Shown piece after piece: positions 1-64,000 of a DNA stretch of 64,000 bases. Both the position numbers and the translations under genes were made by a program. The notes under the pieces were generated by a model, which was given only the letters and a program-made list of their open reading frames with translations, did no database searches and was not told the origin of the DNA. Source of the stretch: Blasia pusilla (lineage: Eukaryota); NCBI GenBank assembly GCA_050084515.1, contig CM114271.1, positions 29,574,001 through 29,638,000 on the forward strand, given 5' to 3'. How positions within the stretch are numbered: the stretch's first letter is position 1; each line of letters opens with the position of its first letter.

Positions 1-3000
1 GACGCGTAGTGATGTAAGACTTATATATCGGTGTCATTTTCAAACGATGTAGTGGGTTTACAGTGGTGCCTTTTTCCCTCTCTCAAATCACCAGCAGTGC
101 GTATACAAATACTACACATAACAACCACATGTATGTATACTCCAACAGGAGATGTCACTAGTCTTCTTATTGCGAAAACGAGCAGATGGGAACACGGGTA
201 GCTCAATGAAACCAAATTGGCTGCATTGTCCCACTAGAAGCACACCCTATTCTCAACAGGAGACATTTACATTGCCCTACGGGTTAAAAGATAACGAGCT
301 GGACCGGCATTATTGAGCTGAATTTTTCAAAGAGTAGAATGCTATACCTACTGCGTCGTTGGACATTCCAACAGTAACCGCAAGGACAGCCAAGCAGATT
401 AACCACTTGATGTGTGCATTCTTGATTGTTCCTCTGGGTCGATAGCCACCGCAAAACTTCGTCGACTGCCTCATACGCTTCATTGCGTCTGTGATGATGT
501 CCAGAGTGTTGCAGTCAATCGTTTTCTGATTTGTGGTCGGAGTAACATCCATGTCGCTTAGTCCCAAGTGATTGGTACAGATTGGGAAGGCGTTGTAGTA
601 ATGTTGGACTTCTCCCTTGCGAAGACTATTTTTCCGGGATTGTCTTGAACACAATCTCTTGGGGGCCTTCCTCTTGGAGTTGCCGATACCCATGTCTAAT
701 ACTCATGCAAACTTTTTTACATTAACTGCCCCGCACAAACAGTCAAATACAACCTATGTGAGGTTAAATTTCCGGGGATGAATCAAGGAAAGAATCGCTC
801 AGGGATGTCTGGAGCGGTTTGAGGAAGAGAGAATGCTGAAATTGGGGGACTTGTGTTATTTTATACAACATATTTTCCAACATTGCCCAGGTCCATAAAC
901 AGTTACAGCAGATCTGCATTGTCGTAGTCTTTCGGTGAAGCGTCAAAGCTTAAGCGTTGCTTGTGCAATTACAACGGAGAATTAAATCAAGTTTGTTCTG
1001 GTTCCCCGTCGATATGGATCGCAACACTGCTTTGTCGTAAGTCCCAACTTACGCCTCGCTGAAGCATGACGTTGTTGCTTGCTTTGGTTACTTGTCCCAC
1101 CTGGCATTGACACGCAAATTAGAAACTTTTCACGTAGCTCTGCAGTACAAAAATTGCTCAGTTTAGAATAAACATTCAATAGAATTTCGTTCAACCGTTA
1201 AGTACACCTAGAGAAACATAAATGGAATATTCCCTGCCCATTTTTCCCTCACGAGAGAATTCACTGATAACTGAGTTGGCCTACACATGAGCAGGCATGC
1301 GAAAGTGTTACTCTTGAACTAGTCGGTATTTGCCAACACCAATACGAAGGTAGAGGTAATGCACGTCTCGATTCTTGGTTTGCTTAGTCCCAAGTGATTG
1401 GTACAGATTGGGAAGGCGTTGTAGTAATGTTCGTATCCTTACAGTGTTCGCACATCAAAACGGATTTCAGTTTAATTCTCCATAGCACAACTAGAACCAC
1501 GAGATGTAGTGGAGCGACAGCAAGACAGCCACTTCCAATCACATGGATGGGAATTGTGAATCACTTCATACTCCGCATCTATACACTCAGAGGTTCTATC
1601 TAACCCAACACAGCTAGCGGAAGTTCATGATCACCGAGAGAAATTAGCCCCGTGAAGAATTATCGAAGGTAAGGAAGAGCTACTCACAGATGCAACCCAT
1701 CGGAGCCCGACGGGTTGTGCGTCTTGCATGAATTCCTCTTCGTCCTTCATACTGTTCATGGACAGGCGTAGTTCTGTTTATCAGCGCCTTTCCGAAAAAT
1801 TGTTCAGACATGTCTCGATGTCATAGCTTCAAATAGATAAGACTAGACGACTGCTCCCAAGAGAGTTCTCATGAGCTGCTGCTCAACCCTTCTTTCTCTC
1901 TTGGCCTCATTTGCACTAGAGCACGAACGTGCATGCTGACCTACCCAGTGCATTCTCGATGAAGAGAACGTACTTAGCAAACCCGGGCCCAGATTAAAAT
2001 CTTGTAGCATTTCTTTCTCAAGGGTCTCATCCGCAGGGTGTTTGGTAAAATGATCCATTGTAGGTCCATCTTAACGCACGGAGCGTAATCCAAGGCTACC
2101 AGGAAGTTTAGTTCATGGGCCACCAACGTTCAGGTCCTTCTCCTTCGACTATTTGCGGATGTAAAGTGACCCTAGAGGACATGACGGGAAGATATCCGTT
2201 CAGATTTCCATCAATCTCTGAAACTCTGAAACCGTATACCATGAAACATTATACCATATTCAGCTCAGCTGGTCGACTTGGAAAATCGTTGCTGTCAAGA
2301 AAGAGCAAGATGTGACAAAGGCTCAGGTTATCCAGTCATCGTACGCGATGCTGGACCGGAGCCTACGGACACGGGTGTGGGAGGGGTGCTTCTTATGAAC
2401 ATTTCCCCTACGTTGAGAGATGTTTTTAGGACCGCTGAGAACATTGAGCGAAACATGACGGAGGAAAGCGTAGCCACCATGGGTTCTGGGCGAGAGCAGT
2501 CACGATTGTGTGCACCACCACTACAGCAACGTGGACTCCGAGATAGGTCGACTGTGGCACCACGAGCTTAGGGAGGATACCAAGAGGCCATGCCACACAG
2601 ACCTGTGCCTTCATATGCGGCTCAGCAGCAGCCGCATACGATTACTTGTTGGTCATGTGGTGGAGCCCATCATCAGCGTGATTGCACTCGTCAAGGTCAT
2701 GGACGTGTGCCTCAGCCGATGTGGAGATTTATCCATTCCGAATACAGACATCCTTGGGTGGAGCAAGTACCACACAGTGTATCATCCAACAGGAAGTCGT
2801 GGTGAGGACTCGTGAAGGACATCCTACAGATGAGTCCATGGTGCAAGCCAAGGCGATAGTGACTGATGCAGAATCCTACGACGTCTTGGTTGGTGGAGTA
2901 GTGTTATACCCAATGGGTTTTTCTGTGGATTACTGGGAGGAGTCAGCATCCTACAGACCAAGATGGCAGTTAAGTGATGGGCATCTTAGCTCATTATCGG

Positions 3001-3354
3001 GTCGAATCACAGGTGCAGTGATCGAGCGACGGCCAGGAGAGATGGCGACCTTAGCAGCATTTAGCAGTGCCAGCATTTGGCCTAGTGATTTGATTGAGGG
3101 ACATGTAGAGGATACTCCCATTCATAACATTTCTATGCAAAGGAGTGTCATGGTAGCCGCATCAGTCCGTGGAAGAGAGGTGCCGCTTTGGGGCTCAACT
3201 GAGGAGCTTCGACGCTTAGCCACTGAGCATGTACAGACTGCGTGGAGCAAGACGTTTGCACCAGAGTATCACGAGTCAGAGGAACCCCAAGTAGGTAGGA
3301 GTGATGCTATGGCCCCTTTGGACACCACCCCAATTGTGTGGTGCATCCCAGAGA

Positions 3355-3945
3355 AGGGTATTCGGGTGTTGGATCTCTTTGGAGGGATCAACACTGGGTT
3401 CGCTGCTATTTTGTAGGCTAGAGTGGGCGTGCAATAGTTCCTATATGTGGAGATTGATGACATTGCGAGGCGCGCTTCACTTCACCATATAGCGCAGTTA
3501 CGCCTCCATTTCCTCCACTTGTTGTATGCGTTCACCATTCAGGGTTACCAGAGATCCCTGCCGAGGGACATTTCATTGTTGGGGCCGTAGGACTTGGAGC
3601 GGGTAGGGAAAATAGACTTGGTCATTACTGGTTGGCCATGTCAGGGCCAATCGAGTGCTGGACAGGGTAGCGGATTAGCTGACTCTCGGTCCAGGTTGTT
3701 TTGGGAGATGATGCGGATCTTGCAGCACTTGCAGAAGTATCAATCTCGTCCTCCAGCATACATTCTCGAGAATGTACCGATTTTGGGCGATTCGAGGTCC
3801 CGTGTGGTGACAAGTGCACATCAAGTGCGCGCATGGATCGGCCCGGCAGTTTTGTTGGATGCGACGAGTGTGGGTTCACGAGCACATCGCCCGTGTCTTT
3901 GGTGGACCAAATTGGTACCACACGAGATGTTGCGGAGGGCACATG
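3355..3945 (+). pseudogene. Cytosine-5 DNA methyltransferase domain (motifs I-VIII) inside pol, copy 1
   Basis: IRVLDLFGGINTG (motif I), IDLVITGWPCQGQSSAG (motif IV, catalytic PC intact), YILENV (VI), RAHRPCLWW (VIII). In-frame TAG stops, then a deletion joins it to the RT at ~3948. Confidence 0.9.
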
Positions 3946-5953
3946 AAGTCTGATAGGTATGCCATGCCCACCCTTGAGGAGATCTTTGATGAGATTGGGC
4001 ATGCAAAGGTCTTCAGTTCATTGGATTTTCGAGCCATCTCCAACTGGCTATCAGATTGGAGGACAGGCAGAAGACGACATTTTGGGGCATCTATCCTCAG
4101 GGGAAGGATTTTTTGTAACAGCAGCCGTTCTTACCTTTTGGGTTAAAGAATGCCCCGGCTAAGTTTTAGAGGGTCATGGATAGGATCTTGGAAAGTCTGG
4201 AGTTTGCTAGGTGTTATATTGATGACATCGTAGTCTTTAGCGCCACGGTTGAGGAGCATGAGCGACATCTAGAAGAGGTGTTTCGACGATTGCTGTTACA
4301 TCGCCTGAAGCTACATCCAGCCAAGTGCAAGTGCAAGTTCTTCTACAATCAGATTGAGTACTTGGGTCATACGATATACCCTTGGTGTGCAATAGACGAA
4401 GGTAGAGGCTATTTCATACATTCCACGCCCTACAGATGTGAGTCGAGTTCGTGCATTCATGGGATTGGTGAACTTCTATCGACGGTACGTCAAGGGTTTC
4501 AGTTCGATTGCAAAGCCGCTAACCTTGTTGACCAATGTAGATCAGGAGTGGCACTGGGGGGATGAGCAGGAGAGAGCATTTCAGATGCTCAAGGACAGAT
4601 TGACGTCCGCGCCCATATTGAGGAGACCGATTAGGGGGCGTCCTTTCCAGTTGCATACCGATTGGACCATGCTGGGGCTTGGAGCTGTGCTCACCCAGCA
4701 TGACGATGATGGTAGAGAGTTTGTGGTGGCTTACACTAGTCGCTCGAACAACGCTGTAGAGGCAAAGTATAGCTCATATGAGGGTGAGAGCTTGGTTGGA
4801 GTGTGGATTGTCGCACATTTTAGATGTCATCTATTTGGCAATCCCTTTACCATCATTAATGATCATCAGCCACTTAAGTAGTTGATGGAGTCCGACAAGC
4901 TTATAGGGAAGCTTGCGAGATGGGCTCTTTTGTTGCAGGAGTATGACTTCTAGATGGTGCATAGACCTAGGATGCTCAACCAGGATGCATATTGTTTGAG
5001 CCGTAATCCATGCCCGAGTCAGCGAGATGCGACTAGAGCTCGTTGGCATGTTGAGAGTGATGAGGAGTTGGTACCAGGATGGCATGTGTCAGCCTATTTG
5101 GGCTTGTTGGCTATGAAGAGCTAGATTTTTGAGACTTCGATGGCAAGGTCTGATAGAGAGTCCTTAGATCTAGAGGCCCGTAAGAAGACAACAGGTGGCC
5201 AAGACATTCTCGTGGGAGGGCACACATGTGCTACGAGTGTGGGAGGATAGTAGAGTGCATGTAGTGCCTCATCCTTAGTAGAGAGTACGTTTGGTGTGTC
5301 ATGCCCACGAGGAGTTGGGTCAATGTGGAGTGAAATGGACGTAGAGCTTGCTCCAGATTCAGTATTGGTGGCGAGGCATGCAGACTGACGTTTAACAGTT
5401 TGTTGCCAGATGCGTGGTGTATGATTGAGTTTGAGCATCGTTCAATGCTTTGAATCCATAGTTGCATCCACTTTCGATCATGGGTTTAGGTTATAGGTGG
5501 AGTTTGGATTTTGCACGACCTTTGCCTTTGACGGAGCGCCATAGTCGTTATGTGTTGGTGATGGTCAAGCACTTCTCTAAGTTGACGATACAGTTGATCT
5601 GAGCTTAGCAATAGTTCTTGCAGGCTTGCGGTGTATGTTATGTGGTTCTGCTCGTGGTGCAGCCACTATGCTAGTCTATGATGGGTGTTCGAGAGGATGG
5701 CATATGGCATGTTTGACGCCACTTCTCACTAGGGTTCCTCAGAGACAATAGATGTGTCCCACATGTACATAGAGTAGGTAGTTCTACACTCCGACTTGTG
5801 TCTGTGACATGGATGACAAGAAGGCGAATAACGATCGGACCACATGAGCACACGGCCTTCTTGCTCTTAGCGTTCGAGAGATGTATGTAATGTTAGGTAG
5901 GGATAGATGACTATCTGCAGTTAGAGGGATCTAACCATCTTCTAGGGGGGCGA

Positions 5954-6707
5954 TTGGAGATATTTAGGTACTTCTTGTCTCGTTGTTTGGATGCCATGGG
6001 TTAGCATGGGATCGTGCGTGTTTGTGTCTGTTCGGTGACAACGATGTATGTTGTGTAGCAATGTGTATGCGCACGACAACTGTCACGTCTTTTAGGATAG
6101 ATCGGTAAGATCTAGTACAGCACCTTCGTGAGTAGTAGAGGATAGGCTCAGTAGGTTGAGGATGACTCGCTAAGGCCCCGGGAAACGTGAGAGAGCAGGT
6201 TTCCCCTTCGTTTCGGCTCATTTGGAGCCATATTGAGGAACTTACTATTTTAGGTAAGTACCATTTTGAGTATAAGATCAACTTTATATTTTTTGTAAGT
6301 GGCCTTTTACCTCCTACATCAGATCAAGAGCCAAGGAGGTGACTTGGGAGCATAGGTTACCATGGAGTGAGCTTGGAAGAGGGAAGGGGTATACCTCAAG
6401 GAGAGAGAGCTTGAGAGCTCATTCTCTTGGCATGAGGCGGCGGAACTATGGTGTTGCTTGCCTTGTGTGTGTAGCCCAAGCCTCTCATTAGGAGAGTGGG
6501 TTTGGTTTGACATTGAGAGAGACATGTGAGAATGCACACATTTGAGAGCCATGGTATTTAGAGAGATTTCATCTTATTTCTTGGAGATATTTTGGTACTT
6601 CTTGTCTCGTTGTTTGGATGCCATGAGTTAGCATGGGATCGTGAGTGTTTGTGTGTGTGTTCGGTGACAACGATGTATATTGTGTAGCAATGTGTATGCG
6701 CACGATA
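5954..6707 (+). repeat. 3' split direct repeat B1(5954-6078)-AC-A2(6081-6580)-B2(6581-6707) of copy 1
   Basis: The ~125-bp unit ttggagatatt...gcgcacgaca occurs twice, flanking a ~500-bp unit starting tgtcacg. Preceded by purine tract tagggggg. Same layout as 50867-51630. Confidence 0.9.
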
Positions 6708-9290
6708 TGTGCCACGGAGACAGCAAGGGCCAGCCGCATAGGGCAGCGAGCCTAGATCAGAAGAAGAAGAAGAAGAAGGCGAGACGGGAAGGAGCTATGG
6801 TGGGCCTCTTGTATAGGGCGTTGTGCATTGGCGGGCGTGGAGGGTAGTCGCGTCAACATGGTGAGTAGAGTTGGACGTAGTACGAAGGCAATAGGACGGT
6901 GGACGTAGTAATGGGTAACGAGATAGAGTCGACCTACGGGGTAGAGCGGGTATGACACGGTAGAACCGGACGTGGTGGAAGGTCGACGTGGTGACGAGGC
7001 TACCAAGTGGGAGTCAACCGAGGTTGGGAGGCAGATGTGGTGGAGCTGCTTACGTAGGTAGAAGAATTGACTCGGTAGTCCCAAGGTGATTGGAGTCGAG
7101 ATGATTTGTGACGGAGTGTTAGTGATGGGGACGCACGTGTGGATGTTGATGGGTAGTGTGCATCCATTGACGAGAGGTTTGACATGCTGTTTGAGGAGAG
7201 TGTCGGGCTGCGGAGGTTGTCATATCACATGGAGGAGTGAGTGTTGATGGTACCGTAGGTTGGAGGACGTGATCAGGTTATCCATTCGAGTCCCTTTTCC
7301 CGCACTTATCTTGTGTGATTGAGAGTGCTGGGTATCGGATAGTTGCTCGTGGTAGATGGGTGTAGCGATAATGACGAGTGTAGACTCCTTTCATGTATAG
7401 CATGATGGTGGATATACGGCGGTTGTCGAGTAGGGGTTGCGTGTATGATCTGAAAGTGTTAGTACTTTAGATGAGTTAGGCTCATGGTGAGCCCGAGTGT
7501 TGAGTGTGCATGAGGCGGGTGGGTCATCACAGGATTACTATTAGCGTAGGTGAGCTAGTGAGGAGTGTGGGAGACTCTTGGTGAGTCTGAGTGCTTGAGC
7601 GGGTGAGACAGGGTTGTCATCACGACGTTCTTTCAGGGTTTGGAAGAACAGGGTAGTACGAGCAGTGGTAGTGGTCTGACACAGAGTGGCGTGAGGTATC
7701 GAGAGGTTTCGAGTGAGGAACCACCCCGACTCCCATCCGTTGTTGGATCGTCATCACTAGACACTGGGTCTAGTGACGAGATTGGGTACGGGGACGGTGA
7801 TACTTGGGGAGAGATGGACGACATGGGCCACCGGGGCATGCGTCGTATCTTGGGTGCAGTAGGCACCATAGATCTAGATGATTTCATTCAGGAGTTCGAC
7901 ACATGGTGCGACTTCTAGGAGATATGGACCCCTACGCGGTTCAACCCTTTTATGGCATGGAAGGGGTTGTTCCAACACTAGGAGGGTCCGCCGATGGATG
8001 ACTACATGGAATTCCGATCTCTATACTCTGTAGAGATCGATGCCTGGAGAGTGTATTGGGCTCCATGGTATGTGTCCATTAGTGGCCGCGAGGCATATGA
8101 TGGGATAGTGAGAGCAGAGATACCTTCACCATCAGCCCATGGACTAGATGGAGAGGATGGTAGTGAGAGTGGTAAGGTGGCAGAGACCTCTCGTGGTAGA
8201 GGACCACCGAACTTCAGTCCTACAGTGGAGTTCTTCCGACAGTTGGGGAGGAGCTACTAGGGCGTGCGGACCAACAAGTTGAAGAGTCTACAGGATTTTT
8301 AGCGGAGATCGGGTGAGAGTCTAAGGGAGGCGGTCACGCGCATGCGACGGTTGATCGTCGCCACAGATGGGGTGACTGAGGTGCAATCAGTGCAGTATTG
8401 GTACAGGGTGTTGGAGGAGAGTTCGGGATGCGATGTTGCTTCACAGGGCGAATCCCACATTGAAGGTGGTCTTCGAGTTGTCTAAGCGAGTAGAGCTCAA
8501 CATAAGTGAGGAGTAGGAGGTCACAACAGGATTTTCATAAGATTCGAGGGGTCGACGAGTAAGAGTAGACCCATAGGTGTCCCAACATGCACCAGTACCA
8601 CAGGAGCGGGTCGATGGGCCTAGAGAGCAGGGCGAGTATCGTGAGCCGATGAGGCAACGACCCGTACCAACATATGTTTCCTTATAGGGACAAGGGTTGG
8701 CTTGTTGGATGTGTGGTGGGCTACATAGATAGAGGGACTGCCCATAACATGGGAGAGGGCCACGGGCACCTCTGATTGCTCAGAAGTCATAGAGGATGGC
8801 CCCACCATAGTTGTAATGTGATCATTGTCACCGATATGGTCACACTAGGGATAGGTGTTATGATATTCGCCGGGAGGTACGTCTAGAGTTAGGTAGAGGA
8901 CTTAGGGGCGAGAGAGTTGGTGGAGATTGAGTGGTGGATGATCGTGGTGGTAGAATGCCATCACCAATCAAAAGATGGAGGATGGGCACCCGATGCAGCG
9001 CTCCTTACGTGGATCAATCAATTTGAGCAAAGTATTGCTGCTATGACAATCATGCATGTGCAGGTAGGTGTAGAGCTGAGAGTAGCTAGTGTGGCGCCAA
9101 CCTCCGCACCTTACCACGACATTGGTGAAGATTTTACGGGGATGGGATTTATGTGTAGTGCGGCTCAGGTTGAGGCTGCTGTGGTGGTAACTCGGGGTAC
9201 TGCAAGAGTAACCGATCCATTGAGAGGTGGGGTTGAGATTGACCCACAAAAAGGGACCGATGGGCAGCAGGCCAGGGTTCCCCACTCATT
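6708..9290 (+). mobile_element. Decayed 5' region and gag of a diverged relative of the same Gypsy-like family
   Basis: RRILGAVGTIDLDDFIQEFDTWCD...EGPPMDDYMEF...NFSPTVEFF matches the gag at 44370-44920 (...EGAPMDDYHEF...RFNPEVEFF). Zinc-knuckle remnants near 8700-8860. Numerous stops. Confidence 0.8.
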
Positions 9291-10756
9291 CTCATACGTC
9301 TTGACCAGGAAGTCGCCGACAGCGATGAGAACTAGAAAAGCAAACCTTGAAGAGAAGAAATAGAATTTAGAAGCGAGAAAATTATTCAGTTGCCATGAAG
9401 AGAAGACCAAATGACAACTCCTTTCATATAAGATTTCATGAGGTCTTCTCATCTGTTCCAGCTAACGGAAAAAGTTGCTGTGGCAGTATCATGCGACCCA
9501 CATAAGAGCTCCATCCACCCTTGAAATCTATGAGGTTCACCAAGCCATCCTCAGCACTCTCCACGACCTTCTTTCATATGAGGACGATCTATTAGCATCT
9601 CGGATATCCTCATCGAGCAGCCCATCGTACGATTTTAATCATTGCGTTGTGCTATTCTACAGAGAAAGGCCAAACTGATATCGGCGGAGCAACTGTGAGT
9701 CAACACTCGATAGAACGAAGAGGAGTCATGGGACTTTCCTGGAGAGCAAATCCAGCGGCAGCTACTTTTGGTTCTGGCAAGTGTAGTGTATCACAAGCTT
9801 TCTGACGATACTATCCTGGGCTCCTCAAAATCCTTTTCGCGCTTTCGTTCACCAAGAGCTCCCATCGCTTTTAAAACGAAAGTCGTGGGAAAGAGCGAAG
9901 AAGGCTCCTAACATCCCAGCAGAGGCAGTATTCCAAGATGGCAAGCTGATGGAGAGTGTAAACGTTGGTAGGGCAGGAAGGCGGAGGCGAGTCAAACTCT
10001 GATCTCCAATGCTGGGATTGGCCTTAGGTGTTCTCCTTTCTAACGAAAATCCAGCCCTAGTACTAGCATACAAATAATCCACGCCTGCATCAAGATCCAC
10101 CGGCATATCTTCTTATCTGATTGAATTCGAAATCGGTAAGAAATAAAATCATAGACGCTATCAACGCATCAAATAGGGCTAGTATACAGTATCATGTGGC
10201 TCGCATATGGTTGAGATTGCAATCACAATACGATTTTCGTAAGAGGTGTAGAGTACTTGCTAACCCAAACGTCTTTAAATCGGTTCCTGGTTTCTGCACA
10301 CCCTGCGTTGTATCTCTACCTGGTGAGCATCGATAGTCAAAAACAAGTGTTCTTAGACTTACTCCGTAACTTCAGAATCAAAATATGGATGTAACCATCA
10401 AGTGGCTCATAGATCAAAGGGCCGCCATTGACAGCATGTGCACATTCCTATGTGTTTCAACATTGACCGGTTTTCAATTAGTGTCATGACAACTGACGAA
10501 CTTTCCTTTTCGGAACAAACAGAGTTTACCAAGAAAGGCCACCGGACGTGCATCTGAATTTGGATCTTTGCTCTGACTCAAAGAAAGAGTACCAGTCAAG
10601 CGAATGAAGAAAACCTAGGTGTAAAATAAACTAAATGCGACGACCACCACAGAACCACACGCAGCTCTTACATACTGGAGCAGCTCTTGTCTACGCCTAA
10701 AGAAAAGATTACGGAGAGACGGCACCGAATGGTCAAGGTTCGTCAGATTTCACTCA

Positions 10757-11128
10757 CTAATGGGCATGGGAATCAGGGGCCAAAACGTATCTGAGTCCAC
10801 AGTACTTGCACGTCGCCGGTTCTCCTAAATCCAAATTAATGTACTCGATAGGATGTCCCAGAGATGGATCTCCTCCTCCTTCGCATGCTACAACTCGAAA
10901 ATGAGCCTCGATGGGCGGTATCTCCGCAATCAGCTCCATCGGAGACTTCTTGTCCGAGTTCGTCATCCATTTCGCGGTGTGCTCACTATCAATTGGCAAA
11001 CTCAAAGTTGATAGCCTCCCCACATTTGACAACTGATACCCCCTCCTTGCCACCGCAGGAGCAGTACGGTCAGCACGCCCTAAACTCAACCGCATCAGCG
11101 ATAAGACCAGCCGCCAACTACGAGCCAT
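10757..11128 (-). CDS. NDUFS6: NADH dehydrogenase (complex I) iron-sulfur protein 6 / 13-kDa subunit, mitochondrial (zf-CHCC); intronless, 123 aa
   Basis: C-terminal KSPMELIAEIPPI...VVACEGGGDPSLGHPIEYINLDLGEPATCKYCGLRY is the NDUFS6 zinc finger. ATG at 11128 opens an Arg/Ser/Leu-rich presequence-like N-terminus (MARSWRLVLSLMRLS). Confidence 0.92.
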   Translation of the reverse strand: MARSWRLVLSLMRLSLGRADRTAPAVARRGYQLSNVGRLSTLSLPIDSEHTAKWMTNSDKKSPMELIAEIPPIEAHFRVVACEGGGDPSLGHPIEYINLDLGEPATCKYCGLRYVLAPDSHAH

Positions 11129-11635
11129 CTGCCCTTGCAATTGATCGCTCAAACTTCCCCCGATTCCCAAATCGGCAGAACTCTCCGTGCTCCTGGATTT
11201 GTCAAACACTTGGGAGACCGCAGGAGGAAAAGGAACGCTGCTACTCGCAGACACGAGGAACCGCACTACAATCTGGAAGTCAAGCAGCGGCCAAAGGTGT
11301 TCCCGTTCACCGGGGAAACGCAGAGAGATCCGGAGGACCTCTCGACGATCGACGGCCATAAATGCTGCACGTGTCAGAACACGTGGCACCACAGCAGGGA
11401 CGTTGTGAGAGGATGGTGGGCGAAAACTTTTTGGGAGTTTAAGTACCGTATTCTACCATAGAAGAGATCCAGTGAAGTGAACCTCCCAAGGACAACGCGA
11501 GTACCTTACTTCAGATTCGTGAACCTGCTCGCGATGCCCCATTGGGCGTGAAGGCGAATCGTGAAGGGAGCGCATTGGCACAGCCTTCACCTCAGTGAAT
11601 ACTTTGGCTCACTGCGGTGGAGTCCTAACTCGCAC

Positions 11636-14600
11636 ATGGAGATTACTCATGATAGCGCAGTTGTACCTCTACTGAACTCAAATTTTGCGGAGCGACAGGA
11701 TGGGGATTCCTCAATTTATTCGAGCGTGCAGGGTCTGGAATCACCGCTCCTGCGGAGTGATGAATCGCTCAATTCTGCGATTGAGGAGGAATACGAATTT
11801 CAATCACGTCTACATAAGGCTGCATACTTAGTAGATCAGGTCGGGCACCAGAAGCTAGAGTTATCATTTTTTCATCCGTATGAAGCTTTGTGTGCTGAAT
11901 GTGATCGTAACCGTACTATTTCCTCTTTGGAATTTGACAGGAAATCTAAAGAGAAAGAGGCAGTGATGTCTATCACGATTTTCTTGTCCGGATTATGACA
12001 TAGGTCAAAATCATGAGAGCATATGGCAGCTCTGTCTGCGGTACCAAATTGAGAAATTGCAATTTGCACAGCGAAATTCCTGTCTTGGCCTTTCCAAATT
12101 ATGCGAGGGTCTGGTTAGAGAGGCCATTTTTTTCTGTTGCCCGAAGGCATTCTACCCGTCTCATGAATATTTGGGCCACATGCTATTCGGGTGACTACGC
12201 AGGCGCTATTGAGGCGTTGGATGCCATTGGAGGTCCTCCAACACAAAGATTATAAAACTGCAAAGCTGGCTTACGTGGTATATAATCGCCTATTTAGCGT
12301 CCGATGTTTCTCCCTAGCCATTTTGACAGTACTGCCTTACTTCGAGGTGAAGTTTTTCACGTCCCTTCCAACTTTACTTGATCTGTGAATAAAAGATTCC
12401 GTAAATCAGGAGGTAGGTAGGTCAATGTATGAACTTGAAATCTCGAAACTTCAACTGCAGATTAGCTTAATACGGTTCTTGGGAACTGATCACGCGTATT
12501 AACGGAAATATTTCATTCAAGATTTTGCTTGGAATCTGTAGCGTTAAGGGGCTATCTCATCAGATAACGCTAGTTTTAATCGAAGAAATTACTGTGAACT
12601 TGAAGAGAAAGGTCAGCTTCCACATCTGGAATGGATAACCTGTTCTCCCCGGGCGTTACATTATCTAGCTAAAGCATGGCCCCGTGGATTTCACGTGCTT
12701 GCCATTGGTGTGATAGTAGCAGGAAAAGACCTTGTGGAGGCTCTGATAAGCACTTGCCGAGTAGGGTCTAATACATCAATCCATCACTATCTTGAATGGT
12801 TACCCTGTTCACCCTATGCGTTAAATTGTCTAGCTAAAGCATGGCCCCGTGGATTTCAGGTGCCTGATTGGTGTGATGGCAGCAGGGAAAGGCCTTGTGG
12901 AGATCCTGATAAGTACTTGCTTAGTAGGGTCAAATACATCAATCCATCACTATCTTTAATACTTGAGGTGTGCAAGCGTTCTCTCTCTCACTTTCGAGTC
13001 TGGCAATGGTTGGTAAGGATTTTCTGGTCATAATTCAGGCTTTGTCAATTGCATTATAAGTTGCTTCTCGGCTAATACTGGGAGGATTTGGACTAGAACT
13101 CTTTTGGTAAGCATTCACCCAATGCGAGAGTCTATATCTCACGACCATTACTTCTTCTTCCCAGTCACTAGCATAGTCCACCCAGGTGAGAAGGTCGTAT
13201 GGTTGCAAGGCTATGATAGGTGTGTCAGTAAAAGTTTAGGCTCTTTTTGGAGTAGCTCCAAGCAGCTGTGAGTATACAACAGTAACTACTTCGCAGGTTT
13301 TCTCTTTCTAGAAGTCTGCAGGCATGAAATGAAATTGCACTGCTCTCAATCCTTAGGTTCACCCCTTTCAGAGGATCTTTTCACAGGTCTGTAGAGATTT
13401 AGTGGGAATATTTTGTCATTTTGTCTCAGGTGCTGTTCCTAGCTGACGCTGTGCAGAAAGTAGGAGATGGAAGTCTATCGTTTGTTTGGAGGTGTTTGCA
13501 TCATATTGTAAATTTACCTTTGGTGCCATTGAAGATCCCAAATCTGGATGTGCAGATTCTATGCATATTACCTCTAACAATTTCGATGTTTATACAACGA
13601 TACTATCAATTCCAGACGTTTTGGCACTACTGGTCAAATTATTTGAAGGTACCATATCTCAGTCTCTGAGCTTTCAATACTGACGGGATTTTCTAGTAGG
13701 TTTCTGGCGTTTAGTTGCATCATGCATGCATGGGGTACTTCTATATTTTCTGGGTCTTGTATTTGTGATTTTTTTTTAAGTGTCTGATTTCCTGTTTCTT
13801 CAGATTGAGCTTTTAGTAACTCAATTGATCTGCAAATGATAATCTCAATTGAATTGTGATTGTGATTGTGATTGTGATTGTGATGTCTAATGTATAGTAG
13901 TATCTGCATGCTACTCAGCAGTCATAAGAAAGTAGGCGTTGCTGTAAATCCTATTCCTGATGACCACTGTTGTCAGACTGTGTGGCTAAGTAATGGTAAA
14001 TTGTTTCGTGGTGAGGGTTAAAGACTTTTAGTAGTTCACACGAGCTGAAGTCATCTACACTAAGAACTCGTTCTAGTCTTTAAAATGCACTCTGTGACTC
14101 TAACTTTGTATTTAACTCCTCAGCTGATGAAAATGTTGAACAGGTGATTGTTATTTTCTTCTACGCACTTCGGATTTTTGCTTTAGTTGCTGGATGGCCA
14201 TGGATTTTTTTATATGAAGGCAAAATGGCAGCTATGTATTTACACATTCTGACGCCCATAGTGTTCAGCAGGTATTCAACGGTTGATCTCAATATACACC
14301 TGTCATAAATGCACTGTTCCTAGTATGTGTTCATTTTGTGGGGTTGGACTTTTTGATGACACTTTTCAAACACAGAGATCTGATTTTAGAAATAAACTAA
14401 ACTGTTTCCAGTCAAAGATATCAATTTATAATCACGAAAGTCGGGGGTTTCTCACCTCTTGGATTCCGAAGATGTGGAAACGTAATAGGGAACTCCTTGG
14501 TTAGTGTGCTTACTAGTAATAATTACCTCAATAAGCATTGGAGCTTGTCTCCATGTTGTCCAGCTGCTTCACCACTTTAACTTGTCGATGTCACGTCAAC

Positions 14601-17600
14601 CGTCCAGAGGCTCCATTCCTAGTCAAGCCATTCACCTACCTGTGACCTTTTTAATAGCCTTCCCACATGCGATCCTCTGAGAATTTCCCAAATAGGCGTA
14701 CAGAGGTTCCCAGGCAATGTCCTTGTCTCCCTATTACCAGTACTAGGGAGAACAGGAGAAATTTCCTTGCCATGAAATGTCATCATACCACCCTTCAACA
14801 AATTTGCCTCAACGTTATACCAGATTTTCATAGGGATATTCCCTACTACCCGAGCTGCTCTCTCATTTCCTCTGGGCTGCCAAAGTTATCAGCAAAATCC
14901 AGGGCAACAAAGATATTACTCATGCAGATGCCTTGTCCACTGTCTTCCATCTTCTCCAGGAACCTTTCCTGTGAGTGTGCATTACAAGAGTTCTTGTAGA
15001 CCTGCAGGATAACGATTTGATTTCATGTCTAAACTGCGCATGAATTTCCAAGTAGAGGGATATGGGGAGACACTAGATTGATACATTCTCAGCAGTTCTG
15101 CACTTGTTGAGTCTATTTTTTGAGTTTTTCCGCAGGAGTTAGGGTCAGAATGGTATGTTACCTGGCGACTCATACCTCAGATGTGTGTTTAAATGAAGAG
15201 AGGTGCGTACACATCGAGACAAACAGGGGAGAAGAGGCTAAGACCCATAATAGTCTCAAATCGCATGACCAATGTGCTCCAATTTGATTTGGTAGACTGA
15301 AATCCCAAGAAATGAATCAAACATCCCCTAAAATGACCCTGCAAAAGTTTATTCCTAAAATTGCAGAGTTAGCATTAGGGAGCAATAGCATATGCTGAGA
15401 TATCATGAAGTTAAAGGGGCAATTTGATGGAGGGAAAGGTACTGACCTTCTGTAGTGGGGTCAATTTCATGGTCGTGAAAGGACAGCACCAAAAGCAAAT
15501 GTGAACCAATCCAGATTGGATTTGCAATAATCATCGTCCCGGGCAAAATCATTATCAGGAGTCTCAGCGGACTTTCCATATAACAAAAGTTGGGCATGGT
15601 TTGGAGAGTGCACCAGGAACAGGCTAGTAGTGACAATGGCATTCATTCCAGCCAACTTATCTATTATGTTGAATTGTTGATAGTGCTCGTTTTGCACAAT
15701 CCTGCAATAGCTGGAGCCCAAGCATAGAGTGGAGGTCTACCAAGTTCACAATAGTTGCTGTGCTAAAGAAGTTTTAACTCGTGAATGGGCAAACCCAAGT
15801 TTTGAGAATGAAGATGAGCTCTTCCGCATTTCGCATTCACCATATGAGTCTGCACCAATATGTAACCGAACGACCAGGGATGAAGCCTGTCGGAAAAGTA
15901 TTTTCGAGAAATCTTCTCTGGATCTGCCTAAAAGTTGGACTAGACCATAATCAGGCCCAGATGGCAGGGGGGGAAATCCCCCCCTGCCACCTGGGCCTGA
16001 TTATGAGAAAATCTATAGATAATACAAAACTTTGTCATCTATATATTAGGATAATAGGAAGTTTTTATTTTGGTAGGAGTCTATAATATATTAGTAATAT
16101 TTAAAGCATAAAAACGTAAAAGTAACCATGGGTAATTTATCTAAATTTATTATTGAAACCTCGTTATCAATAAAAATATATATATCAGAATAGTGATATA
16201 TATATATAGATTCAAAATGCTAGATTTTTTTTTATCAGAAAAAAAGATTATAACCCATAATAGCTTTTTTTTAAGTCATCGGAGTGAAGTAAAAATCTAA
16301 GCTTAAGTGATTTTAAGATTCCAACATGATAATTGAAAAAAAAAAAGATTACTTGATATTTTAAAAAAATAAAAATTTGAGAACAATTGAGTACCGCACG
16401 TTTCGTCATTGGCAACCATGATACTCCCTTCTGGATCAAGTGAATTATGATGCAGAGAATCCTTTGGTATTATTGCATTTCCTCAAAAGTGCAAAGTGGA
16501 GTTTCTCCATGTTCCAACAATGTCAGCAACCAGGTGGAAAATGTGTCTTAGACAACAGACCTCAATAACTTGTGACTCTTCAACAAACGTTTCCAAACTG
16601 TGACATCAATTTTATCTGGAAGGTTTTCTATAATATCAAAGTATTCAGCAACTTTCAGCAATAGACATATGCTCTTGCTAAGTGAACTACATTTTCCTTT
16701 CAAAGGAGTTTCACCCAAAATCCCCTGCATTCAATACCCATCAAGGAGGCACTGCTGTATTTCAGATGCATGAGCATTACTGGTGGAACCCTTGAGAACT
16801 TTACTGGCAAGGTTATCATGAATTGTACAACATTCAACCATATCAGCGAATTTTCACTCCTAATGATCTGTGTGTAGGGCTGTTTGGAGTTTACTATGGT
16901 GAAAAGTGACTGATAGAATTACTATAGTAACTTAGTGTTTTACCACAGTAATTAGTAATTTCTTGCTACTATATATTTACCTCAGTAATTCTGAGAATTA
17001 CTGTGGGCGGCAGGCCCTAACCCTAAAACACTGAGTGTGCTTTGCTTACCTGAGTGGATTGTGCTTCTGACCTCAGTAGTTCAGTGTGCTAAGCACTGAG
17101 TGTGCTGCTGCTTACAGACTGAGAGGTCTGCTGACCTGAGGGGTTAAGTGAGTCTTGTGATGCAAGGTGTCTAGTAGTACTAACCTGAGTGGTTGCTATT
17201 GAGATGTCTACTGCTGCTAACCTGAGTGGTTGCTATTGCACTGAGTGTGCTTGAGAATGCTAGGTAGTCTGGTGATACAGGTTGTCTAGTGCTTTCCTCT
17301 ACAATCTAACCTGAGTGGTTGGTATTGCACTAAGTGTGCTTGTAATAGTTAGGTTGTAGAGAAACTCTAATATTCTAAAAAGATATACAAGACTTCCAGT
17401 ATGGACATTTGGGCCCTGACAATCCTAATTCCTAAGCAGACCAAATTCTCCTGACCAGGTAAATTGTGTTGGAAAGGTAGACCAGCAGAAGTATCTCCTT
17501 GTGCATAATCAAAAGGAGCTTCAGCTAATCCTTCCATGATTTGACCATGTACACAATCAGCATATCAGTTTCTAGCTCACTTATTTAATCAGATTACTAT

Positions 17601-20600
17601 CATGAAGTGAATCTCCTTATTATCTATCAGATTCTAAGGAGGATTCTACATATTCACACCTTGCATTCACAACCCAATGCAGATCCTTAAATGTCTCCAG
17701 CTCAAAGATGATACATTGCTCTCATCACTAAGCACGAACAATCTTCATGAACTATCTTGGCAAGATGCCCTGCTTTCCAATGAGGCTTTATCAAACACAG
17801 AACTCAGTCCCAGTCTCAGATCACTCTGCATCAGGGCCCGTGCTGCACGACACACCAAGAGTCTCAGGAGTCCTCACCAAAACCTGTGCATACTGTAGAA
17901 TTATCTTCTGATTTTAAGCTGAGACAATAGATACATGAGAGAGCGTTTGTTACCCTTAGATCGTCTCGAACTGATCCAGACCCTAAGTTCATGATGGCAG
18001 CGAACCCTCATTGGAGATTACCCTAAAAGGTGTAAGAACTCGAACTTGTGTCCAGCAAACTAAGTCAGTATCCAGCTAAGTTAGCATCCAATTAACAAGT
18101 GGTTGGGCTTGGCTAAACTAGATATTAACTGTTTTCAACAAATTGCCCCAGGTGAGAGAGTGCAGACTTTACAATGATACACATATGAAAGCATTTTGCC
18201 AATACAGCGGTTTTTTGTTCCAAGTGGGAAACTCATTTCCAAACCTACTTTGTGACAGATCTCTTCGTAGCTCTTTCCGCATGGTATCACAGATTGTGCA
18301 CTCGTTTTTAGACACTGCGGTACGAACTATTCTTAACCTCCCAACTTTCTGGCAGGCTTTATTTCTCCCAGTTTGAAGGATGAACTTGTGAATTTGTTAT
18401 GCCCTCCGTAGTCCTCAATCTTGTGAGATCAAATTTTCACTAACTTACAAACTAGCTCTTTGAGATCTTTTCCACAATATGTGTTGGAATTTCACATTTT
18501 TGCCTTTTCTGAGTAAGGAAAGACGTTTTTGTATGTACAAATTTACACCATCTCATAGTGAGTCAATATTGGATAGGTGCTGCTGGTGTGTTTCATTTTG
18601 CTGTCTGCATGGCTGGCAAACCTGCTGTTTCACGACCCAAACTTTGCAGACTATCCAACATCTCTCATGAACCTCTTGGTCATGTTGACGACTGCAAACA
18701 ATCCAAACGTTTGGGTCGAAACCTACACAAAGAACCGAGTCACATTTGTTTTCTTCTTCATGTACATGCTGGTTGGCTTCTTTTTTCTCATGCATCTACT
18801 CTTCGCGCTAATATACAACAACTACAAAGTGCAGGTATGTAATTCTATGATGCCACTTTGAGTTATCTTCACTTACTTTAGTAACGAGTGGAAGCATAGT
18901 CTGAAATCTGTGCGGGTTCATCCTTCTCTTGGTTTATCAGTAAACTTGGTATTCACTTTTGTTTGGAGAGCCAGTAGAATCCTGTGCACTTTGTAGAATT
19001 AGATGGTTTCCCATAAGAAAATTTAGGACTAAATTTGTTCATTTTAGGAGTTCAGATTTAGAACTCACAGTCCTACTGTTTGACTAGTCTAATATGGTAG
19101 AAATTTAATGTCCACTTTCAAAATTTAACCAGGTTATCAGCGTATATGCAGTCTTTGTAAGAGTTCCAGGTGATCAAGTCATCTGCTTGTGCAGTTGGCT
19201 GTGGAAGTGCAAAAGCAAGCTACATTCCGCCAAAGGAATCTTAGAGCAGCTTTTGATCTTCTCGATATAGATCGGGATGGGATCATTGTGCAAACTGCAA
19301 TTGCTCTCTTCCATCAAATTGGCAGCTACAGGTAAGTGGTGGTGCTTTGTAATATTTGTAGACATACTTGTTTTGCAACTTCTGATACGAGATTTGTAAC
19401 AAAAAAGTAATAGTAGTGTCTGGCTTGTAGTAGCCCTGAAGGGACTACTAGCCCTAATAACTCTGCACCTGAGTCAAAGCTGTTGACTTTGTGGAAGAAA
19501 AATAGGTTTGTGGCATGTTAACTATCTAATACAACTTTTAGTTCATAATCCTGCACGTACTTTCAAGAGATATGCAAACCCTTCCCTAGAATTTGACACC
19601 CAATGATCTAACCCTTGTTGATCTAAATAAATAAAAAAATAAGAAAACGCTCTTGGTAATGTAAAGTTTATTATGTTAATTTAAGAACCTCGGAGGGTAG
19701 ATTTGAATGTTAGACAAAATCAATTTTACAAATAGCAGGTTCTTCAAACAGCTTGTGCAGGGCACGATTTCTTGACCTGTGAATTGAGTTCAGCAATGTC
19801 TTTCTAAGGAGCACTTCGTGAGAAAATGATTGACCAGCAGAAGTATCTCCTTGTACAAAGTCAGAGCTAGCATCAGCTAGACCATCCATGATTTCAGCTT
19901 GTACGCAATCAGCAAATCAGTTCCTATCTCTATTGCCAAATCAGAGCCCTACCATGATGTGACTCTTCTTACTATCTAAGAGATACTAAGAAGGATTCTA
20001 CTCAGCCACACCTTGCACTCACACTACAGGTCCTCACATGTCACCAGCTCAGAGATCAGACATGGCTCACCATTGAGCACAAACAATCTCCATCAGCATA
20101 CTAGACAAAACAACATGCCTTCCAGTGAGGCTCTAGCAAGCACAGCAATTAGTCTCAATCTCCTCTTCCTACTCTCTGATCACTCTGCAGCAGGACCAAG
20201 AGCCTCAGGAGTCCTCACCAAAACTGTGCATGTTGTAGAATTGGCTTCTGCTCTCTAAACAGAGACATTATATACATGAGGGTGAGCACTTCTGGCCCTT
20301 AGATCTTCTTGAACAGATCCATACCCTAAATAATAGATGGTGGCTAACCCTAACTCGAGAATTGCTCTAATTCAAGGTTACCCTAAAAAGATAGAGGAAC
20401 ACTAAGTTATCTCTAGCTAACTAAATTAGTATCCAATTAAGTTAGTATCTGACTAACTACTTTTAGGGCATGATTAAACTAGATATTAACAAATTTCAAC
20501 ACAGACATGGCTCACCATTGAGCACAAACAATCTCCATCAGCATACTAGACAAAACAACCTGCCTTCCAGTGAGGCTCTAGCAAGCACAGCAATTAGTCT

Positions 20601-23600
20601 CAATCTCCTCTTCCTACTCTCTGATCACTCTGCAGCAGGACAAGAGCCTCAGGAGTCCTCACCAAAACTGTGAAGCTCTCTAAACAGAGACATTATATAC
20701 ATGAGGGTGAGCACTTCTGGCCCTTAGATCTTCTTGAACAGATCCATACCTAAATAATAGATGGTGGCTAACCCTAACTCGAGAATTGCTCTAATTCAAT
20801 TACCCTAAAAAGATAGAGGAACACTAAGTTATCTCTAGCTAACTAAATTAGTATCCAATTAAGTTAGTATCTGACTAACTACTTTTAGGCATGATTAAAC
20901 TAGATATTAACAAATTTCAACACAGACATGGCTCACCATTGAGCACAAACAATCTCCATCAGCATACTAGACAAAACAACATGCCTTCCAGTGAGGCTCT
21001 AGCAAGCACTGACAGCAATTAGTCTCAATCTCCTCTTCCTACTCTCTGATCACTCTGCAGCAGGACAGTCCTTATATTGACATGAGACATTATATACATG
21101 AGGGTGAGCACTTCTGGCCCTTGGATCTTCTTGAACAGATCCATACCCTAAATAACAGATGGTGGCTAGCCTTAACTCGAGAATTGCCCTAATTCAAGGT
21201 TACCCTAAAAAGATAGAGGAACACTAAGTTATCTCTAGCTAACTAAATTAGTATCCAACTAAGTTAGTATTTGACTAACTACTTTTAGGGCATGACTAAA
21301 CTAGATATTAACAAATTTCAACTTCGGTGGGTGTGTTGCAGGCATATACGAGATGTTCATGGTTGTGTTGAACATGTTTTTGGTTCTCTCAAAGAAAAAA
21401 CTAGTGAAAAAATCATATTTGGTGATTTCCAAGCGCTTTGTAGCCGCTTTCTCAGAGAAGTGGAGAGAAATGCTGCTACCAAACTTTCAGATTTGGAGGA
21501 TGAAGGTGCCAGAATAAGAATCAGCTGTACAATGAGGCTTGTGGACAGCTTAGTTTACAAATGCCTTTCATGGGCAATCACTTTCACCTCTCTAGTGGTG
21601 GCACTTTTAGACAGAAACGTACGCATCCTCTTTTCATTTTTCTTCCTATTTTCCAATTCGAGAGATGAGTTGGACAACCTCTTTTGCACAGGGCGAGGTG
21701 TGTGATCATTTGTGGTGCTTGATCCCTCAATTTTCATTCTTAAGGGTTTTCCTATCGTTTTGATGTGCATCCCTTTTTCAATTCAGTAGGCAAATTGGAA
21801 GACAGAAATCTTAACTAGGTCAGAGTTAAGTATGTCAGGTTGTAAACTTTGGGAATGCATCACTTCTTTTGTTGTCCTGAACTGACGTCTGGATAAAATA
21901 TCAAGTCATAGAGAACCAAGGTAAGGAGTTCTGTTGATTCAGAGAAGGCTGTGAGGAAACACTCATGAATAGTTGACCAAATGACATGTGGAGTAGCTGC
22001 GTTTTTCGGGTATTATGTGATCTGGTGGAGGGCCTATCTTTTGCTGTTCTATTTCTTTTTTGTTGGTCCCTTGTTCCCTGCTCTCCAAGGTCATCAAAGT
22101 TAATTCTCGTCTGCTTTGACTGTTCTGCAGATTAGGGATGGTGAATCTACTACAACCTCAGCTATCTCCCTAACTGTACTCACAAATATGCAGTATGTTT
22201 TTGGTACAGTTCCAAGACTTAACATTGCTGTGCAGGCATCTACAGATGGATTCGACTAGGGTAGAAAATGAGCAGGATTATGCCTTTTGTCTGCTAAGTG
22301 GTGATGTAACTGCAAAACTGTCATAGCTTGCGAATTTTCCATGGGTGCTTTGCTAATTTGTAGGAATTTCTGTATTTCAGGATGGTTCTTCTTGGCGGAT
22401 TTGCTCTTGAAGCTACATGTGAGAGGTCGAGAGTTTTGGTCCAGCAAATTGAATTGTTTCGACTTACTCTTCATTGTGATCATCTTTTCATGGGAAGTAT
22501 CAACTATATGGTGTCCAGATCATCTTCAATGGTATGTTAAACCTTCCCTCTGGTGGCATACCCATCTATCCATCTCAACCTTTGTATGTACCTTCTGGGT
22601 GGACATCCTGGTGTTGTGTTATCACAAGCACCCTAGGAACTTTATGCTTGTCAAGAGGAGATGGGATTTCTTTCCCAGACATCTAAATACCAGCTTTTGT
22701 GGCATACTCACAATGTTTGCAGAAAAAATATGATCCATTGTGTGCAGTCTTGGAAGTGGTTGTTCTACCTCTCCTCTTTAAAGGACACTTGAGTAGTTTC
22801 GCCAAAGCTGAAAGGACATTCTATACTCAGTACCTTTTATGTCACGAAAACTAATGCATTCAATCTAATCAAGAGAAGTACTCTTCTTCCAATAGACCTT
22901 GATAGTTGAAAGGTCTGAGCTGGTCACATACCTGAAAAGTCTGATGGAATTCCTCTAGGAAATCTCACAAGACTCGATACGTCATTAAACTTCTGTCTGA
23001 ATTCCATGGTAGTCACAGGACAATCCAAGATGGGCAATTTTAACGTAGATGAAGCTTTCCTCCTGGCACTAGCCAAGCTTACACAGGGACAAGTGATTTC
23101 CTATTGTGATTGCTATAACTGTTTAACAGAGTTCAGTTAGTCAATAATTACTTTTTGCAATTTCTGCATTATTTTTGGTCGCTCCTATTTGTCAGAAGTA
23201 ATAGGAGTGATATCTCACAAAAATTATGGTTTCATAACTGACCTCTGCTGACCAGTGACAGCTCAATGATACTCTGTTTAAAATTGGCAGGCTTTCATTC
23301 ATCATCATCCTACGATCAATCAGAGTCATGGTTCTTCTCACTCACTTCACCCGGTGGCGCATCATGGCTGACTTGCTGATTCGCATGGTCCCAGTGACAG
23401 CACCAATCCTGGGAATTCAATATTGCGTGTGCTCTTTGTTTTCTGTTGTGGGTGTGCACCTTTTTGGTGGACTAGTTTTTGTCGGGAATCCTGTGATAGA
23501 AGGCACAGAGTATGCTACATCAGGTCTGTGGGTGTACAATTTTAATGACTTCGGAGCTGCCATGGTGACTTCTTTCAACTTATGTGTGGTGAACAATTGG

Positions 23601-23891
23601 TTTGTTATCATGGATGGGTATGCAGTAGCTACGGGAACCCTTTGGTCTCGTGCTTATTTCATTACCTTCTGGGCCATTTCAGTGAATTTTACTCTTAATG
23701 TAGTGGTTGCATTCTTTGTGGGAGCTTTCACAACACAATTGGATAAGGTGGAACATCACCAATCCATGGCAGGACTTCAATCATCCAAGTACAAGGTGCT
23801 AACAAGGAAGAAGGTGGGAACATCTTTGTTCATGGGCTATAGCCATGCCTTCTCAAAATACGATCTATACGAGGAGATTGTAAGGAGATGA
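11636..23891 (+). CDS. TPC: Two-pore cation channel (TPC family), 12 exons, ~744 aa
   Basis: GT-AG exons 11636-11839, 12203-12346, 12860-12967, 13556-13648, 14144-14271, 18259-18319, 18577-18834, 19195-19331, 21342-21618, 22131-22203, 22381-22531, 23291-23891 join in frame (2235 nt). Pore 1 LTTANNPNVW, EF-hand DIDRDG, pore 2 NFNDF...VVNNWFVIMDGY. Confidence 0.93.
12629..12956 (+). repeat. Tandem ~165-bp duplication covering TPC exon 3 and its acceptor; upstream copy is a dead pseudo-exon
   Basis: 12629-12793 and 12794-12956 share ctagctaaagcatggccccgtggatttca...catcaatccatcactatctt. The upstream copy has CAC instead of CAG at the acceptor plus an indel. Confidence 0.85.
14520..15945 (-). mobile_element. 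Highly degenerate L1-like LINE RT fragment in TPC intron 5
   Basis: Minus-strand remnant GFIPGRSVT resembles the L1 RT motif GFxxGRxI. Otherwise heavily frameshifted, with approximate limits. Confidence 0.4.
15946..16005. repeat. 60-bp near-perfect inverted repeat (28-bp arms, 4-nt loop)
   Basis: cataatcaggcccagatggcaggggggg-aaat-ccccccctgccacctgggcctgattatg with one mismatch. It abuts an AT-rich block (16006-16390). Confidence 0.9.
17467..18140 (-). mobile_element. Copia solo LTR with 5-bp TSD AATTG
   Basis: Termini tgttggaa...tttcaaca, AATTG on both sides (17462-17466, 18141-18145). Homologous to 19819-20501 and to the Copia 3' LTR at 37256. Confidence 0.85.
19819..21320 (-). mobile_element. 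Copia solo LTR with three tandem copies of a ~400-445-bp terminal segment
   Basis: Flanked by (A)CTTCG direct repeats. Units 20057-20501, 20502-20922, 20923-21320. Reverse complement nearly identical to LTR 37256-37546. Confidence 0.88.
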
Positions 23892-24959
23892 TATAATTTA
23901 AGAGGAGCAGGTATATGAGAGTCACAAGCAATGACAAAGTGAGATATTTAAAGTACTAACGTATTCTGACAGCAACCGGGAGGGTACTCTCATTTATGGT
24001 TGGTGTTCCAACATATCTGCCAGACTGGTGACTTCTTTCAGGGACAAATCAAAGCGATTAAATGATCTAGGTGTGTCTCAGAGAGCCCAAGATACTGAGT
24101 AGATAAAGTAGTTTGTCAACCTTAAATATGCCATATTGTGGCACAAATGGCCACTATAGGTGCCAACTTTCAGCTCAGAGGATGTTCAGACGAGCCTATG
24201 GAATTCCTCAGAGAAATGGCAGAATATGATCAGATGTAAACAGTGATGTAATATGTGAGGGCTGTTGAGGGCTGTCATCGTTCCAACATAGTGTACAAAC
24301 ATTTTGTTGTACACAATTGAGATTGTTGGGAGATTTTTCAAGCTTTCATCACACATCATAGGCAACTGTTCCAGTGGCCTTGGGAGTAATTTCAACTCTC
24401 AATGTTGGAGCAGATCTATTGTAGTCGGCAAGGATATTTTTGGTTGGCTAGTAATTGGCTTTCTTTTGTCTCATGTATGTATGTCATCATTGGTTTGGAG
24501 AGGCCACAATTCCTTGATCTCGTTGTCTTTAATGTCTACTATAAGAATGCCACTAGTTTGTTATCAACTTATGTGGTTTTCCTTTTGGGTGCAGATAGCC
24601 ACGTACAGATTGCGTACATATTGCTTATCGATTGCCTTCTTACTGCAGACATCCAACAAGCCTAACCTAAGTGTTCGTGGGACAGAGATCTTATTGCTAG
24701 AGGTCTTTTTTTAATGATAGTTCTGTTCCAATTACATCAGAGTTTACTGTTAGTGAGAGGCTCTCCCGTTTCCTTTTCATTATGGCATGTTGTGGCCCAA
24801 AAAATATCAAGTCCAAAAAAATTGGTGCTAAGGACTTCCTTTATGTTGAATAAACGTTTGCAATGGTGCAAACAATAGTCTGGAAAGAAAAGATTCAACC
24901 TTGATGTGAACCTTGAAGTTAATGTTTAGGTGGCCTCTACTATTGCTCTCTCCCTCTCA

Positions 24960-25360
24960 CTTCCTTTCTCTCGGGTCTATGGTCACAAGGCTATGACATG
25001 CACTACTTAGTGAGTACAGTCTCTTCCTCTCTCTCTATACCCTCCGTCCAACCAGGGCGCGGGGCCTATGGTCGCAAGGCTACAATAGGCACTACTTAAT
25101 GAGTACAATCTCTATTGCTTCAGTTCTTCCTTCGTCTACACCCATCCCAATCTCAAGCACCGTCCAACCAAGGTGTGGGGTCTATGGTGGCAAGGCAACG
25201 ACACGCACTACTTAATGTATGGTCTCTCTCTCTACCATAATTATCTCTTCTATGGTATTATTCACTTCTTCTCCTCTCTACACCCATTCTAGCCTCAAGC
25301 ATATTGCAATCGGGGCCTGGGGTCACATGGCTACGATAGGCACCACTTAAGGAGGAGTCT
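24960..25360. repeat. Four diverged ~90-135-bp tandem units
   Basis: Core gg(t/c)ctatggtc(a/g)caaggcta...gcactactta recurs at ~24974, 25063, 25179 and 25313. Confidence 0.6.
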
Positions 25361-28300
25361 CTACCATAGTAAAAGTTGTGGGCAAATGGTATGAGCAGGA
25401 CAGTAGGGCGAAGCCAAGAAAATGCTTGACCCTCTCTTGATTGTGTATCCCGAACATTGTCAAGTAGAACTGAAGAACTATACGAGTGGTACCCCATACT
25501 TTGGAACGTGGCTTAGTTTCAAGTTTTGGGTGGGACAATATCCTTGATGCATAGGAAAAGTAGGATTGGATCACTAAACTCTTGCACTTTGCACCTTGTG
25601 TGATGATGGGGATGAAACCTGTAGTCACTATCTTGTTCAGGATTTGCTAATAATGCTAAGTTGATAACACATCCACCAGCCTAAAGCCACCATCCAAAAT
25701 TGGTGCATAGGTAAGTAACCTGTGTGATCCCAATCAAATAAAGTAGACGATTTTGTAAATAGCTTCCTGGTTCGCACTTGGAAGATCCACACCAACACTT
25801 AGTATGGCCGACACTCACTATATATGAGAGTGTCTCCCTCCTCTCATATGAGGTTCCTTCCTCACTTCTTTATATCTCCACACCCATCCCAGTCTCAAGC
25901 ACCATGTAACCATGGCTCCATAGATGCACAACTTGTGAGTACTCTCCCCCCCATAGCTCTCTCTTCACCTTTGAGAGTTCGGCCGAGTGCGAGCAAAAGG
26001 CCATTGAGTCGACTATGACCTTGAACTTGTGTTGTGGCTGTGGTTGGTGGTCTCGAGAGTTAGTGTCATCATTTAACAATCTAGGATGAAAATGTAAACT
26101 TGGGTTATCAATTCAAGGTATTCTTATTAATAGAAAAGTTGGATCTAATATAAATCTTCCAGCTGTTGTTATGTAAGGTTCACCTCATACATGTGCCCCT
26201 CTGTCCGGAAATTACGGTAGGAATTCTTAGACATGATTTTTGAAAGGATTATTTCACTATTTCATGTATGTCGGTCATCCTATTCACTCTTCCCTTATCG
26301 CAAGCAAGATCCTATACCCTTGTAGCCTCCTTGTTGTAAAATGGAGTTATGGTGGCACCTGTGGCAAAACTTCTTGAAATATTACCTTGCGATTGTGGAT
26401 TTGATGATCCATTACATTTTGCACTTGGCATTGGCTAGAACAACCGTTTCTTGGTTCTCTTTATCTTTCAAGTAGCTTTTCAATATTTAATTGTGAAACT
26501 TGTATAATAAACTAAATGCTATGTTTTGAGGAACAACGACCGTCTCCCAAGAGGAACAACTTCATGTTAATAGATAGTCTTGTTGGTGAAGAGAAAAATG
26601 TCACCAACAAAGAAATGCATTCTACTCACTTTGTCCACAATAGAAGTAAAATGTCACAAGAAGAAACTGTTATCTATACTATAAGTTGAGGAGTAATTCT
26701 GAATTGGTGACAACTTCAGAGTATGACGCGCGATACTTTTTTCTCAAACCCGGCGCGTGTGTATGTATAATTTCAGGAATCGGCGCGTATATTTAGAGGG
26801 CCGTACACGGTTCCTCACGGGTACTAACTAGTTACCTATAGTGCCATTTTCTTTTAACGTTTCATCATGCGAAAGGAATATGAACTTTTCCAAAAATATT
26901 GAGGCAAATTCGGGCCAGACTTAACAACATTCAATCGAATATTAATAGTGTCGTTAGCATGTACAATTCCATTTTCTTGTATGGTTTCATCACGTGAAAG
27001 GTATATGACCTTTTAGAAATTCTTAGCGAATTCAGACCTGACTAAACAAAATTACTTCTCATGGGCTGATAGAATAAGAATATTTCCTTGAAAGCAATGA
27101 CAAGGGACTTCTCTACAAATCTAGCTAAGAGCTTGGATGAGCACTAGTACAATTCCCAACTTACTCGGTGGCGAGGGCCTATAATCGAGAAGGAGAACAG
27201 GTCATCCGTGTACGTTTTCCTTATATTGGGATTTAGTATGACATTTTCGCCTTGCTATGGTGTTAGCGGCAGTTTCGTAAGAGTAGTGAAACTTCGCAAC
27301 CCTTTCAATCCGAAACTAAAACGGGTGGACCACATGTTTTTAGATTCAGCTGGCCCCACTCTACATGATGGAGACACACTAACTTCGCCATACTTAATTA
27401 ATTAAATTCCGTGGACGTATGGGACGAGTTGGCTCTAAATAATAAAGATTATCTCTCCATGGAGGTAGTACCTCCTTGGGTATCCAAGGGTCGTTCATTC
27501 AATAAAATATGGGTGGGATTTCTCAACCATGCCACTTGGTTGGGTGAATTATCACTATCATTTGATATTCGCGTTCAAACAGTTTGAACCAAAAATATTT
27601 CTAGCTCGCCTAAGAGTAGTACGCATTCACCCATCCTAGAGAAGATTATAGATGGCCTTGCTCTTGAATTAAATAACCCTTGGGGAATAAGATTGACACA
27701 TTGGGCGAAGAAGGGTTGCGAAGCGGATCTATGTTAAACTTTACCACCATGGATGTTTATGATATGCATATGGATGGGGTATATCTGGCTAAGGATGCCC
27801 ATAAGCACATCTACATGGGGACACGAAGAGTAGTAGATTGGTGACGAGAAAAAAGTCCATCTTAAGAGAGAATCCAATTGACATTAGTTTCTAGTACTCG
27901 AGCAGTTTAAAATCTGAAACCCTACAATATTTAATGATATTAGTAAGGACCCGTGCCATTCATGGATCCTTAATTAATTAAATTTGAATATGAATCTCTA
28001 TGTATGATCCCAACTAAGGTGACCAAAAGTATTTTCAAGGAGTGACGACATGTGTCAATTAAAAAACTGCATTCTTCAATATAGAGATTAATGCATCTAC
28101 TAAGCACCTTTCCAATTAAATTTTGAAACCATTTGCTTGAGCTTAATTTTTTTCACTGAAAGGTCTTGGATTTTTCTTTCCGAAATTGTTAATACGGGAG
28201 TGCATTCAAGTCCCACACACGAAACGCACAAAATCCGTCTCTCTAGAACATAAGTTCCATCCCCTAACCCTAGGTACGTTCCTAAGGTTGAGATTGCCCC

Positions 28301-31300
28301 CACATTGTTTATATCATAGACAGGATGAATGGACGAAATGATTCATTGTCCATGGGGATCCGAACGGCCGTGAGAGAGAGAGAACGCCTTTGGTCTTTAG
28401 GGGCTAAAGCACATCCTTCGATGTTTGAGAGTAGGAATACATGGAAGGTGGCACAACTTGAGGGGGTCAAAACTAGTGGACAAAGAGGGAATCGCGGATG
28501 TAAATGGTTGGATGACGAGGGAATAGACACACTACACAAACAAATAGAGTGGGAACATATGGTCGGTCCGAGACGACCGGTTCCCACCTAAGGACTTGCA
28601 ACCACCGAATGAGAAAAGTCGCTCACCCCATAGTAAACAACCTACCAATGCTAGAGTGCTGATAAGTTTCCAATGAGCCCCAACCTCATTAGGATCTAAA
28701 GGCTACCTTCTACTCCATAGCGTGCTTCGAATCCAACCTACAATGATGTTAGTTTCGACAAGGGAAAAGTGAAAACTAAACCTTCGGGAGGTTATTTTTT
28801 AGGTTATTGTGCCAACACGTATGCTGAAAATTTCCAGAAAAAAAATTCTAACATTTTCGATAGCTCTTACTATCACACAGATATAGGAAAAAAAGCCGGT
28901 GATATCTCTCCAGCATATATTCCTGGCAAAGAGATATTGGCTGAAAGTTTCGCAGATTTTCCCGACAGGCATCCCGTTGCAATTCCCGACTAGCATTTCC
29001 CGGCATTGTTTTCGACTCAGGAAAAAGTAGGACGTTAAAACTTTTGGGCACATACTCCCATCTAATGAGAAAGCGACATGTGTAAGACCTTCTGGCACGT
29101 GTCACTACTTAAAAAATCTAAATTACTGGGTGAAAGTTAAACATGTGCGTGACATCATCTCCTAGCAATTTTTTACGAATTTGCAACCCCGGATTTTCAG
29201 AAGCCAATAATAGAGGGGCCCTGTAGTAGTTATTATGTGATTGTACGAAAACACCATAGCCCAACCACCCAAAGCCAGATAACCTGAAGTGGTTGGGGGG
29301 GGAAATTGAAGCCAACCGGCGAAACCATTCGGGAAATGGAGGTGATGGCATCCATGCATGCATGCCTTTGAACATGGGATCTCCGGGGGTGCGAAGGAGG
29401 AAGCTTTCGTCATACATTGACGAGTGTCGTTATGAGAGCGAAGACCACTACTCGCGAGAGCTTTGGCAATCGCGAGTTCTTACTGCGGCTTTTCTGTCCG
29501 TCCGTCCGTCCGTCGACGTGCTCGGCTTTACTTATGTCGCTTTTTCTTTTGTGTTCCCGAATCTAAATCTCCCGTCGTTGCATCGCCGTGGGTTATCCTA
29601 TCCTATCCGAATTTCTTTTCCTTTCAACTTTTCTTTCTTTTTCCTACTTTGTTGGTCGAAGCATCGTCGTTTAGCCCACTTCCTTTTCTTTGCCGGTGAT
29701 TGCATCCAATAAAATGGTCCCAAGATTTGGGGTATCTTATCTCGTTGTTCAATCATGTCAGCCAAAATATGCCTAGAGTACTTTGTTAAATTTTGGATCG
29801 TGACTTTTAAATGTGTTATCCAATACTCTTTCCCTCTAATTTCTACTTTCCAATCGAAATCAGTATGACCTTTTTACTAGATGGCCAAACTAGTGTTTCC
29901 AAGCCATTTCTTGGTTTTAGCATAGGATTGAGGGAGCGTCCGTAGTAGCTATTCCGAGTCAAATAAATAATCCCAATGTTGGAGGTAGTGCAGATCCGGA
30001 GTTGAAAGAAACACCTCCATGGGGAACAAGGCCGAGCCCTCCCTTTCCATGACCAATCTTGGGAAAATCCGAGAGGAATGTGTTATCACATTCAGATCCA
30101 CAATTGTACCCTTCAAAAAATCAAACCTTGGGTATTTCCCAAGGCCAAATCGAATAGAACCAAATTACAATGAAGAGCCGAATGCCTCTCCATTGTACCA
30201 AGGGAAGAAAACTAGGAAAGAAAAGGACCGAAAGGAGAGAGTAAAGGCTTTGAGAGGACTTCAAAAACTTTCAAATGGTTACTCTACAAAATCATTTTGC
30301 TACCTATGATACAAATTTTCCCTGAATGTCATAGTCTATCTCTCTTACCCTATCTTTGACTCTGAGTCTTATGACAGACTGAAAGTTAAAAGCCGTAACT
30401 ATCCACGGATAGGCGGCATCTCTCTCTCTCTCTCTCGCATGGATGTCTTTGCCAAGTTTTCTCAGGGATGAATCTATGACAAGAAATAAGAGCATATAGA
30501 AATAAAAGACATTGCCATCAACAACAAGGTTCTCCATCTCTCTCTCTTGCTTGACTAACTTTGCCTAAAAATCTATGTCGTGCAGGAACATAGTACCATG
30601 AGCTCTACGGCTACAAAGTAGTTACAAAACACCTCATCAACATGGACACATACAAGAAAAACATATTTATGTTCCCCTTCTCTTCCTCTTCCTTACACAA
30701 TATGTCTCTCTGTAGAAACCCTCGCAACACTCTATGTTGCTTTTTCTTAGAGATAAATTTGGGGCATAAAAGGTAAGCAAGATGCTTTCAAGGAGAAACA
30801 TATACACGCTTTCTTCCCCTTCCTTACTCGGTCTCTATCTAGGATCTACCGAAACACTCTATGGTGCTTTCTTTCAAAGAAAAATCTGAGATAAAAAAAA
30901 GTAAGCAAGATTTCGCGACCCTCGTAACCAAACAAGTGTCAAGTGGAACATCCAAACTCTAGCGAGCTCACGCTAGGATGGTTTGGGCTTTGGAGAAGTC
31001 TCAAGAAGAGACAAGTTAGGAAACACAAATGTGTCATGGTAGATGAGGAGTAGGGCGAGATAGTATCGAGGCCTTAGAGGGATCTTGTACTTCCCTATTT
31101 TGAGAGGTCATATATGACCTACTCTTAGAGACCTTCCCTTTATGAGGAGTGGCAACCTTGGAGAGGTTGACCTTCCCAGCCATGTATGGCTCCACTTGGA
31201 CCTATAGGGTCGTGGGTTAGTTGGTAGTTGGTCTCATGAGGAGACTACATATGTAGTTGTTAGGGATCTAATATGGCTGCATTACGGGTTGGTATAGTGA

Positions 31301-32953
31301 CCTGCTAGGAGGGAGGTGACATGTGTGTACAGGTCACCCATGGAGGTGCCCAAGGGGGTATACTCGGATGAGGCTCATTTGGAGCTCATCTCCTTAGGAT
31401 TGCAGACCCTTGTTGGGATCCGTCATACAGTGCGGCTCGCATGTATTGAGCATGGATTCTCTCTTGAAGACTGGGCTAGGAGTGATCAATAAGGAGGTCA
31501 CACATTTTGGGAATCCTTGTGTATACTTTCTCTTGTTGTTACACCAGTGTGTATCTGAATCATGAGTATGGTTGTTTGGATGAAGCACGGTTGATTGCAG
31601 ATTTCATCAGAGTTTACAATGCGTATTCAACTTTATATTGGGGTTATCTTGTTGTTAGTGTAGAGAGGTTAGGATTCATAGCTAGATGGATCTTAGACAT
31701 TTGTGTGCATGACAACCGATGTATGTTGGCAACCATGTGTATTCACATGAAAAATGTGAGACGCAAACGAGGCTAGTGTTTCGAGTGTTTCATGCATTTA
31801 TGGTCGTGTCTGGGAAACCAAAACCAAATGAAAACTCAAACTTGATAGGAGTCGAGTCTCAGATGAGACGTGGCCAAGGGGTGAGAACCACACTTGGGAC
31901 GTGGCTAGCGTTCGGGGTTTTTGATTGTATTTTAGACCATAAATTTTAGTCACAAGATGAATTGGAGACAAATAATATGGCTTCAAAAAGCTTATGCGGA
32001 TCCGGTTTCAACGCACCAAAGATCTTGGCAAATGCTCATGCAGAGGCTGAGATATTGGCCGAAATAATTATACAGGGAGTCGGGTTGAGGGCCAAAAAGA
32101 GGGGCCCGGATGTCTCTTCCTCAAAGGTAGGGGGAGGGCGGAGATCCCTAGAAGTACTACTGAGTAGTAAGGTCTCCAAGGGTGCTTGGGACTTGAACCC
32201 CACTTTGGGCGCCGTGGGGCGACTTAAGGGCAAGGAATGGATAGGGAGTTTTGGCGTTGGGATTCAAAACCCGAACCAAATCCAATAGAGTAGATTTCAG
32301 AGTTCCTTTTGGATTCCAACCAATGACTCATATTTTTGGGTCTTGGTTTGGGAGCTCGTGCAAGGTCCATTGGACAGTTGGGACTGCTAGGTGCGCAAAT
32401 GCCGTTTTAGGTGCTTGGACTAACCAAAAATTCTGTCCCAAGTCTGGGAAGACTTGCTTGTGTTGGGAAGCTAGGAATGAGGGAAGGTTGAGTTTGATGA
32501 GGTGCCGACTTGAGAACTCGGTGGGTTGGATGGAAGAATCATCCAGACTAGACTACATGAGTGTGTTTGGGTGTAGATCGGCGATGAGAGTGTGTCTTGC
32601 TGAACGTACGCTTCCGCAATAATAGAGATTGACATTCGAGGGGAGTATGCGCACGACACAAGATGCTTGGCACACACTATAAACCAATATCAATTGCACT
32701 AGAAAGAAGAAGAGGCCATGAGCAAAAATACCTATGAGAGCACTGCATTATGTGTACATGGACACTTGCAAGAAAAAAAAATTCACATAGTATCTCCTAA
32801 GACACCCTATGTCTATTTGTCTTAGAGAGAAATCTATGACCGAAAAGATGAGCACGGTTTAATGCTATTCCGATTGAGTCTAAACTAGACCAGGTACGGG
32901 GTGTGCAGTGGAAGAGACCGTTGTGAAGGCATAGCCTTTGGCTGTGGCGGACT

Positions 32954-35603
32954 TTAAAGAGGTTGAACTCCCACTGAAGATGATATGGAAGGAGAGAGAG
33001 TTTCCACTGAGGGAATAATCGGGGAAGGAGCTGGAATAGGAAAGGAATTTTGAGGATTAGGGGATGAGCGGAAAAATAGAGGATCAGATTTGATAGCCAG
33101 ATCTTGTTCTGAAACACCATTTTGTTGTGGTGTGTGGGGAACAGTGAACTGCTTGAAGATTCCTCGAGAATGGCAGAACTCTATGAAAGCAGATGACTTA
33201 TATTCACCACCATTGTCAGATTGCAATGTCTGAATGCGTCGAGGTTGATGCTGAGTCTCTACATTAGCCACAAATTGAGTGAAACGGGAAAACGCTTCGG
33301 ATTTGTAATGGAGGAGGTAAACAGTAGTATACCGGGAGAAATCTTCAATAAAGACCATGAAATAGCCAAAACCCAAATGAGTAGGGGGAGAAATAGGCCC
33401 ATAAATGTGAGTTTGGATTATTTCTAGAACATTGAGGGCCCTATGGACTGGAATCGTATTAGAAAAAGGTTTATGGGTCCGCTTCTTTGTAGGTAGGCGG
33501 GTGCTCGACATGAAGAAAGTCGCAAGGGACTATGCGTTGGAACGCCGCCAGCCATTTGCTGTTGTAATAGTTGAGAAACCCGAGCAGCATTAATGTGTCC
33601 CAAACGGTGATGCCACAAATCAGCAATCGTGGGAAGAACCATAGTGGCAGCTGTAATGATAGAAGATTGGGAGGGGGGAAGAACAGCTTCTCCGAGTTTG
33701 TACAAATCATCAATTAAGAAACACGTTGTAATGATTTGGTCTTTAGAGTCACGGAGTACGCATTGTCCCTTATGAATCAAGGCAGATCCTCCTGAAGTGT
33801 CTAGTTGCTTGACTGAAAAAAGATTTTTCTTCAAGCTTGGTATAAAGAGAACATTCCGAAGAATGTATCGAATACCATTAGTCAGGAGGATCTCAACGTT
33901 TCCAAATCCTTTTATCTCCAGACTAGAGTTATCACCTAGGAAAACATACGAAGATTTTTCATACGGAGTGTAATCGGAAAAGGAATCAATGGAGAAGGCC
34001 ATATGATGAGTAGCACCGGTATCAAGATACCATGTGTTATCTTGAATATCTGAAGCCGAAGTTGAATAGGCAACTGTAAAGGAGAGATGAGACGTAAAAT
34101 TTGATTTTGGAGCAGACAATCTAGACTGCATTTGCTGATCTGCAAGACGTTTTCGGCAATCTTTAATATGATGCCCCTGCAAATTGCAATAGAAACACGT
34201 CATTTTCTTATAAGTATTCTGCTGATTGGAGGATGAAGCCTGCCAATCAGCTTGATGATTGGACGATTCGCCATGTGGAATCGTCATAGAAGCAGGAACA
34301 AATCCTGATTTGAAAGGACCAAAGCCTTTTTGAGGAGCTTTGCCTCGACCGTAACCTCTAAAGGAGCCCCCTTGCCTCAAATTGCCAAATTTGGACTTCG
34401 ATTGAAAAGGGGCAGAACCTCGTCCAACAAAAAAAGCTGAGGACGGTTCAGCAGTCTGCGTCTTCATCATTTTCTCCTCCCTAAGAAGGAAAGTGATCAC
34501 AGATAGCAACGTAAGGTTACTCTAACCTCGCAATGTGGTCAATAAGTTGCGGTAACTATTGGGTATTGATTGCATCAATGCAAGATACTGATTTTCATCA
34601 GTAGTCACCGATCTAGCAGCGTGGAGTTGATCAATCAATGTCCTAAATTGATGGACATGTTTGGTAACACTATCACCTTCTTTCATCTTAAGAGTCTGCA
34701 ATTCATCGTGCAGATACATTTTTGTGACAACGTCCTGGGCTTGGTATAAAGAATCTAATTTCGTCCAGGCTTCCGCTGCAATCGTAGCGGAACTGATATG
34801 ATAAACTTGCAAATTGTCTAAACGATTTGCTATGAAGGATAAGGCAATTCGGTTGAAAATCTCCCATTCGTGGACACTCCGGCGCATGATGGGGAGCGGT
34901 AGCGCTGGCTGGCTTTGGAGTTGTTCCTTCTACGATGCTTACTAAATCTTCAGCATCAAGGTACAATCTCATGCGTAATCACCAGATATAGAAATAGGTC
35001 CCGTCAAATTTTGGGATGTTGTCAATCTTGAGGAACATGTTAGAATTCACCATCGTGAATTGATGAAAATGATAGAAAACGGGTCAAGGACTTCGAATTC
35101 ATAAGAATCAGAAGTAAGCAGCCACCAAGCAATCAGAAACGAGAAAGGCGTTTGAGCAAAAGGCATCCCTTTACTCTAGGAATGTTGAAGCGTCCCTCAA
35201 ATTCCAATCCTTTCTTGAAAATCGTAAAAGTAGTGACTAGCGACCAAGCTCTGATACCATGTGAGAAATGCGGAATGAATTGAAATTGCGTTTGTACTCT
35301 CTGTGTTCTTTGTGTGTATTGATAGATTGAATGCCGATACATAAGTAGTAAAGTCTTCTCTAAACTAAGAGCCGTAATCAAAAGACGTGACGGTAACTGT
35401 GTCACTTCAGAAATGTCTCATAGCTATGTATTGTTTTGCAAGATGAAACGTTACTAGCAGTAATCAATGGTCATAAGCAGAACATTGATCCTAATCTAAT
35501 CTACATCGTCCGTATGGGTTGATCCATGTGATCAATGTTTAGATCGACTACTATCAATCAGCAATCTGTTGATTTGTTTCGCTGTACTAATTAATTTCTA
35601 ACA
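32954..35603 (-). mobile_element. Ty1/Copia 5' half: LTR (35260-35603), tRNA-iMet PBS, gag, protease, truncated integrase
   Basis: Minus-strand LTR tgttagaaa...tttctcaca followed directly by tggtatcagagc (35248-35259). UBN2-type gag, knuckle CFYCNLQGHHIKDC, protease WYLDTGATHHM, LWHHRLGH, integrase LQSDNGGEY...PQQNGVSE. No RT or 3' LTR seen. Confidence 0.93.
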
Positions 35604-37546
35604 CAAGGAGATCTCAGAGCAAAGTAGATCTGGAAGAATTTCCAAACCTGTAGAAAGGTTGGGGATAAACGAAGCTCATTCTATTGAAGAAGGAGTTGTA
35701 GAGCCCAACTCTTTGAGTGAGGCTATGAGCAGGAATGATTCGAAACAAAGTGGGAGCAGGTGGGGGAAGAAAAGGTCTCATTAGAGAAAAATAAGACATG
35801 GGAGTTTGTAGATTTGCCACCTGGTAGAAAGACCATTGGTTGCAAATGGGTCTTTAGAATAAAAAGGGGACCAAAGAATGAGATCTTGAAGTACAAGGCA
35901 CGTCTGGTTGCAAAAGGCTTCAATCAGGAGGCTAGTTCAGACTATCAGGAGACCTTTGCTCCTGTTGCAAGGTATGGATCCATTAGAGTTCTCTTGGCAT
36001 TAGCAGCTCAACAAAATTGGGAGGTGGAACAGATGGATGTGAAGACTGCATTCTTAAATGGAGAACTCAAAGAGGAGATCTACATGGAGGTACCAGATGG
36101 ATATACTCATCCAGGCAAGGTGTGTCTCTTGAAGAAAGCCCTTTATGGCCTAAAGCAAGCACCTAGATGCTAGTATGAGAAGATGAATGCTTAACTGATT
36201 AGGAAAGGATTCCAATGTAGCAATGCAGATCAAGGAGTGTACTCCTTAGACTCCACTATGTACATAGCATTGTATGTTGATGATTTTCTGATGCTAGGAG
36301 GGAGCTTAGACATTGTAAAGAGAGTGAAGAAAGACCTTTGTCGCAACTTTGAGATGGTTGATCTGGGTCCAGCAAAGTGGCTATTGGGGATTCAGATTGA
36401 GAGAAAGCGGGAAGAGAGCTGGATTCGATTGAGTCAAGAAAAGTATATAGAGAGTATCTTGATCATGTACAACATGCAAGATTGTAAGCTTGTATCAACA
36501 CCCCTAGATCGGCTGCAAACTCAACAAAGATATGGGAATTTCAACTGAAAAGGTTGACAATTTGCAAGCACTATATCAAAGTGTTGTAGGGTCATTGATG
36601 TTTGCTATGGTCTCACATGCAGAGCAGACTTAGCATACCCAGTTGGTGTCTTAGCCAGTACACCAGCAAACCTACAATAGAACATTGGAAATGTCTAAAG
36701 AGAGTACTCGAGATATTTGCGTGGCACAACAAGAACATACTTGGAATACAGGCATCAAGAAAATGGACCAATCTTGGAAGGGTTTCAGATGCAAGTTGGG
36801 GAGATGATATCTGATGAAAGAAGATCAACAAGTGGATATGTCTTCTTGTTAAGTGGAGGGGTGATCAGATGGTGCAAGAAGAAACAAAGAATCTGTTGCA
36901 CTCTCTACAACCGAGGCGAGTACATGGCGCTTTCTCTTCATGCTGCTCGAGGAGGTGATCTGGTTAAGGAGCTTATTGAATGATCTTGGATATGAACAGA
37001 TGACTCCTACATCCCTACAGGTTGACAACAAAGGAAGTATTGCATTAAGCAAAAATCCTGTTCATCATCCTAGAACAAAACACATTGACATCAAACATCA
37101 CTTTGTAAGAGAAATGATAGGAAGAGAAATCTCCTTGGTTTACTATCCAACAGAGAATATGGCAGCTGATGTCCTGACCAAACCTCTATCACAGGACAAA
37201 CATAGAAAGTGTATATCTATGATGGGCATTACTCTAAACTCTCATTAAGAGGGAGTGTTGAAATTTGTTAATATCTAGTTTAGTCATGCCCTAAAAGTAG
37301 TTAGTCAAATACTAACTTAGTTGGATACTAATTTAGTTAGCTAGAGATAAACTTCGTGTTCCTCTATATTTTTAGGGTAACCTTGAATTAGGGCAATTCT
37401 CGAGTTAGGACTAGCCACCATCTGTTATTTAGGGTATGGATCTGTTCAAGAAGATCTAAGGGCCAGAAGTGCTCACCCTCATGTATATAGTGTCTCTGTT
37501 TAGAGAGAAGAAGCCAATTCTATAGCATGCACAGTTTTGGTGAGGA
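35604..37546 (+). mobile_element. Ty1/Copia 3' half: RT, RNase H, PPT and truncated 3' LTR (37256-37546)
   Basis: [61 protein letters not shown] aagagggag then LTR start tgttgaaa. Frameshifted. Confidence 0.93.
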
Positions 37547-40500
37547 CACCCCCCTGCGATAGCTTAAGAGCAAGCGCACGAGATTGATGTACAAGAGAAA
37601 AAACACAAGAGCAGGAGAACAAATCACTTTAGCTTGCTCGACATGAAAATGGCCGAGAGCACGGCTGTAAAGTAGAGCAAAGACATTAGGGAGAAGGGCA
37701 ACGAGTTTCCAAGAGTCTTGTTCGACGTGAATGCTTGGAGCAAGTGTGAGAATGGGGAGTCGAGGGGGAGGGCTTAGGTTTTGGGAAGGGAGAGTGGTTG
37801 TGCAATGGTTCTTGTATGTTCCATTGGATGGCTTATGTGCACGTACTTGCTTTAACGGTTGAGGTTAGAGCTACCTAACGGGATAGAGCTAGACTTGTGG
37901 TTAGGGTCAGATTAGGGTAGGAGTAGCGTGGTAAGGTTAGAATTTGAATATTTTATATTTGAAAAAATTAACCCACTCTTTGGCAGGGGATTTTATGATG
38001 TAATTTTTTTGAGAAATAATTCTACATGCTCCTTACTATTTTCTATTTTTTCCTATTTTTTCAAAAATACTTTAACCCACTCTTTTGTGAAGGTATTTAT
38101 CGGGTTTACATGTTATTTCCTAAAATTTTACTTTTAGTACCGTGTGTTGCAGATGTCGAATATCGAGGAAATGTGCGTGGGGGTGGAGATAAGGACTCTT
38201 CTAGATATCACAAATCTACCATTTACACCAAGACCTACCAAGAGAAAGCATATACATGCTCTATTGAATAGTCTAAGTCCAACGTATGTTCATATTCTTC
38301 ATTCACCTCTTCTTGGGTTCATTTTTTGTGCTTATGATGTATTCTCATTTCACTTTATATCTATTTGAAAAATATGACATTCCTCAGACTTCCAATCCCG
38401 TTCAATCCAACGCATCTTCAAGACATTTGAAAAGTAGTCTGTGTTGAGGCACAAAGAAGAAATCGTCAACATTATGACGAGAAAGTAATGCAACAAAGAA
38501 AAATAGAGGAGCGAGACATCATTCACTCATCTCCAACATGAGTTGCTTCAAATATCTCAATTGTAACTTTGGTAATTGTTTACATGCCCATAAGTGAGAA
38601 TGTTTTATAATTGAAGATGGTGGAGATGAATTTCTTGATTTTTGTTCAGGGCTTCGTATAGATGAGGTACAATATATATATATATTCCCGATTTGCAAGC
38701 TGTAATAAAGAGATCAAGTTTTTGAGGATGCTTCTATCCTTTTTATGACCCTCTTACCTATTCATACGACTAATATTGATAATGTTGATAAATTTAACAA
38801 ATAACTCAATATTGCACGCAAGCTTAGATTCCAAGAAAGTAATCTTAACAAATTACGACTACAAGAAAGTTTCAATCGCACAACTGGGCGTCATACTCTT
38901 GGTTATATGACGGAAGTATGTCCATCATGCAAAACTCTACATTGGAATTGTGAGAAGGTGAAGAGTAAAAGATTTCCAAACTCACATTTTGGGATGTGTT
39001 GTGATAATGGGAAGATACAGTTGCAGGTGTTGACAAATTTTCCAACATTCTTGGAATCATTGATCTTGAGTTTGGGCCCTCGAAGCGCTCATTTTCTTAC
39101 TCACACTCAAACTTATAATTCTACATTTCAATTGGCATCTACGAAGTGCACGTGAATGATCAAGTTGGTGGTACTTGACACTTTAGGATTCAAGGTGGGA
39201 TCTATCATTCTATTGGATCACTACATCTCTATGTAGGGCATCATGCCCCATTTGCGCAAACATACTTTCATGATACTGACCATGAATTGGAGAATGAGAA
39301 AAAGGTCATGTCCTATGATCTTCAAGCAGAAAAGTTAAGAGGACTACAAGAGATGTTACATGCATGTAATTTGTATGTGACTATTTTTTGGCATACTTGA
39401 AATGAGGAAAATGATCTTAATATGCACATCATCTTAAAGGCAAGTAAGAGAGGTCGATCTTGATGCAAAGAACTATAACTTAACTACTACTTTTGAGATT
39501 GCAGCTATTTTTTCGAGTGATGGGAGTCAATATGTTGATCATTGTGATATTATTGTACGACAATATGGAGGAGGTGTATATCATATCTTACCTAAACCAG
39601 GGATATATTCCATTGCATTTTATCTATGGTGAAGTAGGTTGGCACCTCGATATACATGTTGGTAAATTTCTACATGATGAAAATATAGATTTCTCCCAAG
39701 AGACAATGGATGAAGACGGGGATGCTAGAGAGATTTTTGAGGAGAGAAGAACAAAAATAGTTCTTGCCTTATAATTTGCATGTTTTTTACTTCAAACACG
39801 GATGGGAGTAGAAGATAATAATTGGCTACTTTGATTTGGTTAATTGACTCAAGAATATATGGTTAATTTATACGCCATTGTTGAAATTCAATGGTTATGT
39901 TGGATTCGCTTAAATCAAAAGGAGTTAATGTCCGAGCTATATCAAGGTGCAAATGATGCTTTACATCAATATGATTATGATAGTAGAAGATTTGGGAGCC
40001 GTACGTTCCTACCCTCTTCTTTTATTCGAGGTCCACGTCATATGCATCAACTATGTCAAGATGCAATGGCTATTGCTAGACACTTGGGAAAGCTTGATTG
40101 TTTTTTACAATGACATGCAATCCTAACTGTGAAGAGATTATATCAGCATTGTTACCCGCTCAAGTACTTCAGACCAACCAGATTTGGCAAGTATGAGTTT
40201 TTGAAAAAAGAAGAAGAAGGAGTTATTATGAATTATCATGAAGAAGCATATCTTGGGTCAGGTTGTGGGATGCATTCATAGGGTAGAATTTCAAAAGAGA
40301 GTCTACCACATGTCTATACTTTGATCATCTTGGGTTATGAAGACAAACTACAAATCACTTCGGATTATGATGTTATAATATCAGTGGAAATCCCGATTGC
40401 AACACTCATTTGATACTTTATTTTACTATAGCTACTTGCATGGTACATGATTTGTGTGGAGCATTACATCCAAATGCACCATATATGAATAAGGAAACTA

Positions 40501-43500
40501 AAAAATGTGCCAAAGGTTACCCAAATTCGTTTACAAGCATGACGATATAGACCAAAGATAATTATCCTATCTATCAAAAGTACGCAATCTTTTTATGGCA
40601 AGTTCATTAGTAGGTGATGTAATGTATACATGTAATATCCTTCCTTATTCTTACTCCTTTTGTAGATTGGATGATGGGAAGAAGGTCATGAAGCATGATC
40701 AATCTTTGGACAACTGATGGATTGTGCCATATAATCCTCTATTCTGTACACTCTTTGATTGCCACATAAATTTAAAGATCACGAACACCATTTTTGACGT
40801 AAAATACCTCTATAAGTATGTATATAAGAGATCTGATGTAGTATCATTTAAGGTATCAAAAGCAGGAAATTATCCAAGAACAATGGAGACTATTGATGAA
40901 ACATCATTATATCTTGATGCAAAGTAAGTTCAATCATTTTCCTTCAATTTGGATAAGCTTTATTGTCTTCCATGGAATATATTCCTATTTAATGCTATTT
41001 ATGACATCTTTTTTTTATCACTGTTGTGCACATACATCTCTTCTTCAGAGGCATGTTGGCGACTTTTCAAATTCAAGTTGCATTTAGAACATCCCAGTAC
41101 TATGAGATTGGTTGTTCATTTACCAAATGCACAATTAATTTATTTTACTTATATTGATGTCCTAGAGGAAATCTTACAAAAAAATTATAAATACTACTCT
41201 TACACAATGGTTTGCAGCTAATTGTGATGATCCTACTGCTCAAAAATATCTCTATATTGAATTCCCTTCATACTGTAGTTGGAGGAATAAGAATTGGCTT
41301 CCTAGAGTACAAAAAAGAAACCATTTTGGTCTTCCTATTGGTCGCTTATACCTTACTTATCTAGGTAAGAGCTTCCTATTCTCTCTCATGGCATTGTAGA
41401 CATAATGTTGTATTTCATATATGTAGTTATCTCTATATAATCAAGTTCGGATTTTGATGCACTACCATGCTTTGTAATAATTGAAGGTGCATGCCATTGG
41501 TTGAGATTTCTTTTTCATCATGTTCGTGGGATGACTTTGTAAGAATACTTAAGAACTATGGATGGAGTATTCTGTCCAAAATTTAAGGAGGATACTATTC
41601 AACTGGGAATTCTTGAAGATGATAGGGAAATTTTCTATTACTTCAAAGAAGCTTATGAAATCCGAATTGGCTCCTCACGTTGTCAACTCTTTGCCATTAT
41701 TTTGGAATACAAAGCAACTGCCCAACCTGAATTGCTTTGGAGTGAGCTTTTGGTTGAGTTGATAGATGATCTCTTGTACCAAAAATGTGAGGTAATTCTC
41801 ACTCTTCCTCCATTTAAAAATTTCTATCCTGCAAACTTAACACTTATATTTTTACTAATGTAAATGTTGCACTCCAGACCACAAGAATTCCGGATCTTCC
41901 CCTACATGCTTTCATCATCAATAACGCATTTGTCACGAATGTTAGGATAGATCGGTGAGATCTAGCAGAGCATCTGCACGAGTAGTGGAGGACATACCCA
42001 GGAGGTCGAGGATGACCTATTGAGGCCCCGGGAAACCTGAGAGAGTAGGTTTCCCCTTCATTTCGGCTCATTTGGAGCCATATAGAGAAACTTACTATTT
42101 TGGGTAAGTTTCCATATTGGGGATAGTTGAATTTCCACTTTGGGAAGTGGCCCTCGACCCGCTACACCAGGTCAAGAGCCAAGGAGGTGACCTGCGAGCA
42201 TAGGTTACTGTTGAGAGGGCTTGGGAGAGGGAAGGGGGTGTACCTCCAAGAGAGAGAGCTTGAGAGCTCATTCTCTCTTTGTTGAACTTCTTGGCATAAG
42301 GCGGCGGAGCTATGGTCCCTTGCCTTGTGAGTGTTACCCAAGCCTCTCATTAGGAGAGTGGGTTTGGTTTGACATGAGAGAGAGTGCACATCTTTGAGAG
42401 CTGTGGTGTGAGATGGTGTAGAGAGAGATTGGATCTTACTTTACAAAGAGAAAATGAGAGAATGAGAGAGTGAGAAAGTGAGAGAGCTTCATGGGGGAGC
42501 TCGCTGGTCACTCGCTATTTTTGCAGGTTGGGGACCGTATTCCCCGTTCAGCGGCTGATGGGAGTGCTCACCAGAGCAAGGGCTGCTTTGATTGTTCTTT
42601 GCATTTGCTGATTTTTGGTGTGGAAGAGTGGCGCGCGGAAGCGCTACCCAATTTCTGATAGGGATTGATTATGGGGGCGGGTTGCCCCATGCCGGTGCTC
42701 TCGGGAGCACCATGCACCTTGAAAATTTATATTTTTACAGGTTTTACATTTTCGTTGGGAGAAATCAGCGCGGAAGCGCTGCCAAATTTTGTGTAGGAGA
42801 AAGAGACATTGGGCTTTACGATAGTCCCCGTCAGTTTTTGCTAGAATGTTTGATTCTAAATATTTTTTGACGGTGTCGTAGATGGTGAATTTCTACACGC
42901 TGTACTACAAAGAATGTGCAATTTGGAGTGCGAGGAAAAAGTTATGGTCAATCTTGCAAAATTGCCATTGCTAGGCGTTTTCTAGGGTTAAATTGTTCAA
43001 ACCCTAAACCAGCCGCCACTGTCATAGTCACTGTCAACGGTCTGACCATCATAGTCACTATCAAGGGTCAACCATCACCATCAACGACCAACCGTCACTG
43101 TCAATGGTCAACCATCATTGTCACTGGTCGGCCATCACCATCAACGGTCAACCGTTACCGTCAACGGTCCACTGTCCGTTGTCCACCCTTTGGTTGCCAT
43201 TGCCGCCATTACGGAGTGGAGGGTCTTCCACGATGTTCGTTGATTCTCTGACTTGCGTCACCACCACGTACTTTGTTTTGGACGCCATCGTCATCGCAGT
43301 GTCGTCATCAACCAGTGATGGCAACCATAACCAGCAACCGATTATGGTGTTTGAGTTTTGATTTCATGATGCTATGTTGTGATTGGTAGCCCCTCGACGA
43401 CGATTGAGTAAGGTGCCGTGACGCCCATAGCCGCAACGGACCGCCGATTGCTGCGCCGTGCCGCTCGTGGCCGCACCGCACTATCTCACTCGTGGAACCG

Positions 43501-46324
43501 TTCCTTCACTAAGGAGCACAGCGTGTGAATTGCTGAATGAGGAGGGTATGCCGGCGAGTGTCGCACCCCATTCCCGAGTGCCGTGTTGTTTTTACCCGTT
43601 CCGTGCCGCCGAGTGTCGCACCCCATTCCCGAGTGCCGTGCTGTTTTTACCCGTTCCGTGCCGCCAGTGCCGCACCGGACCGCTTGATCGGCACCGCACA
43701 TCAAGGAGATTGAGCAGCGTGAGTACAAGAGGTGTACGACTTGCTGATTGGAGGAGTTGTCTTCACAATCGAGTTGGGGTCGAGATTTGCAGTTGCTGAG
43801 GAGCGACATCGACATATGTTCAGAATACCCATTCTGGTCCTTTACCGTGCACGTGTGAGGGATTATGGGATTTGGGTAGTTTATTTGGGGATATTGGGTT
43901 GTGTGGATGCTAAGAGCATCATTCATGTATGTGGTTTAGGGGACATAGACCTGTGTGGGATGTCCGGAGTTGAGGGTAGGTTGTCGATGAGATGATAGCC
44001 TGGTCGATTTGCCGCACCACGCCGCGTGTTGCCGCACGTTACACGTCTCGGGGAGGGAGAGTATAGATCGAGTGCCGTATGTTTGGGATGAGAGATTGAG
44101 GGATGACTTGCGAGGTTGAGAGTGATCGGGTGAGAGGGGCACGAGGGTCATCACGACGTCCGTTTGGGACTTTGAGAGGCGAGGTGGTGAACCAGAGAGT
44201 AGCTCTAGAGGTTTTACACGGAGTGGCACGAGGTTTCGAGGGTCTCCACGTGAGGGACCACCTCAACCTCCTTCTATGTCATTGTCAAATGAGGGGGAGG
44301 ATGTACAGGAGTTTGTGGGCACATTGCCACACATTGTGAGTGATCCTACCAATTGGGCATACGAGATGGATGACCGGGATAGAGGACCGCGTAGGTTTTC
44401 AGGTGTAGTAGGCACGATTTCATAACAGAGTTTAGGAGTTGGTGCGACTCCCAGCGGGCCAGGAACTTTAGAGAGTTCAACCCGTTTATAGCATGGAATG
44501 GTATGTTCCATCATTTAGAGGGGGCGCCCATGGACGATTACCATGAGTTCTCCCACAGATATGCCCAAGAGATTGAGGCATGGTGACTCTACTATGACCC
44601 ACACTATGTGTCATGGACGGAGCCGTTCCTAGATGAGGAGGAGGAGTCAGGAGAGGCTACTTCCTCTTCCACTAGTGATGTTTCAGGAGGGGTCACTCGC
44701 ACTAGAGCAGTTGCACCATCTAGTTGGGTCTGTCCTAGATTCAACCCCGAGGTTGAGTTCTTCGCTGAGTTGAGGGCTAGCTACCAAGGGGTACGGACGG
44801 AGAAGTTGCGGAGCATCCACGACTTCCAGAGGCGCCCAGGTGAGAGTTTATGTGAGGCTTACACTCGCTTGCGTCGTTTGATCAACGTCACTAAGGGGTT
44901 GACGGAGGCTCAGGCTATCTAGTCATGGTACGCGATGCTGGACCGGAACCCTACGGACACGGGTGCGCGAGGGAGTGCTTCTTATGAACATCTCCCCTAC
45001 GTTGAGAGATGTTTTTAGGACCGTCGAGAACATTGAGCGCAACCTAGCGGAGGAGAGCGTAACCACCATAGGTTCTAGGTGAGAGCAGTCACGATTGGCT
45101 GCACCATCTATGCAGCAACGTGGACTCCAAGATAGGTTGACTGCGAGACCACGAGCTCAGGGAGGATACCGTGAGGTTGTGCCACAGAGACCTGCGCCTT
45201 CACATGCGGCTCAGCAGCAGCCACCTACTATTACTTGTTGGTCATGTCGTGGAGCCCATCATAAGCATGATTGCACTCGTCAAGGTTATGGACGTGTGCC
45301 TCAGCATGGAGGAGGAGATGGTGCTACACCAGGAGGTTATCAGTGTGACTATTGTCAAAGGTATGGTCATACACATGCCAGATATTTCAGTTTACATCCT
45401 GAGTTACATTCGGACTGAGGGCTAGAGAGGGCACCATAGAGAGTAGCCGGACTAGGTGGGCCTACAGATCGTACACCAGGTGGTCCCGTTGGGGGACGAG
45501 GAGCTGGAGTTTCCCGATAGGGTGGTGGAGCTGCCCGTGGAGGAGGTAGAGTACTACCACCTAGATGCGCCGAGGGAGACGCTGGACGTGAGGTTCGGAT
45601 GGCTGCTCAGATATAGCAACTATATGAGCAGATTACTGCTATGGCATTGAGGTTACCCGATGTCGGATCCGTGGCATCGAATCATATGGAGCAGCCAGAG
45701 ATATGGAGGATCCTAGTTGGATGTGCGGGGTTGCCTAGATGGAGGCCGTCGTAGTTGTGACGCGTGGAGCAGCCGTAGAGTTGGATCCACAGCGAGGGAA
45801 AGCAAGAAAATAGACTAGGCTTCCTCAGTCTTTCACGTTGTCCGAAGCAATGAGGACCCCATCGATGGGTCCTCATCAAAGGTCCTGAAGAGTTGGTGAT
45901 GTTGTTGATATGCAGGCACGGAGGGCGATGGGAGAAGCGATTGCGACGACCCCTATTGTTTGACTCACAAGTACAGTGATCGAGCATTGGCCAAGAGAGG
46001 TGGTGACCTTAGCAGCATTTAGCAGTGCCATCATTTGGCTTAGTGATTTGATTGAGGGGCATGTCCATGTAGAGGATACTCCCATTCTTGACATTTCTAT
46101 GGAGAGGAGTGTTATGGTAGCCGCATCATTCCGTGGAGGAGAGGTGTCGTTGTGGGGCTCAACTGAAGAGCTTCGACGATTGGCAGATGAGCAAGTGCAG
46201 ACCACGTGGAGCGAGGCGTTTGCACTCCCTACTACCTCGGGTCTGAGGAACCCGAGGGAGCAGGGAGTGCTACGATGACACCCTTGGATACCACACCCAT
46301 TGTGTGGTGTATCCCGTAGGAGGG

Positions 46325-47336
46325 ATTTTGAGTGTTAGATCTCTTTGGAGGGATTAGCATCGGGTTAGCTGCTATTTTGCAAGCAAGAGTGCGAGTGCAA
46401 CAGTACCTGTATGTAGAGAGTGATGATTTTGTTGCAAGGTGCGTCTCACTACAACATGTGGCGCAATTACGCCTACGTTTTCCTGACTTATTGTCTGCGT
46501 CCGCAGTACAGGGGTACTAGAGTTTCTTACCGAGGGATATTTCGTTGCTGGGGGTGTAGGACTTTGAGCGGGTAGGGACCATTGATTTGGTCATTGTCGG
46601 TTGGACATGTTAGGGCCAATCGAGTGCTGGACAAGGCAGCGGGTTGGCTGACACTCGGTCTAGGTTGTTTTGGGAGATGTTCAGGGTCTTACGACAGTTG
46701 TAGGAGCACCAGTCTCGTTCTCCAGCCTACATTCTAGAGAATGTGCCGATCTTAGGAGACTCTAGGTCACGGGTGATGACAAGTGCTCATCTAGTGCGTG
46801 CCTGTATTGGCCCAGTAGTGTTCTTGGATGCGGTGAGTGTAGGTTCTAGAGCACATCGCCTTCGTCTATGGTGGACCAACTTGGCGTCTATAGACCAACT
46901 TGGCGTCTAACCCCATACGGTGTTACGGAGGGCGTTTGCGAGAAGAGAGCACCCCTCCCATTTGTTAGTGGATTCCATTATGGATCCAGGTCGTCGATCA
47001 CAAGCAGTTAGGCACAATGATCGACCACCGTTGACTGTGGTCAACAGGGTAGGCAAGCCACAGGCAGCCTTGCCCACGCTTGTAAGTTTTCCCGCTTCCT
47101 ATGCATACAAGGAGGTTGGTCTTGGCTTGGTTTGGGATGACCACGTTCTGCGGTTGATGGAGCCCAATGCCGACAAGAGAGAGCGAGCTATGGGATTTCT
47201 CACAGGAGTGACGGTAGTATTGTCAGTGTTAGGGGCATCACAACGCCATGTCTTGGGTCAAGCGATGGACCTAAACTACTTGACATGGATCCTCAGCTTG
47301 GGAGTGGCTGAGCAGTGCCGTATGAGATTGCGATAG
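46325..47336 (+). pseudogene. Full-length cytosine-5 DNA methyltransferase domain (motifs I-X) inside pol, copy 2
   Basis: VLDLFGGISIG (I), YLYVE (II), IDLVIVGWTC*GQSSAG (IV, decayed PCQ), YILENV (VI), RAHRLRLWW (VIII), variable TRD region, RERAMGF (IX), LGQAMD (X). Confidence 0.9.
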
Positions 47337-50300
47337 ATCACAGCGGTTGCATTAGTGAGCCCCATGCCTACCAAGACGGTGGAGGAAGTGGCTGGGGGCG
47401 AGACCCGAGGAGATCTACACACCAAGGGAGATCATGAGAGACATCCTTGGACTTCTTGGGATGTTTTGCAGGTACGCCAGGAGATGATAGCCCAACATTG
47501 AGCGTGGTTCCGGGCACTACACGTGGAGGAGATCAAAGTTTGCAGTTGGCTGTTGGAGAGCGGCTGAGTGTTGTTGTTCGAGACAAAGTTGCACCATAGC
47601 AACCATCGATACCCGTGTCGGAGAGTCCTACCGTAGTCACGATAGAGACTTGGGAGCTAGATATGGGCCCTAAATTGACATGAGGAGTGCGGCGTCGGAT
47701 ACATCAGTTCCTCAGGAGTTATAAGAGCTGCTTTGCGTTTAGCATGGAGGATTTGGGTATGCTGACGGGATCAGGGATCCGCATTGAGTTGTCGAGTGAT
47801 ATGCTGATCTTCCGACGACCCTACAGATATAGTGATATGGAGAGGGCTCTAATTCAGAGTAGGAGCCAGGACTTGGTCGGAGCAGGACTAGTGGAGATGT
47901 TGCATGGGGAGTATGCACCTACACTGTCATGCCCGCCAAGAAGGATGTGCATGGCAATTGGACGGATAGGCAAATGTGTCGGGATTATTGACGTATCTAT
48001 CGGCAGACAAAGTCTGATAGGTATGCGATGCCCACCCCTGAGGAGATCTTTGATGCGATTGGTCACGTAAAGGTCTTAAGTTCATTGGATTTAGGAGCCG
48101 GATACCATCAGCTGCCTATCAGATTGGAGGACAGGCAGAAGACGACATTTTGGGGCATCCATCCTCACGGGAAGGATTGTTTGTTCTAGTGGTGGTTCTT
48201 ACTATTTGGGTTAAAGAACGCCCCGACTGAGTTTCAGAGGGTCATGGATAGGATCTTGGCTGGTCTGGACTTTGCAAGGTGTTATATTGATGACATCGTA
48301 GTCTTTAGCGCCACGGTAGAGGAGCATGAGCGACATCTAGAGGAGGTGTTTCGAGGATTGCAATTACATGGGCTGAAGCTACATCCAGACAAGTGCAAGT
48401 TCTTCTACGACCAGATTGATTACTTGGATCATACGATATACCCATAGGGCCTTGGTTTCAGCAGATGAAGGTAGAGGCTATCTCACGCATCCCACGCCCT
48501 ACAGATGTGAGCCGTGTTCACACATTCATGGGATTGGCAAACTTCTATCGGCGATACGTCAAGGGGTTCAGTTCGATTGCGAAGCCGCTAACCTTGCTGA
48601 CCAAGGTGGATCATGAGTGGCACTGGGGGGATGAGTAGGAGCAAGCATTTCAATTGCTCAAGGAGAGGTTGACGTCCGCGCCCATCTTGAGGAGACCGAT
48701 CAGGGGGCGTCCTTTCCAATTGCACACAGATTGGAGCATGTTGGGGCTTGGAGCGGTGCTTACCCATCATGATGATGAGGGTAGAGAGTTCGTGGTGGCT
48801 TACGCTAGCCGCTCGAACAACGCTCTAGAGGCGAAGTACAACTCGTATGAGGGTGAGTGCTTGGCTGCAATGTGGGCCGTCGCGCATTTTAGGTGCTACT
48901 TATTCGGCAACCCTTTTACCATGATCACTGATCATCAACCACTGAAGTGGTTGATGGAGTCCGACAAGCTTATAGGGAAGCTTGCGAGATGGGCTCTATT
49001 GTTGCAGGAGTATGATTTTCAGGTGGTATATAGACATGGGACGCTCAACCAGGATACATATGGGTTGAGTCGTAACCCATGCTCGAGTTAGCTAGATGCG
49101 ACTGGAGCTCGATGGCATGCAGAGAGTGATGAGGAGTCAGTGCCAAGATGGCACGCGTCAGCCTATTTAGGCATATTGGCTATGGAGAGCCAGAGTGTGG
49201 AGACTTCGATGGCGAAGTCTAGTGGAGAGTCCTTGGATCTTGAGGCCAGTGAGGAGATGACAGGTGGCCGAGATATTCATGATGATGGAATAGTCTTGGA
49301 GTACCTTCGTACTGGCAGCGTTGCGAGCACCGTGGATGCTAGAGAACGAGATCGGATCCTACAGCGGGCCAGATAGTCCCGTTGGGAGGGGACACATGTT
49401 TTGAGGGTTTGGGAGGATGGTAGAGTACGCGTAGTGCCACATCCTTTGCAGAGAGCACGACTAGTGTAGCATGCCCATGAGGAGTTGGGTCACTTTGGGA
49501 TGAAGGGGACGTACAACTTGCTCTATTGGTGGCGAGGCATGCAGACTGACGTTCAGCAGTTTGTTGCCAGGTGCATGATGTGTGATCAGGTCCGAGCATT
49601 GTTCAATGGTCCGACTCCACAGTTGCATCCATTACCGATCATCGGCTTAGGATATAGATGGAGTTTGGATTTTGCAGGACCTTTGCCTTTGACGGAGCGT
49701 CACAGTCGTTATGTGTTGCTGATGGTCGAGCACTTCTTGAAGTGGATCGAGTTGGTTGCATTGCCTGAAAAAGCAAGTGAGGTAGTAGCTTATGCCTTCC
49801 TTGACCGAGTGCTGAGTCATTATGGCGCATCGGCTGAGGTGTTGACAGACCAGGGTACAGAGTTTCGCGATGAGTTCCAAGCCTTGTGTGATCAAGCGCT
49901 GATCGACCACCGCACGACTTCGCGAGATTATCTCGAGGCGGATGGATTAGCGGAGAGAGTTGTGCAGACGATGAAGAGGGGTTTATGCAAGTATGGCTTG
50001 CAGAGATTTCACCTAGGAGATTGGGACCTCCGGTTTCCGTGGTTGGTGATGGGATACAGATTCAGCAGGCATGCATCCTTAGCGTCTTTTTCACCGTACT
50101 TGCTACTTTATCGTCAAGAGCCCGATTTACTTGCGGCCATTCGTCGAGATGCTGGTCAGGTGCTGGACCTTGATGACCCAGATGTATGGATGCGAGCATG
50201 TTCTCAGAGGGCTGAGTTGTCTCGGAGAGTGATGCCCATGACATTCGAGAACTTGGCGATTGCGCAGCATCGGGATACGTTGAGGTATGTGACTATTCGG

Positions 50301-50866
50301 GGTGGTGGTTATCGACCAACTATCCCGAGGTTTCATCAGGGAGATTATGTGTACTTACAGCAGACGGCACCGACAACGTTGGATGTGACTGCAGGGCGCA
50401 CTATCCTGAGAGTGTGTGATATTTTGCCATCCGATGTTCTCTTGCTGGAGGGACGTGATGGTATGGTTTGGAAGGACCATGTGCGTTATTGTGCGCCATG
50501 TCACCTTCCTAACATTGATGGTACAATAGATCCGAGCTCAGCAGTAGTTCCTATAGGCTTTCGTTGTATGTTGTGTGGTTCTGCTTGTGGTACGGCCACG
50601 ATGCTAGTCTTTGATGGATGTTCGAGAGGTTGGCATATGGCATGTTTGACGCCACCTCTCACTAGGGGTTCCTCGGGGATGATGGATGTGTCCCAGTTGT
50701 ACATAGAGGAGATACTAGGTAGGTTTCAATTATGACTTTTTTCTGTGACATGGATGATAGGAAGGCGACTAACAATGGGGCCACATGAGCACCCGGCATT
50801 TCTGCTCTTAGCGTCCTAGATGGCTATCTGGAGTTAGAGGGACCTAACCACCAGCTAGGGGGGCGA

Positions 50867-51630
50867 TTGGAGATATTTTGGTACTTCTCACCTCTGTGGA
50901 TGGATGCCATGAGTTAGCATGGGATCATGTGTGTTTGTGTATGTGTTCGATGATAGCGATGTATGTTGTGTAGCGATGTGTATGCGCACGACAACTGTCA
51001 CGATTGTTAGGATAGATCGGTGGGATCTAGTGGAGCGTCTGCATGAGTAGTGGAGGACAGGCCCAAGAGGTCGAGGATGATCTGTTGAGGCCCCGGGAAA
51101 CATGAGAGAGCAGGTTTCCCCTTCGTTTCGGCTCATTTGGAGCCATATAGAGAAACTTACTATTTTGGGTAAGTTTCCATATTAGGGATAATTGAATTTC
51201 CATTTTGGGAAGTGGCCCTTGCCCCGCTACAACAAGTCAAGAGCCATGGAGGTGACCTGCAAGAATAGATTACCGTTGAGAGGGCTTGGGAGAGGGAAGG
51301 GGGTATACCTCCAAGAGAGAGAGCTTGAGAGCTCATTCTCTCTTTGTTGAACTTCTTGGCATAAGGCGGCGGAGTTATGGTCCCTTGTCTTGTGAGTGTA
51401 ACCCAGGCCTCTCATTAGGAGAGTGGGTTTGGTTTGACATGAGAGAGAGTGTTTGAGAGCTATGGTGTGAGATGGTGTAGAGAGAGATTGGATCTTCCTT
51501 TAATTGGAGATATTTTGGTACTTCTCGCCTCTGTGTATGGATGCCATGAGTTAGCATGGGATCGTGTATGTTTGTGTGTGTGTTCGATGACAGCGATGTA
51601 TGTTGTGTAGCGATGTGTATGCGCAAGACT
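50867..51630 (+). repeat. 3' split direct repeat B1(50867-50993)-AC-A2(50996-51503)-B2(51504-51630); A1 at 41931-42443
   Basis: A2 matches the 5' terminus A1. B is duplicated only at the 3' end and is absent after A1. Confidence 0.92.
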
Positions 51631-54479
51631 CATTATTGGAAGTGCTCTAATTTTTGCAAGATCAGGGAAAGTCATTATCAGATTTCTCGAATATGCCCCA
51701 AGCAAACTTTTGAGCAATTCATGTCCTAAGCAAACTTTTGATCAATCGCTTTTGCACTTAGAAGAAGAAGAGTTATTGCATGTCATTGATCAACATGGGC
51801 TCCAAAATCGTGTGCAATTAGGAGAATCATCTTTGAATGAAGGACAACGTAAGATTTGGGATGCTGTACATGATCATGATGAACTTCATAGTATTTCCCT
51901 TGATGCTCTACCATCTGCCAAACTATTCTTCATTGATGACCCAAGTGGAAGGGGAATGAAATTCTTATATAATCTTCTTCTCGCAAGTATGAGAAATAGT
52001 GGGGGTATAGCTTTGGTTGTTGCATCATCTGGGATGGCCGCTCTTTTACTAGATGGAAGCCGTACGACACATTCATGCTTCAAGATTCCTTTCACGCTTG
52101 ATAAGAGCTCTACTTGCAAGTAGGTCTCACTAATTAAATCATCAATAAGAGGGAAATGAAGCCTCTACCTTGAATTTTCAAGTCCTAATTTATTTCATTC
52201 TTACATAATATGTAGATTTCCAGTTTCCAGTCTTGTAGCACACTTAATTCAATGACTTTTGCTTATTATATGGGATGAATCATCCATGACTCATCGTCAC
52301 GCATTTGAGGTAGTTAATCATACCTTACAAGATATTATGGGAATGGTCTGTGAGAAATTTAGGCATATACCATTTGGGGGGAAGTTGATAATATTTGGTG
52401 GTGATTTCCGCCAAGTCTTACCTAGTTGTTCGTCATGGGGACAGTCCAAGAATGATCCAAGCCACTTTAGAGAGATCAATGTTATGGTCTCATATAAGGG
52501 TTAGGAAGTTAAGTACAAATATGAGAGTTCAAAGGTTGGAAGGTCATATGTGCATTCACCAACAAGCTTTGCTGATTGATTATTGGAAGTAGGAGAAAGT
52601 CACATACTGTAGCAATTACTCTTGGAAGATAATTTTATATAATTGCCATAGGATATGGTCACAAAAAATAAGAAAAAAGGCGATCTTATTGATACTATTT
52701 AATATGGAAACAATCCTCAACTCTTTCATGATATCAAATCTTTGAGAGACACAACTAGTTTGACACTACAAAATAGAGATGTTTATGAGATTAACGATGA
52801 AGTCATGTCTCGATTCCATAGACATCTCATAAGAATTTTCCATTCATCTAAGTAAGTTATGTCATTCCGTATGATGTATGTTCATGACTACATCTAATCC
52901 ATATTATATATGTTATCTAGAGGAGCATACTTACCTTAATATTGACTAAGTCCCAAATGAGGGTATAAATCATGTCTATTCTGAAAGAATTCTTGAATAC
53001 ATGCTTGCCTTGTAGCCTACCTCCATATCGTTTGTGTTAGAAAATAGATACATCCATTTTGCTCTTACAAAACATGGATGGCTCCAATGGACAAGCAAAT
53101 GGTACACAAATGGTAATTCAAGGATTTATGCAACATGCGATTGATGGAGAAATTATCACAGGAAAGAACATCGAAGATCGTGTTCTTACTCCACGTATTC
53201 CATCAATCGCATCTCATTTCGGCATACCTCTTGATCTACGTAGAGTTAAATTCCCTATTCGCCATGCATTGGCCATAATCATAAATAAGTCTCAAGGTGA
53301 GACTTTACAAAAAGTTGGGATTTACTTACCTACTACTATTTTTTTCTCATGGCTAGTTGTATGTAGCTTTATCTAGAGTTCGGCTTAGGAAAGCAATACA
53401 TATTACACTTGTAAATAAAGAGTTTAACTTCATCCATAATGTAGTGTATAGAGAGATCTTATAATGAAATTTAAAAAAAACATAAATTTTCCATATTTTT
53501 TCATGAATAAAAAACCCGTGCTTTGTATGGGCATCTTACTAGTCTCTTTATAAACTACACTAGGTGTGTAATGATATTCACTAGATCTTTCTCTCTTTCT
53601 CCTTTTCAAATTATAGTAATTCAAATCATATAAACGAGGTTTGTAAAATAGTTTCTTTTTAACGTGACGACCAGGTGTTTAAGAAGCTCCTTACAAAAAA
53701 AGAAATCTTACCTTAACAATATAACTGAAATTATCTTAAAAAAAAGGAAAGGATATACTATTAAAATAAAATTACCTCGCAGAGATGAAACGTTTGAAAT
53801 CATGCTCTCCCATTTTTGGACACGTATCAAAATATAATTTGAAAATATGAATTGATTTGATCAATTGTGTATACTAAATTTCATTTTATAGTAGTAAGGA
53901 TCCATGAGGGAGGTTTCAATATCACTCTCCTTACCCATCTCTCTATATGACCTAAAAATTATCTTTGACGGAATAGTGACGTGTATCAAAAAGAGGAAAG
54001 ACTAAATAAAAATTATCCTTCAATTAGTATATAAATTAATTAATGTAAACTAGTGTAAATCATTGTAATGTATGAGTTTAAATCATCTCCACTAATTAAT
54101 TCTCAAAGTTTTAAAACTAATTTCGAACAATCCTATTAATTAAAATGAATCATCTTATTTGATTGATTATGCCAAGTGTCGAAAGGAGAAATGTTTGCAA
54201 AATGATAGGGCATTGTCCAATAATTGTATAGATGCATGAACGTGGAGGCTATAGGCACGTGAATCCCAACTTGTAAGCCATGTCCCATATTTACCATTTA
54301 AAAAAAATAGGTAGTCCCCGGTAGGAACTAATTTACTCTTTGACTTACTTACAATATATATCCACTTTATATCCACTGAAAAGAGGACAAAGAAAGGTAA
54401 TAACATCTCAAAAGAGGAGTAAAAAAATGCATAATGGAATGCAAAAAGAAAATGGCAACTAGCCAAGGCAAACATCGAT

Positions 54480-55940
54480 TCAACGAGCTACACAATTGAT
54501 AGTCTGAAACAAATCTGACAAGAACACGAGTGGTTGGTCAGACAAGAATGGACAACGAGACGAGCCATCCCCCACCACCTTCGCACGACGTATCAATGCC
54601 AAGGCTTGTGCACGTTGTAAGGCCACTGAGATGCATTGCAGAAAATAAGTAGTAACTACAGAGAGAGAAGGACTACGGGAAGGGGCAAGCTGATGATTCT
54701 CGAGGGAGTGGTGAGCACATATTTTCAGGAAACTATCAAAAGACATATGTAAATGACCGAATACTTCCAGTGCAAAAGGAATAAATCCATCACTCGCATG
54801 TCTCACATCATAACTTAACTCCTTGATTCTTGTTGCAGCTTCGGCCGCTAGACCTTTGGTATGTGCGGCTCGACACACAAAGTCAAAACGTGTTGGATCA
54901 ACAACCACCACATCACCTAGTATCCGGAATCCATCTCGATCGAGATATGACAAGATCCACTCCTTGTGTGGTTGAAGGTAGGACATGGAGTTGCTCTTGC
55001 CCAACGATGTATCCTGCAGTACAAGCCACCGATGCTACCGCCTCTCTAATGACATCATGTGTGGCCGTTCGTTCTTCACCATGTGCACATCGTAGAATAT
55101 GGATACCCTTCGCATCAATGGGATCCCCGAATACACAATTTGGCACATCTAACAGAGAAGGATGGGAAAGTCCAAGGCGTAACCGTAAAGCTGTCGAGAA
55201 TATATTTCGAGGAAGACGAAATGGATGAATAAGAGGATTTGCAGTAAGCCACGCCCCCGCTCCGATACCCTTACATGAACGCAGACGAGCTCGATGAGCG
55301 TCAGAGGATGCTTTAGAGAGAATGCTAGAAAAGTTGATTTGATGCAGATTCTCAGAGATATGCTCTTGAAGTCGATCAAGCCCTTCCGTAATCAATTGAT
55401 TGAAAGGGGGTAGAATTGCTTGTATAGCAAGAGGAAGAAGAGCTCTTGTAGATCTCAGCTGTTGTTGAAATAACAGAGTCACCCTCCTCTACATAGGCGA
55501 CATGATCCATCAAGATAGGTGTATCTCCTTGGAGAAACCTTGAAGCCATAATCGGTGCTACCAACGCCCAACTCCCCAAAAAGGCTGCGAGAGCACATGC
55601 GATTGTGGAGGAAAGTCCCATCCCTCAAAAAGAAATTGGCAAGATAGCTTGTCGTGAAGCCAAAAAACCATCCTCTCCCTCAAATGTATTCGGGCCAAGA
55701 AGTTGATCAAAAGTTGCCAAGATAGAAGCGTCAAAAGAGGCCAACCGATGTAAGAACCTTGAAGTGGGAGGACAAGTGCAAAGAAGGTAGGAAGGACGTT
55801 GTAGAAAACATTGGGAGAGAATCCCATAAGCCACTTGGGTATCCCCTAGATGAGCTAACAAATGAAACCATTCCATGTCTTTCTAAAAGGCCTCATCCAA
55901 GAATTTTGAGACATAGTCGACGAAACTATTTGGGACCCTA
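54480..55940 (-). mobile_element. 5'-truncated non-LTR retrotransposon with restriction-like endonuclease (CRE-like)
   Basis: Post-RT region, HRARLRSCKGIGAGAWL, LRLRLGL, zinc-finger remnant C..H..C, THD, DLVI...DVVV, AAEAATRIKELSY, FIPFALEVFG. Broken by frameshifts. Confidence 0.8.
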
Positions 55941-57125
55941 ACCCGTTCAATGGAGATGAGAATATCATGATTAGGTGGGGGTGAATGTTGAGGCAAGACA
56001 TGAAAGAGACCATACTAGATTTATTAAGAAAGAGAGATAGCTCCACTAAATACTTCCGATACCATATGAATTTCTTTTCACCCACACAAATATTAAATGC
56101 CCATGAAGCTTTGCCCCGTAGGAAACTAGGCCTATGGGAAAAGACCTAGGTCACATCGACAGCACGCGTTCTTACTAGTAAGGCATTAATATGATACCGA
56201 AGTTAGAGTTAAGAAAAAACTGACGATACATTTTGAAGGAAAGAAATTGTTACCTGAAAGTACGGGACGACATACTGTGGTACTGCAAGGCAGGACGAGC
56301 TGCGGCGGTTTCGGGCGAGGAGCCACGGAGCGGCGAACTGAGGGAAAAGTTCCGTCTGTTCCTCAGTGGGTATCTTGAATCAGACTCATTGATTCACGCG
56401 ACGGAAGTTATTCTGGGGCCCCTGGATCTTTTCTTCGTTTCCTTAGGGGCTGTCGCAGGGCTATAGAGGAATCTCACCTGCTGGGCGTCTACCCAGAATC
56501 CGGAGGGGACGCGAAGAAAGCGATGGACAGCGCGTAGCTGTGTACGACAGGGAGGATCGATATCGAAGCAGATGACAGTGGGAGGCGGAGCGAGAGGTGT
56601 GCATGAATTTCTGCGGAACAGCGCTCTGTGTGTGCACAGCGGAGAATCTGGAAGGATCAGGGATCTAGTATACACGTGTCTGTCGGCTTTATTAAAGATC
56701 AAACAAACTCATACGAATATGTTTCTTGTCAGATAGTGCCGGTGGTGGTACCAGACGTGTCAAATATTCAGGGATATGCAGTGTGGACCCTACACACGGT
56801 CTCTTGCCTTGCTCTGCTGCAAATTGTGCAAGGCGTCGTGACTCGTGATTCAAGCTCGCCACCATCTTCACCTCATTTTTGTATTGTGTTTCCTTCCGTT
56901 TTCGCGTTGCAATTGTGAGACAGATAACTCTTGCACTTCGCAGCGTTTTGCTGACCGCTTGTGCCTGTCGGCATCGTTTTTGGAGTTGAGCTTGATTAAC
57001 CTCCGCATATCTGTTGGGGGCCATGATCGCAAAATTTCCGAGGGATAAGAAGGAGAGAATTTTCGGTTTGTTGTGACCATCCATTCCTTCTTGATCGGTC
57101 ATCTCTTCTTTTTGTAAAGCGGGAA

Positions 57126-57203
57126 ATGCGGCAGAAGGGAAGCAACAACAACAAGCGGTCGCGCAGCTTTTCACGGACTCGCGTTGCTATCGAGGGGTCT
57201 TGA
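57126..57203 (+). promoter_or_regulatory. Conserved-peptide uORF of PEAMT (25 aa, MRQKGSNNNKRSRSFSRTRVAIEGS)
   Basis: ATG 57126 to TGA 57203, about 200 nt upstream of the PEAMT ATG. The RSRSFSRxRxAxEG core matches the known plant PEAMT/XPL1 phosphocholine-responsive uORF. Confidence 0.9.
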
Positions 57204-57410
57204 GGCCTATGCGTTTCAGAAGTGAACAACTGCTGCTGCAGGCGAGGACAACTCTTTGAGATTTGTGATTCAATTCATAAGCCTCACCAGAGCAGAGCTT
57301 CAAGCGTCTCCAGAAATCTGTGTCTAATAGCTCGCGCTTATCTTCGAGAGCTTTCGGCACCGCCGGAGGTCTACGCCATACATCGAGCTCAACGTCCTTA
57401 CAACTTCACA

Positions 57411-60400
57411 ATGACTATTTCTGGTAACTGTCAGCTCCATAGAGAATTCTGGATCTAGTGTTGTAGAACGCTGATGTAGAACGTTGTGCCTAATTACAAC
57501 GGGTGTGACGCCATTGTCTTCCTCCTTAAGATCGTTGAGAAGTAGCAGCGCGTTGGAAATGTTGAAATGTCCAAGAATGTGTTTCGAGTTTTGTTCCCAG
57601 AATGCCAGAGGTGCTTAGATTCTTCACACAAGGCCCGGTCTTTGTGAACTTCTCATTTCGGATGTGTGGATTGGTGATATCCATCGCCTTTGTAATGCAA
57701 AGCAATGCATTCCCTATCGTGATACGTTGATTTCGTAGTCCGAATTTCACATTTCTCTTGGTTCAGATGACAATTCGCCACCATACGGTATTCCTAAACG
57801 CAGTATCTTTTCTGTTCATGGGGATAGGCGCTATGCTTCTTCAATGAGATCGTACTCTTCAGTTTTGGACTACATACTACTCCTATACTCCGCAGATGAA
57901 GCTAACTTCTCTTCACGAACTTGGTCTTGGAAGGCTAACATACTCACAGAGTATGCTCTTGTCTGGTCGACGCCCTGCATTTCGTTGCTTTTCCACGAGG
58001 GAAAGTTTCGTTGACGAGTTACGTGTGCGCAGTCAGGAACGAATCGATTTTGTAGTGAGATGTGGCTCGCAAGAAACACTTATATCTTTCTATGTTGGAA
58101 GCAGATTTCTTCCGCTTCGTTGGATACTTTAGTTGAACTTAAGGATCGGAAGAAATTCCTCCCGGTTTATTTGGAAGGGATTGGAAGGCAGACATCAAAT
58201 TTGTCTTCTAGTCGAGGATAACTGGTTTTCCAAAAGTAGCCTTCGTCCATCCTCCTTTTCTATGTGTTTGCATTGGAAAGGTTGTCAGGCAATCCGTCCA
58301 GTTTTGCAGTTTCAGTGTCTTAAGTGAGACATAGTAGAACCAGATGGCTCTCCAGGCTTAGAAATTTAGTTCAACAAGCCGAGAGCACCTGTCTCTGGTG
58401 TCTGGTCCAGATATCCTGCTCATTGGCGCGGAGATTAGGAGCGTAGGAGAATGTCATTGCCTTACAATCTTGGAGCCCGCGCCTCGAGAGTTCATCTGAT
58501 CATTCGTTTGTCTTTCTTCAGATGAAAGGACGGTGCAGGAGACGTACTGGAAAGAGCACACTGCGGAGTTGAGCATTGAAGCAATGATGCTGGATAGTCA
58601 GGCGGAGAAACTCGACAAGGAAGAAAGACCAGAGGTGAAGTGCTGACATCCTTTCTTGGTCTCAATTTCCTTGACTTTCTATCTGCTTGGTCATTACTCA
58701 GTCGCGCGCACGTATCTGCCGCTCGACAGTTTTATGCTTTGATGGTCTAAATCTCCGCCCCGTTAAACTACCGCATTATACCGTCCGACATCCATCTCTA
58801 CGGGAGTTGAAGAAGAAAGTAATGCCCTCTTGTAAATTCTTCTTAACTGTTGAACGTTCATTTCAAGAGCTCGCCATAAATCCTCGGTCCTTTCAACGTT
58901 TGTCCGTGGTCCCCTGAAATAGTGTGCCACTTTCATTCTACCTTTCTGTGCTTTATAGGTGTGACGCGCTCACTCTTTCCGTTCTCCACCTTTTAGTGAA
59001 ATGAAATGGCAAACATGAGAGCATGGTAGTTGGTAGGTAAAAGTAATGAGTCGTACAACCAAGCTAATCAAGGTTTCCACGACTTTCGTACTTTCCACAG
59101 ATTTTGGCATCAATTCCACCAATCGCAGGAAAACGTGTCATTGAGCTTGGAGCGGGTATTGGTCGCTTCACCGGAGAACTCGCAAAATCTGCCGGTCATG
59201 TTTTGGCGATGGACTTCATGGAGAAAGCGCTGGAAAAGGTTCTCATATGTGTCCTTGTAACCCAGGCGATTTTTTGACGTGTCATGCCTTATCACCGACT
59301 GCATCTTATCAAGCTCCCTTTCGATCTTTGAACCAGTGAATAATTTCAAGCTCTGCCTTTGGTGGTTTGTATTCCATCCTAATTATTCTTTTGCTCCGGA
59401 GTTAGGTTGTATATGAAAACTATTTCTCGACTTCGTTCTGACTGAATATGAACTCTATGGCAGAACAAGGAGCTGCATGGCCATTACAACAATGTGCGAT
59501 TTCTTTGTGCGGATGTCACATCACCTCATTTGGATGTAGAGCCAGAGTCTGCCGACCTCGTATTTTCCAATTGGCTCCTTATGTACTTGTCTGACGATGA
59601 AGTAAGCACTCGCTCTGTTCGAGAGTTGCAATACCACACGTGACTCGGCATGTTTCAGCTAGTTTAGTCACTTTAAGTCTACCCGGACGTCTTAGAATGT
59701 ATATGTTTCATTTGAATTCTGGTCATTGCAGCAACAGAGGTGCCACATCGCATGGATGACATGTGTTTACGATCTCCAGTAACCTACCGGGTATCAGTCA
59801 GTACCTAACAAATACTATCTGCTGGCTTGAAGGTCAAAGCTCTGGCGGCGAGAGTGATTAAGTGGATAAAACCTGGTGGGTACTTCTTCTTTCGAGAATC
59901 CTGCTTTCATCAATCCGGAGATCACAAACGCCAAAGCAACCCAACTCACTATCGTCCACCCAGTTTTTATAACACGGTACGAATCTTTGGGTGTTCATAC
60001 CGGCCTGTTTTCCTTTTCTTGCTAATCCTCTCGCGAAATTTACCGAAACACTGACAAAACTTTTCTGGGTGGAAAGATAATCGAACAAGTCATCTGTGAA
60101 GAGGAGAACGGCAACTTCTTCGAGTTCAAACTGGTCAATTCCAAATGTGTTGGCGCCTACGTTCGCAACAAGAAGAACCAGAACCAGGTAACCCCGCAGT
60201 TTCCGTGCTATTTCCCTGCCAAAAGTGAACCATTTATTTAACTGGAAGAGCACTTTTACATGTTCCGAGGGGGGTGCAAATGATTCCGTAGCAATGTGGA
60301 ATCTGGATTTTTTCTACATGATTGTTTTGAGTTCTTCGTTATATTGAGGAGTTCATGGGCGCAGGTGTGCTGGCTGTGGCGGAAAACGGTGGCAGTAGGA

Positions 60401-62285
60401 ATAGGAGAGAGGGGTTTCCAACAGTTTTTGGATACAGTCCAATATACCAAAACTGGGATATTGCGCTATGAACGTATCTTCGGTGAAGGATTTGTCAGCA
60501 CGGGTGGAATCAGTACGTTGGTTCTCTCTCTGATATATGTAACTATATATTTGGATGACTTGTAGCGAAGATTGGTCATGTCTACTCTAGCGGAAGCTGT
60601 TAGTTACAGATTCACTCTGTCACGGATTCTCCTGCATCTCCTGACTTCCATATTTATTTGCTTCTAGAAACGACCGAAGAGTTCGTGGAGATGCTTGACC
60701 TTCAACCGGGCAACAAGGTTTTGGATGTGGGTTGTGGAATTGGGGGTGGAGACTTCTACATGGCTGACAAGTACGATTTGGAAGTGACCGGGATAGATCT
60801 ATCTGTAAACATGGTTTCAATCGCTTTGGAGCGTGCAATTGGACTCCAAACCGCCTGCCAGTTCGAAGTTGCCGATTGTACCACGAAGCAATATGAAAAT
60901 GAGACTTTCGACGTTGTTTACAGCCGGGATACTCTTCTCCATATCCAGGTTCTGCTTATGTGCTTTGCTTTTCCATCACTTGCCTCCGATTCTGAATATT
61001 GGATTTGTCACCTTATGTAGCGGAATCTTACAAATAAAGTGTCTTGACGCTTTACGCCAGCATCAGCAGCGTCATTGTCGTACTTCCTGGATTTTCATGC
61101 GCTACTGTATGAGATGTCGTAGCATGGGTAGCCACGTTATTCGAAAGCGTAAACTTTTTAGGCGCCCAACCAAATATGTACTTCACCGCGACAAACACGC
61201 GAGGAGAGCGGAATTGAGAAGACCCGAGTATTCTTGTTGAAAAAAGTCGGTCATGAAACAGAGAAATAGACTTTGCTGATTGCTGATTAAGGGTCTTCCC
61301 AGTTCGTATGACCGAGACTTGATAAAATTTGACCACAGGATAAACCAGCACTCTTCAAGTCCTTTTTCAATTGGCTGAGACCCGGTGGCCGAGTCCTTAT
61401 TAGCGATTATTGCAAGTCAGAGGAACCAGCTTCTGAAGAGTTTCAGGCCTATATCAAGCAGCGAGGCTATGACCTTCATGACGTTCCCGCCTATGGCCAG
61501 GTAAAGGCACTGGACAAAGAAACCCTTCATTGGTATAGAGTTCAGTGGACCTGATAACTGACAAGACTGATGCCCGACAACTCTAACTGTTTCTATCTAA
61601 TGTGTGTGGGCAGATGCTACGAGATGCTGGATTTGTCGTGATACGTGCCGAAGATCGCACGGATCAGGTTTTTACTACCCCTTGATTTTATCAGGACTGT
61701 CCCTGCGCTTCGTCTTGAATGTTGCTTATGCCCGCAGATTAAACCTGCATGTTTCAGAGTCGCCGAAGCATCCGACTGGCTTTTAGTATAATTAGACAAT
61801 CACAATGTGAGATCTTGATCAAGGATCTAGTAGATTGGTGTTCCGTGAATCCTTTTTGTTATGCTTCGGCTCATCTCATTTGCTCTGTTCTGTTTCCAGT
61901 TCATGGAGATTTTGAAAGCGGAGCTCGCGGTTACCAGAGAAAACAAAGAGGAATTTGTTAAGGACTTTTCGGAGGTAGTTTCCTGTAGCCGATTTTTCAC
62001 TCTTCCTTCTAGATTCACGTTGGGAATTGCGTAGGGTAAGCAAACTGTAATCCATTGAGTAACTGGGGCATTCGTTGCATTCAGTACGCAAACCATTGAT
62101 TCAGCCCTGATCATATCACTAAAAATCAGGTTTACAAAATCTGATGCTCTTTCCTTTCTTTGCAGCATGATTATGACTACATCGTTGACGGATGGGAAGC
62201 AAAGTTGAAAAGGTGTTCTCGTGGCGAGCAAAAATGGGGTCTCTTCCTCGCCCTCAAGCCTGGCTCAATTGTGAACGGGATCTAA
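57411..62285 (+). CDS. PEAMT: Phosphoethanolamine N-methyltransferase (two SAM domains), 13 exons, ~505 aa
   Basis: Exons 57411-57423, 57767-57787, 58522-58634, 59101-59238, 59464-59601, 59833-59976, 60077-60187, 60365-60512, 60668-60948, 61339-61500, 61614-61667, 61900-61974, 62166-62285 join in frame. Motifs YWKEH...[55 protein letters not shown]. The first two micro-exons are less certain. Confidence 0.95.
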
Positions 62286-64000
62286 AAACCGCTAGGAAAT
62301 GTGAGCTTTCTTTCACTGAATCGTGAAAGTTAACTATCTGGTGAAATTATGATGTAGGGAAGATGGATATTCCGGCGGAGAAGAATTGTCTTCATTCAGT
62401 ACTCGTTGTTTCGCTGTGTTTATGGATGTAGATGTAAGCGGATTTTCATTTTGGATATCCAGATTAGTAATCTCTGGACATTCGTTCTTACGCTTTACGC
62501 TTCCCAAGTCGGATCTGAGCTGTGATTGTGTGAACAGCTTCTAGAATTCCACCTTGACCTACAGACTTTATTCGCCAGTCTGGTCTTTTCATAATATGAG
62601 CTATGGAGTGAGATCTTATGTGAGCGTGAAGCACACATGGAAAATCGCGGCGACTCTGACTCATTAATTGCCTTTCGTATAGGGGAATAATGAGTTTTCC
62701 ACGGCACACAAATGGAAAGCATTATTAAAGTCCGTGTTTCGTCAAGTTCCACGTACCTACGGTGTTCTAAAAGCAGCGTACACAAGTGTCTAAAAGTAGA
62801 TGGGGAATTCACAGGAATTATGAAAGGGGGACTTAACCTAATAGGGATTCACTTTTTTCCTTTTCAAAAGGAAACGGAGCCTCCTACAATTTAAACTCAC
62901 CAAAAGAGCCTCTAGCAATGACATCTATTATTGCATGAACTTGAAACCGATTTGCTTGGGCATGTCACAATAGTATGGCAATGGTGATTATAGAAGATAT
63001 TTATAATAAAGACGATGTGGTAACTAGAAACCATCCATCTGAAAGTGGAGATAACTAAGTTCACTTAGTGAGGAATGAGCAAAATTTACCCCCATAACCC
63101 CGTGAATATCTATGGCTAGTAAGTCTAATCGATGTTCTTTGTGTGGACGAGTATAAAGTTGGATCTTCTTGATCATCCCTTCTTGCAACCTCCCTCTTAT
63201 GCTACCACGTGTGCTTGAGTAGACTTGTTTAGCATTTGTAATTACAACAGCCACCATCACCTCACCTTTCGTGTCAGATAAAAATTAACACAAAATTTTG
63301 CATGGAGCATTGCATTTTGCTTTGCACAAGAATTATGAGAAATATAAAATAAAATATCCTACAGAATGTTAGAGTAGTTGAGTGGTAATCCTCTCATCCC
63401 CAATTATACGCCAAGCCAAATGCACACAAAGAGAATCCAAACTTTGGTTACATTCATAATGTGTCGAACCAAACATGGATGGTTAAAGGAGGCGAAGACA
63501 CATCGCTGAAGTGAAAGGAAGTGGTATGATACGGAAAATCAAAATGAGAGGGCAAGCACAAGCATCCATCCATGAGCTTGCCCTCTTTTTGGAGTAAGAA
63601 CAAGTGCAGGCTTGAACCTCAATGGGAATACCCTCATTGAACATAGTACCTTGTTGGAATGAATCTTCACTCTTAGCAATTTATTGAGCTTGAGCTTGAA
63701 CATTACACTCCAATAAGTGTTAGAGAGAGTTTGTATAAGTGCAAGAGTGAGGGCGAGGAGAGAAAGAGCTTTTAGAACACCTATTGCATGTTCTTATGTT
63801 CTTGCCTCCCCTTGATAACATGAAGAATAACGCCCACCTAAATGTTTCTCCTTTGAGTTCTTTCCTACCTTGCGGGAAAACAAAAACGTCCTTGATTTTC
63901 TTTCCTTACCAAATCTTTTGGTGTGGTATCTTCTTTCCCTCCCTTGACACCTTCAAAATTTCCACATGCAAGTAAAAAATCTTGGTGTGCACTCCATATC

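Follow-up and report, generated by a model that had tools for sequence, protein, structure and literature searches.

A Gypsy-type retrotransposon with a DNMT3-like methyltransferase domain, fossilised in the liverwort Blasia pusilla and related to elements of other bryophytes

Retroelements that carry a DNMT3 domain

Retrotransposons that encode the enzyme with which their hosts silence them pose a paradox, and what they gain from it has long been an open question. To our knowledge such elements have been described only in dinoflagellates and in one charophyte alga. The algal element, KnitGypsy-Dnmt3 of Klebsormidium nitens, carries a Dnmt3 domain within a Gypsy pol and is bounded by DIRS-like repeats in the order A-coding-B-A-B (de Mendoza 2018; PMC5890265), which bears out what an earlier sequence-only reading of the DNA studied here had said of a Ty3/Gypsy in Klebsormidium. 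In the sections of that paper dealing with the element, its Ka/Ks is given as < 0.2, the domain produced no methylation in yeast and the authors judged the outcome inconclusive; the paper frames the acquisition as an event of the K. nitens lineage and names Marchantia 0 times. SymbioDIRS-Dnmt3 of Symbiodinium likewise holds a Dnmt3-type domain in a retroelement pol with A-coding-B-A-B repeats, and according to these sections no other class has been shown to carry out de novo CG methylation in yeast (PMC5890265). Later papers cite the algal element as 'streptophytes (Gypsy-DNMT3)' (preprint 10.64898/2026.05.21.726589; PMC12344493), and in the relevant portions of PMC11982613 and PMC6453930 transposon-borne DNMTs receive no mention. 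A full-text literature search returned no explicit statement of Gypsy-DNMT3 in land plants; supplementary tables may list such proteins.

Here we describe two copies of an element of this kind in a window of 64,000 nucleotides from B. pusilla (assembly GCA_050084515.1, contig CM114271.1, positions 29,574,001 to 29,638,000 of the forward strand). We consider it probable, at roughly 0.8, that both are ancient and now inactive insertions belonging to a bryophyte branch of Gypsy-DNMT3 retrotransposons bounded by split A-coding-B-A-B repeats. Our analysis shows a polyprotein in the order gag (2xCCHC), protease, DNMT3-like domain, reverse transcriptase (RT), RNase H, DDE integrase and PHD finger, with relatives spread across liverworts and Sphagnum mosses. 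As in KnitGypsy-Dnmt3, an unrearranged Dnmt3-type domain sits in a Gypsy pol with A-coding-B-A-B repeats, and the methyltransferase (MTase) shows purifying selection, the value of 0.18 for the liverwort copies standing beside the published Ka/Ks. In contrast to that element, whose host is an alga, ours lies in a land plant, a liverwort that a two-pore channel gene, compared at the protein level, assigns to the class Marchantiopsida; its relatives come from further liverworts and from Sphagnum, and it is present as dead copies. Likened in this way by published description and shared architecture, the liverwort element would belong to the KnitGypsy-Dnmt3 type.

Layout and class of the element

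Copy 2 occupies positions 41931-51630 on the forward strand, as delimited by self-BLAST, Pfam and tblastn with related proteins. Its parts, all on this strand, follow in the order A1, leader, gag, DNMT3-like domain, RT, RNase H, integrase-PHD, PPT-like tract and B1-AAC-A2-B2. Repeat A1 (41931-42443) begins with TGTCACG and was found by self-BLAST against A2, to which it is 92.4% identical over 513 columns (K2P distance 0.069). Neither the open reading frames of the 1.9-kb leader nor those on the minus strand of copy 2 gave anything credible in Pfam. The gag region (44381-45873), traced by tblastn with residues 9-490 of the Marchantia polymorpha protein P0157, is decayed and split among three frames, with a weak Pfam match to Retrotrans_gag (E 0.028). 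The DNMT3-like C5-MTase domain (46245-47498), identified by Pfam, alignment and fold, occupies one frame with 8 in-frame stops. It is followed by the RT (47923-48450; RVT_1 E 4.3e-19, and tblastn with P0028), RNase H (48639-49091; RT_RNaseH E 8.1e-35) and, from Pfam, an integrase with an H2C2 zinc finger, an rve core and a C-terminal PHD finger (49470-50735; scores of 3.8e-10 for rve and 8.8e-10 for Integrase_H2C2). On direct reading, the purine tract AGGGGGGCG (50857-50865) lies immediately 5' of B1, as it also does in copy 1. The 3' repeats (50866-51629, from self-BLAST) comprise B1 (50866-50992), AAC, A2 (50996-51502) and B2 (51503-51629), B1 and B2 being 94.5% identical over 127 columns (K2P distance 0.058). 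Weak evidence for a 4-bp duplication (CATT, 41927-41930 and 51631-34) comes from one copy only and needs the element to end at 51630.

Copy 1 (2313-6716, forward strand), delimited by the same methods, is 5'-truncated and has at least three internal deletions, in gag-protease, DNMT-RT and the integrase core. On the forward strand it retains a piece of gag (2389-2715, by tblastn with relatives), the C-terminal protease half (from 2715, with the DSG motif missing), DNMT motifs I-VIII (3255-3917, by Pfam and motif reading), RT/RNase H (3925-5049), PHD (5581-5766) and the 3' repeats B1 (5953-6077), AAC, A2 (from 6081) and B2 (from 6581). A deletion of ~1.1 kb, which brings together 3915 and 3938 (46884/48002 in copy 2), has removed from copy 1 both motifs IX-X and the N-terminal portion of the RT. 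A third piece on the forward strand (7559-9291), found by tblastn with P0157 residues 1-477 and by sensitive blastn, adjoins the end of copy 1 and is gag sequence from a related, diverged family, with ~59% nucleotide identity to copy 2; Pfam searches of its open reading frames and of those in the left flank gave no match.

The presence of a C5-MTase domain within pol, upstream of the RT, is confirmed in both copies. The sequence-only reading had gone further and placed it between protease and RT in each. The half protease of copy 1 and the intact relatives P0157 and P0028 point to the order protease-MTase-RT, but copy 2 has no protease: residues 490-768 of P0157 find no counterpart between 45873 and 45991 (tblastn).

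The pol order RVT_1, RT_RNaseH, Integrase_H2C2 and rve is that of Ty3/Gypsy elements, as the first reading had proposed, with the protease represented by the half remnant in copy 1 and by relatives. The ends, which it had called unusual, are indeed so: in place of the two flanking LTRs of Ty3/Gypsy we found A1...B1-AAC-A2-B2 in copy 2 and B1-AAC-A2-B2 in copy 1. Split direct repeats of the form A-coding-B-A-B are given as the hallmark of DIRS/PAT/Ngaro elements in the legend to Fig. 1e of PMC5890265, which raises the question of whether this is a DIRS/PAT-like tyrosine-recombinase retroelement rather than a Gypsy. A search with a single primer motif, which found no tRNA-iMet primer binding site beside A1 or in the element, also speaks for such a reading. 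However, Pfam found Phage_integrase, the tyrosine recombinase, in 0 of 17 forward-strand and 0 of 10 minus-strand reading frames of copy 2, the DDE integrase domain rve and Integrase_H2C2 are present, and the RT/RNase H belongs to Gypsy-type RT_RNaseH families. We rejected DIRS/PAT-like membership on the absent recombinase and the DDE integrase, and regard it as very improbable. The same difference separates our Gypsy-type element from SymbioDIRS-Dnmt3, which has a tyrosine recombinase where ours carries a DDE integrase bearing H2C2 and PHD fingers. Elsewhere in the window, an exact tRNA-iMet site is present in a Copia element (35248-35259).

The PHD finger of the copy 2 integrase (~50562-50700) scores 20.6 bits (E 4.7e-4), under the Pfam cut-off of 24, and its last Cys pair lies in a different frame. 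The finger noted in the first reading is thus below threshold in the window, but remnants are visible at the integrase C-terminus of both copies. The solved PHDs closest to the finger of a relative are those of KDM5/Lid PHD1, UHRF1, KMT2D, ATXR5, BAZ2, AIRE and PHF21A, which are generally described as readers of unmodified H3 tails. By analogy with the chromodomain of chromoviruses, the integrase PHD may tether integration to nucleosomes whose H3 tail is unmodified. Those Gypsy elements, too, carry a chromatin reader at the integrase C-terminus that presumably steers integration, although the reader there is a chromodomain and here a PHD finger; targeting by the chromodomain is summarised in a passage of preprint 10.64898/2026.05.21.726589. 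The finger had also been read as one half of a writer-plus-reader system. It is present, but its location on the integrase makes an integration guide more likely than a partner of the MTase.

The methyltransferase domain and its relatives

We searched for the Pfam family PF00145 (cut-off 22 bits), reading stops through as X where the frame is interrupted. In copy 1 the open reading frame 3591-3950 matched with E 1.4e-13 (51.4 bits) and the read-through 3255-3917 with E 8.9e-14, the copy 1 matches ranging from 51.4 to 52.1 bits. The copy 2 frame 46245-47498, with its stops (6 TAG, 1 TGA and 1 TAA) as X, matched with E 4.1e-7 (30.2 bits), and none of the 17 single forward-strand reading frames of at least 80 amino acids in copy 2 matched the family. 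Over 96% of its length, the translated copy 2 frame is 59% identical to an M. polymorpha PF00145 protein. The claim that the element has its own C5-MTase in pol, in two independent copies, therefore holds, PF00145 being above the cut-off in both.

The motifs are labelled here I (FxGxG), IV (PCQ, which holds the catalytic Cys), VI (ENV), VIII, IX and X. They start in copy 2 at 46341 (I), 46602 (IV), 46737 (VI), 46848 (VIII), 47070 (IX) and 47178-47256 (X); in copy 1 PCQ lies at 3636-3644, intact and where it had first been noticed, and ENV at 3768. Motifs I-X had been claimed for both copies. An alignment of the two with 16 relatives shows the linear order I-X, and copy 2 has it in full with the catalytic PCQ mutated to T-C-stop, but in copy 1 only I-VIII survive. 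Most of the aligned relatives retain the catalytic Cys, ENV and the arginines of motif VIII, and the Pro of PCQ is replaced in some (ECQ in P0008, P0012, P0021 and P0028; SCE in P0015).

When the PDB was searched with a profile built from 16 relatives, DNMT3A ranked first (3.7e-23), followed by DNMT3C (7e-20) and DNMT3B (1.5e-19), then tobacco DRM (2.8e-13), M.HhaI (1.9e-9) and DNMT2 (4e-4); neither DNMT1 nor CMT was among the 54 PDB sequences at E<=1e-3. Foldseek with an AF2 model of the domain (pLDDT 79.4, pTM 0.79) gave only DNMT3A/B/C among the matches listed, with a best E of 4e-16 and a target-normalised TM of 0.75-0.79 to isolated catalytic-domain chains. By sequence profile and predicted fold the MTase domain is thus closest to DNMT3A/B/C. 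As in those host enzymes the motifs stand in canonical order, unpermuted in contrast to DRM; however, identity in the fold alignments is only 17-20%, and the element domain has no adjoining PWWP or ADD and sits in a retroelement polyprotein.

In a protein search, 13 of 26 matches came from M. polymorpha (49-64% identity), among them P0163 with the order DNMT-RT-RH and P0157 with 2xCCHC, LLDSGA and DNMT; a second search gave 45 matches, of which the 14 named were from Calypogeia (4), Sphagnum (4), Marchantia (5) and Riccia (1). In these four genera the relatives are annotated merely as hypothetical proteins. More distant relatives occur in Closterium and Scenedesmus, and no K. nitens protein was among the matches listed in these searches. 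In a tree of the MTase domain, the window copy groups with Marchantia, Calypogeia and Sphagnum in a clade of 17 tips (support 1.0). Two domain orders lie on opposite sides of this tree: RH-DNMT-INT-PHD, found in 97 of 233 relatives including Scenedesmus, and PR-DNMT-RT, found in 10 of the 233, an order that the window shares with gene models of M. polymorpha and Sphagnum. The M. polymorpha models include an uninterrupted gag-PR-DNMT frame of 1278 residues. It is possible, though we hold this only tentatively, that Gypsy-DNMT3 is an old green-plant-wide lineage equipped with chromatin tools of its own, namely a DNMT3 writer and an integrase PHD reader, in two domain orders, and that the bryophyte branch is an undescribed variant, maybe still mobile in M. 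polymorpha.

That M. polymorpha and Calypogeia have such proteins annotated as genes would also be expected if these proteins and the window copies descended from a domesticated, transposon-derived host DNMT gene. Many paralogues per genome, the whole-genome (WGS) read depth, by which element parts are highly repeated, and the terminal repeats, gag, RT and integrase of the decayed window copies all argue against this, and we give it next to no credence.

Codon comparison of copy 1 with copy 2 gave a dN/dS of 0.18 over 182 DNMT codons, with 0.87 and 1.73 in the shifted frames, and of 0.16 over 148 RNase H codons; all shifted-frame controls fell between 0.87 and 2.03. Since the in-frame value is so far below the ~0.9-2.0 of the shifted frames, the MTase domain was formerly under selection, and the comparison shows that this selection was purifying while the two copy lineages diverged. 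This is the dN/dS check that had been proposed at the outset, and the outcome is not neutral. It bears on whether the fusion could be a one-off artefact, in which a Gypsy inserted in a host DNMT3 gene or captured a fragment of one and was then segmentally duplicated. Host DNMT3 genes are reported in bryophytes in the sections of PMC5890265 that treat them, and both window copies are broken, as such an origin would allow. Against it stand this dN/dS, the placement of the domain upstream of the RT and in the reading frame of the protease remnant in both copies, the same fusion in M. polymorpha, Closterium and metagenome polyproteins, and the self-BLAST comparison, in which the copies are 80-88% identical and their flanks differ. 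An artefact of this kind is largely refuted and highly unlikely. The two copies are independent insertions, less alike than A1 and A2 within copy 2 (92.4%) and set in different flanks, and the architecture, shared with M. polymorpha proteins, is a family trait as the first reading had supposed.

Possible roles and significance

In active copies the MTase, free or joined to the RT, would accompany the replication complex, where it could methylate cytosines of the new double-stranded cDNA or of the fresh insertion. The first reading had the MTase cleaved from the polyprotein, packaged and set to methylate the cDNA or the new insertion; each of these steps is conjectural. The window copies are incapable of these activities because of their stops, frameshifts and deletions; both are dead, fossils with no present function. 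RNA reads on 42444-50865 numbered 132, 156 and 153 in three runs of ~10-12 million records, of which 63-113 per run were only 95-99% alike, and in the MTase core (46378-46939) two of four bins stayed empty in all three runs and a third held a single trace. Copy 2 has no expression evidence, and expression at the family level is low in the three runs. WGS reads at least 95% alike covered the DNMT bins ~4-7x against 27-111x for RT-RH-integrase, which suggests that many close relatives may lack the DNMT or carry a diverged one.

The CpG observed/expected ratio is 0.64-0.78 in the element and 0.42-0.79 in the rest of the window; as the element is no lower than the remainder, there is no self-methylation footprint. 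This lack of extra CpG depletion is what would be seen if the MTase, real and selected, served some end other than methylating its own cDNA for silencing: methylating RNA, shielding cDNA from deaminases or foreign-DNA sensing, or acting non-catalytically as a DNA-binding or oligomerising module. The authors of the 2018 paper themselves name these alternatives and saw the Klebsormidium domain produce no DNA methylation in yeast (PMC5890265), and the replaced Pro of ECQ and SCE relatives points the same way. However, the catalytic residues are largely conserved, as noted above, the best fold match is to DNA-bound DNMT3A/B catalytic domains, and for an RNA role in particular the RNA enzyme DNMT2 is a far weaker match than DNMT3A. 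Such a function is conceivable and deserves weight, though we think it unlikely.

The window and the database relatives together place the Gypsy-DNMT3 type in land plants, in liverworts and Sphagnum mosses; the element type itself was already known, and it is the host range that is extended to bryophytes. Marchantia is genetically tractable and contains long open reading frames of the family, and would give a system for testing self-methylation. If the variant is indeed still mobile in M. polymorpha, what a transposon gains from methylating itself would become testable by genetics.

Repeats and surroundings of the two copies

Self-comparison of the window revealed that 41931-51630 on the forward strand (copy 2) is a single Gypsy-type element with an unusual repeat arrangement. 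A 513 bp repeat, A, lies at the left end (A1, 41931-42443) and near the right end (A2, 50996-51502; 92.4% identity), and a 127 bp repeat, B, flanks A2 (B1, 50866-50992; B2, 51503-51629; 94.5% identity), all on the forward strand. The layout is therefore A1-coding-B1-AAC-A2-B2. Read directly, the internal B1-AAC-A2 junction is GACA-AC-TGTC, which resembles a joined-ends junction, and immediately 5' of B1 sits the purine tract AGGGGGGCG. The same right-hand B1-AAC-A2-B2 is found at 5953-6716 in copy 1 (~2313-6716, forward strand), which is truncated on its left side and 80-88% identical to copy 2. Because their flanks differ, the two copies are separate insertions. The K2P distances of 0.069 for A1/A2 and 0.058 for B1/B2 show that copy 2 is old. 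Its 1.9 kb leader, from A1 to gag (42444-44356), has no recognisable ORF and contains a short tandem duplication (43549-43676); parts of it reach very high WGS depth (~124x at 43849-44129).

The B2 of copy 1 (from 6581; region 6581-6730) is followed by ATG and TGCCACG, mimicking the internal B1-AAC-TGTCACG junction. Beyond it comes a third element, diverged but from the same superfamily, of which only gag remains (7559-9291, ~59% nucleotide identity to copy 2); this adjacency could be an end-to-end insertion or the remnant of a tandem form. In all three element pieces (2001-10000, 42001-52000) the coding strand has a GC skew that is strongly positive (0.12-0.35) and an AT skew that is mostly negative, the rest of the window differing in both; family composition or strand-biased C-to-T decay could account for this. 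Directly downstream of copy 2, PIF1-like helicase fragments (51835-52501; E 1.7e-17 and 6.3e-17) are possibly a Helitron remnant that received the insertion. The window also holds a Copia-type element on the minus strand (gag, Pol_BBD, gag_pre-integrs and rve, 32954-35259) with an exact tRNA-iMet primer-binding motif at 35248-35259, and, at 23259-23888, a two-pore cation channel exon that is 76% identical to MpTPC2, 71% to a Riccia fluitans protein and ~50% to mosses. By this similarity the host falls within the Marchantiopsida, as a complex thalloid species distinct from M. polymorpha. At 10757-11449 on the minus strand, a 230-residue ORF encodes a zf-CHCC domain (PF10276, E 4e-15) and is probably a host gene.

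A DNMT3-type methyltransferase within pol

Pfam searches of the 17 forward-strand ORFs of at least 80 residues in copy 2 identified RVT_1 at 48190-48444 (E 4.3e-19), RT_RNaseH at 48639-49088 (E 8.1e-35) and, in one 421-residue ORF at 49470-50732, Integrase_H2C2 (E 8.8e-10), rve (E 3.8e-10) and a PHD finger (E 4.7e-4) whose 20.6 bits fall short of the cut-off of 24. The finger is still recognisable in both copies, its third cysteine mutated in each. None of these 17 ORFs taken singly matched a methyltransferase. The integrase is of DDE type, and no tyrosine recombinase was found in 27 copy 2 ORFs from both strands. In copy 1 the ORF at 3591-3950 matches the C5 methyltransferase family PF00145 with an E of 1.4e-13, scoring 51.4 bits where the cut-off is 22. 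Inspection by eye placed the whole domain in one frame in each copy, and these frames, translated with X in place of stops, matched PF00145 in copy 2 (46245-47498, eight stops, E 4.1e-7) and copy 1 (3255-3917, three stops, E 8.9e-14). The sequence-only reading had proposed a C5 methyltransferase in the pol of two copies, which these matches in differently flanked insertions bear out, and the PCQ it placed near 3636 in copy 1 lies at 3636-3644. The reverse transcriptase and integrase families that it named for the Pfam scan were likewise recovered, as was the PHD finger, below cut-off in copy 2.

In an alignment with 16 relatives the motifs run FGG, GWPCQG, YILENV, GSRAHRxRLWWTN, ALPTL and ERERAMGF with LGQAMD. 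A profile of these 16 matched the solved structures of DNMT3A (3.7e-23), DNMT3C (7e-20) and DNMT3B (1.5e-19), followed by tobacco DRM (2.8e-13) and Arabidopsis DRM2 (~2e-10), with weaker matches to M.HhaI (1.9e-9) and DNMT2 (4e-4). The decayed copy as sole query retrieved only DNMT3A/B/C (29 sequences at E<=0.01, best 2e-7). An AlphaFold model of the domain (pLDDT 79.4, pTM 0.79) gave only DNMT3A/B/C among the Foldseek matches listed (best E 4e-16), with target-normalised TM scores of 0.75-0.79 against isolated catalytic-domain chains. The domain is thus of DNMT3 type, with unpermuted motifs.

Both copies are fossils. In copy 2, six of the eight methyltransferase stops are TAG and PCQ reads TC-stop. 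Copy 1 lacks its left end and carries at least three deletions: one takes out the last part of gag together with the protease half that bears DSG, another fuses methyltransferase motif VIII to mid-RT (~1.1 kb), and another removes the integrase core (~0.77 kb). One TAG is common to both copies at the same methyltransferase codon between motifs I and IV (3588-3590 and 46557-46559), which is Pro in Marchantia; parallel CAG-to-TAG decay is a plausible origin, fitting on a rough estimate about as well as chance allows. Comparing copy 1 with copy 2, as had been suggested, gave a methyltransferase dN/dS of 0.18 (182 codons) against 0.87 and 1.73 in shifted frames over identical columns; RNase H gave 0.16, with 1.13 and 2.03 in shifted frames. 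Most of the divergence therefore arose while the methyltransferase was under constraint like that on a core replication enzyme.

Relatives, domain order and possible function

At E<=1e-3 an exhaustive HMMER search yielded 1775 cluster representatives, of which 169 reached E<=1e-30; polyproteins of 1000-3400 residues were common among them. Thirteen of 26 'longer' matches were hypothetical proteins of M. polymorpha (49-64% identity), with one each from Sphagnum fallax and Closterium. The 14 named among 45 'near' matches came from M. polymorpha (5), Calypogeia fissa (4), Sphagnum species (4) and Riccia sorocarpa (1). A Scenedesmus 'pol' was also a relative; no vascular plant or Klebsormidium protein was among the matches listed in these searches.

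The methyltransferase had been placed between protease and RT. This order is supported by two M. polymorpha proteins, P0157 (two CCHC knuckles, protease with LLDSGA at residue 638, then methyltransferase) and P0163 (methyltransferase-RT-RNase H), but the window itself preserves it incompletely, since copy 1 has lost the DSG half of the protease and copy 2 all of it (nothing between 45873 and 45991 corresponds to P0157 residues 490-768). Local BLAST assigned the order RNase H-methyltransferase-integrase, usually with PHD, to 97 of 233 fetched relatives, and the order methyltransferase-RT-RNase H-integrase, with the domain ahead of RT as in the window, to ten; in 124 it alone was visible and in two none. 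In a FastTree phylogeny of 167 domain sequences, midpoint-rooted without a host DNMT3 outgroup, the two orders separate cleanly: all 94 sequences of the first order fall in one 118-tip clade (support 0.77) containing none of the seven with the domain before RT. The window copy belongs to a 17-tip clade (support 1.0) that also contains Marchantia, Calypogeia and Sphagnum sequences.

We infer that the methyltransferase would ride with the replication complex and methylate the new cDNA or insertion, and that the integrase PHD finger would steer integration. The solved PHD fingers closest to that of a relative are KDM5/Lid PHD1, UHRF1, KMT2D, ATXR5, BAZ2, AIRE and PHF21A, which mostly bind the unmodified H3 tail. 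We found no distinctive CpG depletion in the element, and RNA reads on it were few, with nearly none over the methyltransferase bins. WGS depth from reads at least 95% alike was ~4-7x over the methyltransferase bins, 27-111x over RT-RNase H-integrase and 164x at the 3' end; this could reflect absence of the domain from close relatives, or simply its faster divergence.

A described element type in new hosts

The original observation is real and its identification right in kind; the element type has already been described. KnitGypsy-Dnmt3 of Klebsormidium nitens carries unrearranged Dnmt3 domains in a Gypsy Pol ORF, with Ka/Ks < 0.2 and repeats 'the same as that of a DIRS retrotransposon', that is A-coding region-B-A-B (de Mendoza et al. 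2018, PMC5890265). By this published description the two elements agree in all three respects: Dnmt3 in Gypsy pol, low Ka/Ks and A-coding-B-A-B. That paper regards the acquisition as an event confined to the K. nitens lineage, and Marchantia is mentioned nowhere in it. In its account of the yeast assay, de novo CG methylation came from Symbiodinium DIRS domains only; the Klebsormidium domain gave none, a result the authors call inconclusive. Later work cites 'streptophytes (Gypsy-DNMT3)' as known (preprint 10.64898/2026.05.21.726589; PMC12344493). A full-text literature search found no explicit report of Gypsy-DNMT3 in liverworts or mosses, and supplements may contain entries. It is possible that the protease-methyltransferase-RT order represents a separate variant. 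What is new is the host range, which takes in land plants and above all bryophytes.

What the first reader, a model, noticed from the sequence alone, without database searches (positions are those of the whole stretch)
50854..51634. Split direct repeats (A...B-A-B) instead of LTRs on a DDE-integrase element, with a built-in end-to-end junction
Seen: the element starts with A only (tgtcacg..., 41931-42443) and ends B-A-B. The B1/A2 boundary reads ...gcacgaCA-AC-TGtcacg..., which is the element's right end joined to its left end by 2 nt. Copy 1 has the same arrangement (5954-6707). No TGG primer-binding site follows A1, but a G-rich tract precedes B1. Known: A-B-A-B split direct repeats typify tyrosine-recombinase retroelements (PAT/Ngaro/TOC1 type), whereas DDE-integrase Gypsy elements normally have two full LTRs and a tRNA PBS. 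Inference: this family may replicate through a tRNA-independent, possibly circular intermediate that integrase opens at the CA-AC-TG junction.
Basis: partly seen in the sequence, partly recalled or inferred. Interest (0 to 1): 0.88.

Follow-up and report, generated by a model that had tools for sequence, protein, structure and literature searches.

The report
Gypsy-DNMT3 retrotransposon with permuted LTRs
This is a dead copy of a very abundant plant-type retrotransposon that carries a normal retroviral-type integrase but sits in the genome with "split" end repeats (A...B-A-B), a layout already noted once in print for related elements but never explained.

Summary
Copy 2 reads A1 (41931-42443), interior, G-rich tract, B1, CA-AC-TG, A2, B2 (ends 51630). 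Copy 1 has the same 3' end.

It is not a local rearrangement:
- Raw reads suggest roughly 1000 related copies, many ending at B's ...GACA.
- Six independent metagenome loci of related families show the same B-NN-A-NN-B.
- 7 of 7 independent 5' ends are A-only.
- 5 of 6 complete elements have exact 4-bp target-site duplications.

The pol is Gypsy-type: RT, RNase H, DDE integrase with a PHD finger. That makes it a relative of the published Gypsy-DNMT3 elements of Klebsormidium, whose figure legend says the repeats are arranged as in DIRS. The layout on a DDE element is therefore not new.

What I add:
- A conserved polypurine tract abuts B1.
- A segment inside A is complementary to the sequence just after A1, a Tf1-like self-primer, in two families.

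This implies, but does not show, a cDNA with LTR = B+A. The genomic copy would be its circular permutation, opened by integrase at the internal CA-NN-TG site.

A second form, A-interior-B, also exists. Troyka is unrelated.

The parts
41927..41930 (+). Left copy of the 4-bp target-site duplication (CATT)
   Evidence: matches 51631-51634
41931..42443 (+). A1, the left terminal repeat. It starts TGTCACG and stands alone, with no B after it.
   Evidence: 92.4% to A2
42267..42282 (+). Segment inside A (CTCATTCTCTCTTTGT) complementary to the sequence just after A1. Proposed self-primer and start of R.
   Evidence: 16 nt, 1 mismatch; 0 of 300 shuffles. The equivalent 22-nt pairing in L007 closes the MFE and centroid fold.
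42443..42458 (+). Proposed primer-binding site for the self-primer (ACAAAGAGAAAATGAG), at the A1/interior boundary
46212..47309 (+). Broken DNMT3-like cytosine methyltransferase domain (6 in-frame stops in 46332-47336)
   Evidence: PF00145, 30.6 bits, cut-off 22; best PDB matches DNMT3A
47989..48435 (+). Reverse transcriptase (RVT_1), in a different frame from RNase H and integrase in this copy
48624..49013 (+). RNase H (RT_RNaseH)
49449..49922 (+). Integrase: H2C2 zinc-binding domain plus DDE core. D67, D127 and E162 of P0001 are present.
50565..50666 (+). PHD finger at the integrase C-terminus. Weak in this copy; clear in relatives.
50855..50866 (+). Polypurine tract CTAGGGGGGCGA, directly 5' of B1
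   Evidence: same motif in 23 related loci and in copy 1 at 5942-5953
50866..50993 (+). B1, ending ...GCGCACGACA, which is the sequence of the element's right terminus
   Evidence: (1186 reads run from 50993 into unrelated sequence)
50994..50995 (+). 2-nt spacer (AC) of the CA-NN-TG joint
   Evidence: always 2 nt; GT, GC, AT or AC in relatives
50996..51502 (+). A2
51503..51630 (+). B2, the right terminal repeat. Its end is mutated to ...GCGCAAGACT.
51631..51634 (+). Right copy of the 4-bp target-site duplication (CATT)
5942..6707 (+). Copy 1: polypurine tract, B, CA-AC-TG, A, B, then an unrelated flank

Best explanation
Identity (about 0.9). The region is the 3' end of a dead copy of a high-copy Ty3/Gypsy-type retrotransposon family of the Gypsy-DNMT3 kind. 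Its domain order is DNMT3-like, RT, RNase H, DDE integrase, PHD finger. Its integrated form is TG-A, primer site, interior, polypurine tract, B, NN, A, NN, B-CA, flanked by a 4-bp target duplication.

Mechanism (about 0.45; inferred, not shown).
1. Reverse transcription is self-primed, as in Tf1. A segment about 175-185 nt before the end of A pairs with the sequence just after A1.
2. Plus-strand synthesis starts at the conserved polypurine tract that abuts B1.
3. Ordinary two-jump reverse transcription would then give a cDNA whose LTR is B-NN-A, that is B-A-interior-B-A.
4. The integrase does not use these cDNA ends. It uses the TGTCA.../...GACA pair that lies head-to-tail inside each LTR as CA-NN-TG.
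5. Joining the cDNA ends makes the A2/B2 joint, as in a 2-LTR circle. Opening one internal CA-NN-TG site yields A-interior-B-A-B.
6. A one-LTR circle, or cuts at both sites, yields the shorter A-interior-B form that is also found.
For: Family-wide layout:
- element depth is 900-3300 against about 2 in the left flank. 1186 DNA reads leave B at 50993 into sequence with only 0.32 agreement, meaning many different flanks.
- six independent metagenome loci show B-NN-A-NN-B (L004, L007, L008=L011, L009=L018, L016, L020), plus both window copies.
- 7 of 7 independent 5' ends are flank|TGTCA(A), followed by interior and not B.
- Exact 4-bp TSDs occur in 5 of 6 complete elements: AAGG, TCTC, TGTT, TACA, CATT. 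L002 matches 3 of 4.

Enzymes:
- DDE integrase.
- No Phage_integrase hit in six frames read through stops.

Primer sites:
- The polypurine tract is conserved directly 5' of B in 23 loci and 2 window copies, although B's own 5' part differs between families.
- Self-complementarity is 16 nt (window) and 22 nt (L007), each with 1 mismatch and 0 of 300 shuffles. L006 and L002 have 14 nt (1 of 300 each).
- The paired sequences differ between the two families while pairing is kept.
- The L007 fold has z = -4.36, and the long-range helix appears in both MFE and centroid.
- The distance from primer segment to the end of A is similar in both families (177 vs about 180 nt), although A is 513 vs 342 nt.

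A2/B2 joint:
- In 5 of 6 loci of the L007 family it reads CATTTTC-A(A/G)-TTGTGG. That is the last base before the pairing region, abutted to the first bases after the polypurine tract.
- The sixth locus (L008=L011) has a 21-nt insertion ending CGAG, like the end of the tract.

Expression: sense-strand reads cross the B-end/NN/A-start joint (loose ends anchored in 50955-51000).
Against: - No circle, cDNA end or transcript end was observed. One search gave no usable transcript start or end.
- In the window copy the MFE fold pairs the proposed primer with another purine run. Only the centroid keeps part of the proposed pairing, and z is only -2.24.
- 3 of 7 5' ends show no significant complementarity: L008 (278 of 300 shuffles), L066 (56 of 300), L010 (15 of 300). 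These may be decayed copies.
- Covariation rests on only two families.
- The A2/B2 joint is nearly invariant. Copying from a template would explain that as well as precise end-joining would.
- Twelve independent 3' ends are A-interior-B without A2-B2. Recombination between B1 and B2 after insertion would explain them without any circle.
- The joints table is cut (15 shown, 255 not). The absence of a B-to-interior joint is therefore weak evidence.
Confidence: 0.5

Rival explanations
1. DIRS/PAT-type replication with a swapped enzyme. The element replicates as proposed for tyrosine-recombinase elements with split direct repeats. The internal B1-A2 segment serves as a bridge or template to rebuild the ends of a cDNA made from a transcript running from A1 into B2. 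A DDE integrase, not a recombinase, then inserts the product.
For: - The repeat layout is identical to the A-coding-B-A-B layout described for DIRS-type elements (PMC5890265, Fig. 1e and 4c legends).
- The A2/B2 joint is nearly invariant within a family, as expected if it is copied from RNA.
- RNA reads cover B1, A2 and beyond.
Against: - B starts exactly at a conserved polypurine tract, and A ends exactly at a self-complementary primer site. These are the marks of ordinary strong-stop synthesis, and they predict an LTR of B+A.
- RNA depth falls over the last part of A2 and B2: 20-34 against 82-131 in the preceding bin.
- The RT-RH-IN proteins are Gypsy-type.
Confidence: 0.2
2. Linear cDNA cut internally. 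Integrase nicks the two internal CA sites of a linear B-A-interior-B-A cDNA and inserts A-interior-B as the normal product. The A-interior-B-A-B form arises rarely by another route, for example template switching at the end of plus-strand synthesis, yet it is the only form that can found new copies.
For: - A-interior-B ends outnumber B-A-B ends among independent metagenome loci, 12 to 6.
- They carry exact 4-bp TSDs in L006 and L010.
- The same form recurs at the same locus in separate assemblies: L005/L006, L012/L014, L002/L029.
Against: - Both window copies are the long form.
- The short form lacks a downstream U3-R and should be unable to replicate, which is hard to square with about 1000 copies.
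- Recombination between B1 and B2 after insertion gives the same short form.
Confidence: 0.2
3. Ordinary LTR element misread. A is the true LTR, and the two B copies are an incidental duplication or local rearrangement next to the 3' LTR.
For: A1 and A2 alone look like a normal LTR pair beginning with TG. LTR-finding software would call them so.
Against: - The TSDs lie outside B2, not outside A2.
- Elements end at B's GACA in more than 20 independent loci and in many reads.
- The arrangement recurs in at least three sequence-distinct families: the window family, the L007 type and the L004 type. L026 also shows the B/A joint.
- The polypurine tract abuts B1, not A2.
Confidence: 0.03

Closest known systems
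KnitGypsy-Dnmt3 / 'Gypsy-DNMT3' of streptophytes (de Mendoza et al. 2018, PMC5890265; passages and section 9 read; supplements not seen)
   Same: - Gypsy-type pol with a DNMT3-like domain in the polyprotein.
- Repeats arranged A-coding-B-A-B, 'the same as that of a DIRS retrotransposon'.
- Integrase relatives at 57% identity carry PF00145.
   Different: - Different host and family; I did not compare sequences with K. nitens itself.
- The copy here is dead.
- In what I read, the paper gives no termini, TSD, primer sites or replication model.
DIRS-order elements with split direct repeats (PAT, Ngaro, TOC1 type)
   Same: A1-interior-B1-A2-B2 layout, with an internal joint that equals the right end joined to the left end.
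   Different: - Those encode a tyrosine recombinase. That they make no target duplication is recalled, not from a call.
- This element has a DDE integrase, TG..CA termini, 4-bp TSDs, a polypurine tract and a primer site.
Tf1/sushi-group self-primed Gypsy elements (described in PMC6317226, passages read; details of Tf1 recalled)
   Same: No tRNA primer site. A segment near the start of R is complementary to the sequence directly after the 5' repeat.
   Different: - Tf1/sushi elements have ordinary LTRs and a chromodomain.
- This clade has a PHD finger and permuted repeats.
- Phylogenetic relatedness was not tested.
Circle-junction substrates of DDE enzymes: IS3/IS911-type transposon circles, and cleavage of retroviral 2-LTR junctions by foamy-virus or HIV integrase (recalled, from no call)
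   Same: Two ends abutted head-to-tail with a spacer of a few bases, cut by an rve-type DDE enzyme to release both ends at once.
   Different: - Here the abutted ends lie inside the predicted LTR and are inherited in the RNA.
- Cleavage is inferred only.
PHD-finger Gypsy elements of green algae (REM1; Gypsy-7a_cRei, PMC9940879, passages read)
   Same: - PHD finger in pol.
- The named relatives of the integrase are volvocine and other green algae.
- The Gypsy-7a_cRei figure legend mentions 'LTR subparts' and a left LTR 8 bp shorter than the right.
   Different: - Described there as having LTRs at both ends.
- The REM1 paper was not held.
Troyka (PMC12440569)
   Same: An atypical lineage filed under Gypsy.
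   Different: Defined by CG..CG termini and 3-bp TSDs in animals. This element has TG..CA termini and 4-bp TSDs. No link to split repeats.

Membership tests
Ty3/Gypsy (Metaviridae) LTR retrotransposons | Pol domain order RT - RNase H - DDE integrase | tested here: met
   RVT_1 47989-48435, RT_RNaseH 48624-49013, H2C2+rve 49449-49922. D67, D127 and E162 are invariant in 15 aligned relatives.
Ty3/Gypsy (Metaviridae) LTR retrotransposons | Two complete identical LTRs at the ends of the integrated copy | tested here: not met
   The 5' end is A only and the 3' end is B-A-B: 7 of 7 independent 5' ends, plus six loci and two window copies at the 3' end.
Ty3/Gypsy (Metaviridae) LTR retrotransposons | TG..CA termini and a 4-6 bp target-site duplication | tested here: met
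   Termini TGTCA...GACA. Exact 4-bp TSD in 5 of 6 complete elements.
Ty3/Gypsy (Metaviridae) LTR retrotransposons | tRNA-complementary primer site (TGG...) after the 5' repeat | tested here: not met
   No TGG follows A1. A self-complementary site is there instead. tRNA sets of the hosts were not available.
Gypsy-DNMT3 (KnitGypsy-Dnmt3 type) | DNMT3-like C5 methyltransferase domain within the Gypsy polyprotein | tested here: met
   PF00145 at 30.6 bits (cut-off 22) on 46332-47336 read with X at 6 stops. Best solved-structure matches are DNMT3A/3B. 36 of 80 related loci also match.
Gypsy-DNMT3 (KnitGypsy-Dnmt3 type) | Repeats arranged A-coding-B-A-B | tested here: met
   the published description is.
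Gypsy-DNMT3 (KnitGypsy-Dnmt3 type) | Sequence relatedness to the K. nitens elements themselves | not tested
   No K. nitens sequence was available under its name. Relatedness is inferred only from unnamed DNMT-bearing homologues.
DIRS order (DIRS1, PAT, Ngaro) | Tyrosine recombinase instead of a DDE integrase | tested here: not met
   No Phage_integrase hit in six frames read through stops. A DDE integrase is present.
DIRS order (DIRS1, PAT, Ngaro) | Split direct repeats with an internal end-to-end joint | tested here: met
Tf1/sushi self-priming group | Start of R complementary to the site just after the 5' repeat | tested here: inconclusive
   Significant in 4 of 7 5' ends from two families. 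The fold supports it in L007 but not clearly in the window copy. The transcript start was not mapped.
Troyka | CG..CG termini and 3-bp TSD | tested here: not met
   TG..CA termini and 4-bp TSD; definition from PMC12440569.

The most novel reading that the evidence does not exclude
A whole lineage of Gypsy-type elements (Gypsy-DNMT3, green algae to plants) does not integrate the ends of its cDNA. Its integrase recognises a head-to-tail TGTCA/GACA pair with a 2-nt spacer that lies inside U3. Circular cDNA, the 2-LTR and 1-LTR circles that are dead ends for retroviruses, would then be the productive integration substrate, as with IS3-type bacterial transposon circles. That would explain how the DIRS-like A...B-A-B layout can arise with a DDE enzyme. 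It would also hint that the layout reflects a circle-based life cycle and not the type of recombinase.
Probability: 0.3. Interest if true: 0.8.

Novelty: new member of a known kind. Interest (0 to 1): 0.5.

Why it matters
How elements with split direct repeats rebuild their ends is an old open question, studied so far only in tyrosine-recombinase elements.

This family has the same layout on a conventional integrase. It has readable primer sites, clear target duplications, about a thousand copies and detectable transcripts. The circle-versus-linear question therefore becomes testable with standard mobilome sequencing, RACE and an integrase cleavage assay.

In practice, LTR-finding software will call A as the LTR, miss the TSD and mis-annotate or discard these elements. 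That may be why the clade is absent from the plant Gypsy classification I read (PMC6317226, passages only).

Tried and rejected
- No whole genome is held for the window, so a genome-wide census of copies was impossible.
- Troyka was checked and set aside. A Troyka line in a fern repeat table is only a RepeatMasker label.
- DGLT-A/Skipper of Dictyostelium, which I recalled as having odd LTRs: the paper describes normal LTRs, and a polypyrimidine tract in place of a primer site in Skipper. It was not relevant.
- The REM1 paper was not held.
- Literature searches for a DDE element with split repeats found only the 2018 figure legend and a 2026 preprint that names 'Gypsy-DNMT3'. Supplements were closed.
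- Run search: no RNA holder was listed in the index. RNA raw-read runs of the same species label were laid instead.
- Transcript starts and ends could not be read (table 6 has only 5 weak places). The joints and loose-ends tables are cut (255 and 9046 rows not shown). I could therefore not count B-to-A against B-to-flank reads, or A-to-interior against A-to-B reads.
- Translating the whole interior in one frame failed on stop codons. ORF pieces, and later an X-for-stop code, were used instead.
- No gag or protease was detected in 42444-46200, by Pfam or by comparison with long relatives.
- A candidate TGGTGG... primer site in L007 was dropped because it is not kept in L008.
- Distant relatives (41-47% identity) showed no repeats within their contigs. 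How far the layout extends is therefore unknown.
Full report
**1.

Copy 2 runs from 41931 to 51630. In order it contains:
- A1 (41931-42443, starts TGTCACG), then about 8.4 kb of interior;
- the tract CTAGGGGGGCGA (50855-50866);
- B1 (to 50993, ends GCGCACGACA) and a 2-nt spacer AC;
- A2 (50996-51502) and B2 (to 51630).

These are read. A1/A2 are 92.4% identical over 513 nt, and B1/B2 are 94.5% identical over 127 nt. No B follows A1.

Copy 1 (5942-6707) has the same tract-B-CAAC-TG-A-B arrangement and a different downstream flank. Its 5' end is not recognisable in the window. CATT flanks copy 2 on both sides, if B2's terminal CA is read as mutated to CT.

**2. It is a family property, not a local rearrangement**

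No genome is held, so I laid public reads of the same species label on 41500-52000. About 1% of a WGS run gave these results:
- Depth is about 2 on the left flank and 900-3300 across the element, which suggests roughly 1000 copies at 82% likeness or more.
- 1186 reads align up to 50993 and then run into sequence with only 0.32 agreement, meaning many different flanks. Many copies therefore end at B's GACA.
- 1762 reads diverge upstream of 50955, so only the last ~40 nt of B are conserved across subfamilies.
- Stranded RNA reads, almost all in the orientation expected for sense transcripts, cover the element. They include reads anchored in 50955-51000, so the B-end/NN/A-start joint is transcribed.
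- Their loose ends read like the L007-type family described below.
- Among the 15 joints shown, none links the end of B back to the interior after A1. However, 255 joints are not shown, so this is weak evidence.

**3. Relatives from elsewhere**

The integrase ORF (P0001) has 225 longer homologues:
- 118 of the 120 listed carry a PHD finger, and 16 carry PF00145.
- The few named ones are green algae.

A scan of metagenome contigs with an integrase alignment returned 80 loci at 41-77% identity. Loci with identical flanks count once.

- Long form: the full PPT-B-NN-A-NN-B occurs in six independent loci (L004, L007, L008=L011, L009=L018, L016, L020). L026 shows the B/A joint before its contig ends.
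- Spacer: always 2 nt, reading GT, GC, AT or AC.
- 5' ends: seven independent ones (L002, L006, L007, L008, L010, L066, window copy 2) all read flank|TGTCA (TATCA in L008). In the L007 family, A continues into ACTCAAAGAAC... and not into B.
- Target duplications: of six complete elements, five have exact 4-bp TSDs (AAGG, TCTC, TGTT, TACA, CATT). L002 matches 3 of 4.

A second form, A-interior-B followed directly by flank, occurs at 12 independent 3' ends. It carries exact TSDs in L006 and L010. It recurs at the same locus in separate assemblies, so it is not random assembly collapse.

**4. What the element encodes**

A six-frame Pfam scan with X at stops finds only DNA_methylase, RVT_1, RT_RNaseH, Integrase_H2C2, rve and a weak PHD. 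It finds no tyrosine recombinase, gag or protease.

- The DDE residues are present.
- Region 46212-47309 aligns to the DNMT-bearing part of relatives.
- It passes Pfam's cut-off for PF00145 and matches DNMT3A/B best among solved structures.
- It has 6 in-frame stops, and RT lies in a different frame from RNase H and integrase. The copy is dead.

**5. Prior art**

de Mendoza et al. 2018 (PMC5890265; passages and section 9 read; supplements closed) describe KnitGypsy-Dnmt3 of Klebsormidium nitens. Its Fig. [quoted passage not shown]

A 2026 preprint refers to 'streptophytes (Gypsy-DNMT3)'. Troyka is a different thing.

**6. How it probably works (inferred)**

Two boundaries are informative.

First, the B repeat begins exactly after a polypurine tract. 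That tract is conserved in 23 loci and both window copies, although B's own start differs between families. This marks the plus-strand start.

Second, the A repeat ends exactly where a stretch begins that is complementary to a segment inside A:
- window: 16 nt with 1 mismatch, 0 of 300 shuffles;
- L007: 22 nt with 1 mismatch, 0 of 300 shuffles;
- L006 and L002: 14 nt, 1 of 300 shuffles each;
- L010, L066 and L008: weak or absent.

The paired sequences differ between the two families but stay complementary. The distance to the end of A is about 180 nt in both, although A is 513 vs 342 nt long. In L007 the helix closes both the MFE and the centroid fold (z = -4.36). In the decayed window copy the fold is ambiguous. 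This is the Tf1-type self-priming design; self-priming in plant elements is discussed in PMC6317226.

With these two sites, standard reverse transcription gives a cDNA B-A-interior-B-A. The genomic form A-interior-B-A-B is its circular permutation.

The A2/B2 joint reads as the predicted cDNA ends abutted (CATTTTC-A(A/G)-TTGTGG) in 5 of 6 loci. The sixth carries a 21-nt insertion ending like the polypurine tract. The true integration ends, TGTCAYG and CRYGACA, form a 7-bp inverted pair. They lie head-to-tail inside the predicted LTR.

The simplest route is end-joining of the cDNA followed by integrase cutting at one internal CA-NN-TG site. A one-LTR circle, or cutting at both sites, would give the short form. 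None of these intermediates was observed.

**7. Rivals**

- A DIRS-like bridged replication with a swapped enzyme.
- Internal processing of linear cDNA, with the long form arising rarely.
- A misread ordinary LTR element. This is contradicted by the TSD positions and by recurrence in at least three sequence-distinct families.

**8. Verdict**

The feature is real and conserved in several families, and it is mechanistically unexplained. Its layout on a DDE element is already known, and this element is a member of that known group. The primer sites, TSDs and permutation argument are, as far as my searches show, new detail that makes the mechanism testable.

Noticed in passing
window 46212-47309 (copy 2) and 3366-3941 (copy 1): A DNMT3-like cytosine methyltransferase domain lies upstream of RT in both copies and is broken by stops. 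It ties the family to the published Gypsy-DNMT3 elements.
   Followed up: yes
window 32645-32658: An exact 14-mer GTATGCGCACGACA, the conserved B terminus. It is followed by unrelated sequence, and no recognisable B, A or integrase lies upstream. It may be the end of a diverged or truncated relative.
   Followed up: partly
L006, L010, L002 and nine further 3' ends (L012/L014, L019, L022/L043, L031, L035, L039, L048, L050, L056): A short form A-interior-B, without A2-B2 but with 4-bp TSDs where both ends are visible. It outnumbers the long form among metagenome loci. Whether it arises by recombination or as a primary product is open.
   Followed up: partly
L053, L054, L059, L061, L063, L065, L068-L074, L077, L080: In distant relatives (41-47% integrase identity) the DNMT-like region lies directly upstream of the integrase instead of upstream of RT. 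The domain order differs between subgroups.
   Followed up: no
RNA loose ends at window 50830, 50866, 50955, 51000: The expressed copies in the window's species read like the L007-type family of the metagenome loci (GTTGTGGTACAC... after the polypurine tract; TGACCATA... after TGTCA). That family is therefore present and transcribed in this species as well.
   Followed up: partly
window 17470-21320: Several families of direct repeats with a period of about 400-450 bp and a copy about 2.35 kb upstream (D2, D8, D9, D11, D12). They look like a tandem array unrelated to the element.
   Followed up: no
window 12704-12960: Two 94-nt direct repeats 163 nt apart, 87% identical (D20).
   Followed up: no
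L062 1-123 and 9049-9171: The contig ends are identical over 123 nt, so a distant relative assembled as a circle-like unit. This is probably repeat collapse by the assembler.
   Followed up: no
window 51679-52000: The right flank has DNA depth about 10 against about 2 for the left flank. The element probably inserted into another low-copy repeat.
   Followed up: no
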